64,000 bases of DNA from Patescibacteria group bacterium (GCA_041742135.1 JBGSJG010000001.1:131151-195150); one strand, 5' to 3'; shown: positions 1-64,000, counted from the stretch's first letter. Notes: generated by a model not told the origin, from the sequence alone. Program-made: numbers and translations.

Positions 1-638
1 TTGAGCCAAATTCTAGCAAAGAAACAAAAAGACTACTGGCCTTGGGTTTCAAAACCGCTTCTCCATCCTTACCTAGTAAAACCATTATTCTTGATTTAAA
101 TCTTTCAGAAGAAAAGCTTCTTGCCCAAATGCATCCAAAAACTCGCTATAACATCAAGCTTGCTGCCAAGCGTGGAATCAACATAGTTCACTCAGATAAA
201 GTAGAAGAATTTGCTGACTTTTGGCAAAAAAATCGTAAAGGAGCTCTTCCTCAAAAAAGATTCATCATAAATATTTTTAAGGCTTTTGACGATCAGGCTG
301 TGATTATTGAAGCCAAGTACAAAAGTGAATTGGTTGCCGCAGTTTTGCTACTTATTGCGAGTAAAACCGCTTACTATATGTATGCAGCTGCCAACACGCA
401 GGGCAAAAAACTTTTTGCGCCAACTCTCGCTACTTGGGAAGCAATTACACTCGCCAAAAAAATGGGTGCTACCGAGTTTGATTTTGAAGGCGTTTTTGAC
501 GAGCGCTTCCCATTGCCTTCCTGGGAAGGCTTTTCTAAATTTAAAAAAACGTTTGGCGGGCGAGAGCTCAGCTTTCCTGGCGCCTACAGAAGTTTTTATA
601 TTCGCAAAACTCGCAAAAAGGATGAGCTGAGCAGCTAA
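1..638 (+). CDS. FemAB-family peptidoglycan interpeptide-bridge transferase (GNAT fold), 5'-truncated by the window edge. The reading frame is open from nt 3, so the gene starts upstream of the window.
   Basis: Open frame from nt 3 with no upstream stop. Composition and motifs (…AAANTQGKK…FAPTL…) resemble the FemX/FemAB C-terminal half. The first in-frame start at 42 is TTG. Confidence 0.5.
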   Translation, partial: EPNSSKETKRLLALGFKTASPSLPSKTIILDLNLSEEKLLAQMHPKTRYNIKLAAKRGINIVHSDKVEEFADFWQKNRKGALPQKRFIINIFKAFDDQAVIIEAKYKSELVAAVLLLIASKTAYYMYAAANTQGKKLFAPTLATWEAITLAKKMGATEFDFEGVFDERFPLPSWEGFSKFKKTFGGRELSFPGAYRSFYIRKTRKKDELSS

Positions 639-3456
639 AATTACTGCTTTCAATCTCACGCCGTATCTCAAAAACCTCATCAACAACTTGCTTGATTTGA
701 TCCATGGAGCGAGTAGTTGAAATTTTTGTATTCTCATCCAAAAACCATAGTGTAAGTTTTATGTTTTCAAGTTTGCCTACAAAAGGCGGCTCAGAAATCT
801 TGACTGCTGCCAAAGCATACAGACTAAGCTGCAAGTTCTTGTCGACCTCCTTTTGAGTCGGGATACGGGCACCGGTTTTGTAATCAATAATTTCAATTCC
901 CCCAGAAGTCTTGTCCACCCTATCCATTACCCCACCGATTTTTAAAGGTGCCTCGCCGAGCACTTCCAAAGGAATTGTGAAAGGGCGCTCAAGAAGAACG
1001 GGTAAAGGCCTGTCTTTTTCAGATTTATAAAAAGATCTAAGCATATCTTGAGCTTTTTGAAAAGATTGCCTCTCGTGCGCCCGGCTTATAAATCCATCGT
1101 CAATCCAATTGGAAGAGAGAAAATTTTGCAAATTTTTAAGTGATGCTTTTTGCCCAGAAATTAAGCTTTCGTGATACGCCTTTATTGCTTTGTGGACCGA
1201 GCTTCCCAAAGAAAGCGCGCTACTGGCAGCTGTGGGAACACCAAGAATATATCGCAATTTATAGTGAAGTGGGCAAAGCTTAAATGCTTCAATTTGCGAA
1301 TAAGAAAGATAGTGAATGTGCAGTTTTTGGTGAGTGTCAGCGCGTGAGGGGGAAAGGGTTGGTGAAAAACTGGCTAAATCAGCCTTCTGTTCCTTTGTGT
1401 TCTCCTCTTCACTTTTTAAAACATCTTCACCGAGCGCTTCAAAAATAAAAGGAGAAAACTTTTTTGGGCGGCTTAGAGTCTCGCCGTAAAAATCTGAAGC
1501 CATAAAGAATAAATGGTCGCGGGCACGCGTCATACCGACATAAAACAAGCGGCGCTCCTCCTCAAGATGGACATCCCCTTCAGGCAAAATTTCCTTTAGT
1601 ATTCCGTCTGGCAAAGGAATTGCATCGTGCCTTCCCACACTCGGGAAGCGAAGAGAAACTAAGTTAACCAAAAAAACCACAGGAAACTCCAAGCCTTTCG
1701 AGGAATGAATTGTTAGAATGTTTACTGCATTTTGGGTCGTCCAGTCTTCCTCGGCTGCCCGTGGAGACTCGCCCATTTCGCTCGCGAGTTCAATCCAATC
1801 AACCACTTCAAAAACAGTGGCTCCGGCGTGATTGGCTTCGTAATTTTTAATGCGCTCAAACAATAGCCCAATGTTGGCAGTGCGCTTTTGCCGTTCTTCT
1901 GTATCTGGCTCAATATACTTTTGCATGATGTCCATATGAGTCAAAAAATCGTAAAGAATTTTGCCCGAGGAAGTGGCCTTTAAATTTACCTGTTGGCTAT
2001 TTATAATCTCTCGAAGTTTAGTCAAGATCACTTCTGAGCTTTCTTCTAACTCAAGATCGTGGGAACTTTCCAGAACCTCAAACAAAGTTTTATTTTTTCG
2101 TTTGGCATAGGTTGTCATTTTGATTAAATCAGATGGTATAACTGAAATCTCTGGCATCGACAAAACCTGATACATCGCGGCACTATCGTTTTGGTCGGTA
2201 AGAATTTTAAGATACGAAATCATCTCCACCACCTCGGGTTGAAGAAACAGTTTTTCGGGCCCCAGAAATTGAAAAGGCACATTGTGATATTTGAGTGAAC
2301 TTATAAACGGATCTGCGTGGGCATTAGCGCGAACCAATATTGCAAAATCGCTCCATGCCAGTTTGTGTTTATCTGCCAACTTTTTAATCGTTTGAGTAAC
2401 CGCCTCTGCTTCATCGGCAACTTTTTTTCTATGAATAAACCGAATGCTACTTTTGCCCTTTCTTTGAGAAACTAGTTTTTTATTTATTCCCTCACGAGAC
2501 TCCAGCCGATCTGGGTCGTTGTGTTTTATGAGCCTATAAGAAGCATCCAAAATTGTTTGGTTGCTACGATAATTTTTTGTTAAAACTGCCAATTTTGAAT
2601 TGGGAAATTTTTTCCTAAACTGCAAAACATTTGATACCGATGCTCCACGAAAACGGTAAATACTTTGGTCATCGTCCGCCACTGCGGTGATATTGGCGCG
2701 CTCTCCCGCAAGCATCAGGGCAAGCTCAAACTGAGAATAATTTGTATCCTGAAATTCGTCCACCATAATGTACTTATATTTTTTTTGATACTCTTTTAGG
2801 ATATTCGGGCGCTTTTTAAACAAGTCGAGCGTTTTAACAATTAAATCGCCAAAATCAAAAAAACCTGCATGGGCTTTCAACTCTTCATATTTTGCGTATG
2901 CATTTGAAAGCTCTTGCCATTTCTTCTTTTCAATTGCATCCATTTTCCTTTGCTTATTAACCCAATTTTTATAATCCCTCGGAGTAATATTTTCATCTTG
3001 AAGGCGGCTAAAGTGCGTCACCATTCCTTCGACAAATTTCGTTGGATTTCCTACGGGGCGAAAATAATCTAAATCAAATTCATACATATTTTTTCGGAAA
3101 AACTGAATCGTTTCAGCGCGGCTCAGAAGTGAATAGTCTGTCGTTAATCCAATAGCCAGCACTTCATCTCGCAAGACGCGATCACAAAAACCATGGAATG
3201 TTGAGATCTGCATCTCGGTGTACCCATAAGGCATAGCCACATCGACTCGCTCCTGCATTTCGGCTGCTGCTTTTTCTGTGAAAGTTAAGGCCAACACCTC
3301 GGACGGTTTTGCAGCACCAGTTTTGATTAAGCGCAAAATTCTCTCTGTTATTACTGTAGTTTTTCCAGTCCCCGCTCCAGCAATAATAAGCAGCGGCCCC
3401 CGACCGTGCTTTACAGCTGACAGTTGTTCTTTGTTTAGCTTTTTAGCGACCATCAT
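568..3456 (-). CDS. Single-chain helicase-nuclease: UvrD/PcrA-type SF1 helicase fused to a C-terminal PD-(D/E)XK Cas4/AddB-like nuclease with a 4Fe-4S Cys cluster.
   Basis: N-terminal Walker A (IIAGAGTGKTTVITER) and UvrD motifs (DEFQDTN, TKNYRS, TIHSSKGLEFPVVFL). The C-terminus has the nuclease core (IIDYKTG) plus CPLHYKL…CEFCEYKNFC, i.e. C…CxxCx5C, which is the Cas4/AddB Fe-S signature. Confidence 0.8.
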   Translation of the reverse strand: MMVAKKLNKEQLSAVKHGRGPLLIIAGAGTGKTTVITERILRLIKTGAAKPSEVLALTFTEKAAAEMQERVDVAMPYGYTEMQISTFHGFCDRVLRDEVLAIGLTTDYSLLSRAETIQFFRKNMYEFDLDYFRPVGNPTKFVEGMVTHFSRLQDENITPRDYKNWVNKQRKMDAIEKKKWQELSNAYAKYEELKAHAGFFDFGDLIVKTLDLFKKRPNILKEYQKKYKYIMVDEFQDTNYSQFELALMLAGERANITAVADDDQSIYRFRGASVSNVLQFRKKFPNSKLAVLTKNYRSNQTILDASYRLIKHNDPDRLESREGINKKLVSQRKGKSSIRFIHRKKVADEAEAVTQTIKKLADKHKLAWSDFAILVRANAHADPFISSLKYHNVPFQFLGPEKLFLQPEVVEMISYLKILTDQNDSAAMYQVLSMPEISVIPSDLIKMTTYAKRKNKTLFEVLESSHDLELEESSEVILTKLREIINSQQVNLKATSSGKILYDFLTHMDIMQKYIEPDTEERQKRTANIGLLFERIKNYEANHAGATVFEVVDWIELASEMGESPRAAEEDWTTQNAVNILTIHSSKGLEFPVVFLVNLVSLRFPSVGRHDAIPLPDGILKEILPEGDVHLEEERRLFYVGMTRARDHLFFMASDFYGETLSRPKKFSPFIFEALGEDVLKSEEENTKEQKADLASFSPTLSPSRADTHQKLHIHYLSYSQIEAFKLCPLHYKLRYILGVPTAASSALSLGSSVHKAIKAYHESLISGQKASLKNLQNFLSSNWIDDGFISRAHERQSFQKAQDMLRSFYKSEKDRPLPVLLERPFTIPLEVLGEAPLKIGGVMDRVDKTSGGIEIIDYKTGARIPTQKEVDKNLQLSLYALAAVKISEPPFVGKLENIKLTLWFLDENTKISTTRSMDQIKQVVDEVFEIRREIESSNFSCSAHPFCEFCEYKNFCRRQES

Positions 3457-4417
3457 CGATTTGAGTAGGCGGCTCTGGGGTAGTCAGATTCACGCTTGCA
3501 ACTTTTTGTCCAAGTTTTCCAAAAGTATTTACCACATTACCCATTGCGTTATTGGCATTTACAACATGCTTTTGTAATACCGACAAGCTCTCGTCCACTT
3601 TTTCGTAGTCTTTTCTAATTGCTCGGATTGCTCCTAAAACCTCTTTTGCTTTAAGACTCACAGCTTGGCCTTCAAAACTCATAAGAATCGCTCGCATGTA
3701 TGCGTAAAAAGTCGTAGGGGAAACGGGAAGTATTCTCTTTTTGCTAGCGTAATCAAAGAGGTCTGCGTTGTTGACTATTTCGTAGTACACCGCCTCGGAC
3801 GGAATATACATTAGTGCATAGTCAATCGTCCCTTCGTCGGCCAAAATATACTTTCGGCCGATGTCGTCTATGTGTTTTTTAACATCTCTTTCAAAATCAC
3901 GAAGCACACGAGCGCGTTCGGCCTCATCAGGAGTTGCCATAAGTTTTCTAAAATTTTCCATTGGGAACTTTGAATCAATTGGCACAATCCCAGCTGAAGT
4001 CTTAATTGCAGCGTCGACCTTTTCACCTGATTTAAAAGCGTACTGCAAGTGAAATGAATTTTTAGGGAGCATCTGTCCCAAAAGCTCTTTTAAAATGTGT
4101 TCGCCCATGTTCCCTCGAAGTTTAGGACTTTGCAAAAATTCCTGGAGCTCTTTCATGCCGCGTCCTATTTCGTTCATTTCGCCTAAATTTTTTTGAACCT
4201 GCGAAATGACCCGCGCCGCGGAGTCTAGTCTTTGATTGATGTCGCTTGAGTTTCTCTGCAGCGACTCAAGCATCATCTGTCTATCTTTTACTGAAGTGTC
4301 TTGGAGCATCGAGAAAATTTTAAGCATGTCGCCTGAGGGTTTTAGTTTATAGTTGATAAAATACAAAACTACCAAAAACCCCACTACAATTACTGCTATT
4401 ATTAGAAGTACATCCAC
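3443..4417 (-). CDS. rmuC: DNA recombination protein RmuC
   Basis: N-terminal TM helix, a coiled-coil middle region and a conserved RmuC C-terminal domain (…GTIDYALMYIPSEAVYYE…KRILPVSPTTFYAYM…). Confidence 0.75.
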   Translation of the reverse strand: MDVLLIIAVIVVGFLVVLYFINYKLKPSGDMLKIFSMLQDTSVKDRQMMLESLQRNSSDINQRLDSAARVISQVQKNLGEMNEIGRGMKELQEFLQSPKLRGNMGEHILKELLGQMLPKNSFHLQYAFKSGEKVDAAIKTSAGIVPIDSKFPMENFRKLMATPDEAERARVLRDFERDVKKHIDDIGRKYILADEGTIDYALMYIPSEAVYYEIVNNADLFDYASKKRILPVSPTTFYAYMRAILMSFEGQAVSLKAKEVLGAIRAIRKDYEKVDESLSVLQKHVVNANNAMGNVVNTFGKLGQKVASVNLTTPEPPTQIDDGR

Positions 4418-4783
4418 ATGCCCATTGTATCAGACAAGATAAAATCTAAAGTCAAGCGTAGGAGGGAAAAAAAGATCGCTTACAAAAGCCGCCTGCCTTT
4501 AACTCTGGTTACTGCAGCCATTTGGGGAATACTCATATCAGTTGTGCTTTTTTTAGATCCCTCGCGAAGCTGGGCTCTGGAGATATTTTTGATTAGCTTA
4601 TACTTGTGTTTGCTTTTAACCATTTCACTTTTTACCAAGAAGGTTTGGCAAGGGCTTCTGTGGGCTTCGGCAACTACCTTGTTTCTTGTCTTAAGATACG
4701 TTGGTATTGGAAATCTGTTTAATTTTTTTCTTATCATTGGAGTGGTGTTGGTCGTAGAATTTCGTCTTTTAAAGCGACCTTGA
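4418..4783 (+). CDS. Hypothetical small membrane protein with 3-4 hydrophobic helices. The ORF is questionable: its only Met abuts the rmuC start codon, leaving no room for divergent promoters.
   Basis: ORF-track entry only. Hydrophobic segments are present. There is no intergenic space upstream. Confidence 0.25.
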   Translation: MPIVSDKIKSKVKRRREKKIAYKSRLPLTLVTAAIWGILISVVLFLDPSRSWALEIFLISLYLCLLLTISLFTKKVWQGLLWASATTLFLVLRYVGIGNLFNFFLIIGVVLVVEFRLLKRP

Positions 4784-4825
4784 CTGGCTGTGGTCGTATT
4801 TATATACTGGTTTAGTTGACTAAAC

Positions 4826-5179
4826 ATGCGATCTTCAAATAATAAAATCAACAAATTACTCAAACGGCAAATCGACGATCTGTTTTTAAAGACAATACTG
4901 GATCTTAAAAATCCTGTCGAAACGGAGGATTTTGTTAATGATTTTTTAACTGAGTCGGAGCGAGACGTTTTGGCAAAACGGCTGGGGGTTGCCTATTGGC
5001 TTAAAAAGGGCAGAAGCTACGCTAACATAAAAGAGAACCTCAAGGTAAGTAGTGCAACAATCTCTAGTGTTCAAGGTATTTTAAAGCACAAAGGTGTTGA
5101 AAATGCGCTTAAAAAAATGGAGGCTGAGGAATGGGCTTCCCAGTGGACCGAGAAGATTAAAAAGTTTGTACGTAAATAG
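4826..5179 (+). CDS. TrpR-related YerC/YecD-family small DNA-binding protein
   Basis: About 115 aa with a helix-turn-helix-like segment (…YANIKENLKVSSATISSVQ…) typical of the TrpR-like YerC family. Confidence 0.5.
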   Translation: MRSSNNKINKLLKRQIDDLFLKTILDLKNPVETEDFVNDFLTESERDVLAKRLGVAYWLKKGRSYANIKENLKVSSATISSVQGILKHKGVENALKKMEAEEWASQWTEKIKKFVRK

Positions 5180-5230
5180 GATTTCTTCATTAGGTTTGGG
5201 GGTACGACGCTTCGTGTTAAAATAGTCCAG

Positions 5231-6622
5231 ATGGCCAATAAATTTTATATAACAACTGCAATTGACTACACAAATGACGTAGTTCATATAGGCCACTCCT
5301 ACCAAAAAATATTGGCGGATGCCCTCGCTCGTTACCATCGTTCTGTTGGCGATAACACCTTTTTTTTGACAGGAACTGATGAACATGGGCAAAAGGTAGA
5401 AAAAAGCGCAAAAGACAAAAATATTGACCCTAAAAAGTTTGTAGACGAGATTGCCAGCAAAGATCGTGAACAATGGGAACAGTTAAACATTTCATTCGAT
5501 AGATTTATAAGAACCACAGACGAAGATCACATAAAAGTAGCTCAGGATTTTTTTTCAAAAGCTAAAGAGAACGGCGATATCTATTTAGACAAATATGAAG
5601 GTCTGTATTGCGAGGGATGTGAGGCATATTATGAAGAAAAAGATCTGATCGACGGGAAATGCCCTTTTCACCCAAACAAGGAAATACAAAAAATTTCCGA
5701 GGAGAATTATTTTTTTAGACTCTCGAAATATCAAGATTTTTTAAAGGACTACATTTCCAAGCACCCAGAGTTTGTCCAGCCTGAGAACCGTCGAAATGAA
5801 ATATTGGCATTTATTAACTCCGGACTTAAAGACTTTTCCGTAAGTCGACAGAATGTCTCTTGGGGTATTCCTGTTCCCGGTGACGATAACCACACAATCT
5901 ATGTGTGGTTTGATGCACTCATTAACTATTACACTTACGGAGAACAAGTTAACGCTTGGCCTGCAGACGTTCATGTACTTGGCAAGGACAATCAACGCTT
6001 CCATGCGATTTATTGGCCTGCGATGCTTCAATCGGTCGGCTTACCACTGCCAAAAACTATATTGGTTCACGATTTTTTTAGTCTCAACGGTCAAAAAATT
6101 AGCAAGTCACTTGGCAATGTAATTCTTCCAAGCGATCTAGTAAAACAATTCGGTACAGACGGTGTGCGATACTTTTTTTTGAGACATGGTCCGATCGTAG
6201 ACGATGTAGACATAACTATTGAAAAAATTGCCGATTCTTATAATGCAGATTTGGCCAATGGATTGGGCAATTTAGTTTCTCGTATTGCGGCATTATGCGA
6301 AAAATCAACATTTACTTTTCCGCTTAAGGAATCTAAAAGCGATCATCACGTAAATCATGCCATGGATCGCTTTCGCCCAGACGAAGCGCTTGAAACAATT
6401 TGGGGACACATAAAACACACTGATCAGTATTTATCTGAAAGTACGCCTTGGAAAAAAGAGGGAGATGAATTGTTTGAAATTCTCTCTACTGTAGTTGACG
6501 AAGTGCGGCTAATCGGCTCACTTCTTGTTCCGTTTCTTCCGACCACTGCCGAAAAAATTCGTCGTCAATTTGACGAAACAAAGATTAAATCACAAGAGCC
6601 ACTTTTCCCCCGTATTACATAA
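5231..6622 (+). CDS. metG: Methionyl-tRNA synthetase (short form)
   Basis: Class I HIGH motif (VHIGHSY), the Cys knuckle CEGCEAYY…CPFH, and KMSKS as KISKSLGN. The MetRS core is recognisable throughout. Confidence 0.9.
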   Translation: MANKFYITTAIDYTNDVVHIGHSYQKILADALARYHRSVGDNTFFLTGTDEHGQKVEKSAKDKNIDPKKFVDEIASKDREQWEQLNISFDRFIRTTDEDHIKVAQDFFSKAKENGDIYLDKYEGLYCEGCEAYYEEKDLIDGKCPFHPNKEIQKISEENYFFRLSKYQDFLKDYISKHPEFVQPENRRNEILAFINSGLKDFSVSRQNVSWGIPVPGDDNHTIYVWFDALINYYTYGEQVNAWPADVHVLGKDNQRFHAIYWPAMLQSVGLPLPKTILVHDFFSLNGQKISKSLGNVILPSDLVKQFGTDGVRYFFLRHGPIVDDVDITIEKIADSYNADLANGLGNLVSRIAALCEKSTFTFPLKESKSDHHVNHAMDRFRPDEALETIWGHIKHTDQYLSESTPWKKEGDELFEILSTVVDEVRLIGSLLVPFLPTTAEKIRRQFDETKIKSQEPLFPRIT

Positions 6623-6623
6623 A

Positions 6624-8114
6624 ATGAAAAAATTCATCCGCAGCCACTACCGCTTTTTCTATAGACTACTAGAAATTCTTCCTGGCCTTTTTTCTTGGAA
6701 CTTGATCCTTTTTCCCTACTGGGGCATTTTTGTAATGCCGAACGCCGTCGCTTATTTCGTACTTTTATTTAACATTTATTGGTTTTACCAATCTTTTCAA
6801 ATCGCAATTAGCGCCACACTGTCGCATTTTAGAATGCAGGCCGCTATGAAATATGATTGGGTGGAGGATCTTAAGAGTTTTCCCGACTGGCAGAAAGTAC
6901 ATCACGTAGTCCTTATTCCAACCTACAAAGAGCCCTTACATGTTCTGGCACGCACCATCGAATCACTGGCAAAACAAACTCTTCCTCTAAAACAAATTAC
7001 TGTAGTTCTGGCCATGGAAGCTCGAGAGCCGGAAAGCGATCGACAAGTAAAAGTAGATGCTCTTAAGAAAAAATATGGAGCAGGTTTTGGGAACTTTTTG
7101 GTCACAGTCCACACGCTAAAACCAGGAGAAATAATTGGCAAATCATCCAACGAACGCCATGCGGCCATTGAGGTCAAAAAACAATTGGTTGACGACGGTG
7201 AGTATGACATAAATTACATGACAGCAACGAGCTGTGATGCTGACCATGTTTATCACCAAAACCACTTTGCATCTCTTACTTTTAAGTTTCTTGATAACCC
7301 CAAACGCTACAATTTCTTCTGGCAACCGGCAGTCATGTTTTACAACAACATTTGGGAGTTGCCCGCCATAACTCGCGTTCCTGCGACGTTAAGCTCTATT
7401 TGGAATTTGTCACAATTGCCTCGCCGAGACAGGCTTATTAACGCACAAAATTATACTTTGTCATATAAATTACTTGATGAAGTTGACTACTGGGACCCTG
7501 ATAAAATTCCTGAAGATTGGGGCATTTTCTTTAAAGCCTTTTATGCCAAAAAGGGTGGAATCGAAGTTGAGCCAATTTATCTGCCTCTTAGTGCTGATGC
7601 TGTGCAGTCTACTACGCTACTTAAAACTCTTAAAAGTCAATATCAGCAACAAAAACGCTGGGCGTGGGGAGTCTCAGACGATCCTTGGATTATCAAAAAT
7701 TATCTTTTTGTGCCCGGAGTGCCTTTTGTCGACAAGACCACTCGTCTTTTCTCGGTAATCTGGCAACATTTTATGTGGCCGGTGAATTGGTTTATTGTCA
7801 CTGTCGGACTAACGCTTCCAACAATCATCAATCCCGCATTTGGCCGCACGACTTTGGGCTACACAGTTCCAAAAATTTCTTCGTTCGTTCTTACTCTAGC
7901 TCTTGCTTTCCTAATAGTAATGCTTGTTTTGGATAGAATTTATAAACCCAAAAGACCCAAGAACTTTCCTCTTTGGCGAGCAATGTTAACTCCTTTTGAG
8001 TTTATCCTCATGCCTTTTGCAGGTTTCGTTTTTGGGGCCCTTCCCGGCCTTGATGCTCACACGCGCCTTATGCTTGGAAAATACATTGAGTACAGAGTAA
8101 CTGAAAAGGTTTAA
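6624..8114 (+). CDS. Processive family-2 glycosyltransferase (cellulose/chitin-synthase-like), membrane-embedded
   Basis: GT2 motifs: VVLIPTYKE, CDADH (DxD) and QQQKRWAWG (QxxRW), with multiple TM helices at both ends. The start is re-set to the ATG at 6624, 2 nt after the metG stop, because the longer 6525 ORF overlaps metG. Confidence 0.75.
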   Translation: MKKFIRSHYRFFYRLLEILPGLFSWNLILFPYWGIFVMPNAVAYFVLLFNIYWFYQSFQIAISATLSHFRMQAAMKYDWVEDLKSFPDWQKVHHVVLIPTYKEPLHVLARTIESLAKQTLPLKQITVVLAMEAREPESDRQVKVDALKKKYGAGFGNFLVTVHTLKPGEIIGKSSNERHAAIEVKKQLVDDGEYDINYMTATSCDADHVYHQNHFASLTFKFLDNPKRYNFFWQPAVMFYNNIWELPAITRVPATLSSIWNLSQLPRRDRLINAQNYTLSYKLLDEVDYWDPDKIPEDWGIFFKAFYAKKGGIEVEPIYLPLSADAVQSTTLLKTLKSQYQQQKRWAWGVSDDPWIIKNYLFVPGVPFVDKTTRLFSVIWQHFMWPVNWFIVTVGLTLPTIINPAFGRTTLGYTVPKISSFVLTLALAFLIVMLVLDRIYKPKRPKNFPLWRAMLTPFEFILMPFAGFVFGALPGLDAHTRLMLGKYIEYRVTEKV

Positions 8115-8122
8115 TTGAATAA

Positions 8123-9655
8123 TTGCTTCAGATGCCGCTATACTTAAAAATAATGCGGCACGCCTTCCACGAACCCAAGTGGCTACAGAAGATCCATGCT
8201 CCTTCGTGGGTGGTTTTAATCCTAGCCATTATTTTTATCTTTCGCATTCCCTCTTTCTTTGAACCTTTTTATTACGGCGATGAGATGATTTACCTGAACC
8301 TTGGCGAAGCTACCAAGCGGGGAATGGTTTTATATCGTGACATTCACGACAACAAGCCTCCGCTTTTATATTTAACCGCGGCTGTTGCTGGAAACGTGTT
8401 TTGGTTTCGAGCAATTTTGGCTGGATGGATGATGCTGACCACAGTTGCTTTTTGGCGACTATGCACGGCTCTATTTATCAAAAATCAATGGATTGTTAAG
8501 TCTTCAGTCGTAGCTTTTGCAATACTCACCACACTACCTCTTTTAGAAGGCCAATGCGCCAACGCAGAGCTATTCATGATTGGCCCGACGATTTTGGCCT
8601 TTTATGTACTTCTGACAAAAAAACTTAACGCAATCAATTTGTTTGCAGCCGGACTGTTGCTGTCCGTAAGCACACTTTTCAAAGTACCTGCAGCTTTTGA
8701 TATTGGAGCAATTATCTTTTTGTGGTTAGTTACTATTAAACTAAGACGCAAAGATCTAACCAACTTCGTGCGCCAGAATTTGCTTTTGGTTGCTGGTTAT
8801 CTACTTCCAATTCTTGTTAGTTTAGTTTGGTACTATTCACGCGGCGCGATCAGCGAGTACCTTATTGCTGCATATTTACAAAATTTCGGTTATTTATCTT
8901 CATGGAGAGCCGGTGGCGCAGCCGAGCCTTTCCTTGTTAAAAACGGCCCACTTCTGCTTCGTGGGGCGGTTTTGCTTGTAGGGCTTGGGGTCATGTGGTT
9001 TTTCAGAAACAAACTTACTCGACAATTTATGTTCGTGGTTGGCTGGTTCTTGTTCGCACTTTTCGCGGCGACTTTGTCTGAAAGACCATATCCTCACTAT
9101 CTGATCCAGGTAGTTCCTGCGGTCAGCATACTTGTGGGCATGCTACTTGCGTCGCGATCGGTTCAACAGTCACTCGTAGTTGTACCGCTGTTTGTGTTAG
9201 TGATAGCCGTAATTCGTTTTCAATTTTGGTATTACCCAAGCGCCCCATATTACGAGAGGTTTGTGTCATACGCGTTAGGGGAGAGCACGCACGAGGAATA
9301 CTTTAACTCTTTTGACGCAGCAACAACTAGAAACTACGAAATCGCTAAGTTTATAGTTACCTCGACTCACGAAGACGACAAGATTTTTGTCTGGGGAGAT
9401 TCACCTACCATCTATGCGCTGTCAAAAAGATTTCCACCACTTAAATATGTTGCCACTTATCATATAAATGATTTTTCCTCGCCCGTAGAAACAATATCAG
9501 CTATCAGCGAAAACAAGCCAAAGTTAATCATTGTTTTGCCCAATTCCCAGTCTTTCCCCGAGCTTGAGGCTTTCATTCGCAATTATTATATTGAAATAGA
9601 AAAAATTGACGGTGCTGGAATATGGATGTTTTCAAATTCGCTGAGCCTCCTTTAA
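8123..9655 (+). CDS. GT-C fold glycosyltransferase (ArnT/PMT family-39-like), polytopic membrane protein
   Basis: At least 10 TM helices. The first extracytoplasmic loop carries YYGDEMIYLNLGE…DNKPPL, a DE-containing loop characteristic of the ArnT/PMT_2 family. Confidence 0.6.
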   Translation: MLQMPLYLKIMRHAFHEPKWLQKIHAPSWVVLILAIIFIFRIPSFFEPFYYGDEMIYLNLGEATKRGMVLYRDIHDNKPPLLYLTAAVAGNVFWFRAILAGWMMLTTVAFWRLCTALFIKNQWIVKSSVVAFAILTTLPLLEGQCANAELFMIGPTILAFYVLLTKKLNAINLFAAGLLLSVSTLFKVPAAFDIGAIIFLWLVTIKLRRKDLTNFVRQNLLLVAGYLLPILVSLVWYYSRGAISEYLIAAYLQNFGYLSSWRAGGAAEPFLVKNGPLLLRGAVLLVGLGVMWFFRNKLTRQFMFVVGWFLFALFAATLSERPYPHYLIQVVPAVSILVGMLLASRSVQQSLVVVPLFVLVIAVIRFQFWYYPSAPYYERFVSYALGESTHEEYFNSFDAATTRNYEIAKFIVTSTHEDDKIFVWGDSPTIYALSKRFPPLKYVATYHINDFSSPVETISAISENKPKLIIVLPNSQSFPELEAFIRNYYIEIEKIDGAGIWMFSNSLSLL

Positions 9656-10069
9656 TTGAATACACCCACAGGCGTAATATACAATAAGCTCGCAATGAAA
9701 AGTTTATCTTTTAAATTTACGGCTTTCGTGGAACTCATACCTGGAAAAAAAATTGGTTTGGGGTTTATTCTTGTAAATGCTCTGGCAATTTTGGTGGTCT
9801 ATATAATGTCTCACTTAATCCTTCCTCCTTCTGTCCCACTTTTCTACGGTAAGCCGTACGGCGCTGAACAATTGGCATCTGCTTTACACTTGGTCATTCC
9901 ACCCTTGGCCGCGATTGTCCTGTCAGCTGTCAACGTTGTAGTTAGTCGAGTTGCAAAGGACGAATTCATAAATAACGTTTTATTTGGAGCGATAGCAGTC
10001 GTCACGCTCCTTTCTTTGATAACCATAGTCAAAATTATCTTTTTAGTCGGAAATATTAATGTTATTTGA
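9656..10069 (+). CDS. Hypothetical small polytopic membrane protein within the glycosylation operon
   Basis: Hydrophobic 137-aa ORF in series with the flanking genes. No recognisable motif. Confidence 0.35.
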   Translation: MNTPTGVIYNKLAMKSLSFKFTAFVELIPGKKIGLGFILVNALAILVVYIMSHLILPPSVPLFYGKPYGAEQLASALHLVIPPLAAIVLSAVNVVVSRVAKDEFINNVLFGAIAVVTLLSLITIVKIIFLVGNINVI

Positions 10070-11129
10070 AAAATTATTCATAGCTCCTGCTATTATCGCA
10101 GGTCTTATCGCCTACTTAGCAACACCACGAGTTATAAAACTCGCCTGGAGATGGGGATTAATTGATGACCCTAAAAAAAACCATCACCCCAAGGTAATCC
10201 ACACCAAGCCAACTCCTCGCGCTGGAGGAATTGCAATCTATGCAGCAATTGTCATAAGTTCGATAGTGCTGTTGCCTTTAGACAAACATCTTGTGGCAAT
10301 ACTTATTGGCGCGACCCTGCTTGTGGTCTTGGGGGTCCTGGACGATAAATACAATCTTAATCCGTACATACGGCTTTTTGTCCAATTTGTAGCCGCGGCC
10401 ATTCCGATCGCTGCGGGGATCGGTATTGCCTATGTTACAAACCCTATAGGTACGGGCTTAATCGATCTTTCGCACCCGCAAATCGTTTTTGAGATTCTTG
10501 GAGAAAGCCGAAGCATTTGGATTCTTTCTGATTTATTTGCAGTTTTTTGGATTGTCACTCTTATTAATTTTTTGAACATGGGCGCCAAAGGGATAGATGG
10601 CCAACTTACCGGGGTAGTAGCTATCGCGGCAATCACAATTGCCATACTGTCTTACAGTTTTTCAGCTGACATCACAGAGTGGCCAGTAACAATTCTCGCC
10701 TCGATTGTCGCCGGAAGTTATCTTGGATTTTTGCCTTGGCATGTATACCCACAAAAAATAATGCCGAGTTTCGCAGGCTCAAACCTGGCCGGCTACTTCT
10801 TGGCAATCCTTTCAATTCTGAGTACAACCAAGGTTGGGGTTTTGGCAATAGTTTTGGCGGTTCCACTGGTGGACACCGGCTACACTATCATAAGAAGAAT
10901 TCTGTCTGGCAAATCTCCAGTTTGGGGGGATAGGGGGCATCTCCATCATCGCCTCCTAGACAGCGGGCTAAGTAAAAACCAAGTTACACTCTTTTACTGG
11001 GGAAGTGCTGCACTATTAGGCATACTTGCTTTGTCATTTAACTCACAATATAAGTTGTATACTATGTTAGGAATTTCTCTAGTTTTGGGAGGTTTTATAT
11101 TATGGCTAACATATCGCTCTCGACATTAA
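10059..11129 (+). CDS. Polyprenyl-phosphate N-acetylhexosamine-1-phosphate transferase (GT4 MraY/WecA/TagO family)
   Basis: Has the DDxxN-like loop (GLIDDPKK), NFLNMGAKGIDG, and the C-terminal VWGDRGHLHHRLL histidine motif typical of WecA/MraY-family enzymes. 10-11 TM helices. Confidence 0.75.
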   Translation: MLFEKLFIAPAIIAGLIAYLATPRVIKLAWRWGLIDDPKKNHHPKVIHTKPTPRAGGIAIYAAIVISSIVLLPLDKHLVAILIGATLLVVLGVLDDKYNLNPYIRLFVQFVAAAIPIAAGIGIAYVTNPIGTGLIDLSHPQIVFEILGESRSIWILSDLFAVFWIVTLINFLNMGAKGIDGQLTGVVAIAAITIAILSYSFSADITEWPVTILASIVAGSYLGFLPWHVYPQKIMPSFAGSNLAGYFLAILSILSTTKVGVLAIVLAVPLVDTGYTIIRRILSGKSPVWGDRGHLHHRLLDSGLSKNQVTLFYWGSAALLGILALSFNSQYKLYTMLGISLVLGGFILWLTYRSRH

Positions 11130-12061
11130 TCGCACTAGTCAAGCTGATGCGCCCAATTCATTGGGTGAAAAATCTGGGTATTTTTGCTGCATTAGTCTTT
11201 TCAGGTGGCCTTTTTGACCAACAAAAAATAATATTACTATTTTTCTCGTTTGGTGCTTTCAGCTTAGCCGCTTCTGCCGCTTACATTTTCAACGACATTT
11301 TGGACGTAAAATCGGACAGGCTTCATCCGATCAAAAAAAACCGACCTATTGCGAGCGGCAAAGTCCCTGTCAATGTTGCGTTACCCGCATCAGTCGTTTT
11401 ATTGTTTGTAGCTTTAGTGTGGGCTGAGTCAATTTCACACATATTTTTCGTTTTACTTTTTGTGTATGTGCTGATTCAAATTGCCTATTCACTAATTCTT
11501 AAGCACATTCACATCCTTGATATTTTAGTAATAGCTTCGGGGTTTGTAATCCGAGTTTACTCAGGAGCGTTTATTATCGATGCTCATTTGTCAGTGTGGT
11601 TTTTGTTATGTGTTGTGTCTGTGGCCTTATTTCTCGCCTCTGGCAAAAGGCGAGCAGAATACGGGGCCATGGGTGCTTCGGGAGGCACAAGAAAAAGCTT
11701 GACTCAATACTCGCGCGAGCTACTAAATTCTTACGTTACGATGTTTGGCAATGCAGCCTGGCTCAGCTGGTCGTTGTTTACTTTTTTTGAAAGCCCAAGA
11801 GTCATTACCCCTTTGTGGGTGTTTCTGGCCGAGTTTTCAAAGACAGCTTCGATAAACAAGCTTCTTATGATTACAATCCCGGTCACCATCTTTGGTATCA
11901 TGCGATACGAATCTTTAATTTTTCAAGAACGATCTGAGTCTCCAGAGAAGCTTCTTTTAACAGATAAGGCATTGGTGGCATCAGTGGTTATCTGGACTGC
12001 TCTTGTGGTTTGGATTCTTTATGGCGGAGTAGCCTCTTATTCGCCATCGCTTACGATTTGA
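11102..12061 (+). CDS. UbiA-family prenyltransferase, subfamily resembling decaprenyl-phosphate 5-phosphoribosyltransferase (DPPR synthase-like)
   Basis: RPIHWVKNLGIFAALVFSG start and NDILDVKSDRLHPIKKNRPIASG (NDxxDxxxD), with about 8 TM helices. It resembles the Rv3806c-type subfamily; this is a by-eye call. Confidence 0.6.
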   Translation: MANISLSTLIALVKLMRPIHWVKNLGIFAALVFSGGLFDQQKIILLFFSFGAFSLAASAAYIFNDILDVKSDRLHPIKKNRPIASGKVPVNVALPASVVLLFVALVWAESISHIFFVLLFVYVLIQIAYSLILKHIHILDILVIASGFVIRVYSGAFIIDAHLSVWFLLCVVSVALFLASGKRRAEYGAMGASGGTRKSLTQYSRELLNSYVTMFGNAAWLSWSLFTFFESPRVITPLWVFLAEFSKTASINKLLMITIPVTIFGIMRYESLIFQERSESPEKLLLTDKALVASVVIWTALVVWILYGGVASYSPSLTI

Positions 12062-12870
12062 GCGTATTGCCCAGAAACCCAGCCGCTGTCCTCACTTGGA
12101 AGTTTTATCCTATACCAATCACCCTCCTGGCTTTGCTCCAGTAACTCGTATGTTTGTTCTGGCAAGACTTGACCTACTTCTGCCGAAGAAGTGCCCGGCT
12201 CGGCTCTTACCCTTAAAAACCCAGTAGGGGTAGAAAGTATCTTTACCTGCTCGACAACCTCAACGGGAGGCTCTTTTTTGTAAGCTAAATCTACAGAGAA
12301 GACCAGTTTGTTTCCTTCTACAGAGTTTACTTTTGTTGTTTCCTCCACGTACCCTTGTTTTTTTACCGCGATTTCATAAATACCCAAAGGCAAGACGGTT
12401 GCCAGGGGAGTGAGGCCTTTAAATTGGTCATCCACAAATACTTCAGATTCAACTGGATCTGAAATTACCACAACTTCTGCGCTACTAGCATTACTTGATT
12501 TTTCAAATGTAATTATTTGAGTCGAGCTATCTCCCTCGCTCTCCCCGAATTTGTGTCGCACAATGGTTTTAATGTTGTCATTTAGTCTCAGCTTAGCAGT
12601 ATAGAAATAGGGGAGAGGCTTAATACTAACCACCCTTATCTCAATCTCACCCGACTCTATTTCAACTTCTAAAGGGGTTTTGCCACTTTCTTTACCATCT
12701 ATATACACATTCGCCTCGATGTTTGACTCCACTACCAAAGCTGATTTGCCTAATGATATAGTTTGATACATATATAGTCCTATAACAATAACGAGCAATA
12801 AAAGCAACATCCCCAGTTTCAGGAGAGGTAGGCGTAGAGCACGAAAAACAAAAGAAGAAAATGACTTCAC
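12037..12870 (-). CDS. Membrane-anchored PEGA-repeat protein with a C-terminal SH3b-like domain
   Basis: N-terminal TM helix. Two PEGA-like repeats (…VYIDGKESGKTPLEV…, …VFVDDQFKGLTPLAT…). The C-terminal segment (…GDWYRIKLPSEDSGWVSGQY…) is a bacterial SH3 signature. Confidence 0.6.
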   Translation of the reverse strand: MKSFSSFVFRALRLPLLKLGMLLLLLVIVIGLYMYQTISLGKSALVVESNIEANVYIDGKESGKTPLEVEIESGEIEIRVVSIKPLPYFYTAKLRLNDNIKTIVRHKFGESEGDSSTQIITFEKSSNASSAEVVVISDPVESEVFVDDQFKGLTPLATVLPLGIYEIAVKKQGYVEETTKVNSVEGNKLVFSVDLAYKKEPPVEVVEQVKILSTPTGFLRVRAEPGTSSAEVGQVLPEQTYELLEQSQEGDWYRIKLPSEDSGWVSGQYAQIVSDGE

Positions 12871-13017
12871 AATAGCCAGTTTAACAACCTCTTGACAAAT
12901 TATCTATGCCTTTTTATTATTCACTTATCACTTACTTGGCACGAGTGATAAGTAAGTGACATTATCAAAACATATTTTTCACTCGTGAAAACTATCCACA
13001 AAAGGAGGTGATACACT

Positions 13018-13416
13018 TTGAATCAGTTAACTATTCGAGATCCGTTAAGGTCCCTATTCTCTTTCCCCCGCTTTATGGATGACTTTGATGATTTTAGTTC
13101 ACAACGAGGTTTAAAAGTTTATGAAACCCAAAACGATATTGTGGCTGAAGCAGTTGTGGCTGGAGTTGCCGCTTCTGACGTCGAAGTAAATATCGAAGAT
13201 GGTGTCATGACTATTAAGGCGGAAAAGAAAGAAGAGCAAAAGACCGAAGAAATGACGAGTTCAACGAGTTATAAATACTACTACTCCCTCGCCCTTTCCG
13301 GTGGTCAATGGAACAAAGCCGCTGCAAACGTCAAAAATGGCGTGGTTACGGTCAAAATTCCCAAGTCCGAGGCTGCAAAACCTCAAAAAGTAAAGGTCGT
13401 AGAAGAAAAAGAGTGA
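13018..13416 (+). CDS. Hsp20/alpha-crystallin family small heat-shock protein
   Basis: Alpha-crystallin domain features (…VYETQNDIVAEAVVAGVAASDVEVNIEDGVMTIKAEKK… GVVTVKIPK). A strong RBS AAAGGAGGTG lies 6 nt upstream. The start is TTG per the ORF track. Confidence 0.8.
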   Translation: MNQLTIRDPLRSLFSFPRFMDDFDDFSSQRGLKVYETQNDIVAEAVVAGVAASDVEVNIEDGVMTIKAEKKEEQKTEEMTSSTSYKYYYSLALSGGQWNKAAANVKNGVVTVKIPKSEAAKPQKVKVVEEKE

Positions 13417-13436
13417 AAATAATTTCTTTACACTCT

Positions 13437-13470
13437 CCCCTCGCCGATTTACGGCGGGGGGTTTTGTTTT
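13437..13470 (+). terminator. Rho-independent terminator after hsp20
   Basis: CCCCTCGCCG-atttac-CGGCGGGGGG stem-loop followed by a TTTTGTTTT tract. Confidence 0.7.
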
Positions 13471-13514
13471 CAAAACAAACTTATTGAAAAATGAGCTATA
13501 ATAGCGTTACATTC

Positions 13515-13586
13515 GGCCGGATGTCGAAGTGGTAACGAAGCGGTCTGCAAAACCGCCATGCGCGGGTTCGACTCCCGCTCCGGCCT
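13515..13586 (+). tRNA. tRNA-Cys (anticodon GCA)
   Basis: Acceptor stem GGCCGGA/TCCGGCC. Anticodon stem-loop CGGTCTGCAAAACCG with GCA. T-arm CGCGGGTTCGACTCCCGC carries the GTTCGAnTC consensus. Confidence 0.8.
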
Positions 13587-14479
13587 CAGGAGTTTACTTT
13601 TTGCTTTAGGTACTCGACAAACTCACCGTTAACTTGGGGATGACGAAGAGCAAAATCGATGACCGCTTCTAGGTAGCCTACTTTGTTTCCAGTATCGTAA
13701 TACTTCCCGTTTTCAATTACTTGTGCATAAATTGGCACACCATCTTCGCGAAGCAGGTTGATTGCGTCAACCAACCAAATCTCTCCACCTTTTCCGGGCT
13801 TTACGCGTCTTAGGGCATCAAAAATCTCAGGAGGGACGATATAGGCTCCGTGTGTAGCAACATTGGATGGTGCGCTGTCTGGATCCGGCTTTTCTACAAT
13901 TGATTTAATTTTATAAAGATTACCTTCAACCGGCTCCAGATCCGCAATACCGTAACGCTTCAGATGTTCGCGGTTTGTAATCTCCACCCCCGAGATCACT
14001 ACCCCACCGTATTTTTCATAAACTTTAGTCATCTGCGAGAGTCTTGGCGGCTCAGCATATATAAATTCGTCTCCCCACAAAATGGCAAAGGGTTCATTGC
14101 CAACTGCGGGCTCCGCCGAGAGCACAGGTGTCCCGTTACCATATGGGCCTTTTTGGCGAATATAAACAAAATTGGCCAGCTCAGATATTTTTTCAATTTC
14201 TTTGAGAATGTCCTCCTTGCCTCCTGCCAGAAGATTTTTAACAAGCTCTGCGTTAGGAGCGTCAAAATGGTCTTCGATTGCTCGCTTTAGCGCGCCTGTT
14301 ACGATAACCACATCGCGAATGCCGGAAGCAACTGCCTCTTCCACTACATATTGAATAACTGGCTTGTCGACGATCGGGAGCATTTCTTTGGGCATTGCCT
14401 TGGTTTGTGGCAAGAAGCGAGTCCCAAACCCAGCAGCCGGAATCACAGCTTTGGTGATCTTTTTTGTCATGGTATGCAA
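13586..14479 (-). CDS. galU: UTP-glucose-1-phosphate uridylyltransferase
   Basis: KAVIPAAGFGTRFLP…AMPKEMLPIVDKPVIQY N-terminal signature of GalU. The real start may be the second Met (MTKK). Confidence 0.85.
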   Translation of the reverse strand: MHTMTKKITKAVIPAAGFGTRFLPQTKAMPKEMLPIVDKPVIQYVVEEAVASGIRDVVIVTGALKRAIEDHFDAPNAELVKNLLAGGKEDILKEIEKISELANFVYIRQKGPYGNGTPVLSAEPAVGNEPFAILWGDEFIYAEPPRLSQMTKVYEKYGGVVISGVEITNREHLKRYGIADLEPVEGNLYKIKSIVEKPDPDSAPSNVATHGAYIVPPEIFDALRRVKPGKGGEIWLVDAINLLREDGVPIYAQVIENGKYYDTGNKVGYLEAVIDFALRHPQVNGEFVEYLKQKVNS

Positions 14480-15358
14480 TTATACAACATAATATCTACC
14501 TCCAGCTTCAGCTATTAGTCCTTTCAAAGCCATCACCGAAAGTGTTGTGCTCGCTTCCACCATGCCCATTCCTGTGGCAACAGCAATCTCATCAATATTC
14601 AAATCTTCATTTTTTAAAATACCGAGAATCTTTTTTTCTTCATTTGAAAGTGTAATTTTTGACTGATGACTGACTGAAGCTTTCGTCGGAATTCTTAGGA
14701 TATCCTCCGGAACTGTTACTATCTGGGCAATCCCCTCTTTTATTATTTGGTTGGTGCCCATCGAGACAGAAGAATTTATAGGTCCAGGAATTGCATAGAT
14801 TTTCTTTTTTAGTTTTTTTGCAAAGTCTACTGTTATCAAAGACCCACTGCTCTCCCCCGCTTCTATCACCAAAACTCCGACAGTAGCCAAAGCCGCTACG
14901 ATACGATTCCTTTGCGGATACATCCAAAGCTTCGGTTTTTGGTCGGGTTCATATTCAGACAAAACTGCTCCCCCACTTTGTAATATTTTTGTATACAATT
15001 TATCGTTATCTGGCGGATAAGGCTGGTTTAATCCGTTGCCCATAACAGCTACGGTTTTGCCTAAAAAGTCTACCGTCTGCGTATGGACCTCCGTATCTAC
15101 TCCATACATATAACCAGAGACGGTGGTGATGCCAGCTTGGACAAAAGAGCTTACGAATCTGGTTACGCACGAGGCTCCATATCTAGTCATGCCTCGCGAG
15201 CCAACAATCGCTATGGTTTTATCTAATGCTCCCAAATCAAGCTCGCCACGGTAATATAACTGCTTGGGAGGCTGTGCTAAATCAAGTAATATTTTCGGGT
15301 AATCTTTTCCCCCTTTAATTACCTTTTTAATCTCAAATTCGGACCAATGCTTCTTCAT
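14480..15358 (-). CDS. dprA: DNA-processing protein DprA/Smf
   Basis: Rossmann-like DprA core (…IAIVGSRGMTRYG…GVDTEVH…GKTVAVMGNGLN…VIEAGESSGSLITV…). Confidence 0.85.
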   Translation of the reverse strand: MKKHWSEFEIKKVIKGGKDYPKILLDLAQPPKQLYYRGELDLGALDKTIAIVGSRGMTRYGASCVTRFVSSFVQAGITTVSGYMYGVDTEVHTQTVDFLGKTVAVMGNGLNQPYPPDNDKLYTKILQSGGAVLSEYEPDQKPKLWMYPQRNRIVAALATVGVLVIEAGESSGSLITVDFAKKLKKKIYAIPGPINSSVSMGTNQIIKEGIAQIVTVPEDILRIPTKASVSHQSKITLSNEEKKILGILKNEDLNIDEIAVATGMGMVEASTTLSVMALKGLIAEAGGRYYVV

Positions 15359-15732
15359 ATTATAGTCAAGTTTTTGTAAAATTTAATGCTTTCCACTTGG
15401 TCTTTTGAATCCACCACAATACATACCGCGTCTATTTGCGTGATAAGAAATTGCGTTGCTGTTTTCTTGTTCTTAAGAAGATATGCCTCTGCAGTTTTTT
15501 GCACTTGCCATATTTTTCTCTTATCGATCATTTCCTCCGGAGTTCCAAAGTAATCTCCCACTTTTAATTTTACTTCTACAAAATGTAAAACATTGTCTTT
15601 GGTTGCAATTAAATCCAACTCTCCAAAACGTGTGCGCCAATTTTTGTCAATTACACAAAAACCGTTTTCCTCTAGATACTTTTGCGCAATGCTCTCCCCT
15701 TTTCTTCCTTTGGAAAAATTATATTGCTTCAC
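15355..15732 (-). CDS. yraN: YraN-family (UPF0102) predicted endonuclease
   Basis: GESIAQKYLEENGFCVIDKNWRTRFGELDLIA…HFVEVK, the PD-(D/E)XK-like YraN signature. Overlaps dprA by 4 nt. Confidence 0.75.
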   Translation of the reverse strand: MKQYNFSKGRKGESIAQKYLEENGFCVIDKNWRTRFGELDLIATKDNVLHFVEVKLKVGDYFGTPEEMIDKRKIWQVQKTAEAYLLKNKKTATQFLITQIDAVCIVVDSKDQVESIKFYKNLTII

Positions 15733-15767
15733 TGTTTCATATTATCAGACCTTTTATTTAGCCCCTC

Positions 15768-17039
15768 TTGGTGCTAGAATGTTGTGGCATGGATCCTTAC
15801 AAAAACGCGCTAACGCAACTTAACTCCGTAGTGTCAGTTCTTGGCACAGACTATGAAGACCAGAAAGCGTTTGATCGCACAGTCAAAATTCTCCAAAGAC
15901 CTCAAAAATTAATAGTTAAAGAGTTAGCCGTTAAAGGTAAAAAATACAAAGCTTTTAGAAGTCAACACAACGACGCACTTGGCCCTTTCAAAGGAGGTAT
16001 CAGATTTCATCCAAACGTTAGCCGTGAAGAAGTAATGGCGCTTTCGATGTGGATGAGCTGGAAATGCTCGCTCATGGGTTTACCTTACGGCGGAGGCAAA
16101 GGCGGGATTGTGATTGACCCAAAAACACTTACCCCAAAAGAGCTTGAAAATTTATCAAAAAAATATGCAGACAGCTTCGCTGCTCATTTTGGGCCTTGGA
16201 TTGACGTTCCAGCTCCAGATGTTAATACTGATGGCCGAATTATGGCGTGGATGCTTGAAGCTTACGAGAAAAAGATAGGACAGCATGCGCCAGCAACCTT
16301 TACAGGAAAGCCTTTAAGCCTAGGAGGAAGCCTAGGGCGTGAGGAAGCAACAGGCCAAGGAGGAGCGTTTGTGCTGGAAAGCTATGCTAAAGCCAAAAAA
16401 CTTAAGCCATCTAAAGTTTACATAGCAGTTCAAGGGTTTGGCAATGTCGGTTATTGGTTTTCTTTATTAGCCCAAAAAATGGGCTACAAAATCGTTTTGG
16501 TTTCAGACTCCTCGGGCGGTGTTTATGATCCTAAAGGACTAACGATTTCCAAAATTAAAACAGCCAAAGATACATACGGATCGCTTCTTGAAGTTAGCAA
16601 GAAACTCGCGCTTAAGTTTATAAACCCCGAGGATGTTGTCGCGACCAAGTGCGATGTTTTGGTGCCTGCCGCTTTAGAAAACGCAATTACAAAAGACAAT
16701 GCAAAGACTGTAAAAGCAATGGCGATTTTAGAGCTGGCCAATGGCCCCACCACCCCAGAAGCGGAAGAAATATTAACCAAAAAAGGTATTGAGATTATTC
16801 CTGATATTTTAGGCAACGGCGGTGGTGTTACGGTCAGCTATTTTGAATGGGTTCAAAACCTGCATGGCTCGCGATGGGAGCTGGAAAGAGTTAACACAGA
16901 GCTTAAGCAAGTGATGAACAACGCATTTAATGAAGTTTATAAAGTAGTAAGAGCCAAAAAGACAACTTATAGAAAAGCCGCATATTTGATTGCAGTTAAG
17001 CGAGTAATTGATGCCATGATTCTTCGTGGAAGGATATAG
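15768..17039 (+). CDS. gdhA: Glutamate dehydrogenase (Glu/Leu/Phe/Val dehydrogenase family)
   Basis: Catalytic Lys motif GPFKGGIRFHP, then PYGGGKGG, and the NAD(P)-binding GFGNVG. Confidence 0.9.
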   Translation: MVLECCGMDPYKNALTQLNSVVSVLGTDYEDQKAFDRTVKILQRPQKLIVKELAVKGKKYKAFRSQHNDALGPFKGGIRFHPNVSREEVMALSMWMSWKCSLMGLPYGGGKGGIVIDPKTLTPKELENLSKKYADSFAAHFGPWIDVPAPDVNTDGRIMAWMLEAYEKKIGQHAPATFTGKPLSLGGSLGREEATGQGGAFVLESYAKAKKLKPSKVYIAVQGFGNVGYWFSLLAQKMGYKIVLVSDSSGGVYDPKGLTISKIKTAKDTYGSLLEVSKKLALKFINPEDVVATKCDVLVPAALENAITKDNAKTVKAMAILELANGPTTPEAEEILTKKGIEIIPDILGNGGGVTVSYFEWVQNLHGSRWELERVNTELKQVMNNAFNEVYKVVRAKKTTYRKAAYLIAVKRVIDAMILRGRI

Positions 17040-18566
17040 CTACCCCTCCACTCTCACTCTGTATTGCAACGCTTCGGCCACGTGCTTTACGCCGATGATT
17101 GTCTCCTGACCCAAATCCGAAATAGTTTGAGAAATTTTAATAAGCCGGAAATATGTTCTGGCTGAAAGGTTGTAATTATTTACAGCTTGTTTTAATAGTG
17201 CTTGGGCTTCCGACTCGATGTGGCAGAACTCTTTAATGTGTTTGTTTTTCATGTCACTATTTGTATAAATGCCGGCACGCTTTAATCTCTTGTTTTGAAT
17301 ATTGCGTGCAGCAATAACACGAGCCAGAATATCTTCCGAGCTTTCTTCTTTTTTAACTTCCCCGTTTTTGGGAATGAGTTTTTCAATGTCCACCGTTGGA
17401 ACGGTAATGTGGATATCAATTCTATCCATCAGAGGCCCTGAAAGCTTGCTGTTGTATTTCATGATCATGCGAGCGCTACATTTACAGTCCCTTTTTGGGT
17501 CTCCTAAAAACCCACAGGGGCATGGGTTTGCTGCGGCTACGAGCATAAACTCAGCTGGAAAAGTAACTGAACCAGCCGCTCGGGTTATTGAAACCTTACC
17601 ATCTTCCAATGGCTGGCGCAGAGCTTCGAGTGTGCTTCTGCTAAACTCGGGAAATTCGTCCAAAAACAACACACCACGGTGCGCCATGGAAATTTCGCCG
17701 GGGTGTGGGTTACTGCCTCCACCAATCAGGCCAATTCTACTTGTTGTATGGTGGCTAACGCGAAACGGGCGAGTCCACACCAGCGATTCACCGGGCGGAA
17801 TATTTCCAGTGACTGAATAGATCTTCGTTACCTCAAGGCTCTCCTCTTCGGACAGTGGCGGCAAAATTCCAGCTAGTGCGCGGGCTAACATGGTTTTGCC
17901 CGAGCCCGGCGGACCCTGCATAAAAATATTATGCCCGCCAGCTGCGGCCACCTCCATTGCCCGCTTAGCTTGGCCTTGGCCGACTATTTCGGCAAAATCA
18001 AATTCTGGAGTCAAAACTGGCTCAGCCTTGTGAAATTTTTTTATTGGATCAATTTTTATTTTTCCACTCATGTGATTCACCAGCTGCACAAGGCTTTCAA
18101 CTGGGTAGACATCTACCCCAGCGACAACGCTGCCTTCACCGGCCGAATCTTTGGGTACAAAAAGGTGTCTAACTCCAAGTTTTTTTGCCCCAATAGCCAT
18201 TAAAAACACACCTTTGGTGTGCCGAAGTGTTCCGTCAAGTGAAAGTTCTCCAAAAAACATGGCTTTGTCAAATTTGGGAACTACTTCAAGGGAAGTTAAT
18301 ATTCCAATTGCGATTGGTAAATCAAAGCCGGCGCCTTCTTTAGGGATATCCGCCGGTGCAAGGTTAACCACAATTTTAGCCTGAGGAAACTCTATGTTTG
18401 AATTATCAAGCGCTGTTTTGACTCGTTCTCGAGCTTCTTCGACCGCTTTATTGGGAAGGCCGATGATACTAAAACCCGGGAAACCCTTTTTAAAAATGTT
18501 AACTTCCACATCAACAGGAGTAATTTCCAAACCCAAATGTGATGCCGAAAGAATTCGGGTGAGCAT
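17040..18566 (-). CDS. comM: Mg-chelatase-like AAA+ protein YifB/ComM
   Basis: Lon-like N-terminal domain (…FPGFSIIGLPNKAVEEARERV…), a Walker A (MQGPPGSGKT), a Walker B (LFLDEFPEF) and a C-terminal ChlI-like region. Confidence 0.85.
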   Translation of the reverse strand: MLTRILSASHLGLEITPVDVEVNIFKKGFPGFSIIGLPNKAVEEARERVKTALDNSNIEFPQAKIVVNLAPADIPKEGAGFDLPIAIGILTSLEVVPKFDKAMFFGELSLDGTLRHTKGVFLMAIGAKKLGVRHLFVPKDSAGEGSVVAGVDVYPVESLVQLVNHMSGKIKIDPIKKFHKAEPVLTPEFDFAEIVGQGQAKRAMEVAAAGGHNIFMQGPPGSGKTMLARALAGILPPLSEEESLEVTKIYSVTGNIPPGESLVWTRPFRVSHHTTSRIGLIGGGSNPHPGEISMAHRGVLFLDEFPEFSRSTLEALRQPLEDGKVSITRAAGSVTFPAEFMLVAAANPCPCGFLGDPKRDCKCSARMIMKYNSKLSGPLMDRIDIHITVPTVDIEKLIPKNGEVKKEESSEDILARVIAARNIQNKRLKRAGIYTNSDMKNKHIKEFCHIESEAQALLKQAVNNYNLSARTYFRLIKISQTISDLGQETIIGVKHVAEALQYRVRVEG

Positions 18567-18570
18567 TAAT

Positions 18571-19179
18571 TTAGTTTAGCACTCTTAGCTCGTTTACATC
18601 TTCTTCTTTGAACACATTCAGAAGCTCCACTTCAAGACTAATCAAAAACCGCCGGAGCTCTCTCCATAGTGGGTCTTTTGGAGAAATTGCCCGACTATTT
18701 TCTATGTTGCGTGCAGTACTTAACGACAAAGTAACAATACGCCCCCAAGTTTCTCTTAAAAAATTGTCCTGGCCACTAAAGGTTCGCCAACTGGCGCTTT
18801 CTTTCATTACCACTTTTATCTCCTGGTCGTATTCTCGCACACGTAGGTCAATCAGCTTTTCCCAAAATACTAACTGGCGAGCGTCAATCTTTGTATCCAC
18901 CATGACGTCAAGAAATGCTTCTTTCATGTATTCTTTGATGTTGCGGTAAACAACACTTTGGCTTCCGCGAGACTTCTTGGCTTGCTCTTCTAAAAAATAC
19001 AGCACATAGACCAAGGAGTTGACCTGAAGTTCATTAAAAATGATGTCCTGTTTTTTAACTCCCAATTTTTCAAAAGCAATGGTTTTTCTAAAAGCAACGT
19101 CTTTCCAAAACGAATAACTTTTAATCGCGACAATCTCGCGAACAATTCTAATTGCAAACTCGCGCGTACTCATATTCAC
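18571..19179 (-). CDS. Hypothetical cytoplasmic protein, 202 aa
   Basis: ORF of plausible length. No motif recognised. Confidence 0.35.
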   Translation of the reverse strand: MNMSTREFAIRIVREIVAIKSYSFWKDVAFRKTIAFEKLGVKKQDIIFNELQVNSLVYVLYFLEEQAKKSRGSQSVVYRNIKEYMKEAFLDVMVDTKIDARQLVFWEKLIDLRVREYDQEIKVVMKESASWRTFSGQDNFLRETWGRIVTLSLSTARNIENSRAISPKDPLWRELRRFLISLEVELLNVFKEEDVNELRVLN

Positions 19180-19204
19180 GCCATACTAACACAGCTGCCT
19201 AAAC

Positions 19205-19233
19205 TTGACAAAAACAGGTGTTTAGCCTAAAAT
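19205..19233 (+). promoter_or_regulatory. Near-consensus sigma70-type promoter (TTGACA-17 nt-TAAAAT) upstream of the M23 peptidase gene
   Basis: TTGACA at 19205-19210 and TAAAAT at 19228-19233 with a 17-nt spacer. GC-rich hairpins follow in the leader. Confidence 0.55.
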
Positions 19234-19290
19234 TCTCGCATTCCCGTTAGTAGCGGGATTTTTTTGTGACCCTCGCTCGACGGGGGGCAT

Positions 19291-19968
19291 ATGATAAAAA
19301 TATCAACAGTTCTACCTTTCAGGTACCGACTAGATATACATTTAGTAAAAGCTCGGGGAACTTCTCGTGAACTTCAAAATTTAGTCCCTAGCATCCGAGA
19401 AATTCTCGCAACACGCTCAGGTAACAAAATTTCTAGATTTTTTAGGCACATTTTTGAGCACAAACATGCAAGGCGCATCTTAGGTTCAAACATTGCCCTA
19501 GCCATAATTGCAACCTCATTTATCCCTGGACAAGGAGCGGCTTTTACCGCTGAAGCCGAAGAAACTCTGGTTGGTGCAGACCAGGTGGTTATAGCAACAC
19601 AAGGCGCCGTTCAATTCCCGACTGAAACAATCAAGATTAATCAAAAATTTTCCTTTTATCACCCTGGGCTCGACTTTGACGGCATAACAGGAGACCCTAT
19701 CCGACCAATAATGGCTGGGGAGGTACAGATGATTCAGTATTCGAGCATCGCATACGGTAACGCGGTGTTAATTCGCCACGGAGACAATTTCTCTTCACTT
19801 TACGCTCATTTGTCTAAAATTGAGGTAGTAGAAGGCCAGAAGGTTGACCTTGGTACAATTATTGGCAAAATGGGCTCAACCGGGAGAAGCACTGGGGATC
19901 ATTTGCATTTAGAAGTTCGTGAAAACGGTAGACCAATCAATCCGCTTATCATGCTTCCGAAGATTTAA
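19291..19968 (+). CDS. M23-family (LytM-like) metallopeptidase, membrane-anchored
   Basis: M23 signatures YHPGLDFDG…, MAGEV…, and GSTGRSTGDHLHLEVRENGRPINP (HxH). Hydrophobic anchor near the N-terminus. Confidence 0.8.
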   Translation: MIKISTVLPFRYRLDIHLVKARGTSRELQNLVPSIREILATRSGNKISRFFRHIFEHKHARRILGSNIALAIIATSFIPGQGAAFTAEAEETLVGADQVVIATQGAVQFPTETIKINQKFSFYHPGLDFDGITGDPIRPIMAGEVQMIQYSSIAYGNAVLIRHGDNFSSLYAHLSKIEVVEGQKVDLGTIIGKMGSTGRSTGDHLHLEVRENGRPINPLIMLPKI

Positions 19969-20618
19969 TTTGCTCCTACAATAACCACAATATCGTATTC
20001 ACTGGAAGCCGCAAGCGCACTACCAATTTCGACTGAATAATCACCATCCTCCAGAGCCTTTTTAACTTTGGCAACTACAGCCGCAGAAATACCGGACTTA
20101 GATTGGATAACTGTGTTTTCGTAATCGTATTTACCTGCATTGCCAGTTTTGGTAACGGTAAAACCTGCCTCTTGAAGGACTTCCTCGCCACCACTTGCCG
20201 CTCCAATTGCGCCGCTACCGTTTAATACTTGGACTGAAAGAGTAGATACGTCAATCTCTGGCTCTGGGGTAGCAGAAGGCGTTACAGTTGCCTGTGGAGT
20301 AGCTGTAGCTTCGCTCTGGCCGACTTGCTCATCTGAGGGCGTTGAAATGCCAGACAAATAAACATACACTCCCCCTGAAACCACCGCTGCAACCAAAGCA
20401 CTCACAAGTGTAATAACCACAATCAACTTCAAGTTCATTCGTTTTTCGTTAACTTGTTTAACTTTCGCTGGCTCAGAAGCCACTGTTTCTACTGTTTCTG
20501 TTGCCTCTACCTGAGGCGTTACTTGTGGTTCTTCTGTTGTTTCTACAACTTTTTCAACCGGAGTATCAACTATTTCTTCTATTACAGGTTTGATTCTTTT
20601 CTTGCTTGAATCGGGCAT
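19965..20618 (-). CDS. LytR_C-domain (LytR/CpsA/Psr C-terminal) membrane-anchored protein
   Basis: Acidic N-terminus, one TM, a Thr/Pro-rich linker, then a C-terminal …VQVLNGSGAIGAASGGEEVLQEAGFTV… domain typical of LytR_C. Confidence 0.55.
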   Translation of the reverse strand: MPDSSKKRIKPVIEEIVDTPVEKVVETTEEPQVTPQVEATETVETVASEPAKVKQVNEKRMNLKLIVVITLVSALVAAVVSGGVYVYLSGISTPSDEQVGQSEATATPQATVTPSATPEPEIDVSTLSVQVLNGSGAIGAASGGEEVLQEAGFTVTKTGNAGKYDYENTVIQSKSGISAAVVAKVKKALEDGDYSVEIGSALAASSEYDIVVIVGAN

Positions 20619-20659
20619 AGGTTAATTCTACCTAAAAAAGGGAGGTGGTTTCAAGTGGC

Positions 20660-22288
20660 TTAATAATCCATTCCGCCCATACCTGGAGCCGGTGTTTCTT
20701 TTTTCTCCTCGGGAATGTCTGCCACTAAAGCTTCGGTGGTTAGGACCATAGAGGCCACGGAGGCCGCGTGTTGTAAAGCCGAGCGAGTCACTTTCAAAGG
20801 ATCTAAAAGTCCATCTTTGGTCATAGATCCGAACTTGCCGGTCAAAACATTGTAGCCATAATCGCGGTCATCCTTTTCCTCAATTTTGCGAAGTATGTAG
20901 CCATCGTCTTCACCTGCATTTTTAACCAAGCTTCTTAGGGGCTGTTCCAATGCATCGTAAACAATGTCAATTCCTACTTGCTCGTCTTTGCCTTCTGCGG
21001 TAATGGTTTTAAGTACTTTTCGAGCAATAAGAAGGGCCACTCCGCCACAGGGAACAATTCCTTCTTCGATCGCAGCTTTTGTAGCACCAACAGCGTCTTT
21101 AACTCGCTCTTTTTTCTCATTAAGCTCGGTCTCAGTTGCTGCACCGACATTAATGACAGCGACTCCCCCTACGAGCTTCGCAAGTCTTTCTTCCAGTTTC
21201 TCGCGGTCAAATTCTGACTCTGTCTCGTCTATCTGGCGACGAATCAAAGCAATTCTCTTTTTAAGCTCATTTGCATTCCCTTTGCCGCCAATGATTCTCG
21301 CATTGTCTTTGTCTGCCCAGATTTTATCTGCGCGGCCCAAATCGGTTACTTCAATATTTTCAAATGTGCGCCCGGTATCTTCTGAAATTACTTGGCCACC
21401 TGTTAAAACTGCTATGTCTGCAAGCATGTCTTTCCTGCGATCCCCAAAGCCTGGAGCCTTAATGGCTAATACGTTAAAGCTGCCACGCATTTTATTGACA
21501 ACCAGTGTTGCGAGGGCTTCGCCTTCCACGTCGTCTGCAATAATTACCAAGTTTTTGCTGATCTTTACGAACTTTTCCAAAAATGGCAAAAGTTCTTGGA
21601 TCGATGCAATCTTTTTGTCAGTCAAAAGAATGTAGGGCTGATCGATTTCGGCCTCCATTTTTTCAGGATTAGTCACAAAATATGCTGAAGCGTAACCGTG
21701 ATCAAACTCCATGCCTTCGGTGTAAACTATTTCAATTTCAAGACCTCTTCCTTCTTCAACGGTAACAACACCATCGCGACCCACTTTTTCCAAAGCCTCG
21801 GCAATTTTTCTACCGATCTCTTCGCTTCCTGCCGAAACAATAGCAACCTGAGCAATTTCTTCCTGATCTTTATCTCGAATTGGCTTTGCAAGTTTTTTAA
21901 GTTCAGAGACAACCGCTTCAACAGCACGGTCAATACCTTTTTTAACAATCATCGGGTTAGCCCCAGCGGTTATGTTTTTCATTCCTGACTGGCTCATGTG
22001 AGCAGCCAAAAGGGTAGAAGTTGTCGTACCATCCCCTGCTACATCGTTAGTTTTACTCGATGCTTCTTTGACAAGCTGGGCTCCCATATTTTCAAAAGGG
22101 TCTGGAAGATCAATTTCTTTAGCAACCGTAACTCCATCATGAACAACTGTTGGGGCTCCCCATTTTTTATCCAAGGCAACATTTCGACCTTTTGGCCCGA
22201 GGGTCGTTACCACTGCACGGCTTACGGCATTAATGCCTGCAAGCAGAGCCTGTCTTGCTTCGTCTCCGTATTTTATTTGTTTTGCCAT
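20660..22288 (-). CDS. groL: Chaperonin GroEL
   Basis: [19 protein letters not shown]…, [11 protein letters not shown], and a C-terminal GMGGMDY tail. Confidence 0.95.
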
Positions 22289-22290
22289 AA

Positions 22291-22605
22291 TTATTTCTCA
22301 ATCGCCAATATATCGTCAAATTTTGCGAATAAATATTCTTTCCCGTCAATTTTAACTTCACTTCCACCCCATTTTTTATAAATCACGACATCACCAATTT
22401 TTACTGGTGCTTTTCTAACTTTTCCATTTTCTAAAATTTCATCATCGCCAACGGCCAACACTTTTCCTTTTTGAGGCTTTTCTGAATTAGCACTATCTGG
22501 CAAGTAAATTCCAGAGGTTGTTTTGGTTTCAAGCTCAGCTGGTTCAATCAATAAGTAGCCCGCGGTTGGGTGAAGATTTATTTTTTTTGAAGTCTTTGCA
22601 CTCAT
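22291..22605 (-). CDS. groS: Co-chaperonin GroES
   Basis: …[12 protein letters not shown]…[11 protein letters not shown]…[10 protein letters not shown]…[11 protein letters not shown]…. The start is trimmed to MSAKTSKK at 22605, because the longer track ORF would add a non-GroES 19-aa extension. Confidence 0.85.
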
Positions 22606-22670
22606 GTTTGTCAGTAACTTACTACGAGTGCTATTGTAAGAATAGCCGGCCACCTTTGTCAAGTGGCATC

Positions 22671-23537
22671 TTATGCTTCGACCACGCCGCGCTTTGCCAA
22701 CTCTTTAACAATTTTCTGGCTCCAGTCATGTGGGTGAAAAAAAGCCCTTGACGGCATAACCACTTCGTGGGTAATTTTCCTAGCCATATAAATTCTCTGG
22801 CACAAATAAGCTAACTTCTCAATAAAATATTTAGCTAAATTAAACTTAAGATTGTCGTCCTTAAGACTCGAGCTTGGGTCCGTGACTGCACTCGGCCAAT
22901 AATCCGTAACCCACGGGTTTCTTGCCAAGAGCTTCTTGTGGGTATTTTGCCTATCGATTACAGGAACTATCTGAGCTAGCTCATGGGCGGTGTAAGCATT
23001 TTTGTTATCAATCGCGAGGTCGCACTCGTCCATCCAAATGTTTAAGCAGAGCCTATCTTTTTGAAGTTTGCTTCTTGGCTTGCGAGTTGCGATTTTTTGT
23101 CTTCTTAGGGCCATAAGTGTTTTTAACCGTGTAATCCAAAGAGTGTTGTGTTTAGTAATTATCAAAAGATCGATATCAGAAGATTCGCTTGCAGCATTCA
23201 TAGCCAAAGACCCAGTAATTCCAACGAACAATATGCTGGGTGATTGTTCCAACACCTCCTTTGCACGCGCCAAAAGAATCATCTTTTTTCGCGAAGACTG
23301 CTCTTGGTCTAATCGCTTCGCCACCAAGCCTTCGTGGCCTTTTGCGACAAAATAATCCCCAACCACTGCCACGCGTGGCCGAGCAGAAACAAGTTTTTGA
23401 GCCTTGCCAGCTTCCCAGCGGAGTAGCTCTACTTTGTTTAACGGCCAACCAAAAAGATCGTGATAAATAAGGGCAATTGAAAACTCTGAAGAAAGTAAAT
23501 TATTTTGCAGGAACTGGCGCTGCCCGTTGTAAGCCAT
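22671..23537 (-). CDS. Nucleotidyltransferase-domain protein (Pol-beta superfamily)
   Basis: GITGSLAMNAASESSDIDLLIIT is a GS…D.D nucleotidyltransferase motif. The remainder is unassigned. Confidence 0.5.
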   Translation of the reverse strand: MAYNGQRQFLQNNLLSSEFSIALIYHDLFGWPLNKVELLRWEAGKAQKLVSARPRVAVVGDYFVAKGHEGLVAKRLDQEQSSRKKMILLARAKEVLEQSPSILFVGITGSLAMNAASESSDIDLLIITKHNTLWITRLKTLMALRRQKIATRKPRSKLQKDRLCLNIWMDECDLAIDNKNAYTAHELAQIVPVIDRQNTHKKLLARNPWVTDYWPSAVTDPSSSLKDDNLKFNLAKYFIEKLAYLCQRIYMARKITHEVVMPSRAFFHPHDWSQKIVKELAKRGVVEA

Positions 23538-25005
23538 ATCTTGCCAAAACCTGATTCACACCAGCGGCCAGTGTCACAAGTGAATTGCCCCCGCTTCTCT
23601 CAGGATCAATTTCTGCCAAGGCGTCCGCGTAGTACTGTGACAGTGAAGTGTTAATTCCGCTCACTCCATCAAATGTTCGCGAATGCAAAAAACCTGACTT
23701 GGCAGTGGGTGCAAGCCTCATAAAACCACCAAGCACAGGGTGTGCCAACAACAACTCGCGCATATCTACCCTTGGGTACGGCTCTCCAAAAGGACGGGCT
23801 GGATTTTTGGTGGCGTTTTCATAAAGCTTTGCGAGTGATTCTTTTTCAGACAAGAACTTCAAAAACTTCCAAGCTTCTGTTGACCCAGCACTCTTATCAG
23901 AAACCGCTTCTGCCCAGTACGACGCGTATGTAAAATCTGGCGTGTCTGAATCTCCTTGTGGAATTTGAGGAACAGCTTCAACCCTAAATCGCAGTGACGG
24001 GTTTCGTTCCATAATTTCAAGGGCACGCCACGACGGACCAAAATAAATACCGACTCGCCCTGCAGCAAACGCTACAGTTGATTCCGGCTGAGTATCGTCC
24101 CAAATTCCATCTGTCTCTGCAAACTGTTTATAAAAACTTAATGCTTCTGCGCCCCTGTGATTTGCATCTTCCGGCGTGTTAGGGTTGCCAAGGTTCTGAA
24201 GCATCAAAAGTGCAACTATTTCTGGCCAGTGGTCAACATTTGCAGTGGTTCCAAGTGAAGCTCCTGACTGAGTAATTACTCCTCGCTCATCCTTGATAGT
24301 CAATGCACGAGCAGTCTGGCGCAGCTCGTTCCATTCTGTTGGAACCGTCTTTCCATAAGTCGTAAAAATGTCTTCATTAATAAACATAGCCAAACCGTCG
24401 TACATCAGAGGAATTGCATAAGGGCCTTCTGGCCCCAATAAATCAGCTGAAGCAACTGGGTAAAAAGTGTTACTAAATTCTTCAGAACTCATAACCGAAG
24501 CCGGTGCTGTTGAAAGCTCTCCTTTGAACATTGGCACCCAACTGCTGTGGATGCGAAACAAATCTGGACCTTCTCCGCGAGCCAAAGCACTCATGAGCCT
24601 TTCACGATAATCTTGTTTATCGTTTTTTACATATTCAATAGTAATACCGGGATTATTTGTTTGGTATTCGTCAATTAAAGGTTGAACTAATGTCGCATCC
24701 TCCCACAAGCCCCACCACACCAGGTTATTTTTTGAGCCTCCTGAACCTCCAAGGCTCGGAAGAACAAACTTCACAACTGCAAAAACCACCAAAGCTAAAG
24801 CCAGAATTCCCATTAATATAAACAGTATCTTTTTAGGAAACTTACGAGGAGATGGTGTCACGGGAGGCAATCCGCCAGAGGGAGTTGAAGTAGTTTCAAT
24901 TGGCGGCACAGGAGTCTGGCCCGCAACTGGAGGAAGGCTTACTGGAATCTCGCCTTCTTGAGGCATTGATGCTGGCGAAGGGGTGGTTGGGTTGATTGGA
25001 TCCAT
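23500..25005 (-). CDS. Extracellular solute-binding protein (ABC-transporter SBP family-1-like), membrane-anchored with a Pro-rich N-terminal stalk
   Basis: N-terminal Pro/Thr-rich region plus a TM. The SBP-like fold region begins …NNLVWWGLWEDATLVQPLIDEYQTNNPGITIEYVK…. Confidence 0.6.
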   Translation of the reverse strand: MDPINPTTPSPASMPQEGEIPVSLPPVAGQTPVPPIETTSTPSGGLPPVTPSPRKFPKKILFILMGILALALVVFAVVKFVLPSLGGSGGSKNNLVWWGLWEDATLVQPLIDEYQTNNPGITIEYVKNDKQDYRERLMSALARGEGPDLFRIHSSWVPMFKGELSTAPASVMSSEEFSNTFYPVASADLLGPEGPYAIPLMYDGLAMFINEDIFTTYGKTVPTEWNELRQTARALTIKDERGVITQSGASLGTTANVDHWPEIVALLMLQNLGNPNTPEDANHRGAEALSFYKQFAETDGIWDDTQPESTVAFAAGRVGIYFGPSWRALEIMERNPSLRFRVEAVPQIPQGDSDTPDFTYASYWAEAVSDKSAGSTEAWKFLKFLSEKESLAKLYENATKNPARPFGEPYPRVDMRELLLAHPVLGGFMRLAPTAKSGFLHSRTFDGVSGINTSLSQYYADALAEIDPERSGGNSLVTLAAGVNQVLARYGLQRAAPVPAK

Positions 25006-25038
25006 AAACTAATATACATAAATGTTATCATACAAAGT

Positions 25039-26787
25039 ATGCTTAAAAAAGTTCATTTCAAACTCAGCGCTTTGCGCCTTGTAATAATTGTGTCTCTGGC
25101 AGCTTTTTGTTTTTCTGCAGCACTGTCTGTTGCACTAGTTATATATTTTCAAGACAGATTCATGCCAAACACTTTTGTTGGCGAAATTCAAGTAGGGGCT
25201 TTAAAACGAAGCGAGGCAATCTATGAAATAACAAAATCCAATTTACCTCAAGAATTTTCACTTATTATTCGGGCTAAAGAAACACAGTCCCACAGTATTC
25301 CGCTTGAGGATTTGGGGATTCAAATAGATATTGATTCGACCGTCCAAACGGTCTTGACTAGCCAGTCAAAAAATTTTGGTCACAACATTTTTCGACAAAA
25401 ATATTACGACTGGTTGCTCAATATTAATCACACAATACTGGAAGCGAAACTTGGCGAAATTGCCCTAGCTGTTTCAGATTCACCAGAAGATCCTTCGCTG
25501 GTCTTCAATAATGGTATAACAGTATCTGCCGGAAAAGCAGGTTATTTGATCGATCACAAGAAATTAGCCCAAGAAGTGATCGCTTCGGTGTCCCAAAACC
25601 GCTTTAGTTTAACCAGTGTGGTTGAGTCGGTTGACCCAACACTCAGCCAAAGCCAGACGATAAGTTTTAGAAGCCGCGGTGAGAAAATATATCCCAAAAC
25701 ATTAACGCTCAAAGCTCAGTCGCAAGAGTTTGGTTACTCCGGCCAAGAGCTTCTCAACATTCTTTCTTTTAATGATGAGTACCGGTTGGACTTTTTAGCA
25801 CCCAGTTTGGAAGACTTAAAAACTGCTCTAAATTCACCACCGAAAAACCCGGTGTTTGAATTTGTTGATTCCGAGCATGGTAAAGGTAGAGTTGAAGAAT
25901 TCGAACCTGCACAAGACGGTTTGGAATTAAACGTAGACGAGTTGAAAGACAAAATCACAAAGGGCTTAAGAGAACTTGAGAATACCGAAGTAGACGAAGT
26001 AATTGTTGAAATTCCTTTTACACGCACTCCTCCTGAGTTTCAGACATCCGATGTCAATAATCTTGGAATTCGCGAGCTTATAGGCACTGGCGTTTCAAAC
26101 TTTAGGGGTTCTATTTCTTCGCGTATTCACAATATTAACCTAGCCGCTTCTCGCTTAAACGGCGTACTTATTGCTCCAGGCGCAACTTTCTCTTTTACGA
26201 ATACATTAGGTGATATTTCAGCCCTTACAGGTTATAAACAAGCCTATGTTATCCAAGGCAACCAGACTGTGCTTGGAGACGGTGGCGGTGTCTGCCAGGT
26301 CTCAACAACTTTTTTTAGAGCAGCGCTCGCCGCAGGGCTTCCCATTGTTGAGAGACACGCGCACTCGTACCGAGTTGGCTACTACGAGCAAGGCTCTCCT
26401 CCCGGCATCGATGCTACAATTTATTACCCAAGTGTTGATATAAAAATAAGAAACGACACGCCGGGGCATATTCTGGTGCAGACCATAGTGGATGCTAAAA
26501 CTGCAACTCTAAAGTTTGATTTATATGGCACAAGTGATGGCCGCGTTGCGACTATTAGTAAACCCGTGGTTACACAAGTCGTTGCACCTCCCGAAGATTT
26601 ATATATGGATGACCCTACGCTGCCAACTGGCCAAGTCAATCAAATTGATTACAAAGCTTGGGGGGCAAAAGTTTCATTTGACTACACTGTAGTACGAAAT
26701 GGGGAAACAATTTTTGAAGATTCTTTTTATAGTAACTACCGCCCATGGCAAGCGAAGTTTTTAAGAGGAACAGGCCCTGCACAATAA
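25039..26787 (+). CDS. VanW-family protein (N-terminal TM, C-terminal VanW domain)
   Basis: GDGGGVCQVSTTFFRAALAAGLPIVERHAHSYRVGYYE is the VanW hallmark. Confidence 0.8.
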   Translation: MLKKVHFKLSALRLVIIVSLAAFCFSAALSVALVIYFQDRFMPNTFVGEIQVGALKRSEAIYEITKSNLPQEFSLIIRAKETQSHSIPLEDLGIQIDIDSTVQTVLTSQSKNFGHNIFRQKYYDWLLNINHTILEAKLGEIALAVSDSPEDPSLVFNNGITVSAGKAGYLIDHKKLAQEVIASVSQNRFSLTSVVESVDPTLSQSQTISFRSRGEKIYPKTLTLKAQSQEFGYSGQELLNILSFNDEYRLDFLAPSLEDLKTALNSPPKNPVFEFVDSEHGKGRVEEFEPAQDGLELNVDELKDKITKGLRELENTEVDEVIVEIPFTRTPPEFQTSDVNNLGIRELIGTGVSNFRGSISSRIHNINLAASRLNGVLIAPGATFSFTNTLGDISALTGYKQAYVIQGNQTVLGDGGGVCQVSTTFFRAALAAGLPIVERHAHSYRVGYYEQGSPPGIDATIYYPSVDIKIRNDTPGHILVQTIVDAKTATLKFDLYGTSDGRVATISKPVVTQVVAPPEDLYMDDPTLPTGQVNQIDYKAWGAKVSFDYTVVRNGETIFEDSFYSNYRPWQAKFLRGTGPAQ

Positions 26788-26789
26788 AA

Positions 26790-27785
26790 ATGATAATCCT
26801 AGGAATTGAGACCAGTTGCGATGAGACTGCAGCGGCGATTGTCAAAGACGGAAAATTCGCCGTTTCTTCGGCCGTAAATACGTCAATATTTGAACATGTG
26901 AAAACTGGAGGTATCATCCCAGAGATTGCGGCGCGAAAGCAAATTGAGTACATGATCCCCGTCGTCGAACATGTTCTAAAAGATGCGAGCCTTACTCCAG
27001 AAAATTTGGATGCTATTGCTGTGACTTATGGGCCCGGGCTTATCGGCTCGTTACTTGTTGGGGTCGAGACAGCAAAGACTTTGTCTTTGGTTTGGAATAA
27101 ACCCATTGTTCCGGTAAACCACTTAATCGGTCATGTTTATGCAAATTGGATTGACAACCCAAATCCGCCGGAGTTTCCCGCCGTGTGTTTTGTTGTTTCC
27201 GGAGGCCACACTGATTTAGTTTTAATGAAAGACCATGGCCAAGTCAACCGACTTGGAGGAACACGCGATGATGCCGCAGGCGAAGCATTTGATAAAACTG
27301 CACGCATTTTAGGCCTTGGCTACCCCGGCGGACCGGCAATTGCTGAAGCAGCCAAAGACGTCCATCCTCCGTTTAATTTATTCCCCCGCCCCATGATTGA
27401 CTCGGGCGACTTAGATACTAGCTTTTCTGGCTTAAAAACCGCGGTTGATAATTACATCAAGAAAAATCCGGATTTTGACAAAAACTTAATAGCTGCTGAA
27501 ATCCAAGAGGCAATCGTAGACACGCTTGTGGCCAAGTCCCTCGCCGCAGTCACACTTTATGAACCAAAAAGTTTTATCCTCGCCGGTGGCGTATCTGCAA
27601 ATCTGCGGCTTCGAGAAAAAATTGCTAACTCACTTTCAGCTCTAACCAAAGTTTTTATTCCAGAACCCAAGTACACAACAGATAACGCAACAATGATTGC
27701 TACAGCCGCTTTTTACAACTTTAATCCAATCCCCTGGCAGGACATTGCCGCCAATCCTTCACTGACTATCGAGGAAAAATTCTAG
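26790..27785 (+). CDS. tsaD: tRNA N6-adenosine threonylcarbamoyltransferase TsaD (Kae1/Gcp)
   Basis: MIILGIETSCDETAAAIV…, HLIGHVYAN, and GGVSAN motifs. The start is set to the ATG at 26790, just after the VanW stop. Confidence 0.9.
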   Translation: MIILGIETSCDETAAAIVKDGKFAVSSAVNTSIFEHVKTGGIIPEIAARKQIEYMIPVVEHVLKDASLTPENLDAIAVTYGPGLIGSLLVGVETAKTLSLVWNKPIVPVNHLIGHVYANWIDNPNPPEFPAVCFVVSGGHTDLVLMKDHGQVNRLGGTRDDAAGEAFDKTARILGLGYPGGPAIAEAAKDVHPPFNLFPRPMIDSGDLDTSFSGLKTAVDNYIKKNPDFDKNLIAAEIQEAIVDTLVAKSLAAVTLYEPKSFILAGGVSANLRLREKIANSLSALTKVFIPEPKYTTDNATMIATAAFYNFNPIPWQDIAANPSLTIEEKF

Positions 27786-27817
27786 TAATCAAGCGTGGGC
27801 AATGATATGATACGCTC

Positions 27818-29881
27818 ATGGACAAATCATTTGATCACAAGAAATATGAAGAGAAAATCTATGCCATGTGGGAGAAATCTAACGCTTTCACTCCAAAAGC
27901 AGACAAAGCTAAAAAGCCTTTTACCATCATCATGCCCCCACCAAACGCAAACGACCCTTTGCATATTGGCCACGCCAGATTTGTAACAATCGAAGACACG
28001 CTTGTTCGCTACCACAGACTTCTGGGCGAATCTGCGCTTTGGCTACCCGGAACAGATCATGCCGGAATCGAAACTCAATATGTCTTTGAGAAAAAACTAA
28101 AAGAAAAAGGCAAAAGCCGTTTTGATTACGATCGGGAGACTTTGTACAAAATGATTTGGGATTATGTCGAAGAAAATTCAGACACGAGCATTAAACAAAT
28201 GAAGGCGCTCGGAGCCTCTGCCGACTGGACCCGCTTAAAATTCACACTTGATCCAGATATCGTAAAAATTGTTTACAAGACATTTAAAAGGCTTTACGAC
28301 GACGGCTTGGTTTACCGTGGAGAGCGAATTGTGAACTATTGCACGCGCTGTGGAACTAGTTTTTCGGAGCTTGAAGTAAACCACATCGAACGAGATGATA
28401 ATCTTTATTATTTAAATTACGGCGCAATCACCATCGCCACAACTAGACCCGAGACAATTTTTGCCGACACAGCAGTGGCAGTTAATCCCAAAGACGAGCG
28501 ATACAAAAATTTAGTTGGCAAATTCGCCACCATTCCTTTGGTAGGACGAAAAATCCCGATAATTGCCGACACATTAGTTGATATGGAGTTTGGAACTGGT
28601 GCGCTCAAGGTTACTCCCGGTCACGATCCTCTGGACTTTGAAATTGGCCAAAAACACAAGCTTCCGATTATATCTGTAATCGGCGAAGACGGCAGGCTTC
28701 ACAGTACCCCAGAAAAGTACGCAGGCCTTTATGTAAATCAAGCACGCGAAGCGGTAGTTGCCGATCTAGAGGCCAAAAAGCTTGTTAAACAAACCAAGAC
28801 TATACATCACGTTGTTGGCGTTTGCTATCGTGACAAAGGTGTTATTGAGCCTTTGATAAGTAAACAATGGTATATAAAAGTTGCTTCTTTGGCCAAGACT
28901 TCTTTGGTTGCCATTAAATCTAAAAAAGTGAATATTGTTACGAAAAAGTACGAAAAAATTGCAACCCACTGGCTTAAAAATTTGAAAGATTGGAATGTAA
29001 GCAGACAGATTGTTTGGGGGATTCAAATTCCGGCCTATCGATGCGACAAGTGTATGGCGTGGACAATTACAGATGGCGCCGCGCCTGAAAAATGTAAAGA
29101 GTGCGGGGGTACTAAACTAATCCAAGATTCAGATACTTTTGACACTTGGTTTTCCAGTGGCCAATGGCCTTTCGCCACACTTAAATCTATTTCTGAGAAA
29201 GATTTTGACTATTTTTACCCAACTTCGGTGATGAACACAGCCTACGATATTTTGCCCTTTTGGGTAATTAGAATGATTATGCTGGGACTTTATTCAACCA
29301 AAAATGTTCCGTTTATCGACGTTTTGTTTCATGGTTTAGTTAGAGACAAAAACGGGGTAAAAATCAGCAAGTCCAAAGGCAACGTAATAAACCCCATCGA
29401 AATGGCAGACAAATATGGATCCGATGCTTTAAGGATGAGCCTTATCTGGGGAGCGCTTGTTGAAAACGATATTGCCCTTTCGGAGGAAAACATAAAGGGC
29501 CAGAGAAATTTTGCAAACAAGCTTTGGAATATTGCGCGCTTTGTAGAGCCCGAGGGAAACATTTCTAAGCCTAAAACCACAGACAAAGACGATAAATGGA
29601 TTATTTCCGAGTTTGTAAAATCGCACAAAAAAATAACCAAGTATCTTGATACTTATCGTCTAAGTGAAGCCGCAAGTGAACTCTATGATTTTATCTGGAA
29701 AAAATTCGCCGCTATTTATATCGAGAAGTCCAAAAAAAGAAAAGATATGGCTCAACCTACCCTAAATTACATACTGGCAAGAACTCTAGTGGTTGCGCAC
29801 CCATTCATGCCATTTGTGACAGAGGCCATTTGGCAACAAAATCACATGGAAGGATTGCTTATAACTCAAAGCTGGGATTAG
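27818..29881 (+). CDS. valS: Valyl-tRNA synthetase, short form lacking the C-terminal coiled-coil
   Basis: PPPNANDPLHIGHA (HIGH) and KISKSKGNV (KMSKS), with a ValRS-like editing/CP1 region. Confidence 0.8.
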   Translation: MDKSFDHKKYEEKIYAMWEKSNAFTPKADKAKKPFTIIMPPPNANDPLHIGHARFVTIEDTLVRYHRLLGESALWLPGTDHAGIETQYVFEKKLKEKGKSRFDYDRETLYKMIWDYVEENSDTSIKQMKALGASADWTRLKFTLDPDIVKIVYKTFKRLYDDGLVYRGERIVNYCTRCGTSFSELEVNHIERDDNLYYLNYGAITIATTRPETIFADTAVAVNPKDERYKNLVGKFATIPLVGRKIPIIADTLVDMEFGTGALKVTPGHDPLDFEIGQKHKLPIISVIGEDGRLHSTPEKYAGLYVNQAREAVVADLEAKKLVKQTKTIHHVVGVCYRDKGVIEPLISKQWYIKVASLAKTSLVAIKSKKVNIVTKKYEKIATHWLKNLKDWNVSRQIVWGIQIPAYRCDKCMAWTITDGAAPEKCKECGGTKLIQDSDTFDTWFSSGQWPFATLKSISEKDFDYFYPTSVMNTAYDILPFWVIRMIMLGLYSTKNVPFIDVLFHGLVRDKNGVKISKSKGNVINPIEMADKYGSDALRMSLIWGALVENDIALSEENIKGQRNFANKLWNIARFVEPEGNISKPKTTDKDDKWIISEFVKSHKKITKYLDTYRLSEAASELYDFIWKKFAAIYIEKSKKRKDMAQPTLNYILARTLVVAHPFMPFVTEAIWQQNHMEGLLITQSWD

Positions 29882-30453
29882 CTTTGTACTTCTGGAGCCA
29901 CAAACTTAATACCTGTTACAATTTCTTCAACCAATTCACTTGACTCATCAATTTTCACTTCAAGGTAATTGTTCCCGGTCAGAGGAAACAAATAGTGGGT
30001 CACAGGGCCATCTTCAAGCTTAAAGCCAGTTCGTGAATCGACGGTATAAAAAGATTGAACAAGACCTGTTTGGGTTGCGGTCGCACTCAATGGGCCAACA
30101 GACTGCTTTACAGTAAATGCCGCTTTCTTGTCTCCCGGTAAAACCAACTCTCCTGTTTCGCTAGTGAAATTTAGATTGTTGGGGTACTTGAAACTAAAGC
30201 CGTTTGGGTTTTTATATTCGGTCCAAACTGCCTCCCCACTTGTGGCATCAGCTTCTGTGGTTTCAGGTCTATTTCTTGTAACGACTAATGCGGCTACCAA
30301 GGCCACAATCAACACCAACGAAACGATGCCAAAAATCAAAGGTTGCTTACTTTTGGGCTTTACTACAACAGGTTCAACTGGACCCACAGAAGGGGCAACG
30401 GGTTCTGCGACGTCTTGAGCTTGAAATACTTCCCCACTTGCACTGGTCTCCAT
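29878..30453 (-). CDS. Hypothetical membrane-anchored extracytoplasmic protein
   Basis: Pro-rich N-terminus, one TM helix, and a beta-rich C-terminal domain. No motif recognised. Confidence 0.4.
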   Translation of the reverse strand: METSASGEVFQAQDVAEPVAPSVGPVEPVVVKPKSKQPLIFGIVSLVLIVALVAALVVTRNRPETTEADATSGEAVWTEYKNPNGFSFKYPNNLNFTSETGELVLPGDKKAAFTVKQSVGPLSATATQTGLVQSFYTVDSRTGFKLEDGPVTHYLFPLTGNNYLEVKIDESSELVEEIVTGIKFVAPEVQS

Positions 30454-30473
30454 GGTTGGGGTTAATATAACAT

Positions 30474-30782
30474 ATGCCTGCCCAAAAATCCAAGGACAAT
30501 AACCTCAAACTTTTATATAGGCTTTTTATCCTGACACTCCTGGCGCTTAGTGCCATGAATCTTGTAATTTTTAAGCTTAACAATCGTGAAACCATTGTTT
30601 ATGCAACTACCGAGCCCACCAGCGAATATTGGGAAAGCTTGATTGCCAAAAACCCGACATATAGAGATGCTTATTTAGTGTTGGCAAGCATCAACAAAGG
30701 CCGGGGGGATTTGGATAAAGCCCAAGAGCTTATAACTAAAGCAAAAAATATTGATCCATATTGGGCACTTGAAGGACTGTAA
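30474..30782 (+). CDS. Hypothetical small protein with an N-terminal TM and a TPR-like repeat
   Basis: …AYLVLASINKGRGDLDKAQELITKAKNIDPYWA… is TPR-like. Confidence 0.35.
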   Translation: MPAQKSKDNNLKLLYRLFILTLLALSAMNLVIFKLNNRETIVYATTEPTSEYWESLIAKNPTYRDAYLVLASINKGRGDLDKAQELITKAKNIDPYWALEGL

Positions 30783-30785
30783 AAA

Positions 30786-31460
30786 CTATTCTGCCGCAGG
30801 TTCTTCGGCTGGAGTTTCGCCTTCAGCTGGAGCTTGTGCTTCTCCTTCAGCTGGTACTTCTTCACCTTCTGCAACTTCAGCTGGTGCTTCTACGACGTCT
30901 TCTTTCTGTGGAGGCTCGACTTTCACAACAATCTGCTCGGCGTCTGCCTCAATTTGAACTTTGGTTTTATCATACTTTAAGTCACTTACAAAAATCGCAG
31001 CGTCTACTTCAGTAAGCTCGGTAACATCAACTTCAAACTTTTCAGGCAAATCAGCTGGCAATGCTGTCACATCAACCTCTGAAATCTGTTGTACAACTGT
31101 GCCAATGCCAGATTTTTCAGCAGGAGACTCGCCAACTATTTCAATAGAAACTGTGGCACTAATTTTCTGAGTTAGGTCAATTTGTCTAAAATCTACATGA
31201 AGAACTTTGTCAGTCACCGGGTGGACTTGAACGTTACTTACAAGAACAGGGTTTGTTGACTTACCAACCGTCAAGTCAATAATTCCAGTCTCGCCTGCTT
31301 CTTTATACACTTCCTCGAAAGCCTCGCTTGAAACTTGAATAGCTTGCGACTTAACTCCTTTGCCAAAAACATTGGCTGGAACCAATTTCTCTTGTCTTAA
31401 TTTTTTTACCTTTCGGCCAAGGATCTCTCTTGGGTCTGCAGATAATTTGTGTTTATTCAT
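30786..31460 (-). CDS. rplY: Ribosomal protein L25 / general stress protein Ctc with an acidic C-terminal extension
   Basis: …REILGRKVKKLRQEKLVPANVFGKG…VLHVDFRQIDL… is the L25/Ctc beta-barrel signature. Glu/Ala-rich tail. Confidence 0.8.
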   Translation of the reverse strand: MNKHKLSADPREILGRKVKKLRQEKLVPANVFGKGVKSQAIQVSSEAFEEVYKEAGETGIIDLTVGKSTNPVLVSNVQVHPVTDKVLHVDFRQIDLTQKISATVSIEIVGESPAEKSGIGTVVQQISEVDVTALPADLPEKFEVDVTELTEVDAAIFVSDLKYDKTKVQIEADAEQIVVKVEPPQKEDVVEAPAEVAEGEEVPAEGEAQAPAEGETPAEEPAAE

Positions 31461-33825
31461 TTGTGAAAGTAAGTTCAGAAATAAAATCAGAGCTTAGGTT
31501 CGTATTATAACCAAAGCTACCCTCATCGGTCAAGCCGAAAGGGGGATTTGAACTAAACTGCCGGACATTGGGAGCATCCAGTGTCACACTTAAAGGAAAC
31601 TCTCCTGTTCCCGACTGTTTCCAAAAGTGAAGCTTAAGCTTGTTTGGTTTTTGGTCAAAGGGAACCCTCCAACTATAAGTAAGAGTTTTTGTTTCACCCG
31701 GTAGAACTTCCAAAATTACCCCATATTCGTTTCTGTTTGACAAACGCGTACTGTCAATATCTAGCCACTCGGCCTTACTTCCTGACAGCTGTGCTGTGGG
31801 AAACTGTGCTTCTAAAGGCGCCAAGCCTCGCACGTAGACTTTGTAGCGCTCCTCCGGGATGCGCTCCAGCCCTTCTGAAGTGTTTGTGAGTGTGAGGCTA
31901 AGTGCTTGCTCAATGTATATATCTTTAATTGTGGAGCGAAGCGCAACTTGTCTTTTTACAAAATAATTAGCTTTATTAACGCCAACATTGGCCTCTACAA
32001 CACCTAATGGTAAATACATGCAACCCTCTTCACAATCCTTATTAAAGACTCCCCCATCCCAACCTAAATCTGAAAGTAGCGTGGCAACATCGGTGTTGTG
32101 CAAATACACCTGAATATCCCTCGCATCAACGCTCTTAACTGTCGAGCCCAAAAGATCAATCGTTTTTGTGCTTAAAGACTCGCCCATCTTAAGAATTAAT
32201 GCATCAGACAAAGCGGACAAATACTGAGCTTTTTTTCTCGACCCCGGAAAGAAGTTGTCCTCCACTTCGTACTTAACTTTTTCGTACATATTTTTGCTGT
32301 CTATGGTTTCGCCAAAAGTAGAAAGATAGACCGGGCCCAAAACCTCCAAATAATTTTTGACGCTTTCAAGATTGATGGCAATTACCCCTGCCACGTCTCG
32401 ATCAAGAGTCTTGTCCAAAAACCACTCTGCTCGCTCTGCAGATGTGGGAAAATCCGGATCCCAGTTTGAGTCACGCATTTTCCAGCTTGCCTCACCCAAG
32501 TGCTCGACAATTGGTGCTGGCGGCTCAATATAGCCTTTAAGCTGGCCATCAGCGGAGTAGACGTCATAGACGGTGTCATCGATTAGTTCCCCGCGCGCGA
32601 GTGTGACTAACGCAAACGAACCAATAAAACCTCCTGTAGGTCTAAGTTCCATGTTGTTTTGCAGAAGTAACAAATATGTCTGTGGTGTGTTATAGCCGAG
32701 AAGCTCGGGGAGATTTTTTGTAAACTTGCTCGACAAAAGAACATATTCGCTAAGTTTCGCAACGTCGACTTCAAGCGAAGGGGTGAAGCTTAAAACGTAT
32801 TCAAGATCAGTTCTAAAGACAATCATGTCTTGGTAAAGCGATGCAAGTTTCACAGACAAGTTGTGAGACAGGCCAGCTACACTTGTGGCATCATTGGTTT
32901 GAGCAATATCTTTAGCTAACATCAGCGCGTCGACAGCTTTTTGTAGAACTAGGTTTGCATTTGAAAGTGAGTTGGCGGTATTTCTCGCAGGAAAGCGAAG
33001 CGTGTCCAACACCTTCGCTGTGGGTACCGAAAGTGTACTCGAAGCTTTCAGAAGATTAATTGTCTTTAGATAATTTCCAGTAGTCAAAGATTTATACCCC
33101 CAATAGCTTAAACCCAAGGATGCACCGAGAAGCAAATACGGCATAACAAGTAAGGCCATAACCAGAAGCAGAGCCGAAACGATAGTTTTTTTGGGAAAGC
33201 TAGTTGTTTTAGAAGGTGTCTGTTTTACGGCTAACTGTGCTAGATCAATTTTCGCTTCTTCAACTTGAATGTCTCCTCTTGGCATTCTTGGAGCAAGGCG
33301 TAAATCCACCGAAACGGTTGCGTTTGGGTTTATAAACTTCACATACTCCCCGAACGACACAAGCTTGCCAAAAAGAAAGGATTTATTCTCGGGAAACGAA
33401 AACAGCAAAGCAACTATCTTGGCAAACAGCTCTTCCTGAGTAACCACAGCAAACCAAGCTTCTTTGGGAACCAAAACATGTGGATGCTGCGACTTAGCAT
33501 GCAGATCAGATATTAACTGGGCATGCCCAGGAACGACGTTGTCGACGAATATTTGCTTTGCCAAAACAGACGAAACCAGTCCTTCCCTACTCTTTGATGA
33601 ATTGACCACCACAACTCTGGGTTTTACTTGTTGAATAAAGGACAAAAGATTCCGGTCCGAAACCAACTTTCCATCCAAATCAAGAATTACCAAATACGTA
33701 ACGTTTAGTGGAATACGAGACGGCTTAGAAACTAAACCGGCGGCGCAACCTTTAGTTTTTAAATGCTCAACAAGAGCACTGCCAAGTGTCCGTTCACGAG
33801 AGATCACACATACGATTGGAGACAT
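31453..33825 (-). CDS. Large (790 aa) membrane-anchored hypothetical protein. It recalls the DUF4012-type proteins common in CPR genomes, but the family assignment is unverified.
   Basis: A cytoplasmic N-terminal ~200 aa, a single TM at about 210-235, then a long extracytoplasmic region. No catalytic motif recognised. Confidence 0.45.
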   Translation of the reverse strand: MSPIVCVISRERTLGSALVEHLKTKGCAAGLVSKPSRIPLNVTYLVILDLDGKLVSDRNLLSFIQQVKPRVVVVNSSKSREGLVSSVLAKQIFVDNVVPGHAQLISDLHAKSQHPHVLVPKEAWFAVVTQEELFAKIVALLFSFPENKSFLFGKLVSFGEYVKFINPNATVSVDLRLAPRMPRGDIQVEEAKIDLAQLAVKQTPSKTTSFPKKTIVSALLLVMALLVMPYLLLGASLGLSYWGYKSLTTGNYLKTINLLKASSTLSVPTAKVLDTLRFPARNTANSLSNANLVLQKAVDALMLAKDIAQTNDATSVAGLSHNLSVKLASLYQDMIVFRTDLEYVLSFTPSLEVDVAKLSEYVLLSSKFTKNLPELLGYNTPQTYLLLLQNNMELRPTGGFIGSFALVTLARGELIDDTVYDVYSADGQLKGYIEPPAPIVEHLGEASWKMRDSNWDPDFPTSAERAEWFLDKTLDRDVAGVIAINLESVKNYLEVLGPVYLSTFGETIDSKNMYEKVKYEVEDNFFPGSRKKAQYLSALSDALILKMGESLSTKTIDLLGSTVKSVDARDIQVYLHNTDVATLLSDLGWDGGVFNKDCEEGCMYLPLGVVEANVGVNKANYFVKRQVALRSTIKDIYIEQALSLTLTNTSEGLERIPEERYKVYVRGLAPLEAQFPTAQLSGSKAEWLDIDSTRLSNRNEYGVILEVLPGETKTLTYSWRVPFDQKPNKLKLHFWKQSGTGEFPLSVTLDAPNVRQFSSNPPFGLTDEGSFGYNTNLSSDFISELTFTNE

Positions 33826-33992
33826 TACTCATAATAGCCGTAGTACTCATTTGGGGCAACTTCTTGCCATGAACTTTCACTTATAGTTATTCCTTTTATA
33901 CACGCATTTTTTAACACTCTACACTCGATTTTTCAAACTATAAGTGAAATTATTTCCACAAGGCATATCCTATATTACACGTCGGACAAATC

Positions 33993-34391
33993 CTATTTTC
34001 GGGAGTCGAGACACTGATTAACCAGTAGATCTGCCACGGGGTTACCTTCCCGAACAGTATGAAGATATTCCACTGAAACTTGCGATTGGTTTTCAAGGTT
34101 TTTAGCCTCTTGCCACAGATCGTAAAGTGCCGCGTTTTTAACTTTGTATCTGCCTATCATTTGCCTCTGCACAAGTTCCGAGTCCATCACGATCGCCGTG
34201 TTGTCTGTAGCGTTTTTTACTGTCCAGCTTAAGGCCATTATTAAAGCGTTATACTCTGCAACGTTATTGGTGGTCTCCCCTAAGTACTTTGACTCGTGGT
34301 AAACCTCTTGCCCCTGAGCATCTACTACAACAATCGCTGAAGCCGCAGGCCCCGGGTTTCCTCGTGAGCCGCCATCGCAATATATTTTCAT
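33993..34391 (-). CDS. rnhA: Ribonuclease HI-like (RNase H fold)
   Basis: MKIYCDGGSRGNPGPAASA…AEYNALIMAL…VMDSELV…NPVAD matches the RNase H DEDD layout. Confidence 0.75.
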   Translation of the reverse strand: MKIYCDGGSRGNPGPAASAIVVVDAQGQEVYHESKYLGETTNNVAEYNALIMALSWTVKNATDNTAIVMDSELVQRQMIGRYKVKNAALYDLWQEAKNLENQSQVSVEYLHTVREGNPVADLLVNQCLDSRK

Positions 34392-35569
34392 TTCTCGATT
34401 TTAGCAGAATTAGGAGTAAGCCCCAGTACCAAAAATAACAAATAGCTCGTCTGGGTTAAGGTTAGCCAGTAATGATCAAACATCCCCGTGAGAACAATTG
34501 CGATAACAGCCAGTGTGTTAATTTTATTCATACGAGTAACAACCGCAAACACAGAAAGGAGTAATCCAACAAAACCCACTTCCGAGATTAAAAGTAAAAA
34601 AATATTATGAACGGGTTGAAGCCACCAGCCTGTGCCGTTTGACGAAAACTCACCAACCATTGCAGGAAAAGCTCCTAGGCCCACACCAACCAGCGGAAAA
34701 GTAGCGACGAGCCTGCCAGCAATTTCGTTTAGCTGGGCTCTTTGCACTAGCTCTCGCGAAGTAAACGAAAACATAAACCCACTAATAGTTAAAAAAAGCG
34801 AAGCTAAGACTGAGCTGACCACAAACTTTAATTTGGCCAGCTTTAGTTTACTTACAACAGGCAAAACCAAAGGAGCCATGAAAAGCGCTAGCCATGCATT
34901 TTGCGAAAAAGATAAAATTACCAACAATATGCTTACCAACGCTATCGCGCGGCTGGCAAAATGCTTCTGGTGAATATATAAAAACAGAGTAACGAGCGCA
35001 TAACCTCCAAGCGCGTTTGGGTGAGGAAATGTACTATATGGCCGGAGAAACTCTCTTCCGAAAATGCTGGCCAACGCAATTCCCGGAGTGTTTGCATTAA
35101 AAGACCTCTCCCCCAGAAGATAGAAAAGTCCTCCAATAGACGACGATCGCAAGACTTGAAACAGGGCCAAAACCAAAACTACACAAAGTGAAATAAGCAG
35201 TGGAGTACGAATAGTTTCTAAGACATTTTTCTGCTTATGTATGTAAAGCGCTAGGCTTAGCATCAATGCCACCCTTCCCCACTTATAAAAGCTGACCCAA
35301 GGCAATTGGGAAAATACAGTGTTTGCCAGCGCAAGCAATATGAACATGCCTATCACATAACGATACTTAAGAAGAATTGACAGTCTGTATTCGGTCGACA
35401 TAAACCAAGCCAAAAAAGTTAGCGCCCAGACAAGATCGATAAAATATATAGCAGGGGCTAAATAATCAACGCGAAGGCCATAGACAAATGCGTAATCTGG
35501 CCAAAAATAAAGAGCTAATTGTGAAGGTAGTAGAAGTACGAAAAGAAAAAAAAGTTTTTTATGAATCAC
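34388..35569 (-). CDS. O-antigen ligase-like (Wzy_C) polytopic membrane protein
   Basis: About 10-12 TM helices. The periplasmic loop has …PHPNALGGYALV… and …PVHNIFLLLISEVGFVGLLL…, resembling the Wzy_C signature. Confidence 0.55.
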   Translation of the reverse strand: MIHKKLFFLFVLLLPSQLALYFWPDYAFVYGLRVDYLAPAIYFIDLVWALTFLAWFMSTEYRLSILLKYRYVIGMFILLALANTVFSQLPWVSFYKWGRVALMLSLALYIHKQKNVLETIRTPLLISLCVVLVLALFQVLRSSSIGGLFYLLGERSFNANTPGIALASIFGREFLRPYSTFPHPNALGGYALVTLFLYIHQKHFASRAIALVSILLVILSFSQNAWLALFMAPLVLPVVSKLKLAKLKFVVSSVLASLFLTISGFMFSFTSRELVQRAQLNEIAGRLVATFPLVGVGLGAFPAMVGEFSSNGTGWWLQPVHNIFLLLISEVGFVGLLLSVFAVVTRMNKINTLAVIAIVLTGMFDHYWLTLTQTSYLLFLVLGLTPNSAKIEK

Positions 35570-36042
35570 ACGGGTTTAACCACCAAGTAACGGGCTGCAC
35601 CTTCTCCGACCGATTCTGTGACCACATCGCCTTCTTCTGATAACACCAAATGAACCACGCGGCGCTGCGAAGGAGACAAGTTGTAAAGCATTTGTGGCTG
35701 TCCAGTAGTTTTAGCCCTCTCTGCTGTTTGATGCGCCAATTGGGCAAGATGCTCTTCATGCTTACTGCGCCAGTCTCCCACATCTACAACAACCCTCACC
35801 CATTCCCCTGTTTGTTGCTTGACTACCATTGCCAAAAAAGACTGTATTGCAGTCAAAGTTGACCCGTGTGCCCCAATTAAAAGACCCGCCTCTTCAGGAG
35901 CATTTATGTTGACATTAAAAACCGACTCCCCTGCCTCGTCGGTATCAGTAACCGTAACCTCTGCCTCAATACCAACTTTGCTCAAAAGCTCGACTGCAAT
36001 TTTTTGTACCTCGTCAGAAGAAATTACCTTTTTATCAGCCAT
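35566..36042 (-). CDS. jag: Jag/KhpB-like RNA-binding protein (KH + R3H domains)
   Basis: The position immediately downstream of yidC is conserved. A KH-like region is followed by an R3H motif (…LSPSQRRVVHLVLSEEGDVVTESVGEG…). Confidence 0.75.
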   Translation of the reverse strand: MADKKVISSDEVQKIAVELLSKVGIEAEVTVTDTDEAGESVFNVNINAPEEAGLLIGAHGSTLTAIQSFLAMVVKQQTGEWVRVVVDVGDWRSKHEEHLAQLAHQTAERAKTTGQPQMLYNLSPSQRRVVHLVLSEEGDVVTESVGEGAARYLVVKPV

Positions 36043-36060
36043 GGCGCAATTGTAGCAAAA

Positions 36061-36942
36061 TTATTTTACTTTAGCTAGCGCACGAAGCTTGTTAATGATT
36101 GGCGTGGCTCCACCCCAACCTGTAGCACGATACTGCTGCCATATTTGGAAGGTGGAAAAAGCCAACCAATAAAGAGCGAGGGAAGAAGGGAATGAAACAC
36201 CGATCAGTATCGTCATGAGCGGGAAGGTATAAATCATCGAAGACTGCATTGCCACCTGAAAATCATCTGATTTATCTTTTGTCTTTGCTGCCACCTTTTT
36301 CTCGGCCTCAACCAAAGGAGCAGACATTTTGGCTGATATAAATTGTAGTGCGCTTGCCAGTAGTAAAAATACTCCCGGAATTGGTAAAGATACATTGGTA
36401 AGACCAAGAAGCTGATTAAGTGTGTCGGGCTTAGTAATGTCTAAGTACAAAAACCTTGTGTTTACCACCTCTCCTGCAGCAATCTTAAGTGGCTCGTACA
36501 AAAGCACGTTAAAGTGCTCGGCCACTGTTCCCTCGCCGGTAAACACTAAAGTAAATACGCGAAATAGAAAAATCAAAATCATAATTTGAAGAAGGTATGG
36601 CAAGCAACCATTTGAAGGGTTAATCCCCTTCTCTTTATAAAAATCAGCCTGTGCTTTGGCGAGCTTGGCCTTATCTCCTTTGTGTTTTTCTTTTAGTCTT
36701 TGAATGTCTTTCGCGTAAGACTTCATCTTTTTCATAGAATCCATGTACGGCTTGGTTAAAGGAGTCGTCACGAATCGCAAGAAAACTGAAAAAGCAATTA
36801 TAGCCAAGCCCATATTGCCTCCACAAATTCGGTAGAAGATTAAAAGTCCGTTGGCCAAAGGCTCTGTGAAAATAGTTCTAAATATGTCCATGCTATGTAT
36901 TGTCCCCTTTCTTGGGCACCGGGTCAAATCCGCTTCCGCCAA
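36061..36942 (-). CDS. yidC: Membrane protein insertase YidC/Oxa1 (short form)
   Basis: YidC core (…[22 protein letters not shown]…) with 5 TM helices. The true start is probably MDIFRT at about 36891, so overlap with yidD is small. Confidence 0.85.
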
Positions 36943-37111
36943 AAGGGTGGCAGCGTGAAATGCGCTTAACGCCCAACAAGCTCCCTTTTAAAAGTCCATG
37001 TTTCTCAATTGCTTCACTAGCGTACTCCGAGCAACTCGGAAAATACCTGCACCCTCCTCCAAATAATAGCTTAATCAAAAATGAAAAAGTAGATTTATAA
37101 AGCTTAAGCAT
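36893..37111 (-). CDS. yidD: Membrane protein insertion efficiency factor YidD
   Basis: …[19 protein letters not shown]…[14 protein letters not shown] is the YidD signature. Confidence 0.8.
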
Positions 37112-37454
37112 TTTTAGTTAACCCAGCCTTTTTTAAGGCTTCAAAGGCTTCAAGCATAAGCTCAGAAGTGTACTTTTTCACGATTATTGGCTTAGCCAAA
37201 TAAACAACATCGTAACCCGGTTTAAGCTCGGTTAGTTTAACTCTCACGCCTTCGGAAAGAGCTCGTTTTGCAAAAGTTCTTTTACTTGCATTGGGGGTAA
37301 TTTTTGAAGAAACTACAAAGCCAAACCTTGATGGCTCACTATCCCCTCTTTTAAGGACCGCGATAGAAAAGGATTCACTTCCAAAAAGTTTGCCACCATC
37401 TTTCACGCGCTTAAATTCTCGATCTTCACGCAATCGGTTAGCATAGGCAAGCAT
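37104..37454 (-). CDS. rnpA: RNase P protein component
   Basis: Basic about 115-aa protein with an RNR-like motif region (…FGFVVSSKI…[13 protein letters not shown]…), in the canonical rpmH-rnpA-yidD-yidC context. Confidence 0.8.
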
Positions 37455-37457
37455 AGT

Positions 37458-37598
37458 TTAAACAGTTAATCTGGCGCGCCCTATCGCGCGTCTTCTTTGA
37501 AGCACTTTTCTTCCGCCTTTTGTGGCCATTTTAGCTCTGAAGCCAAATCGCCTCTTTCGCCTTAGACTGCTTGGTTGATATGTCCTTTTGGTTGACAT
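37458..37598 (-). CDS. rpmH: Ribosomal protein L34. Not in the supplied ORF track because it is too short.
   Basis: The reverse complement translates to [46 protein letters not shown], a textbook L34, immediately upstream of rnpA. Confidence 0.9.
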
Positions 37599-37715
37599 GG
37601 TGAAATTTTAACACACAAGAGCCGACCTTGCCAGTTTAGAATATTAGTTCGCATATTTTGTGGGTTGAGTTTTGTGGATAACTTTTCTACCATGTAGTAC
37701 TTCTTCTGCCCGAAG
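37599..37715. promoter_or_regulatory. rpmH-dnaA intergenic region, a putative oriC segment with a DnaA box
   Basis: Perfect TGTGGATAA (reverse complement of TTATCCACA) at 37673-37681. A weaker TGTGGGTTG lies just upstream. The region holds the divergent rpmH and dnaA promoters. Confidence 0.6.
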
Positions 37716-39095
37716 TTGAATATGCAAAAACCAGATAAAGAAAAGGTTTGGGCGGAGGTGTTGGCAAGCGCAAGAGTCGCAGTTTCTGACGCCACTTACA
37801 ATACTTGGCTGGTTAACACACATCTGGATTCACTAAGAAAAGTGGACACCAATCGCTATATTGCTGAAATAGGTTGCAACAGTTCATATGTAAAAGCGAC
37901 GGTAGAAAAACGTTACTTCGGTCTTCTGCAAGATGCGCTTATTAAGGTTCTTGGAAGCCCGTGCGACCTGGTATTTGAAGTGAAAGGGGGAGTAGAACAA
38001 ATTGCCAACTTTACACCAGCAGTTACCCCACTTTTTCAAAAAGAGGAGAGTGAGGAAAATCTTATGCGTAAAGTTGCCAGTTCAAGACTTAGGCCGGGAT
38101 TTAAGTTTGAGAACTTTGCCGTATCAGCCACAAATCACATGGCCCAAGCAGCCGCCGAGGCAGTAGCCCGCGAACCCGGCAGCTCATACAATCCACTTTT
38201 TATTTGGGGTGGGGTGGGGGTAGGAAAAACTCATCTGATGCACGCAGTAGGGCACAGACTCCTTGCCACAAGTGATAAACAAGTTCTAGCTGTGACAGGG
38301 GAGGATTTCACAAACGACATTGTGGAGGGAATAAGAAACAAAACAACCCAAGCATTTAGAAATAAATATCGAAAGCTGGATGCCTTACTGATTGATGACA
38401 TTCAGTTCATTGCAGGCAAAGACGCGGTTCAGGATGAGTTTTTTCACACTTTTAACGCGGTTTTGGCAGCGGGGGGACAAATAATCATGACTGCAGACAA
38501 ACCTCCCCAAGAAATTGCGAGGTTAGAGGAGCGCCTTTTGAGCAGGTTTCAAGCTGGGCTAATTGTGGACATTAGCCCACCAGACTTCGAGCTTCGGTGC
38601 GCAATTGTCCAAATTAAGTCAGACGAGAAAGCCTTGGGGATCACGCCAGAGCTGGTACAAGTAATCGCTGGATCGGTGGTTTCAGCCCGCGCCTTAGAAG
38701 GCTTTTTAACCAGACTTCAATCCGAATCAAAACTTAAAAGTCGACCAATAGACATGGAGCTTGTGAGCTCAATTTTAGGCAAAGGAGTGGAGGAGAAAAA
38801 AATGGTAGTTTCAGATCCCGATAAAATAATCGATGCGATTTGCACTCACTACACGATAGGGAAGCGTGCACTACTAGGCAAAAGCCGCAGCCGGCTGTCT
38901 GCTCACCCTAGACAAATCCTTATGTATATTCTTCGAACAGAACTTAACCTGCCACTCGAAGAAGTGGGGAGGCTTGTTGGGGGGCGAGATCACTCAACCG
39001 TTATTCACGGTGTGGATAAAATCACCAAAATGGCCGCGGTCAATGTGGGTATCCGTGAGGAAATCTTCCGGATAAAAGGTTTTTTTGGTGGATAA
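37716..39095 (+). CDS. dnaA: Chromosomal replication initiator DnaA
   Basis: AAA+ Walker A (FIWGGVGVGKTHLMHAVG), box VII/sensor motifs, and a C-terminal DNA-binding domain (…HSTVIHGV…). Confidence 0.95.
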   Translation: MNMQKPDKEKVWAEVLASARVAVSDATYNTWLVNTHLDSLRKVDTNRYIAEIGCNSSYVKATVEKRYFGLLQDALIKVLGSPCDLVFEVKGGVEQIANFTPAVTPLFQKEESEENLMRKVASSRLRPGFKFENFAVSATNHMAQAAAEAVAREPGSSYNPLFIWGGVGVGKTHLMHAVGHRLLATSDKQVLAVTGEDFTNDIVEGIRNKTTQAFRNKYRKLDALLIDDIQFIAGKDAVQDEFFHTFNAVLAAGGQIIMTADKPPQEIARLEERLLSRFQAGLIVDISPPDFELRCAIVQIKSDEKALGITPELVQVIAGSVVSARALEGFLTRLQSESKLKSRPIDMELVSSILGKGVEEKKMVVSDPDKIIDAICTHYTIGKRALLGKSRSRLSAHPRQILMYILRTELNLPLEEVGRLVGGRDHSTVIHGVDKITKMAAVNVGIREEIFRIKGFFGG

Positions 39096-39251
39096 CTTGT
39101 GCAAAAGCGTAAACACTTGTCCACGTTTCCACACGAAATACTATATAAGAAACAAATTGTAAACAAAAATTGGCGAGCCTAGCTTGAAGCTGATATTCCC
39201 CAATCCACATTACTACTACTGCTACTACTATTTAAGTAATGTATAATCCTA
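39096..39251. promoter_or_regulatory. dnaA-dnaN intergenic region, a putative oriC segment with degenerate DnaA boxes and an AT-rich (TAC)n tract (candidate DNA unwinding element)
   Basis: GGTGGATAA at 39087-39095, TTGTCCACG at 39117-39125, TTTCCACAC at 39126-39134, AATCCACAT at 39202-39210, and tactactactgctactacta at 39211-39230. Confidence 0.55.
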
Positions 39252-40349
39252 GTGAAGATGAAAACAACCGTTTTACAAAAAGATTTGAATAAAATATTGT
39301 CTATTTCTTCTCGTTTTGTTTCTCCTCATGCAGCACTCCCAGTCCTTTCAAATTTCAAGATTCACACTAAAGGCGCAAAACTAATAATTGAAGCTACAAA
39401 TCTTGAAATGTCGATCTCTGGCTCAATCGGAGCACAAACCACGGAGGAAGGTGAAGTGGCAATTCCAGCACGCGTTTTAACTGATGTTGTTTCCAATCTT
39501 TCAGGAGAAAAAATTGAGCTTTCGCTTGATGGAGAAAACCTAACTGTTGAATCTGAAGGTTTTAGTGCGCAGGTTTTGGGCTTAAATGCTTCGGAATTTC
39601 CGGAAGTGCCAAGCGCTGCTGATAAGGCTGTTGAAATCCCCAAAGAAGAGTTGTTGAATGCTGTTTCTAAAGTCATTTTTGCAAGCTCGGGGGACGATAC
39701 ACGTCCTGCTTTGGCAGGGGTTTTGTTTTATTTTGAAAGTGAAAACCTTTCTCTTGTAAGCTCTGACGGCTTTAGGCTGTCTAGGAAAATTGTTAAACAT
39801 AAATCGCCCGCAAGCTTTAAGTTGATTATCCCGAAAAATATTCTCCTTGAGCTTGTAAAAATCGGAAAAGATGCCAAGAAGCTTTCCTTGCATGTTAACC
39901 AAGATGATAAACAGATTATTTTTTTAGTAGACGATATCGTTTTATCTAGTAGGTTGGTGGAAGGGGAGTATCCGCCATACGAGAAGATTATTCCCGAGTC
40001 GGGAAGTACGGTGGTAAATGTTTCAAAGGTGGATCTGCAAAAAGCGGTTAGGCTTGCTTCAGTTTTTTCACGCGATGGGGCTAATATTGTTACTTTAGAG
40101 ATTAAAGAGGGGAGTGTGCGTGTTTTGGGCGAAAGCGCTAAGTCGGGAAGTCAGGTTAGTCTTGTTGCGGCAAAGCTCATCGGGCCCGAGCTTTCAATTT
40201 TATATAACTACCGATACCTTGAAGAGTTTCTAGGTGTCGTGAGCGGGGAGAGTGTCGAGATGCGTTTTAACAGTCCCACTGCCGCTGGGGTGTTTCTAGA
40301 TTCTTCAGATGGTTTCTATCTCCACCTGATCATGCCAGTGAAGAGTTAA
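39252..40349 (+). CDS. dnaN: DNA polymerase III beta sliding clamp
   Basis: About 365 aa with the three-domain clamp pattern (MKMKTTVLQKDLNKILSISSRFVS… at the N-terminus), directly downstream of dnaA. Confidence 0.9.
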   Translation: MKMKTTVLQKDLNKILSISSRFVSPHAALPVLSNFKIHTKGAKLIIEATNLEMSISGSIGAQTTEEGEVAIPARVLTDVVSNLSGEKIELSLDGENLTVESEGFSAQVLGLNASEFPEVPSAADKAVEIPKEELLNAVSKVIFASSGDDTRPALAGVLFYFESENLSLVSSDGFRLSRKIVKHKSPASFKLIIPKNILLELVKIGKDAKKLSLHVNQDDKQIIFLVDDIVLSSRLVEGEYPPYEKIIPESGSTVVNVSKVDLQKAVRLASVFSRDGANIVTLEIKEGSVRVLGESAKSGSQVSLVAAKLIGPELSILYNYRYLEEFLGVVSGESVEMRFNSPTAAGVFLDSSDGFYLHLIMPVKS

Positions 40350-41395
40350 TTTGTTAAGCTTTTAGCACTCATAATAAATTTACATAATGTCTTATTGTTG
40401 TTATCTAACACAATCTCTCCAGTTAACATAAATACTGGCTGGAGAAAACTTAAGTAGTTTTCGGTTTTTTCCATATACACAAGCTCGATCGCACTTAGCT
40501 CTATTGGTTTTTGGTTTAATATGTCAGAGTCTGTTATTTTTAAGGTCTGGTCTTGGCACTGGTAGAGAATTGCGGTCTTTGATGCTTGGCGCTCCAGCTC
40601 CTGAACTTTCATGGTTTTTATTGTTTCCTTTTCATTGTATGTTGAGTCGTGTTGAAGCCTTACGTGTGCAACCTCGTATTTGGAGTTTAAAACAACATCT
40701 ATAAGTCCTTCTGAAGATAAAGACAATATCGGATATCCTGCTGCATTTTTAGTAAAGGAAACCGAAACAGCGTTGTAGTCGGTGGAGTTTGGCACAAACT
40801 CATCAGAAATCAACAAAGGTTCGACACGTTGCGGTACCAGATCGCCAACTGGAAATGTTTTTATTCTTTCAAGGAAATCTTGAGCGGAGTTTAAGGCGGT
40901 AGTTTGGTCGGGCAGACCTGTAAATGGCTCATCTGTAAAGGAATATGTCTTATACTCAATCTTGCCGGAATAAGATTCGATCCTAAGCGACCTACTTGTT
41001 TCGGAAAACATAAAAACCTTTGCATTTTCTGAGCCAAAAACAAGAGGTTCACCTTCGAAACCGAAGTCTACTCCGATTTTGTCGACAGTGGATTTATCAA
41101 GTTGTATTGAATCAGACGAGAAGATTGGCAATTGGTCTGGGATTTCGAAATCTGCAAATTTTTCAAAGCCGTTGAAAACAAAGCCTTCCATGCTGGGGGA
41201 CTTTAAAATTGGAAGGCTGGTTATCGCTGGTTCATTGGTGGGAGGTATGTTGCCGATGTCTGTGTCTTTGTCTCTGTTTTGTTTAATGATTAAAAAGATC
41301 AACACTAAGGAACACAAAATTATAGTAGCTAAAAACAAGCCCCTTTTTGTAAATTGTATTTTTGAAATTTTTATCATGGTATTGTGGTCCCACAA
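40346..41395 (-). CDS. Hypothetical bitopic membrane protein, the last gene of the T4SS-like operon (VirB8-like topology)
   Basis: N-terminal TM (LFLATIILCSLVLIFLII), then a 300-aa extracytoplasmic domain. Overlaps the M23 gene by 22 nt, consistent with being in the operon. Confidence 0.4.
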   Translation of the reverse strand: MWDHNTMIKISKIQFTKRGLFLATIILCSLVLIFLIIKQNRDKDTDIGNIPPTNEPAITSLPILKSPSMEGFVFNGFEKFADFEIPDQLPIFSSDSIQLDKSTVDKIGVDFGFEGEPLVFGSENAKVFMFSETSRSLRIESYSGKIEYKTYSFTDEPFTGLPDQTTALNSAQDFLERIKTFPVGDLVPQRVEPLLISDEFVPNSTDYNAVSVSFTKNAAGYPILSLSSEGLIDVVLNSKYEVAHVRLQHDSTYNEKETIKTMKVQELERQASKTAILYQCQDQTLKITDSDILNQKPIELSAIELVYMEKTENYLSFLQPVFMLTGEIVLDNNNKTLCKFIMSAKSLTN

Positions 41396-42372
41396 TTGGT
41401 GGTGCAGCCTCGCAGTATTGACGCAGGGATATAAGGAAATTGCATCGGAATTGGTGATCCCACAAACCGATCATCAAGACCAGCTGCAGCTGGTCTAAAT
41501 TCGTAATGATCATGAATACTGTTTGCATATCCGGTGTCACCCACTACTCCAAGTATGGTTCCTCGAGTTACTGGAATTTGGAAAACTTCGTCCGTAACAG
41601 GATTCCATATGTTTGATGAAATTGTCGTAAAATGTACATGTCTGGTTCTGTAAGGCACTCCATTTGAGCATTCTCCCAATATGTCCACAAATAAGCCATC
41701 ATATCTGTCTGTGCCGGCCCATCTTACAACTCCGTCGTGAGTTGCGATAATTGTGTGATTTGGTGTTATAAGTTGTCCTGAAGACAGTCCAACATCTATA
41801 GCTTCAAGGCCAAAATGCGTCCAGCCGCTGGGGGTGAAAGGTCCTTGTTGGATCCAATAGGCTTGACCCGAGCCAGTTGTGACAGGCCACCCAGAAGGTC
41901 CTCCCGATGGGCAATCCTGATAACCTTCTGTGCCACCATCTGTCACGATCGTTCCTCCTCCAGGCGCTACATAGGCCCCAGAGTTGATAATAAACAACAT
42001 GAAACCTATAAAAAGAACCAGTACCATAGCGGCTCCTATGAGAAAACCAAAAGAGATAGTTGCCGCTTGTGCGACTGCTGCCCCAAATGCTGCGGCTGCA
42101 TTAACAAAAGCAAAAGGGATTGCTCCAATCACGCGACCCACATCTTTTAATCCTTTTGTTGCTGCCGCCCCAAGAAGATTGCCCACAAACGCTCCGAGGA
42201 TGTTTCCAATCACAGGCACAGCCGAACCCAGAGTGCTTCCAAGTGCACTCCCAATAGCTTTGGCTGTCGCCGTCTGTGCAATTTTTTGGCCAATTGCTTT
42301 TCCGGCTGTTTTGCTTATAGCCGTTTGAGCGGTTCTTTCAACCCTTCCTGGCTGCTTGTTTTTGTCTTCCAT
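41374..42372 (-). CDS. Membrane-embedded M23/LytM-like peptidase with a Gly/Ala-zipper N-terminal region, a candidate cell-wall hydrolase for the T4SS-like machine
   Basis: The N-terminal 130 aa are Gly/Ala-rich amphipathic/TM (…IGNILGAFVGNLLGAAATKG…). The C-terminus has HTIIATHDGVV…, a TRHVHF-containing segment, and …GDTGYANSIHDHYEF (HxH), resembling the M23 active-site arrangement. Confidence 0.55.
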   Translation of the reverse strand: MEDKNKQPGRVERTAQTAISKTAGKAIGQKIAQTATAKAIGSALGSTLGSAVPVIGNILGAFVGNLLGAAATKGLKDVGRVIGAIPFAFVNAAAAFGAAVAQAATISFGFLIGAAMVLVLFIGFMLFIINSGAYVAPGGGTIVTDGGTEGYQDCPSGGPSGWPVTTGSGQAYWIQQGPFTPSGWTHFGLEAIDVGLSSGQLITPNHTIIATHDGVVRWAGTDRYDGLFVDILGECSNGVPYRTRHVHFTTISSNIWNPVTDEVFQIPVTRGTILGVVGDTGYANSIHDHYEFRPAAAGLDDRFVGSPIPMQFPYIPASILRGCTTNCGTTIP

Positions 42373-42373
42373 T

Positions 42374-44287
42374 TTATCTAATTTTGGCTGCAGCTACCGC
42401 GACTTGCTCGCTTGAGATTGTTTGCTGTTTTTGAGCCATGTCTTGAGGCCTTGTTGTCACAAATTCATACTCCTCTGGAGAAGCAACAATTTTAATTGGT
42501 GCGTGATGAGGCCCGGCAAAAAGGATACCTTCACCAATGTCGGCGGCAAGTAAAAGTTGACGCTCCCCTTGGGACAAATAAAACACCTCACCAATCTTGT
42601 CGATAGCTGCGGGGGACTGGCGCAAGAGAAGCCTCATGGCGGCGTTAGTTACCACAGCCTTTCCAATGTCATGGTTTAGGAAGTCCTCGACGTCCTGAGT
42701 GATTGTGGTAAGCCCTAGATAGTATTTACGGGCCCTCTTAGCGATGGACCACATAAATTGCGCCGAGTCTTGATATCGCATCATATGCCAGGCCTCATCC
42801 ACAATAAGTAAACGACGCTTGATATCGCGCCGCACCTTTGTCCAGATAAAATCAAGAATGATAAACATGACAACCGGGCGAATGGCGTCTTCTACATCGC
42901 GTACTGAAAAAACTGTATAAGGATTTTTGATATCGATGTTGGTTTGCTGGTCAAACACGCCGACGTAGCTTCCTTTAACAAACTTCTCGATACGTGCCGC
43001 CAAGTCCAAAGCGTCAGTGGTTTCCATGCCGATAAGGGATTTGTATAAGTCTTCAATCAGTGGTGGCTCTAGCTTTTGTGTTTCCGGATCGGAAGTAATA
43101 CCTTTGGCGCGGTAAGCATTCATAAGCGCGCGGTCGAGTAGGGCCTCTTGGGTTGGGGTAATCTCGCCCATAATGACTTTAAAAAGTGAATGAAGCGTTA
43201 GAATTTTAAGACCCAGCTGATCTTCACCTTCGACATATACTTGGCTTAAGTCAAAAGGGTTAATTTTGGAAGGGGAGGACGCGCTAAAAACTATGTACTC
43301 ACCACCCGCAGCCTGAGCCAATGCTTTGTACTCGTTTTCAGGATCAATCACGATTACCTCGGTTCCAAGCATCAAAGAACGTACGCTTTCAAGTTTCACA
43401 AAGAAAGATTTTCCAGCACCTGAGGTAGCAAAAACTACCATGTTGCTGTTTTCAAGTTCAAAGCGATCAAAGATAATAAATGAATCGTTTTGTGAGTTTA
43501 TGCCGTACAAAACTCCACGGTCGCTTGAAAGCTCGGCAGTTGTGAAAGGAAATGTTGTCGCAAGGGAAGTGGTGTCCATATTGCGGCTGACAAGTAATGT
43601 ATCGCGGGCAAATGGAGCTGCTGACGAAAACGCCTTTTCCATGTCAAGAGCCGCAAGCTTTGCTGAAATTAAAACCGAACCCAAAGTGGACTCGATGCGT
43701 TTGGTCACGCTGTCAAGCTCGTCTGGGCTTGTTGCAGGAATTGTTATATAGAAGGAAAACTGGAAAAAGCGCTCGGCACCTTTGACAAGAAGATCTTGAA
43801 GGACTTTAGCGTCTTCAAGCTTAGCTTCTGTTCCGGGGTTTACAATTTTACCCCTTTGAATATCAGTCGACATTTCAGCTTCCATCTCAGTAATCTTGCG
43901 GCGTAGCTCGGACAAAATTTCCTGTCCCTCAACTGGATAGATGAAAAATGATATATCCAAGCTGTGGTCAAAATTTATAATTGGGTTTAGCCAACCCGGA
44001 GATACAAACCTGGGGTAGCCTGAAACATAAAGCGTTCTAAAATAGATGTCGTTAATCTTGACGTGATCAAAGCTTACTTCCATCTGGCTTGGGGCGATCA
44101 GATCAGTCGGGCTCATGGCGCGCTCTTCGGCGGAGTCAAAAGGTAGCTTGACCAATGGCTTTTCGGGTTTGGGAATTTTGTAGCCAAAGTAATCAGAAAA
44201 ATTAGGGTCCTGCTCTACTGGGGCAGGAGGTGTAACCGCTGAAGCGGCAACTGGTTGATTTTTGGTTTTTAGTATAAATAACTTCAT
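42374..44287 (-). CDS. virB4: VirB4/TraC-family conjugal-transfer-type ATPase, C-terminal portion including the ATPase domain
   Basis: Walker A VVFATSGAGKSFFVK and Walker B RRLLIVDEAWHMM (the DEAW typical of VirB4), and …LGLTTITQDVEDF…. The N-terminal part carries the YFRTLYVSGYPRFVSPGWL motif of Gram-positive-type VirB4. Confidence 0.8.
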   Translation of the reverse strand: MKLFILKTKNQPVAASAVTPPAPVEQDPNFSDYFGYKIPKPEKPLVKLPFDSAEERAMSPTDLIAPSQMEVSFDHVKINDIYFRTLYVSGYPRFVSPGWLNPIINFDHSLDISFFIYPVEGQEILSELRRKITEMEAEMSTDIQRGKIVNPGTEAKLEDAKVLQDLLVKGAERFFQFSFYITIPATSPDELDSVTKRIESTLGSVLISAKLAALDMEKAFSSAAPFARDTLLVSRNMDTTSLATTFPFTTAELSSDRGVLYGINSQNDSFIIFDRFELENSNMVVFATSGAGKSFFVKLESVRSLMLGTEVIVIDPENEYKALAQAAGGEYIVFSASSPSKINPFDLSQVYVEGEDQLGLKILTLHSLFKVIMGEITPTQEALLDRALMNAYRAKGITSDPETQKLEPPLIEDLYKSLIGMETTDALDLAARIEKFVKGSYVGVFDQQTNIDIKNPYTVFSVRDVEDAIRPVVMFIILDFIWTKVRRDIKRRLLIVDEAWHMMRYQDSAQFMWSIAKRARKYYLGLTTITQDVEDFLNHDIGKAVVTNAAMRLLLRQSPAAIDKIGEVFYLSQGERQLLLAADIGEGILFAGPHHAPIKIVASPEEYEFVTTRPQDMAQKQQTISSEQVAVAAAKIR

Positions 44288-45018
44288 TTTTTAGTATCTT
44301 TCTCAACCTCTAGTATTACAGGTTCTTTCTTTTCTTTAACTGCCTCGGCTGGCGGGTTATATACGTTATAATACAACTCTGTCACTTGCTCGCTACTTAG
44401 GTGGCGAAGGCGTAGTCCCAAACGTGCAGCCTGGCGAATCAAATGATCGCGTTTAGGAAAAAGTGCAATCTTTGCTTTTTTGACCACAAATTCTTTTGTG
44501 TAAGGAAGTGCCGCGCTTCTTTTAGACAACATCTTAAAAGATTGAGAAAGCCCAAGCTCAAGCGGCGAGAAGGGAATAACCAAAAAGAATCGCTTGCCCA
44601 AGACGTTTCTTTTTTTGGTAGTTTCGATGACGAAATTGTAATAACTATCCATAAGGAATTTCAGCTTGGGGCTCTGAATTTGCTTTGCTGACTCCTTTAA
44701 GTATTCCAAATACTGGGTAATGTCCTTTCTTTGTGTACGGATGACAATTTGAATCGAAAAGGAAAGACTGTTAATAAGCGCGGCATATGCCGCCACGACC
44801 GCTTCTTGCTCGTTATCGCTTAAGAGACCAAAGTTAAGCGAAGTTGACTCAAGAACAACAGCCGCCCCGCCATCTTTGTATAAAACAACCCCGTCAACAA
44901 TATCTGCAATAGGAAGATGAGCTTGAGTGGTAGTCACAAGCGGCCTGTTTGGTGCATTAAAAATTGGAACTTTTGAAAAAACGTTTTTTACAGGTGATAT
45001 TTTTGGCATATTAAACAC
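44284..45018 (-). CDS. VirB4 N-terminal-domain protein, a separate ORF translationally coupled (ATGA overlap) to the ATPase ORF
   Basis: LPIADIVDGVVLYKDGGAAVVLESTSLNFGLLSDNEQEAVVAAYAALINSLSFSIQIVIRTQRKD matches the start of Gram-positive VirB4/PrgJ/TcpF-type proteins. Its stop TGA overlaps the next ATG. Confidence 0.6.
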   Translation of the reverse strand: MFNMPKISPVKNVFSKVPIFNAPNRPLVTTTQAHLPIADIVDGVVLYKDGGAAVVLESTSLNFGLLSDNEQEAVVAAYAALINSLSFSIQIVIRTQRKDITQYLEYLKESAKQIQSPKLKFLMDSYYNFVIETTKKRNVLGKRFFLVIPFSPLELGLSQSFKMLSKRSAALPYTKEFVVKKAKIALFPKRDHLIRQAARLGLRLRHLSSEQVTELYYNVYNPPAEAVKEKKEPVILEVEKDTKK

Positions 45019-46027
45019 TCCAAACCGCGCGGTAAGGCGCGGCAGAATCGGGTAAAGCGTCTTTGGATTTTATCGCAATTGGCATTATTAGCTCCCCAGT
45101 GGTCCTAAAACTTAAAGGCTCAAAGTTTAAACCTTCCTTTTCAATTGCGATTTTGTATTCACCGTTAGGAAGTGGAGTGACGATCATAAAATGCCCAGCT
45201 TTGTTGGTTTTGAGAGCTCGAACAGGGCGACCGTCTGTGTCTGTAATTTCAAGTATTGCTCCTTCAACAATTTTCCCAACTGAATCCATCACTTGCCCAA
45301 CAACCGTGTTTGGCATAGTAGGAGGAGAAGGTGGTGCTGCCTCTGGTGAAAAGTCTGCGTTTTGAGTTTGTGGAGTCGTGCTTTGGGTAAGTGGCGCGGT
45401 AACCACTGAGGTTGTGACTGGTGTTTGTGTAGGAGGCTGGTTAAAGCCGGCAACCGGCACTTGAACAGAGGGAGCAGTTGGAACAACAAGAGGTTGTTTT
45501 TGCTCACTAGGGGCAATCGGTGCCACTGGGGTTACTGGTGGCGGCGGGGTTTCGGCTACAGCAGGAGAGCCCGCGGTATGCTTACCTCCAAGCATATGGG
45601 AAAGCTTGGAAAGAAAATCTTTCTCCTGTGCTTCTAGGTTGCGGGTGGCGTTATCTGCAGGCAAACTTTGAGGCACTTCTTCAACAGGAGTGTCTGCGCT
45701 AGCTTGTGTGTCAGCCGCAAAATACTGATCCGGGCTTCCTGTTTTTTTCCAAACAAACAAAGTTGGTGCATAGATTGACCTAAAAAATGCAACCAACCAC
45801 TGCTCAAGAGGCCGGTCTTGGATGGGCAAAAAGGCAAATGCTGCTCCAGCGACTACAGAAATCACAATCATCGGCCACTTAAAAAAGCCGGGCAAAGGGA
45901 GCGAATAAATTATAAGGCCCAAAACCGCGCCAACAGCAAGTTGGAAAAACTGCTTCAAAGTCATGTCTCCCACAAGCCGGAATTGGTAAGAGCTTATTTG
46001 TTGAGGTACAGGGTGTTGTTCAAACAT
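45011..46027 (-). CDS. VirB3-like two-TM protein fused to a Pro/Thr-rich linker and a C-terminal carboxypeptidase-regulatory-like beta-sandwich domain
   Basis: The N-terminus has 2 TM helices and …DRPLEQWLVAFFRSIYAPTLFVW…, a VirB3/TrbD-like layout directly upstream of VirB4. The linker is PPPVTPVAPIAPS…. The C-terminus (…DTDGRPVRALKTNKAGHFMIVTPLPNGEYKIAIEKEGLNFEP…) is CarbopepD_reg/transthyretin-like. Confidence 0.5.
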   Translation of the reverse strand: MFEQHPVPQQISSYQFRLVGDMTLKQFFQLAVGAVLGLIIYSLPLPGFFKWPMIVISVVAGAAFAFLPIQDRPLEQWLVAFFRSIYAPTLFVWKKTGSPDQYFAADTQASADTPVEEVPQSLPADNATRNLEAQEKDFLSKLSHMLGGKHTAGSPAVAETPPPPVTPVAPIAPSEQKQPLVVPTAPSVQVPVAGFNQPPTQTPVTTSVVTAPLTQSTTPQTQNADFSPEAAPPSPPTMPNTVVGQVMDSVGKIVEGAILEITDTDGRPVRALKTNKAGHFMIVTPLPNGEYKIAIEKEGLNFEPLSFRTTGELIMPIAIKSKDALPDSAAPYRAVWSV

Positions 46028-46135
46028 TTTTTAAGATTTTAAAAATCTAGTATTCTACTATATTCATCTTACCTTGTGAAAGGTTCCTTTCAAGTAGAGG
46101 GATATTTTCACAAAAAATGAGGTTTGTGGTAAAAT

Positions 46136-48568
46136 TTGGCCATGACAACTGAACATGGTGATGATCCGATGTCTCCTAGGCCGGAGGAATCTGAATTTGA
46201 AGCAAGAAGACTTACTGGGGAGAGAGGGTCTATTTATCGAGTGGAACTGTCGCGTTTTCCTGAACTTCTCGATCCAAGGGCTGTGGTGATACAAGGTAGG
46301 GAATTTATCGGGCAGATGGTAGACACCTTTTACGAAACAGGGGAGACCGTGAGTCCATATGTCGTTCAGGACACAAAACGTAGGACCAGAGAGAAGCCGG
46401 AATTATATCGTGACATTATGGAGACAGGCGCTTATTCTTTTACTGACGAAGAGCTGAGAGCTGGCCTAGTAGAGCGCCCACAGCAAACACTATGGATGCA
46501 AGTTCCTGATGCCTATATTGCAAGATTGTCTTTACCTGCTGGTGATCCCCAAAAAGTAGACATTGTTGACGATGGAACAAAGAAATATTGGTTAGTCGAT
46601 GGTCAACGTATGCCCTTTGCAGACAACGGTGAGCTTATGAGGCGAACAAAAGGCGAGAAGGCTGAGTCGAATCGATTTTATGTTGGTGTTGAGTCGCGAG
46701 GTGTTAGCAAAGAAGATGCTCGCAGGAATCGCGAGGTGTTAGCACATTCAATTGAAGGTGTTGGTGTAATTCTTGAAGCTTGGGATAATTTAATACAAAA
46801 AACTCACGAACAAGACCTTTTTGCTGATAGTGACGAAAATTACGTTAAACAGAAATTTTTAAGGATTGGCAAGGTAATAATGAGGGCACGGTATTACGCT
46901 GAAATCTTTAGAGCCCCAGAGACCCGAGAGGGTCTTGCGCCTGCTGGTGCTAAGCTTGAGCAAGCGGTTCTTGCTTGGCAGGATTTGCTTCAAAATAGAG
47001 CGGTTGTTGAAATTGAAATCCCCAATCCTAATAAACCAGAGGAAACTATTAAGGCAAAACGAGTCATGCCAAACGCTCACGCTTATGCCAAAAACTGGGG
47101 AATGCGTGAACTAAACACCGAATATGTTCAAAGTCGTGTTGCTCAGCAGTTTGCTGGTGAGCGAGCCCCTGAAGGAGTGGACCATCAACACTTCCGCCAT
47201 GTGCGAGATAAGGACAATAGGAGAATTGCACGGCAAGCGGCGATTTTGGTGGACCATTTTGATTTAGATGCTGCTTATCCTTTTGACCTAGTATGGGAGA
47301 GAGACGCTTCAGGTAAGATGCGAATAACGAGTGTTGTTGAGGAGGTTGCCTATGTTGACTCTGCAAAACTTACACACCCTACTGCGCGAAGGGTCAAAGA
47401 GCGTTTCGGGGATGTGTTGGTTGTTTCAGGTATTCATGATCGGAGGAACGCGGAGAGCAGGCGGGACCACCCAAGAGCTTCTGGGTCACCCGTAACTCTT
47501 TATACACTTCCCGAATTGTCGAGTGATTTTTTGAATGTCACCTCAGTGGAAGTGGTTGCTTTTAATAAGGGCGACCTTGAAAAACGGAAAACAAATCGCG
47601 AGCAACAAGTTAGAAGAAAAGTTATTAAAGTAACCATAGATCAAAGAGCTTTTGGTGCAAAAGATCCCAAAGAAGACAAAAGAGTTTTTTATGGGACTTC
47701 TGACTCTCGGCGTTGGAGTTATGTTAGAAAAGCGAAAGAGGCAGGAAAGAAATCCGACGACGACGTTTGGGTATACGAGGTAACCGGTTTGGGAGACAAT
47801 CGAATTTGGGATGAAGTGCAGGCGGTAGTTAAAGTGGATGGTGAGACAACAGCGTTTGCAAGGGAAGACATTCTTGCGATTACACCAGTCGACAGCAAAG
47901 GAAAAACTGCAAGAGAACTTATGGCTGATGGGGTAGAGAAACTCGAGGTTGCCATGGGCACAACCACAAATGCGACTGAAATTCCAAAAGGTCTTTTGGA
48001 ATTCTATGCTTGGGCTGGAATTTACGGCGAGTTTACAAGGGAGGATTTCGAAAGACAGTTTGCTGAGTATACAGACAAGGACCCTGCGAAATTAAGAAGC
48101 ATTAGTAAGCAGCTTGGCGTGGCAGTTAATCAACTTGCTAACACACACCAACTATCGCGCGATACTGTAGCTAAATTAGAAGAATACCTGAGAATTTCGT
48201 TAATGGCGGGTTTAGCTGCTGCAATTATAGTTGGTAAAGACGTTAAAACAGGCACTCGATCTGAGGAGCAACCTACTCTGATTCCTTTAGAGGCTCGAGG
48301 TAAAGATAACATATTTATACCACTAAAGAGAGCTATGCTAAAAGCGGAGTTTGTTAAAAGAAAAGAAGGCAAGCTTGGAAACGAACCAGAATGGGCAGAC
48401 AAAGACGAAGAGGGACTTTTTGATTTTATTGTTAACAGCCAAAACTTGGGGCCGATGAGCCCGTGGGACTTGGCAGAAAACGGTAGACGTTTTTTTACTG
48501 ACGCACAACTTGAAGAGCTACGACCTTTGTACAGTATTCTCTTTTTGCCTGGCAGCACAAGGGAATAA
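46136..48568 (+). CDS. Hypothetical 810-aa soluble protein (no TM, no Walker motifs), divergent from the T4SS-like operon
   Basis: Long ORF, rich in Arg/Glu/Asp. No recognisable catalytic motif. GC appears higher than in the neighbouring genes. Confidence 0.5.
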   Translation: MAMTTEHGDDPMSPRPEESEFEARRLTGERGSIYRVELSRFPELLDPRAVVIQGREFIGQMVDTFYETGETVSPYVVQDTKRRTREKPELYRDIMETGAYSFTDEELRAGLVERPQQTLWMQVPDAYIARLSLPAGDPQKVDIVDDGTKKYWLVDGQRMPFADNGELMRRTKGEKAESNRFYVGVESRGVSKEDARRNREVLAHSIEGVGVILEAWDNLIQKTHEQDLFADSDENYVKQKFLRIGKVIMRARYYAEIFRAPETREGLAPAGAKLEQAVLAWQDLLQNRAVVEIEIPNPNKPEETIKAKRVMPNAHAYAKNWGMRELNTEYVQSRVAQQFAGERAPEGVDHQHFRHVRDKDNRRIARQAAILVDHFDLDAAYPFDLVWERDASGKMRITSVVEEVAYVDSAKLTHPTARRVKERFGDVLVVSGIHDRRNAESRRDHPRASGSPVTLYTLPELSSDFLNVTSVEVVAFNKGDLEKRKTNREQQVRRKVIKVTIDQRAFGAKDPKEDKRVFYGTSDSRRWSYVRKAKEAGKKSDDDVWVYEVTGLGDNRIWDEVQAVVKVDGETTAFAREDILAITPVDSKGKTARELMADGVEKLEVAMGTTTNATEIPKGLLEFYAWAGIYGEFTREDFERQFAEYTDKDPAKLRSISKQLGVAVNQLANTHQLSRDTVAKLEEYLRISLMAGLAAAIIVGKDVKTGTRSEEQPTLIPLEARGKDNIFIPLKRAMLKAEFVKRKEGKLGNEPEWADKDEEGLFDFIVNSQNLGPMSPWDLAENGRRFFTDAQLEELRPLYSILFLPGSTRE

Positions 48569-48637
48569 AACAATCTTCTTATACAAAAAACCCCACCCAA
48601 GTTTGCGATAGTGAAATTGTCTTTTTGAGTGAAGAGT

Positions 48638-50272
48638 CTAAAGTGTTTTTGGTGTTCGATCTCCTCTACGGCCAATGGCCTTAACAACCCCTGTACTACT
48701 TTCTCTTAAGACTTGAGCACCCATACCTTCACCGGTTGACAGCAGAGTTCTGCCGACAGCATTTCTGAGCCACCCTTCACCTGATTGCATCCCTGCTCCT
48801 CTGAGTGCCAGTCCGTAGCCAATACCACTCTTTGCACCACCTGCGGCAGCCCCAATCGCCATTCCAGCGAGTCCTGCTCCAATCATACCTGAACGTTCTC
48901 TAGACATTTGCCCTGATATTATCAAGGATTTAATGTTATTAGCAAGACCTGGAGCCATCAGAAGCAGTGTTGAGCCAATAAATATTGCAAGCAGAGTAAC
49001 ATCTATACCACTAAAGCCGGGGAAGCTGATTTGCCCTGAGTTGACCAAAGGCTCGACACCATACGGATTTCCAGCGACAGTGTTTTCTAGAAGTCCACCA
49101 GATCCGCCCCCCATACCAAAAAGTAAAATATGGGCGAACATTACAGCAACTGAAATAGTTACGAATATAGATGCATGCCCAACAAGAGATCGAAGCATTT
49201 GAGTAAACATATTCCCACTTGGCGAGGCGACATATCCTAGTGCAGCGAAAGGCAAAGCAATAACATGGAGGATAATCATCACATATGTTCTTAGAAATAT
49301 CCAAAATATGCGAATGATGGCCAAAATAATCAATAGAAGCATGACCACCAACACTAGAATGCCAGCCACTATCCCGAGCACCCACCCAACCACTGGAAAC
49401 CCTCCAAAACCGCTTTTAAGAACAATCCAAACAACTGCGAGACCAAAATTCAATAATCCTCCGCCAATATCGTTGATAAGATTAAATATTGCTACGGGAT
49501 CTAGGCTGGATACTCCAGATTGCGACACGACAGCAGCAATGACTCCTTGAATAACATAGGACATATCAATTACAAACCCTGCAATTGCGTAGGAAAAAGT
49601 AATTAAAATAAAACCAATAATTACTCGAGGAATAGCTGAGGTGACACTGACACTTACTTGTGGCGAGATTCTCGCTCTAAACATGACCATGAAGGCTAAA
49701 AGAATAACTGCCAACGCCATAAGCGCGTAAGCCGCATTTCTAGAGGCTGCCCAAAGTTTTAAGATTGGTGCTAATGACCCGAAACCAAATCCTGCCTGTT
49801 GAGCATATGCTGGCTGTATTCCAATATTGTCCATAATTCCAGCAACATACGAAACCCCAGAGACAGGCCTGGTGGTTATCATTAAGTCAGAAAGCCGTGC
49901 AAATTCCAGAAAACCAAGACTCTTGCGAGGGGAAAGGGCGGTATCGGGTGAAGATGCGTCTGCAGTTGTAACACAACCCACAAAGTCGTCAAGCGCTGGG
50001 TGTTGTGTAGCACACTCAGAAATGTCGTGCTCGATGGCAAAATTTATTAGCGAATAAATGACCCACCAAACTTGTGCATGTGTGTATCTTTCACCAAAAA
50101 TTTCATTGTCAGGGATCGCTGTGTTGTTAACTTTGTCATTAAATTGCTGAAAGGTAGGAGCCCACCATTCGGCCTGAGCAGAGACAGTAGAGGGTTTAAC
50201 TGCTCCTATGAGAAAGATGGACGACAGTAGTGCGGCGACTAAGAATTTCTTAAACATCGATGATAATATCAT
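48638..50272 (-). CDS. VirB6/TrbL-like polytopic membrane protein
   Basis: A signal peptide, an about 130-aa extracytoplasmic domain, then at least 7 TM helices and a Gly-rich C-terminal tail. The architecture and its position next to VirB4/pilins fit VirB6. Confidence 0.5.
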   Translation of the reverse strand: MILSSMFKKFLVAALLSSIFLIGAVKPSTVSAQAEWWAPTFQQFNDKVNNTAIPDNEIFGERYTHAQVWWVIYSLINFAIEHDISECATQHPALDDFVGCVTTADASSPDTALSPRKSLGFLEFARLSDLMITTRPVSGVSYVAGIMDNIGIQPAYAQQAGFGFGSLAPILKLWAASRNAAYALMALAVILLAFMVMFRARISPQVSVSVTSAIPRVIIGFILITFSYAIAGFVIDMSYVIQGVIAAVVSQSGVSSLDPVAIFNLINDIGGGLLNFGLAVVWIVLKSGFGGFPVVGWVLGIVAGILVLVVMLLLIILAIIRIFWIFLRTYVMIILHVIALPFAALGYVASPSGNMFTQMLRSLVGHASIFVTISVAVMFAHILLFGMGGGSGGLLENTVAGNPYGVEPLVNSGQISFPGFSGIDVTLLAIFIGSTLLLMAPGLANNIKSLIISGQMSRERSGMIGAGLAGMAIGAAAGGAKSGIGYGLALRGAGMQSGEGWLRNAVGRTLLSTGEGMGAQVLRESSTGVVKAIGRRGDRTPKTL

Positions 50273-50300
50273 ATGCTTTTTGACTGTACCAGTGCAATAG

Positions 50301-53300
50301 TTAAGGTTGGCAAGTTAGTGACTTAGGGCTAACCGGCATTGGACAAGCGGAGAAATAATCCCAAGCTGTAGATGCTATCGCATCAAAGTATGTTGGTGAA
50401 GCAAAGCTCGTGCAACTTGATCCTCCTCGGAAGAAAATCTCCATGGCAATTTCCATGTCAGACCAACCTCTTGCTCTCAGTGTTGTAAAGCAGTTTGGGT
50501 AAGTTGATTGATAGGGGGTTTGGCTGTTCCAGATTTGTAAAAATCGAGTGTATTGAGCGTTGAAATTTTCAGGCGGGTATGCGGCATTGTTGATTCCAAA
50601 GTCCTGCCACAGTAGTGGCGAAGCTGTGTAGTTGCTGCAAGCGCTTTCGTGAGCCCAGATGGCTAACGCAAACGTTGGGTGAACGCCTAACGCGACCGCT
50701 CGGGAAACCACGTCGTTGTAACATCTTCGACCGTTTGACACCCCTCGGGAGTCCCATTGTTCACAGATTCTGATTGCATTATCTTTAAATGAACCAAGGT
50801 ATTGTGCAGGTAACGCAGTGTCTGGAATATCTGTCCTACAATTTGCTTCTGAGGCAATAGGTGGCGCAGGTTCGTCTGGTAGCTCGTCTTCCGAGAAGGT
50901 TTCATTTCCACAAAGCCCCAGAGGTCGAAGTGCACACTGAATACCTTCTAGGAAATAATCCTGCACACTTCCGATGTGAGGGAAATAAAACTCAGCTGCA
51001 CTACCGGGGCGGTTATTGCCAGACAGAGCTGAAACAGAGGCGGACGATCCATTTTCGACACTGATACTATTGGCTAAATACCCAGAGGTTGTTTCAGCCG
51101 GGATGTCTTTTATTGTTGAAAGAGGAGCGTCGGCGCTAATTCTAGGAAAAATACGTCTAAACACTGACCACGATCCCGCTACGAGCCGTTGCCAGACACT
51201 GTCTGCTTCTGGTGTATTTGCTGACATCGCAAGTGGAATGGTAATAGTTTTTTGGCAAGTGGTTGGGTATGTCATAGCTGCTTCTCTACAACCAACATTG
51301 TCAAATACTCCAGCGGGGGGGAGTGGAAGGACACATCGGCCAAGTCCTGGGGTACAGCTTGGGTCAGGATTCCAGGTACCCCCTATTCCGCAAGCTGCGG
51401 GCGACTCGCAATATCCAATTAACCAACAAGCGTTGTAGAGGTTTTGGTCTACTGAAGGTGTGAAATCACAGGTAAAGTCAGCGGTATAGCTTAGTGTGGC
51501 TTGGAGTGGATTTTCTCCAGCTACACCCTCTCGTTCAAGTTCGCCGTACAAATCATCTCCAGCATTTGATCTTGTGTCTTGGAATTCGCAACCCGGCATG
51601 CGTTGTGGGAGAGTGATGTCATCAGTCTTAGGGCTGTCAAGTGCACCAGTATATTCACCTGGAATGAATGTGCGCTGTGTAACCTCTGCCAATTCTTTCG
51701 TTTCTTCCATGTGAGCAAAATATAGATTTCTGCTGGCGCTGCCTGTTGGTGAATCACTTCCTTCTTGAGTTACAGTAAAATCTGTAATAGTTACCCCTTC
51801 GCCAGAAGGTAAGCCTATCGGGCTAAAAGAGGCCATGCCTATACGATCTTCTGTGGAAGAATATGGTACATATCCCAGAGCTTCTGGGCTTGAGAATGTT
51901 GTTGCCCCCATAGTTTTTAGAAATGTGTTAGCGAGCACCCCAGTCAGCCGGTTGTAGGTATTGCTTTGGCTGTAACACGCTTCGGGCGAATCGACAGAGC
52001 CGCACTCCACAATTTGATCATGTCTTTGGGTGCCAACATTATATCCTTGCTGAAACCTAAGGCCGTCAAATTTGTTTTCGTAGTAAGGAATAAAGCCAAA
52101 ATACCAACCTGCTATGTATCTGTCACCACTTTGAACTCGTTGGGGGAGAAGTTTTTTGATCGGGCCAGACATCGAAAGGAGCAGGTCTTGGTCGCTGGGA
52201 AAGCTAAAAAAACGCTCTTCAGCTCTTTGCACTACACCATTTAAGTACCAACTGGCATACCCCGCCATACGGTCTTTGTAGGTGAGTGTCGCGTTGGGAC
52301 CAGTTGCGTTGGGAACCAGTTGAGTATTTCCCATTATAGGCAACTGGGCTCTACTCAAATCGATTTCGGCATTTAAGTTACTATCTACGATAAACCTACA
52401 AGTTTGCGTCTCACCCGCGTCCCCGGTGCAGCTACCGGGGACTGCTTGCCCTTGGTTAACCTCAAGCGTTTCAATTACCGTAAAATCATTACCACACTGA
52501 TTAACGCCGCTGGCGGTTTTGTTGCACGGGTTTGCTGGGTATGGGCGAAGAGAGTGGTATTCTGGGTCGGTTACCGTGTTGCAATCCCAATTTTCGATTT
52601 CGTATGGCGTTGTAGTAATACAAGCAGGAGTTGCCCATAGCTCTGTGGCTGGTTCGTTAGGACCAGCAATTACCCACAGGTCGCCCGATATTTTTGAATT
52701 AACGTCTGCTAGAAAGTTGGCGTACTCCACTGGGTTTGCGAAATCACAAGTGTTTCCCGCACACACCCTAAGAATTGGTTTTTTACCCAACTCGTGAGCT
52801 CTGTTTGCAAAGTCTGCAACCGTTTGCACAGCTCCTCGGGAATAAGCAATTTCAAGTATCCAGTTAACATTGCCACTGTAGCCAACCGCAGTATTCACAA
52901 ATGTTCCAGGAGTGACCTCCATCGCCGAGTTAACACCTGCCTTGCCCGGATTGGTGCTGGTAATAGTGTCAAACTCCGCCTTATCAAGTTGGTGGCGAGT
53001 AAATTCTTGATTTCCGCCGAGGGCATTAAAATAGTTAATTGATGAAACCTTCGGGTCGTTTGCAGTGATTTGGTGTTGAGAAGCGGCAAGGCTGATCGAC
53101 CCAGGATTGGCATCATAATTAAAGTCACCATATTCTGTGAAGAATGTCGGGCCTCCAGTAAAGCGAGTTTTCCAAGATACACCCCGACCATCGGGTATGT
53201 CCGCTCGGGAATACCAGTCGTACGATGTAAAACTAAAACCACCACCCGGGACGTGTGAGTAAGAGTTACCCGCAAAGCCGTCAAGCCTACTGAAATCACC

Positions 53301-53585
53301 CCTTTCGCCGGGTTGAGTAGTCATCAAATCAAATATTTGCCATTCTACAGAGCTTGTTAGATTAAATGCGGGAGAGAGAAGCTTAATGTGGCTTAAATTT
53401 CCAGCACGAGTAGTAAGGGCGTTCATGTATATTGCCAAGTCGCGCGCAATGCACTGCACGTCAGGCTCGCCTGTAGTTTGAGCTTGTATTGCTGGGGGGG
53501 CAGAAGCTCTAGGCAACAAAACAACAACTAATGCAGTCAAAACAATTGTTGAACACAAAAGAAGCTTGGTGGCTAAATGCTTCAT
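50301..53585 (-). CDS. Large (1094 aa) Cys-rich secreted protein with a glycoside-hydrolase-like (NEP motif) region and a C-terminal lytic-transglycosylase-like (…HES…) region
   Basis: Signal peptide MKHLATKLLLCSTIVLTALVVVLLP. The segment …KKPILRVCAGNTCDF…WVIAGPNEP resembles a GH5/GH26-type strand-4 NEP. The C-terminal …FALAIWAHESACSNYTASP resembles an SLT catalytic Glu-Ser region. More than 30 Cys. Confidence 0.45.
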   Translation of the reverse strand: MKHLATKLLLCSTIVLTALVVVLLPRASAPPAIQAQTTGEPDVQCIARDLAIYMNALTTRAGNLSHIKLLSPAFNLTSSVEWQIFDLMTTQPGERGDFSRLDGFAGNSYSHVPGGGFSFTSYDWYSRADIPDGRGVSWKTRFTGGPTFFTEYGDFNYDANPGSISLAASQHQITANDPKVSSINYFNALGGNQEFTRHQLDKAEFDTITSTNPGKAGVNSAMEVTPGTFVNTAVGYSGNVNWILEIAYSRGAVQTVADFANRAHELGKKPILRVCAGNTCDFANPVEYANFLADVNSKISGDLWVIAGPNEPATELWATPACITTTPYEIENWDCNTVTDPEYHSLRPYPANPCNKTASGVNQCGNDFTVIETLEVNQGQAVPGSCTGDAGETQTCRFIVDSNLNAEIDLSRAQLPIMGNTQLVPNATGPNATLTYKDRMAGYASWYLNGVVQRAEERFFSFPSDQDLLLSMSGPIKKLLPQRVQSGDRYIAGWYFGFIPYYENKFDGLRFQQGYNVGTQRHDQIVECGSVDSPEACYSQSNTYNRLTGVLANTFLKTMGATTFSSPEALGYVPYSSTEDRIGMASFSPIGLPSGEGVTITDFTVTQEGSDSPTGSASRNLYFAHMEETKELAEVTQRTFIPGEYTGALDSPKTDDITLPQRMPGCEFQDTRSNAGDDLYGELEREGVAGENPLQATLSYTADFTCDFTPSVDQNLYNACWLIGYCESPAACGIGGTWNPDPSCTPGLGRCVLPLPPAGVFDNVGCREAAMTYPTTCQKTITIPLAMSANTPEADSVWQRLVAGSWSVFRRIFPRISADAPLSTIKDIPAETTSGYLANSISVENGSSASVSALSGNNRPGSAAEFYFPHIGSVQDYFLEGIQCALRPLGLCGNETFSEDELPDEPAPPIASEANCRTDIPDTALPAQYLGSFKDNAIRICEQWDSRGVSNGRRCYNDVVSRAVALGVHPTFALAIWAHESACSNYTASPLLWQDFGINNAAYPPENFNAQYTRFLQIWNSQTPYQSTYPNCFTTLRARGWSDMEIAMEIFFRGGSSCTSFASPTYFDAIASTAWDYFSACPMPVSPKSLTCQP

Positions 53586-53622
53586 CGAATATATTATACC
53601 AAGAATGGCGACTAGTTAATTG

Positions 53623-53961
53623 TCAATTGTAGATGTCGAAGTTGAGAATTGCGGGTACACCAACAAAATTGGCAATTATTTGAACAATCAAAAACGCCAA
53701 AGCCAAAACTACTGTTCCCGCTATGGCATAAGTAATTGTGCTTTTGGCTCCCGCAACTTGCCTTGGGTCGCCACCTGAGAAAATAAAATAGAATCCTCCG
53801 ACAATAAGCATTACAAAAAGGATTATTCCACCAATTGGGAGTAGTGATGAAACAATTCTGCCAAAAACATCCGTGAGAGAGTAGAGTCCCGAAGCGCAAT
53901 TTTCACCGACAGCCCCAGGTGGGCACGGCGTGGGATCTTGCGCAAAAATAATTGATAGCAT
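53623..53961 (-). CDS. VirB2/TrbC-like pilin paralogue 1
   Basis: About 110 aa with two hydrophobic helices separated by the SGGDPRQ loop. Same design as the tandem array at 56.3-58.7 kb. Confidence 0.6.
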   Translation of the reverse strand: MLSIIFAQDPTPCPPGAVGENCASGLYSLTDVFGRIVSSLLPIGGIILFVMLIVGGFYFIFSGGDPRQVAGAKSTITYAIAGTVVLALAFLIVQIIANFVGVPAILNFDIYN

Positions 53962-54031
53962 GAGTATAGTTTAAACTAGTTGAGTTGATATATTCAATAC
54001 ATAGCAATATAATTGGCGATTTGCATCAATA

Positions 54032-54775
54032 GTGGTAAACATAAATATGGTTAAAAATAAGATTGATTTTCCGAACTACCCAGAGGTGAATAAAAAGAAC
54101 TTTAAGTCGTGGAACGATGACATGTTTCTGAAATACAACAACGAGCGCGTTTACAAGCACCCTAATTTGATAATTAGATATATTGAGAGGAAAAGAGTAG
54201 AAGCTTTAATACAATTTCTCGGTCGTATCAAAAGGTCAGACAAAATACTGGCTGCTGGTTGCGGGGAGGGATACATAGAAAAGAAGATTAATAAAGGAAA
54301 ACTCTTTTTGGTCGACATCTCGCCCCATGCAGTAGAGAGGGCCAAAAGGGGTCTGCACGATCTAAAAAATATTAAATATTTTGTCGCAGATCTTGAAAAG
54401 TTGCCCTTCCCTGATGGGTATTTTGATAAAATCGAATGCTCGGAGGTCATAGAACATGTTTTATCTCCAGAAAAGATGTTAATAGAATTCAAGCGAGTTT
54501 TGAAATCCGACGGAATTTTGGTGGTCAGCTTTCCCAACGAGCCTCTGATCAATTTTCTTAAAAGCGCTTTGTTAAAGATAGGCATACTCCATCTAGTTTT
54601 TCCAAACATTCCCGACAACATGCTGGAAGAGTGGCACTTAAGATCTATGGACTTAACAACTTTTAAGAATTTTACGAAGACTGATTGGAAAATCAAATCG
54701 TTCGCAGCCGCACCGAATAAACTGTTGCCGATAAGATACGTTGTATTGTGTGAGAAAAAAGTGACTCATTTTTGA
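54032..54775 (+). CDS. Class I SAM-dependent methyltransferase (Methyltransf_11-like)
   Basis: Motif I ILAAGCGEGY and post-I LFLVDIS, plus …YFDKIECSEVIEHV…. Confidence 0.75.
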   Translation: MVNINMVKNKIDFPNYPEVNKKNFKSWNDDMFLKYNNERVYKHPNLIIRYIERKRVEALIQFLGRIKRSDKILAAGCGEGYIEKKINKGKLFLVDISPHAVERAKRGLHDLKNIKYFVADLEKLPFPDGYFDKIECSEVIEHVLSPEKMLIEFKRVLKSDGILVVSFPNEPLINFLKSALLKIGILHLVFPNIPDNMLEEWHLRSMDLTTFKNFTKTDWKIKSFAAAPNKLLPIRYVVLCEKKVTHF

Positions 54776-56271
54776 TAGATTATTGACATCTCGTCTTCAA
54801 AGACCACTTCCCACCCTATCTTTTCAACTTCGCTTTGTAGAGATATTTGTTTTGGGCAATAAGTTAAGCCGAGAGAGTAGGCCAACCTGTCAAATTTCTC
54901 TGCGAAAACGCCCTTTGTCGTCTTTGTTGTGTTAGTGATTTTTGAGACCAAAATTGTATCGGTGTTGTATTTTGTGATGGTTTCATAAAAATCTTTGTAG
55001 CCACAGTTTATGTCTAAGTACTCGAGAAACGCATGGTCACTTTCTCCTTCTGGGGCAATCCATGAAAAGCCAGACATTCTTCCGTCAACAAAAAACTTTT
55101 TATTAGGCATTTGCCATATTAAATAGCCACCTAGGCCGTAATCAGCAAAAATGTTAGTAGAATCATTGTTTAAGGAAAGAAATGTTACGGCTCTGTAAGG
55201 GTAAAAGCCGTCTTCGTTGAGGTGCCGCCATGTGCGTGATGAGGCAAACACCGCTAAAGCCCAAACTAAAACACTTACTAGAACTAGTATTTTATAGAAA
55301 ATATTTAATCTCTCTGAGCCCTTAAGAAATTTTTTTGCCCGCTGCTCTGTGTGGTTTAGGTATTTAACAAGAAAGGGTGCCATTAGAAGTGCAGATAGTG
55401 GTGCGTATCGCCCACTGTAAACGCCTGCAAATATGCTGCCCGCTACAACTACTACTTCCCAAAGCCTTATCTTATTTTTGTTAACGAATATAAAAGTGGC
55501 TGTGAAGGCTGAAATCGCAAAAAAACCCACGTCAAAAGTAAACAATGCCGAGGCCCATTCGCTTACTGATTGTCTGAAAAGCTCACCTTGACTCATTTGT
55601 TTAACGACCTCTTCCCAGTTTCTAATGCCATATGGGTTTGCTAGGGTAGCAGCTATGCTCATCAGAAGAACTAGAAAGTCTGAAGATATAATCCGCCGTT
55701 TCTGGAAAGATTTGAACAGAATTAACAAGGCAGATAGCCCAATACCCAAAACATAGCTTCCGTGAAGATTTGTCCACACAAACATCAAGAGAGGAAGAAA
55801 CAATCGAAGTTTGTTCCAATTCGTACGATCGTAAAAAATTTTAACTAAAATAGCCAGCAGAAACCAATTAAAAACTTGCGGGCGTACTCCAACTCTTAGT
55901 GTCATACTGGAAATGACCAATAACCACGGAAGAAGAAAATACTTAGTTTTTCCGTAGACTGAAATTACAATTGAAGCAGAAGTCAGTGCAATGATGACAT
56001 GCAGGAGCGCAAGGGTATTGTACCCAAAAAGATTGTAAACGTGATAATAGAGAAAATTCGAAAGCCACTCATAGTCAATGTACGGGTATGTCTGCATTGT
56101 ATACGAAAATGGGTTTCCAGTGGGGAAGCCAACCCTCGCAATTATTTCGCCTACACGATAATGCCAACCAAAATCAGGGTCAATGAAGGTCCTTGTTCCC
56201 AGAAACAATAACGTACCCACTATAACAAAAGCTAGGCGAAAAACGTATCGTGGTTTAATGTGGCTTAACAT
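54766..56271 (-). CDS. Polytopic membrane protein (at least 11 TM helices), a possible GT-C-type glycosyltransferase/oligosaccharyltransferase
   Basis: Many TM helices in the first 350 aa, then a soluble C-terminal domain. Family not recognised. Confidence 0.4.
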   Translation of the reverse strand: MLSHIKPRYVFRLAFVIVGTLLFLGTRTFIDPDFGWHYRVGEIIARVGFPTGNPFSYTMQTYPYIDYEWLSNFLYYHVYNLFGYNTLALLHVIIALTSASIVISVYGKTKYFLLPWLLVISSMTLRVGVRPQVFNWFLLAILVKIFYDRTNWNKLRLFLPLLMFVWTNLHGSYVLGIGLSALLILFKSFQKRRIISSDFLVLLMSIAATLANPYGIRNWEEVVKQMSQGELFRQSVSEWASALFTFDVGFFAISAFTATFIFVNKNKIRLWEVVVVAGSIFAGVYSGRYAPLSALLMAPFLVKYLNHTEQRAKKFLKGSERLNIFYKILVLVSVLVWALAVFASSRTWRHLNEDGFYPYRAVTFLSLNNDSTNIFADYGLGGYLIWQMPNKKFFVDGRMSGFSWIAPEGESDHAFLEYLDINCGYKDFYETITKYNTDTILVSKITNTTKTTKGVFAEKFDRLAYSLGLTYCPKQISLQSEVEKIGWEVVFEDEMSIIYQK

Positions 56272-56357
56272 AATCAGACGATATGCTAGTTTAGTGTTTA
56301 TACAAAAAAAACACCAGGATAACCCTGGTGTTTTTTTGTTAATGGAATCAGTAGTTG

Positions 56358-56708
56358 TTACGGAGTAACAACGCTACCAATATTAAAATTCTGAATAATA
56401 TTGATTCCAAAAATTGTGCTAATGAGTTGGGCGAGAGCCCAAGCTGAAAACACTACAACCAAACCGATAAGCGCGCTTGTAACCTGATTCCTAGCTGATT
56501 CAGTCTGGCCTTTATCTCCGCCGGACATAATCCACTTTATTCCTCCGAGAATAAGCATAAAGAAGAATACCAATCCTGCTATAACCAAAATACTGTTGAT
56601 TGCCCAAGAAATCATACCACCAACGGTGATATTGGCAATGGGGCCAAAATTAGTTGGCGCGGTTAAATTTATTGTGTCTTGTGCAAATACTGTTGATAAA
56701 AATGGCAT
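56358..56708 (-). CDS. VirB2/TrbC-like pilin paralogue 2
   Basis: Two TM helices flanking SGGDKGQ. RBS AAGGAGG upstream. Confidence 0.6.
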   Translation of the reverse strand: MPFLSTVFAQDTINLTAPTNFGPIANITVGGMISWAINSILVIAGLVFFFMLILGGIKWIMSGGDKGQTESARNQVTSALIGLVVVFSAWALAQLISTIFGINIIQNFNIGSVVTP

Positions 56709-56732
56709 AATTTAAATTCACCTCCTTTTATT

Positions 56733-56771
56733 GGTTTGCTTTATAAAAAAATAATATTTGTTAAGCAAACC
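56733..56771 (-). promoter_or_regulatory. Inverted repeat (9-bp stem, about 20-nt AT loop) immediately 5' of the RBS of pilin paralogue 2
   Basis: GGTTTGCTT…AAGCAAACC. No U-tract follows on the transcribed strand. Confidence 0.4.
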
Positions 56772-56873
56772 TTAAAATTCAATATACAAAATCTTTCTAT
56801 TATAATGGCAAAAAAGTATTTGTCAAATTTTCAAGAAAGACTATCTATTTATGAACTAAGATAGGGGAGCATG

Positions 56874-57263
56874 TCAAGGGGTACCAACTGTTGCTAGCGT
56901 TGGTATGTCAATAAGAAGAAGATTTATTCCAAAGACATTCTCAATAAGGGTAAAAACTGCCCAAGCTGCAAAAAGTATTACAAGTCCAATAATTGCGTTA
57001 AGAAGCTTCTGTCTTGCTTCTTCTAGTTTGTTTTTGTCGCCTCCCGAGCCGATCCATGCTACTCCGCCAGTCAGGAACTGGAAGACAAAATAAAGCGAAC
57101 CAACAATTAGAATAATTGTTAACATGACGCTAATTAGCGCGCTTAAATACCCAACTCCTCCTGTTGCACCAGGTCCTAATGTAATGAATCGATTCAAATC
57201 ACCAATCGCTGGGTTTTTTATGTTTTCCCCTGGTATTGGTGCGGCCAGTATTGTGCTGATCAT
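56874..57263 (-). CDS. VirB2/TrbC-like pilin paralogue 3
   Basis: Two TM helices, loop GSGGDKNK. Confidence 0.6.
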   Translation of the reverse strand: MISTILAAPIPGENIKNPAIGDLNRFITLGPGATGGVGYLSALISVMLTIILIVGSLYFVFQFLTGGVAWIGSGGDKNKLEEARQKLLNAIIGLVILFAAWAVFTLIENVFGINLLLIDIPTLATVGTP

Positions 57264-57264
57264 G

Positions 57265-57624
57265 TTAAGTTAAACTGAAAATAAGTAAAGGAATATTTAA
57301 GAAAGGAATTCCAAGAATGTCGCCTACAATGTCGATTAAAAATATTGCTGATATAACAACAACAACCCCAATCAAACTCGTAGTAAGCTTTCCCTTTGCT
57401 GCAGCAAGGGCGTTTTTGTCCCCACCAGAGCTTATTATTTGAATTGCTGCCAAGAAGAATTGGATAACAAACCATATAAACGCAATGATCGTGATAACAC
57501 CCAGTGCAGTAGATATTACATCACTAAGCTTGTACACGGAACCTGCTCCTGGATTTTGGCCAAGTGTTCCAGGTAGCGTGAAACCTCCAGATGGAGCTAC
57601 GGGTATGTCTGCTAGTCTTGCCAT
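57265..57624 (-). CDS. VirB2/TrbC-like pilin paralogue 4
   Basis: Two TM helices, loop SSGGDKNA. Confidence 0.6.
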   Translation of the reverse strand: MARLADIPVAPSGGFTLPGTLGQNPGAGSVYKLSDVISTALGVITIIAFIWFVIQFFLAAIQIISSGGDKNALAAAKGKLTTSLIGVVVVISAIFLIDIVGDILGIPFLNIPLLIFSLT

Positions 57625-57972
57625 TTAAGGTGTTGGAATAGATGGGTTGATCAAGAAAGTTGCATCACCAAATATTATTTGGCCAAATATTGCAGCTAGA
57701 ACCAAAGACCCCCCAGCAATCAAAAGCCCAATTACGCTTTGGTATATTTTTGCCCAAGCTGTTTGAACCATTTTAGGGTCATCCCCAGCAGCCAAGAAAC
57801 TGTATCCCGCGAGGATGAAATTAAACAGGGCGTATATGCCCGCAATAACTATCAAAACGTTAAATGCTAACTGAAGCACTGTACCCAAAGCCCCACCTTC
57901 CACAGTCCCAAAATTTTGAGTTGGTTCTGGCTGATTAATGGTACCCCAATTAACTTGTAAAAATTGAAACAT
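57625..57972 (-). CDS. VirB2/TrbC-like pilin paralogue 5
   Basis: Two TM helices, loop AAGDDPKM. Confidence 0.6.
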   Translation of the reverse strand: MFQFLQVNWGTINQPEPTQNFGTVEGGALGTVLQLAFNVLIVIAGIYALFNFILAGYSFLAAGDDPKMVQTAWAKIYQSVIGLLIAGGSLVLAAIFGQIIFGDATFLINPSIPTP

Positions 57973-57975
57973 TTT

Positions 57976-58281
57976 TTAAAAAGGATCGGGAGCAGTCAAG
58001 AAATTCGTCCCACTCCATATCTCTATGATACGTATAACCCAGTAAGCTGTAAAGACCACGACAAATCCTACCAACGCCCAAGTGATAGCCTGCTTGCCGT
58101 TTGCAGCTCCTTTTGCGTCGCCAGAACCAGCGGAAGCGATCATTGAAACTCCACCTAATATAAACAAAAGGACCATTATAATTCCGGAAACAACAATAGC
58201 GGCTGTTACTAAATTACCTATAAAATCACCCACAGAAACAGATCGTCCGAGAGGAGAATTGAAAGTACTGCCTAAATCCAT
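57976..58281 (-). CDS. VirB2/TrbC-like pilin paralogue 6
   Basis: Two TM helices, loop ASAGSGDAKG. Confidence 0.6.
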   Translation of the reverse strand: MDLGSTFNSPLGRSVSVGDFIGNLVTAAIVVSGIIMVLLFILGGVSMIASAGSGDAKGAANGKQAITWALVGFVVVFTAYWVIRIIEIWSGTNFLTAPDPF

Positions 58282-58322
58282 ATTTTGTATATCAAAACTG
58301 ACCCCCCTGCTTAGAGGGTTCT

Positions 58323-58664
58323 CTATAAAAAGGTCCCTCTAAACCCAGGGACACCCAAGAGCAATCCAACAATTTGAACAATCCAGTATGCGCAAAAAAT
58401 AATTACAAATCCTATTAGGGCTTGGGTAAGGCGTGCTTTGGCGCTCTCGAGCGCCTTAGGGTCGCCCTTTGAAGTCATCATTGAAAGGCCAGCGGAAATG
58501 AAAAAGAAAAGAAAGGCTGCTCCAGCGACAAAAAAAATAATATTCATTATCCCCCAATTGAAAAGCCGACCGATTGTGGCGGAACCTGCGAATCTGTAAT
58601 CACTCCCAAGGGCACCTTCAAGTTCTCCATAGTTCGGTAATTGTGCGAGTACAGCATTGAACAT
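58323..58664 (-). CDS. VirB2/TrbC-like pilin paralogue 7
   Basis: Two TM helices, loop TSKGDPKA. Confidence 0.6.
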   Translation of the reverse strand: MFNAVLAQLPNYGELEGALGSDYRFAGSATIGRLFNWGIMNIIFFVAGAAFLFFFISAGLSMMTSKGDPKALESAKARLTQALIGFVIIFCAYWIVQIVGLLLGVPGFRGTFL

Positions 58665-58688
58665 AGTTATATTTTACTATTTATCGTC

Positions 58689-60218
58689 TTAGCTAAACAA
58701 GCCTAAGATGTTTACTCCTACAAATCTTAGCAAAAAGACAGAGAGAACTATCATTAAGAGGCCTCCGATGGATGAAAAAAACAATGCTTTTGAGTTTTCC
58801 AGTTTTTTTGGATCTCCACTTGAAGTGGCAAACATGAAGCCCGCCACAGCAATCAAAAATAGGGCAATGCCTCCGCCCACTGACAATCCCCATTGGATGA
58901 AAAATCTTGTAGTGCTTTGGACTAACTGCAAGGGAATACAGCCGATGGCTGTGTCTATGCCAAGCTCAGTGCCGTCTGAGCACAAAGGATTATTCTGTGC
59001 TGGAACTCCACCTAGCTGTCTGCATAAACCAGAAGTAGGGCAACAAAAGAGCGCTCCGTCGATATCGACCGTGTCTCCTGCTCGATCGCACAGTATTCCT
59101 CCAGCGTTTTCGCAAAATACTTCAGTCGCTCCTTCTGGGGCTTGGATACACTGAGTCGACAGTGAGCAAGTGCCGCCGTTACAGTGTCCAGAAAGGCATT
59201 GGGAATCATCAGTGCATGATCCTCCGAGACCAATTTCTCCACCACCACACCAACAGTAAGTTAGGCCAGGTGTCGCTTGAACTTCCGGTGATCCTTCGTC
59301 GCAATAATATGCGCCACCATCATTCTGGCAGCATGATTGCCCGTATGAGCCGCACCCCGCTGTGTTCCCTGTGACACAACTGCCTCGTAGCCCCGCCGCA
59401 ATTGGTAGCCCAGTTGCACTTGTGGGGTGAATCCAGCACTGACGCAAGCCAAAAAGATCGCAGTCGCTTTGGATAATGTTGTCGAGGCAGGCTTCTTCTT
59501 CAAAAGTTAGGGTGCTACATTGGCCACCTCGATTGCTACAATTAAATACTACGGGCTCAGTTTCGTTTGGAGTGCAAACTCCTGGTAGATCTACATAGCT
59601 TCCAGGAAACTCAGCACACCATTCGGAGGCAGTCATTGACCCGTTGCATCTAAGATCTTCTGTACTACTGCAAGATTGGTTGTTTAAGCAACCATCACCT
59701 TCTAGTCCACCTGTGCGAGGTATGCATTTAAACTGGATGCACTGAAAGGCTGGGTCGCAAAGACTATCTATATCGCAAGCGTCACAAATCAAACCGCCTT
59801 CGACTGGGCTAACTCTTACAAAAACTGCGTCGATGGCTGTACAGAGATTTGTATAGAAAGGGCCTCCATCCCACCTGCGCAAAACGATCGTATTGCCTAT
59901 TGTTCCTTCAACAAAGAGGGAATTGCCATTGTTGTCATTTAATATGGACAACTGGACAGTTCCTCCTGTTTTGACAATATTACCTACGTCAATCCATCTG
60001 TCTGTTCGAGGAGACCAAATGTGATACCTCGTGTTGTCTGCGCTGGGATCATTGGGTGCGTTATTTATTGTGATGTTTACAGATTCGCCAGGATTTACTG
60101 TTGGCGTATTAACTACGATTGCACAACCGGATTGCGCTGAAGCGGTCCGGGGAGCAAGGGCCGCAGTATTTACAAAAAGGCCAAGTCCAAGTAGTAGCAA
60201 AACTAACTTTTTTTTCAT
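58689..60218 (-). CDS. Cys-rich secreted protein (509 aa) with a C-terminal pilin-like two-TM module
   Basis: Signal peptide MKKKLVLLLLGLGLFVNTAALA. The ectodomain has at least 45 Cys. The C-terminus is DTAIGCIP…GGIALFLIAVAGFMFATSSGDPKK…LLRFVGVNILGLFS, the same helix-loop-helix as the small pilins. Confidence 0.6.
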   Translation of the reverse strand: MKKKLVLLLLGLGLFVNTAALAPRTASAQSGCAIVVNTPTVNPGESVNITINNAPNDPSADNTRYHIWSPRTDRWIDVGNIVKTGGTVQLSILNDNNGNSLFVEGTIGNTIVLRRWDGGPFYTNLCTAIDAVFVRVSPVEGGLICDACDIDSLCDPAFQCIQFKCIPRTGGLEGDGCLNNQSCSSTEDLRCNGSMTASEWCAEFPGSYVDLPGVCTPNETEPVVFNCSNRGGQCSTLTFEEEACLDNIIQSDCDLFGLRQCWIHPTSATGLPIAAGLRGSCVTGNTAGCGSYGQSCCQNDGGAYYCDEGSPEVQATPGLTYCWCGGGEIGLGGSCTDDSQCLSGHCNGGTCSLSTQCIQAPEGATEVFCENAGGILCDRAGDTVDIDGALFCCPTSGLCRQLGGVPAQNNPLCSDGTELGIDTAIGCIPLQLVQSTTRFFIQWGLSVGGGIALFLIAVAGFMFATSSGDPKKLENSKALFFSSIGGLLMIVLSVFLLRFVGVNILGLFS

Positions 60219-60219
60219 G

Positions 60220-60990
60220 CTAGAAAAAACCTAACAAATTTACACCAATAAATCTTAATAGGTAAACAGATAGCACTACCATAATCAGGCCGCCGATCGC
60301 CGATAGCAGTAATTCTTGGCCGCCTTGCAAACGCCTCGGGTCACCTTGGGAAGTTGTTATTCTAAAGGCTGCAAAGCCAATAAGAAGAAGGGCAATTCCG
60401 CCTGCTATGCCAATTGCCCATGTAAGAAAAAACTTCGTCATTTCAGGTACGTTGTTTAGTGGTATACAGCCGATCGCCGTGTTGACCCAACCTTCGCCTT
60501 CCTCGCAACCTTGAGATACCAATTCTGAAGCGGGGATTACGGTTCCATCACCTGGGGTGCCGTCATCGGCCGGAGGTATGGTGGTTGTTGGTACGCACGA
60601 AAATATGGAAGTTGAACTGCAAGTAGTAGCAGTAAGGCTTTGACACCCACCCCCCGGCTGATATCCAGATGCGCAGTTGCTGACTGTATTACAGACCCTG
60701 CCTACTGGGTCCCAATTGCAGGTGTATTTATTTATTAACCCGGCTGGTGCAGTACAAGGGAAACTAGCAGAGTTGCATACAGCGGTACCTTGACTGGTAA
60801 GAGAAATACATAGACTAGGATTCGTGCTTTCTCCAAGTGATTCGTCACAGGATTCGCTTCCTACTCCACATGCGCCAAAAGTGTTTTCCCATGCACATGA
60901 GAAAAAATTTGAAGATGCTTGAGCTTTCACATCAGTTGTGAAGAAAAAAAACAGAAACACTGGAAATAGTAAAAACAAAACCCTTTTCAT
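60220..60990 (-). CDS. Cys-rich secreted protein (256 aa) with a C-terminal pilin-like module
   Basis: Signal peptide. Cys-rich ectodomain. The C-terminus is NTAIGCIP…TTSQGDPRR…LLRFIGVNLLGFF. Confidence 0.6.
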   Translation of the reverse strand: MKRVLFLLFPVFLFFFFTTDVKAQASSNFFSCAWENTFGACGVGSESCDESLGESTNPSLCISLTSQGTAVCNSASFPCTAPAGLINKYTCNWDPVGRVCNTVSNCASGYQPGGGCQSLTATTCSSTSIFSCVPTTTIPPADDGTPGDGTVIPASELVSQGCEEGEGWVNTAIGCIPLNNVPEMTKFFLTWAIGIAGGIALLLIGFAAFRITTSQGDPRRLQGGQELLLSAIGGLIMVVLSVYLLRFIGVNLLGFF

Positions 60991-61009
60991 ACTTCAAGTT
61001 TAGCACAAG

Positions 61010-61918
61010 CTAAAACAAGTTAAGAAGTTCTTCGGAAACGAAACGGATAATAAAAATAGACAGAAGGATCATTATAAGCCCTGCTATGGCCGATGATAAT
61101 GTGTCTCGTGCATCCTGAAGCCTTTTTGGGTCGCCCTTGGTTGTCATTATTTTTACAGCTGAAATTGAAATTAAAAATAATGCAATTCCACCTGCGACTC
61201 CCAGACTCCACCTAATCATAAACTGCGTGAACGATTCGACGCTCTGAAAAGGAACGCAGCCGATTGCTGTGTCAATCCAGCCAATACCTTCAATACATTC
61301 ACCCGCCACTTTGGCGGCAGTATGAGTTGCTGTTATGCAGCAGGTTGGTTGGCTGTCTGGGCAGTAAGCAAAAATAATTTCCTCGTCAGGAGCACATGAA
61401 CTTCTACAATTACCGCCGGCAGTGGGGCAGTCTGCTGGAGCTGCAGCCTCACACTGACTTGAGCACTGGTACTCATTGATATATGGCGGGTCCACGCCCC
61501 CTACGCATTCGACCAAGGGTGTGTCTGGGTCAAGATCGCATTCGATACAGGTTCTACTTTGGCAGAAATAACCCAAGCTTCCCGTTGGGGGTGGCATTTC
61601 GAGACAAGCTTGGATAATTGGAGCATTTCCGCATTCTGCAAAAGAGTAGTCTTCACACATTGAATCCAAAAGCAGGTCGTCGATGGGAGGAGGGTCCCCT
61701 GTAGGTGTCCACCCAGGGCGGCACAGCTCTGCTGAGGTATATATACCGCGGGTGGTGTGTGCACACCTTCCTAGCTCATCGCTCCAGGCACAAACCCAAC
61801 AACCACTTTCTTCAAAACCACTACCACATTCTTCAGGTCCAGCTTGAGCGTTTTTGGCTCCCAAGAAGGTAGACAAAAACAAGAGAAAGACAATGAATGC
61901 CAGCCTTATAAACTTCAC
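61010..61918 (-). CDS. Cys-rich secreted protein (302 aa) with a C-terminal pilin-like module
   Basis: Signal peptide. Cys-rich ectodomain. The C-terminus is DTAIGCVP…TTKGDPKR…IIRFVSEELLNLF. Confidence 0.6.
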   Translation of the reverse strand: MKFIRLAFIVFLLFLSTFLGAKNAQAGPEECGSGFEESGCWVCAWSDELGRCAHTTRGIYTSAELCRPGWTPTGDPPPIDDLLLDSMCEDYSFAECGNAPIIQACLEMPPPTGSLGYFCQSRTCIECDLDPDTPLVECVGGVDPPYINEYQCSSQCEAAAPADCPTAGGNCRSSCAPDEEIIFAYCPDSQPTCCITATHTAAKVAGECIEGIGWIDTAIGCVPFQSVESFTQFMIRWSLGVAGGIALFLISISAVKIMTTKGDPKRLQDARDTLSSAIAGLIMILLSIFIIRFVSEELLNLF

Positions 61919-61968
61919 AACTTAGTATAACCCAAAACATCACTTTGTTCAGATTGGTATAATGAATC

Positions 61969-63648
61969 ATGAAGTTGCCGCGCGTGCTTACTGCCTTTGT
62001 AATATTTGTCTTTTTGTCGCATCTTTTTAATCTGGTTTATGCGGCTAATTGTCCCTCAACTGACTACGACTGCCAGATTGCCGAAATTCAAAAAGAAATC
62101 GATGCCCTTTCTCCCGCACACGAAAACAACAAACAGGAATTATCTGATTTACAAAAACAGTTTGTGTCGCTCAAGGCGAGGATCTCGCAGATTTCAAATG
62201 AACTAATTAATGTTGCAAGCAGAATCGAAGATCGGGAAGAAGACCTTGCTTACACAAAAGAGGTTTTTGAAGAGAAAGCAGACAGTCACTATAGATTTAT
62301 CCGTACTTACGACCCAATCCTGCCTTTTATTTCATCGGAGGATGCTTCAAGTGCTCTAATTGAGGTCGGTCTTCGCTCCCGTGCCGCAGATGGTGACCGC
62401 CAGACAATGGAGGGCTACGCCACAGAGCTTATTAAGCTTAAAGAAGATCAAGACAATCTGACCAAAAACAAGCAAAGCTTGGCTAACGCACAAGCAAGTG
62501 TGGATAGCCGCGCCAAATTTTTGGAAGGGGAAATCGGTAAAGTAGAGGATTATATCCAGAGCTTATCGAGCCGACAAGAAGAACTATTAGCACTTAAGGC
62601 AGGAGGCTTTTCAACTTCCATTGGAGACACGCCTGCAACTCTTGAGCCTTGTAGCGGTCCTCCGGGAAGTGCCAATTTTTGCGATCCTGGTTTCAGGCCG
62701 GCTTTTGCCGCCTTTTCTTTTGGAGCTCCACACCGAACTGGCATGAGCCAATACGGTGCACTAGGTCGCTCGAAATCTGGGCAATCTGCGGAGACAATTT
62801 TGTCTGCATATTATCAAGGAGCAGAGCTGACCAAAGGGTTTGGTGTTCCTGACACTATTGGCGTTACGGGGATTGGCCGTGTTTCGTTTGAAGAAAATTA
62901 CTTGATGGGTATTTACGAAGTGCCGGAAAAGTGGGGAGACGAAGGCGGGTTTGAGGCCCTAAAAGCTCAGGCTGTGGCTGCTCGTAGCTATGCCTTGTCA
63001 GTAACCAATAACGGCGCGGGAACTATTTGCCCCACTGAATCTTGCCAGGTTTACAAGCCACAGCTCAAAACTGGTAAGTGGGCAGAAGCTGTACGTGCTA
63101 CTAGAGGATGGGTGATTACCCGTGGAGGCCAGCCTGTGTCGACATATTACTCAGCCTCTACTGGTGGATTTACAATTTCACAGTGGGGTTGGAGCGGAAT
63201 TAAAGACACATCTGGAGATTGGCCGGGGACTGCATACGAGAAAATTGGTGGAAGCCCTTGGTTTTATAAGGGCTGGTACAAAAGTCGGGCAGGTAACAGT
63301 TGTGGTAGAGGTAATCCCTGGCTTTCTTCAGAAGACATGGCAGATATCTTAAATGCTTGGAAGGTTTTATATCAAGGTGGTGGAGATGTGGGGCGTGTAT
63401 CGCCCGTGGGTGAGTGTTGGGGAGGAAACCCCTATCCTAAGGGTGAGCTTGCAAACATTGGGGGGTACACTAGCGTGAGCTCTGTCTCGGTTGTGTATTC
63501 AAATTCGGGTTCTACTCAGTCGGTGAGCTTTTCCACCAACAAAGGGTCGGTAGGAATTTCAGGAGAGGAACTTAAGCGCGCTTTCAATCTCCGTGCACCG
63601 GGATATGTAGGCATCAAGTCTTCGCTTTTTAATATAGAAAAGATATAA
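61969..63648 (+). CDS. SpoIID/LytB-domain protein with an N-terminal signal/TM and a coiled-coil region
   Basis: Coiled-coil at 40-220. The SpoIID/LytB signature is …GAPHRTGMSQYGALGRSKSGQSAETILSAYYQGAEL… and …AQAVAARSYAL…. Confidence 0.7.
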   Translation: MKLPRVLTAFVIFVFLSHLFNLVYAANCPSTDYDCQIAEIQKEIDALSPAHENNKQELSDLQKQFVSLKARISQISNELINVASRIEDREEDLAYTKEVFEEKADSHYRFIRTYDPILPFISSEDASSALIEVGLRSRAADGDRQTMEGYATELIKLKEDQDNLTKNKQSLANAQASVDSRAKFLEGEIGKVEDYIQSLSSRQEELLALKAGGFSTSIGDTPATLEPCSGPPGSANFCDPGFRPAFAAFSFGAPHRTGMSQYGALGRSKSGQSAETILSAYYQGAELTKGFGVPDTIGVTGIGRVSFEENYLMGIYEVPEKWGDEGGFEALKAQAVAARSYALSVTNNGAGTICPTESCQVYKPQLKTGKWAEAVRATRGWVITRGGQPVSTYYSASTGGFTISQWGWSGIKDTSGDWPGTAYEKIGGSPWFYKGWYKSRAGNSCGRGNPWLSSEDMADILNAWKVLYQGGGDVGRVSPVGECWGGNPYPKGELANIGGYTSVSSVSVVYSNSGSTQSVSFSTNKGSVGISGEELKRAFNLRAPGYVGIKSSLFNIEKI

Positions 63649-63656
63649 TTGCTCAA

Positions 63657-64000
63657 ATGCCAGAAGTTTATGTAAGCGACTTGCCAAACAAGCCGCAATC
63701 TTCGCACAATTCGAGACCAGACGTTACCCGCCACAGGCATCTGCCGGACAAGAAGGCCCTTCCTGGATATACAAGAAGTCGAGTGGCAGCCTATTGTTAC
63801 TATCCGGATCACGTTAAATTTGTAGGAGCGGACAGTCAGGAAAAAGTGGTCCTTCTTCTCCGCCGCCACATGATCACCAACTTAGGTTGGATTGTGACCT
63901 CAATTCTTTTAGTTTCAACGCCAATAGTGCTTTTAGTGTTTGAGTTGTTGAGCTTTGTGCCGGCAAATGTGCTTTTGGTGGGGTTATTGTTTTGGTATTT
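63657..64000 (+). CDS. Hypothetical membrane protein, 3'-truncated by the window edge. Absent from the ORF track because no stop lies in the window.
   Basis: ATG at 63657, open to the end of the window. A hydrophobic helix is present (…IVTSILLVSTPIVLLVFELLSFVPANVLLVGLLFWY…). Confidence 0.35.
   Translation, partial: MPEVYVSDLPNKPQSSHNSRPDVTRHRHLPDKKALPGYTRSRVAAYCYYPDHVKFVGADSQEKVVLLLRRHMITNLGWIVTSILLVSTPIVLLVFELLSFVPANVLLVGLLFWY

Follow-up and report, generated by a model that had tools for sequence, protein, structure and literature searches.

Pilin-like proteins with variable cysteine-rich N-terminal extensions at the head of a VirB2-like pilin array in a Patescibacterium

Gene content of the locus

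The window, a 64,000-nucleotide stretch of DNA from an ultrasmall, Microgenomatia-type Patescibacteria group bacterium (GCA_041742135.1 JBGSJG010000001.1:131151-195150), carries three consecutive minus-strand genes, separated by gaps of 19 and 1 nt, at the head of an array of small pilin genes. The first (61010..61918; 302 aa, GTG start) encodes a signal peptide (residues 1-26; 61841-61918), an acidic ectodomain with 20 Cys (61298-61840) and a pilin module extending from C208 to the end of the chain (61010-61297). The second (60220..60990; 256 aa), a full-length paralogue of the first with 30% identity, has a signal peptide of ~23-25 residues, an ectodomain with 12 Cys and a module at approximately residues 162-256 (60220-60507). 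The third (58689..60218; 509 aa) combines a signal peptide (residues 1-28) with an ectodomain of ~380 aa containing 34 Cys, and a module from C413 to the end (58689-58982). Open reading frames, hydropathy and Cys counts agree with a sequence-only reading of this DNA, which had described genes of 509, 256 and 302 aa, each with a signal peptide and a long Cys-rich region.

Each head protein has three hydrophobic segments, one in the signal peptide and a pair of helices in a C-terminal module of ~95 aa, and the N-termini, read from the sequence, are classical Sec signal peptides ending in ASA (followed by Q), VKA (Q) and AQA (G). Whole-protein Cys counts are even in all cases (22, 14 and 36 in the 302-, 256- and 509-aa proteins), and the extensions are acidic, with D+E versus K+R of 28/5, 10/2 and 43/15 in the same order. 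Scans of the three ectodomains against Pfam and NCBIfam returned no domain above threshold, as was also the case for ten other long extensions, and the earlier label of 'EGF/knottin-like' is not confirmed, the ectodomains matching no Pfam family; sub-threshold resemblances to LEAP-2 and defensins (E 0.01-0.6) were dismissed as cysteine-pattern noise. At the DNA level, the three paralogues share only a 22-nt motif-coding stretch (86% identity), and a search for long DNA repeats able to drive cassette exchange among them found none. No Dsb- or VKOR-type oxidoreductase was present among the larger open reading frames scanned in the window.

Directly downstream on the same strand lie six small leaderless PF18895 pilins (56358..58664; 113, 101, 115, 119, 129 and 116 aa), followed by a seventh on the minus strand (53623..53961; 112 aa) that gives the best PF18895 score (44.5 bits) and a weak TrbC/VirB2 (PF04956) match (E 0.0034, below the cut-off); the seven small pilins proposed earlier are thus upheld, as six plus one. 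The minus strand also encodes two large proteins of 1094 and 544 aa (48638..53585) without a Pfam match; in size and position, the former is a candidate equivalent of the large VirB6-like protein that Southlakia encodes. Further along is a T4SS core (41374..46027, minus strand) with PrgI/VirB3-like (338 aa), TrsD-like (244 aa) and VirB4-like ATPase (637 aa) proteins and, within the same interval and on the same strand, an M23 peptidase (332 aa), the core genes adjoining dnaN and dnaA. On the other side, the first head gene has as divergent neighbour a SpoIID-like protein with a coiled-coil N-terminus (61969..63648, plus strand). The arrangement is conserved across related loci: of 74, 71 have SpoIID divergent upstream of the head gene, 36 and 39 have homologues of the 1094-aa and 544-aa proteins, respectively, after the pilin array, and PrgI/VirB3, TrsD and VirB4 homologues are found downstream wherever the flank extends far enough.

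The C-terminal module and the TAIGC motif

The C-terminal ~100 aa of the three proteins are 47-55% identical with 34 invariant columns (pairwise BLASTP, E 1e-28 to 3e-34), bearing out the almost residue-for-residue alignment noticed from the sequence. Against the gathering score of PF18895 (T4SS_pilin; 26.6 bits), the 302-aa protein alone clears the cut-off (27.8 bits), with the 256-aa (22.9 bits) and 509-aa (16.4 bits) proteins below it and ten long relatives scoring 18-31 bits; at 256-509 aa, the head proteins also depart from the ~100-130 aa size of the small pilins in this family. When hhalign compared a three-module profile with one built from the seven small pilins, the probability was 97% (E 1.3e-10) over 60 columns spanning the helix-loop-helix, and D469 and G486 do not vary among the ten proteins, three head proteins and seven small pilins. 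In keeping with the shared design noticed earlier, the C-terminal modules are genuinely homologous to these VirB2-like pilins. The TrbC/VirB2 model (PF04956) matched none of the three head proteins at E<=1, and neither profile retrieved a relative from the PDB by sequence.

The class signature can be written as C-x(10-14)-G-[IV]-[ND]-T-A-I-G-C-[IV]-P, followed by a helix, the loop (S/T)xGDP(K/R)(K/R)L and a second helix, with the chain ending ~4 residues beyond. AlphaFold2 (AF2) models, run on the 302- and 509-aa proteins as the sequence-only reading had proposed, place the TAIGC motif in a high-confidence β-hairpin that caps two long helices: in the 302-aa protein the hairpin occupies residues 214-223 and the helices 227-259 and 264-301 (pLDDT 87-93), and in the 509-aa protein the helices span 433-465 and 470-504. 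Block-mean pLDDT of the helices is 81-93 across both models, and hydropathy agrees on two helices. A near-invariant Cys ~13 residues upstream of the motif is consistent with a disulfide. Confidence over the ectodomains is low (pLDDT <50 over most of their length in both models), with β-strands predicted in the first ~100 aa of the 509-aa ectodomain.

Foldseek comparison of both models with the PDB returned nothing significant. The best relevant match was the Aeropyrum conjugative pilin (8dfu; E 1.3, probability 0.82, non-significant), the helical hairpins matching T3SS needle proteins, coiled coils and this pilin about equally, and Ig/FN3 folds matched the N-terminal region of the 509-aa model at E 0.13 or worse; because these fold searches gave nothing significant, no adhesin fold is claimed.

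The sequence-only reading had taken the TAIGC stretch as a junction, with a pilin-like module behind it and a large ectodomain fused to the N-terminal side. An extracytoplasmic Cys-rich N-terminal region is indeed present, but the motif is no seam, since it is equally found in relatives that lack an extension: in hundreds of proteins of 97-140 aa, it sits right after the signal peptide or start codon. Instead, the TAIGC motif forms a conserved cap at the N-terminal end of the pilin module in a separate class of pilins.

Distribution and variability in Microgenomatia

Genes of the TAIGC class lead a same-strand small-pilin array in all 74 genome loci, with 1-4 copies per locus and a continuous length range of 101-509 aa (median 200), whereas the small pilins cluster tightly around 106 aa. 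Motif-bearing genes score 63-118 bits with the class profile versus at most 54 for the small pilins, with almost none between, which makes the TAIGC proteins a discrete class; the length after the second helix also differs (median 4 aa in the class versus 15 aa in the small pilins). An exhaustive HMMER search, of the kind suggested earlier, recovered 11,812 cluster representatives with E<=1e-3; of the 150 best matches, 128 are at least 180 aa, 146 carry the motif, and in 141 of these 146 the module is at the extreme C-terminus. An independent, SpoIID-anchored metagenome sample contained an N-extended head gene in 22/22 array-bearing loci, 15 with the strict motif and seven with a variant in which Pro or Asp replaces Cys and the architecture is kept. 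A preliminary impression that long forms are rare, drawn from a first profile search that returned matches of at most 179 aa and was apparently biased toward matches near the query length, was overturned by the exhaustive search and by six-frame analysis of the loci, in which long forms dominate. Many genomes nonetheless carry solely a short class member, so the core function would not need a large ectodomain.

The class is thus widespread and conserved in Microgenomatia, where it always takes the leading place or places in the chromosomal T4SS pilin operon. The architecture had been called previously unremarked, and none of the T4SS and Patescibacteria papers searched describes it. It is in no way peculiar to one genome. 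Surveys of small pilins probably under-count the class, because many members fall below the PF18895 cut-off and have no other domain.

Module and extension differ sharply in conservation. All module pairs align, with a median identity of 53% and ~24 columns invariant or nearly so, including the GD loop common to pilins, a level of conservation far above that of the small pilins; of 3660 pairs of extensions, only 42 align at E<1e-3. Between loci L043 and L048, whose SpoIID proteins are 95% identical, one head gene retains 91% identity in the module versus 23% in the extension, which measures 93 and 128 aa, respectively; between L046 and L051, the head gene encodes 269 versus 103 aa. Such comparisons indicate that cassettes are swapped between close genomes. 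The 509-aa protein and P0153 have modules that are 80% identical but carry different extensions. Full-length homologues of the window proteins do exist (P0122, 35% identity; P0152, 37%; and head genes of 307 and 505 aa in L013), the extensions reaching only ~30-36% identity even in L013, the closest species representative, and a collection of 5.8 billion proteins contained no relative above 40% full-length identity. Cys counts are even in 84/94 (p=1e-15) and 138/146 proteins, and Cys number scales with protein length (r=0.83), the small pilins being almost Cys-free.

Possible roles and comparison with known systems

The reading favoured here, at a probability of roughly 0.55, is that the head proteins are N-extended members of a discrete Patescibacterial VirB2-like class, serving as modular pilins or anchors on which a variable host-binding cassette is displayed. 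A cleavable signal peptide of the Sec type would direct export of the N-terminal part, and the acidic Cys-rich cassette would fold oxidatively outside the cell, as the even Cys counts suggest. Homology, the AF2 models and the distribution of charge point to insertion of the two helices in an N-out/C-out orientation with the basic loop inside, as in VirB2/TraA pilins; with the pilin N-terminus facing outward, cassettes of 0 to ~400 aa could therefore be accepted. More speculatively, the head protein would share the T4SS machinery with the small pilins and show its cassette on the cell surface, most likely as a minor or tip subunit of a putative T4SS pilus with a role in host or target recognition. 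A tip or adhesin role is plausible by inference, and fast cassette replacement would be expected of a specificity determinant in an obligate epibiont, although Pfam and NCBIfam scans found no recognisable adhesin domain in the ectodomains.

In the one Patescibacterium amenable to genetics, the T4SS and its pilin array are indispensable for life as an epibiont, and the literature describes the function of the Patescibacterial T4SS as completely unknown, with no adhesin found. A first-in-operon protein with an outward, hypervariable and quickly swapped ectodomain is a concrete candidate for host recognition, and the head proteins may be the route by which these host-dependent bacteria recognise their hosts. 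It is a more tentative proposal, less likely than not, that the TAIGC class is the missing adhesin or host-specificity determinant of the Patescibacterial T4SS, comprising the first 'modular VirB2 pilins', incorporated at the tip of a monoderm pilus and setting the host through cassette swaps. In such a pilus, the head protein would be the first subunit made and assembled, and the cassette an exchangeable, disulfide-rich, receptor-binding part. The head proteins also show that the VirB2 scaffold can carry as many as ~400 residues of N-terminal cargo, a point of interest for T4SS pilus biology and for display engineering.

The head proteins could also be membrane-anchored at the surface, or belong to the T4SS base as accessory subunits. 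The hairpin would then be only a membrane anchor or a channel-docking element, the protein would never polymerise, and the ectodomain would work on the outside of the cell in adhesion, wall or S-layer interaction, or sensing. The topology and export signals are just as well suited to an anchored ectoprotein; a T4SS pilus has yet to be observed in any Patescibacterium, which makes filament assembly hypothetical; ectodomains of up to 400 aa look bulky for a pilus shaft, with which a large domain on a helical-hairpin pilin may clash sterically; and the C-terminal tail of ~15 aa seen in the small pilins is missing from the class, which sets it apart from the subunits presumed to polymerise. Conservation would not be required of a plain anchor, yet the module is far more conserved than the small pilins themselves, and the constant place of these genes at the front of the pilin operon favours a role within the same assembly pathway. 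The proteins do not resemble known C-terminally anchored surface proteins (LPXTG/sortase, PEP-CTERM, GlyGly-CTERM and similar), in which a sorting motif precedes a single hydrophobic helix and a basic tail: they have two C-terminal helices, no LPXTG motif and no match to a sorting-signal family in NCBIfam. On balance, the account as an anchor or base subunit is possible and distinctly less probable than display by modular pilins or anchors.

The sequence-only reading had also raised processing at AIGC(I/V)P, whereby cleavage at or near TAIGC would free a small pilin together with a soluble Cys-rich peptide acting as an effector, toxin or signal. Proteolytic maturation is well established for other pilins, including TrbC, VirB2 and TraA, and natural poly-pilin fusions in the database have (V/A/I)YAQ linkers that resemble signal-peptidase sites; multi-module precursors are therefore probably processed, at AQ sites rather than at TAIGC. 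The motif is, however, equally conserved where it lies 4-15 residues past a signal-peptide cleavage site or start codon, in short relatives with nothing to release, and it is modelled as a structured β-hairpin packed on the helices, with the near-invariant upstream Cys fitting a disulfide; variant heads with Pro or Asp for Cys keep the architecture. Release from a pro-protein is thus improbable. It is scarcely credible that the architecture arises from over-long or fused gene calls upstream of ordinary small pilins: some database entries are truly fused or mis-started, but each of the three genes opens with a canonical signal peptide and is coding in frame throughout, the same proteins were independently assembled in two Logan runs, full-length homologues exist (the P0122, P0152 and L013 proteins above), and the family-wide even Cys parity is incompatible with non-coding sequence.

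Among the closest known systems are the published Patescibacterial VirB2-like arrays, such as SEML1_0014-0019 of Southlakia epibionticum (Quinonero-Coronel et al. 2025, PMC12102498; Wang et al. 2023, PMC10633639). These share the PF18895 family of the C-terminal module, the tandem divergent pilins and a chromosomal T4SS locus near dnaA with PrgI/VirB3, TrsD and VirB4. The pilins in these accounts are small, no adhesin was detected, and a head-of-array TAIGC class with a signal peptide and a variable Cys-rich N-extension of 0-400 aa goes unmentioned (PMC12102498; PMC10633639). In SEML1_0015, the PF18895 domain occupies residues 115-180 and so follows a modest extension, on which the portions of text searched carry no comment. 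VirB2-like arrays are essential in a Saccharibacterium.

TrbC, VirB2 and TraA pilins (PF04956) of Gram-negative T4SS have in common the helix-loop-helix hairpin, the N-out/C-out orientation with a basic or lumen-facing loop, and genes accompanied by VirB3 and VirB4; the bacterium here is a monoderm, and its head proteins lack a significant sequence match to them. To our knowledge, these pilins have a long leader and no large mature ectodomain. The module fold also resembles that of the Aeropyrum conjugative pilin, again non-significantly. Weak matches to NF045849 (Mbov_0395 family, from Mycoplasma ICEs) were obtained for the modules of the 509- and 302-aa proteins (E 0.001-0.005) and one small pilin (E 1.4e-4), at 16-21 bits, far below the curated cut-off of 40; members of this family are small and have no ectodomain. 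The matches tentatively point to pilin-like proteins in the T4SS of other wall-less or monoderm bacteria.

The niche proposed for the head proteins, that of a T4SS target-contact element, is held elsewhere by proteins with no homology to them: VirB5, a soluble three-helix bundle found at the pilus tip, and PrgB, an LPXTG-anchored adhesin. Modular pilus adhesins and two-domain tip proteins, including FimH/PapG of chaperone-usher pili, the modular type IV pilins PilB/PilC of Streptococcus sanguinis and filamentous-phage g3p, belong to unrelated folds and machines, and the head proteins have neither a donor-strand Ig pilin domain nor a class III prepilin leader, the signal peptides being of the Sec type and the hydrophobic pilin part C-terminal. 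By analogy, however, the design logic is the same, a conserved polymerisation or anchor module joined to a variable receptor-binding module, and in these adhesins the binding module, often disulfide-bonded, comes to lie at the tip or on the surface of a filament made of small subunits encoded nearby.

The head-gene operon and its surroundings

Three consecutive minus-strand ORFs of 302 aa (61918..61010), 256 aa (60990..60220, 19 nt after the first) and 509 aa (60218..58689, 1 nt after the second) encode the head proteins, at exactly the positions and sizes given by the sequence-only reading. Each has exactly three hydrophobic segments, one a classical signal peptide and the other two helices at the C-terminus; the region between them is acidic in all three proteins, and the Cys totals are even (22, 14 and 36, respectively). 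Six small ORFs (101–129 aa) follow on the minus strand from downstream of the 509-aa gene to 56358, with a seventh small pilin at 53961..53623 (minus), all matching T4SS_pilin (Pfam accession: PF18895). Proteins of 1094 and 544 aa (48638–53585, minus) have no Pfam or NCBIfam match; farther downstream on the same strand are genes for PrgI/VirB3-like and TrsD-like proteins, a VirB4-like ATPase and an M23 peptidase, beyond which dnaN and dnaA lie on the opposite strand. Together these genes make up the monoderm-type T4SS locus, chromosomal and close to the origin, that has previously been described for Patescibacteria (PMC12102498). The remainder of the window holds housekeeping genes, for example groEL, aminoacyl-tRNA synthetases, yidC and dprA.

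Divergent from the pilin operon lies a gene (61969–63648, plus strand) for a SpoIID-like protein whose N-terminal part is a long coiled coil. Patescibacterial T4SS loci are reported mostly to lack a VirB1-like function in peptidoglycan remodelling (PMC12102498), and this protein is a candidate to supply it. Roughly half of the related loci retain the genes for the 1094-aa and 544-aa proteins in synteny, and the larger protein may, to judge by its size, correspond to the large VirB6-like protein of Southlakia that was annotated by structure. Between the sixth and seventh small pilins the operon is interrupted (54032–56271) by a SAM-dependent methyltransferase gene (plus) and a gene for a 501-aa polytopic membrane protein with no Pfam match (minus); related loci yielded few homologues of the membrane protein and none of the methyltransferase.

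The small pilins are leaderless, both in the window (56358–58664 and 53623–53961, minus) and in the related genome loci L001–L074, with an in-frame stop 1–3 codons upstream of most ATGs and ∼33–41 residues ahead of the first helix. A short prefix, M-x(1-10)-[LFIY]-A-Q, starts 103 of 274 small pilins in related loci; its AQ is the same AQ that ends head-class signal peptides, and may mark a processing site, either vestigial or dedicated, possibly yielding an N-terminal Gln/pyroglutamate. Poly-pilin ORFs occur naturally among database proteins from outside the window (P0180, P0169, P0229, P0270, P0185), including one that continues in frame from a head-class module into one or two small pilins, and an 820-aa protein of eight pilin modules. 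Their linkers contain (V/A/I)YAQ, so helix 2 of one module could double as an internal signal peptide for the module that follows; such ORFs may either encode true polyproteins or reflect stop codons that were missed. The last small pilin gene is preceded by a 165-nt gap with a perfect sigma-70 consensus (TTGACA-16-TATAAT; 56799–56826, minus), and the first (113 aa) is followed directly by terminator-like hairpins (58301–58352, minus); together they suggest differential expression within the array.

The pilin-like module and the TAIGC motif

The final ∼100 residues of the three head proteins share 47–55% mutual identity and 34 invariant alignment columns (pairwise BLASTP E 1e-28 to 3e-34). Against a PF18895 gathering score of 26.6 bits, these modules score 27.8 (302 aa), 22.9 (256 aa) and 16.4 bits (509 aa). 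Comparison of the module profile with that of the seven small pilins gave 97% probability (E 1.3e-10) spanning the helix–loop–helix, and the loop Asp and one helix-2 Gly are invariant across all ten window proteins; the relationship proposed from shared design is borne out, and the VirB2-like pilins encoded alongside are homologues of the module. AlphaFold2 modelling of the 302-aa protein places a beta-hairpin at 214–223, covering most of WIDTAIGCVP, followed by helix 227–259, a 4-residue loop and helix 264–301, with block-mean pLDDT of 87–93 over the helices; the 509-aa model is arranged alike (pLDDT 81–88). The architecture of the head proteins is therefore signal peptide, ectodomain, hairpin and two helices.

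The motif (D/N)TAIGC(I/V)P had been read as a junction, either a fusion seam or a site at which cleavage frees a pilin from a pro-protein. Its conservation holds, while its status as a seam does not: among the hundreds of proteins retrieved with the three-module profile from Woesebacteria and other Patescibacteria, short relatives (e.g., database proteins P0079, P0047, P0025 and P0072) carry C-x(n)-[DNS]TAIGC[IV]P 4–15 residues past the signal-peptide cleavage site or immediately after the start codon. Since the motif is equally conserved where nothing upstream is available for release, processing of a pro-protein is unlikely, and the motif is part of the mature pilin-like module. The logo from 94 motif-bearing genes of species-representative genomes reads G-[IV]-[ND]-T-A-I-G-C-[IV]-P, usually with a second Cys 10–14 residues upstream, and an alignment of 91 sequences shows both Cys to be invariant or almost invariant; the region is probably a hairpin stapled by a disulfide on the outer face of the membrane. 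Variant head proteins from metagenomes replace the motif Cys with Pro or Asp (TAIGPI, TALGDIP), and the hairpin disulfide is therefore not universal.

A first-in-operon class with a hypervariable extension

Scanning of one genome per GTDB species identified 74 loci, labelled Woese-, Shapiro-, Gottesman- or Blackburnbacteria, Microgenomates or Patescibacteria, except for MAGs titled ‘uncultured Gammaproteobacteria’, which we take to be mislabelled. Six-frame HMM analysis of these loci, with profile scores covering non-window genes, separated motif-bearing genes (n=95; 63–118 bits; 101–509 aa, median 200, 46/95 exceeding 200 aa) from other pilins (n=281; 54 bits or less; median 106 aa) across an almost empty score gap. 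Start codons were picked by a simple signal-peptide heuristic, and some very short members (101–107 aa) are leaderless and could be mis-called. In every one of the 74 loci, the same-strand small-pilin array is headed at its 5′ end by motif genes, of which 63 loci have a single one and 11 have two to four; a SpoIID-like gene is the divergent upstream neighbour in 71/74, and homologues of the window 1094-aa, 544-aa, PrgI, TrsD and VirB4 genes lie downstream up to the limit of the 10-kb flank.

To counter the selection bias of a motif-based search, a second search of metagenome contigs was anchored on the SpoIID-like protein; in this small sample, 22 of the 29 loci with enough upstream sequence to evaluate contained a pilin array, an N-extended gene stood first in 22/22, and the motif was strict in 15/22 and variant in 7/22 (TAIGPI, TSLGCIP, TMLGCIS, TPFGCIP and others). 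Exhaustive HMMER searching of 1.84 billion cluster representatives returned 11,812 matches at E≤1e-3 and 5,030 at E≤1e-10; among the best 150 of the 11,812, 128 are at least 180 aa and 146 carry the motif, with the module at the extreme C-terminus in 141 of these 146. The motif-bearing genes form a discrete class that is conserved and placed first in the operon. Exceptions are a few long pilin-family proteins with N-terminal extensions, which either have no strict motif or are second in the array (loci L009, with a 507-aa ORF of 52 Cys, L049 and L130).

The extension is extracytoplasmic, disulfide-rich and hypervariable. Mature-protein Cys counts are even in 84/94 genome-derived members (binomial p=1e-15) and 138/146 database members, rise with length (r=0.83) and amount to about 9% of residues; Cys is almost never present in small pilins. 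All module pairs align (median identity 53%), whereas extensions reach BLASTP E<1e-3 in only 42/3660 ordered pairs, an extreme contrast in rate. At most one or two full-length relatives per window protein were present in the searched collections: for the 302-aa protein, P0122 (35% identity) and, in L013, a head gene of 307 aa whose extension is about 30% identical; for the 509-aa protein, P0152 (37%) and a second L013 head gene, of 505 aa, with 36% identity in its extension. The modules of the 509-aa protein and P0153 are 80% identical, yet the P0153 extension is different. Between L043 and L048 (SpoIID 95%), two head genes match in module (94–95%) and extension (91–97%), while a third retains 91% module identity with extensions 23% identical (93 vs 128 aa); L001/L013 (SpoIID 86%, module 87%, extension 28%) and L046/L051 (SpoIID 87%, module 83%, head genes of 269 vs 103 aa) are similarly placed, and in all three locus pairs this looks like cassette replacement or gain/loss, not gradual divergence. 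No Pfam family scored above threshold in the three window extensions or ten other long members. AlphaFold2 confidence is low across most of the extension length; beta-strands are modelled in the first ∼100 residues of the 509-aa protein, for whose N-terminal part the only fold matches were non-significant (Ig/FN3).

Proposed role and parallels

By established rules, head proteins would be exported by Sec and cleaved by signal peptidase at ASA↓Q, VKA↓Q and AQA↓G; the helical hairpin would insert N-out/C-out as VirB2 and TraA do, leaving the (S/T)xGDP(K/R)(K/R) loop inside, and the ectodomain would fold oxidatively. The reading we favour, at a probability of about 0.55, is that a module of the pilin class displays, as a component of the T4SS, a variable cassette for interaction with the host. 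Counted within that estimate is the less probable, speculative proposal of true pilus or tip incorporation, in which the T4SS might extract the head protein from the membrane, to become a minor or tip subunit of a putative small-pilin pilus that offers the cassette for host contact. The leading alternative is a membrane-resident, T4SS-associated surface protein; strong module conservation and the invariant GD loop common to the small pilins argue that the module does more than anchor. An NCBIfam scan placed the head proteins in none of the known C-terminal sorting-signal families, and they have no LPXTG.

Patescibacterial VirB2-like arrays comprise 2–11 genes, are abundant in Microgenomatia and Saccharimonadia, often lie near dnaA and are essential in Southlakia; their pilins have been treated as small proteins, and adhesins reported as not detected (PMC12102498, PMC10633639). 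No mention of a signal-peptide-bearing, N-extended head class or of the TAIGC motif was found in open-access papers and bioRxiv. The Southlakia epibionticum pilin SEML1_0015, with its PF18895 domain at residues 115–180, hints at a mild counterpart. PF18895 is dominant in freshwater-specific structure clusters according to a preprint, exactly what hypervariable extensions would give. The N-extended head class is real, widespread and apparently undescribed. Functionally its design parallels, by analogy only, those of two-domain adhesins (FimH), modular type IV pilins and phage g3p.
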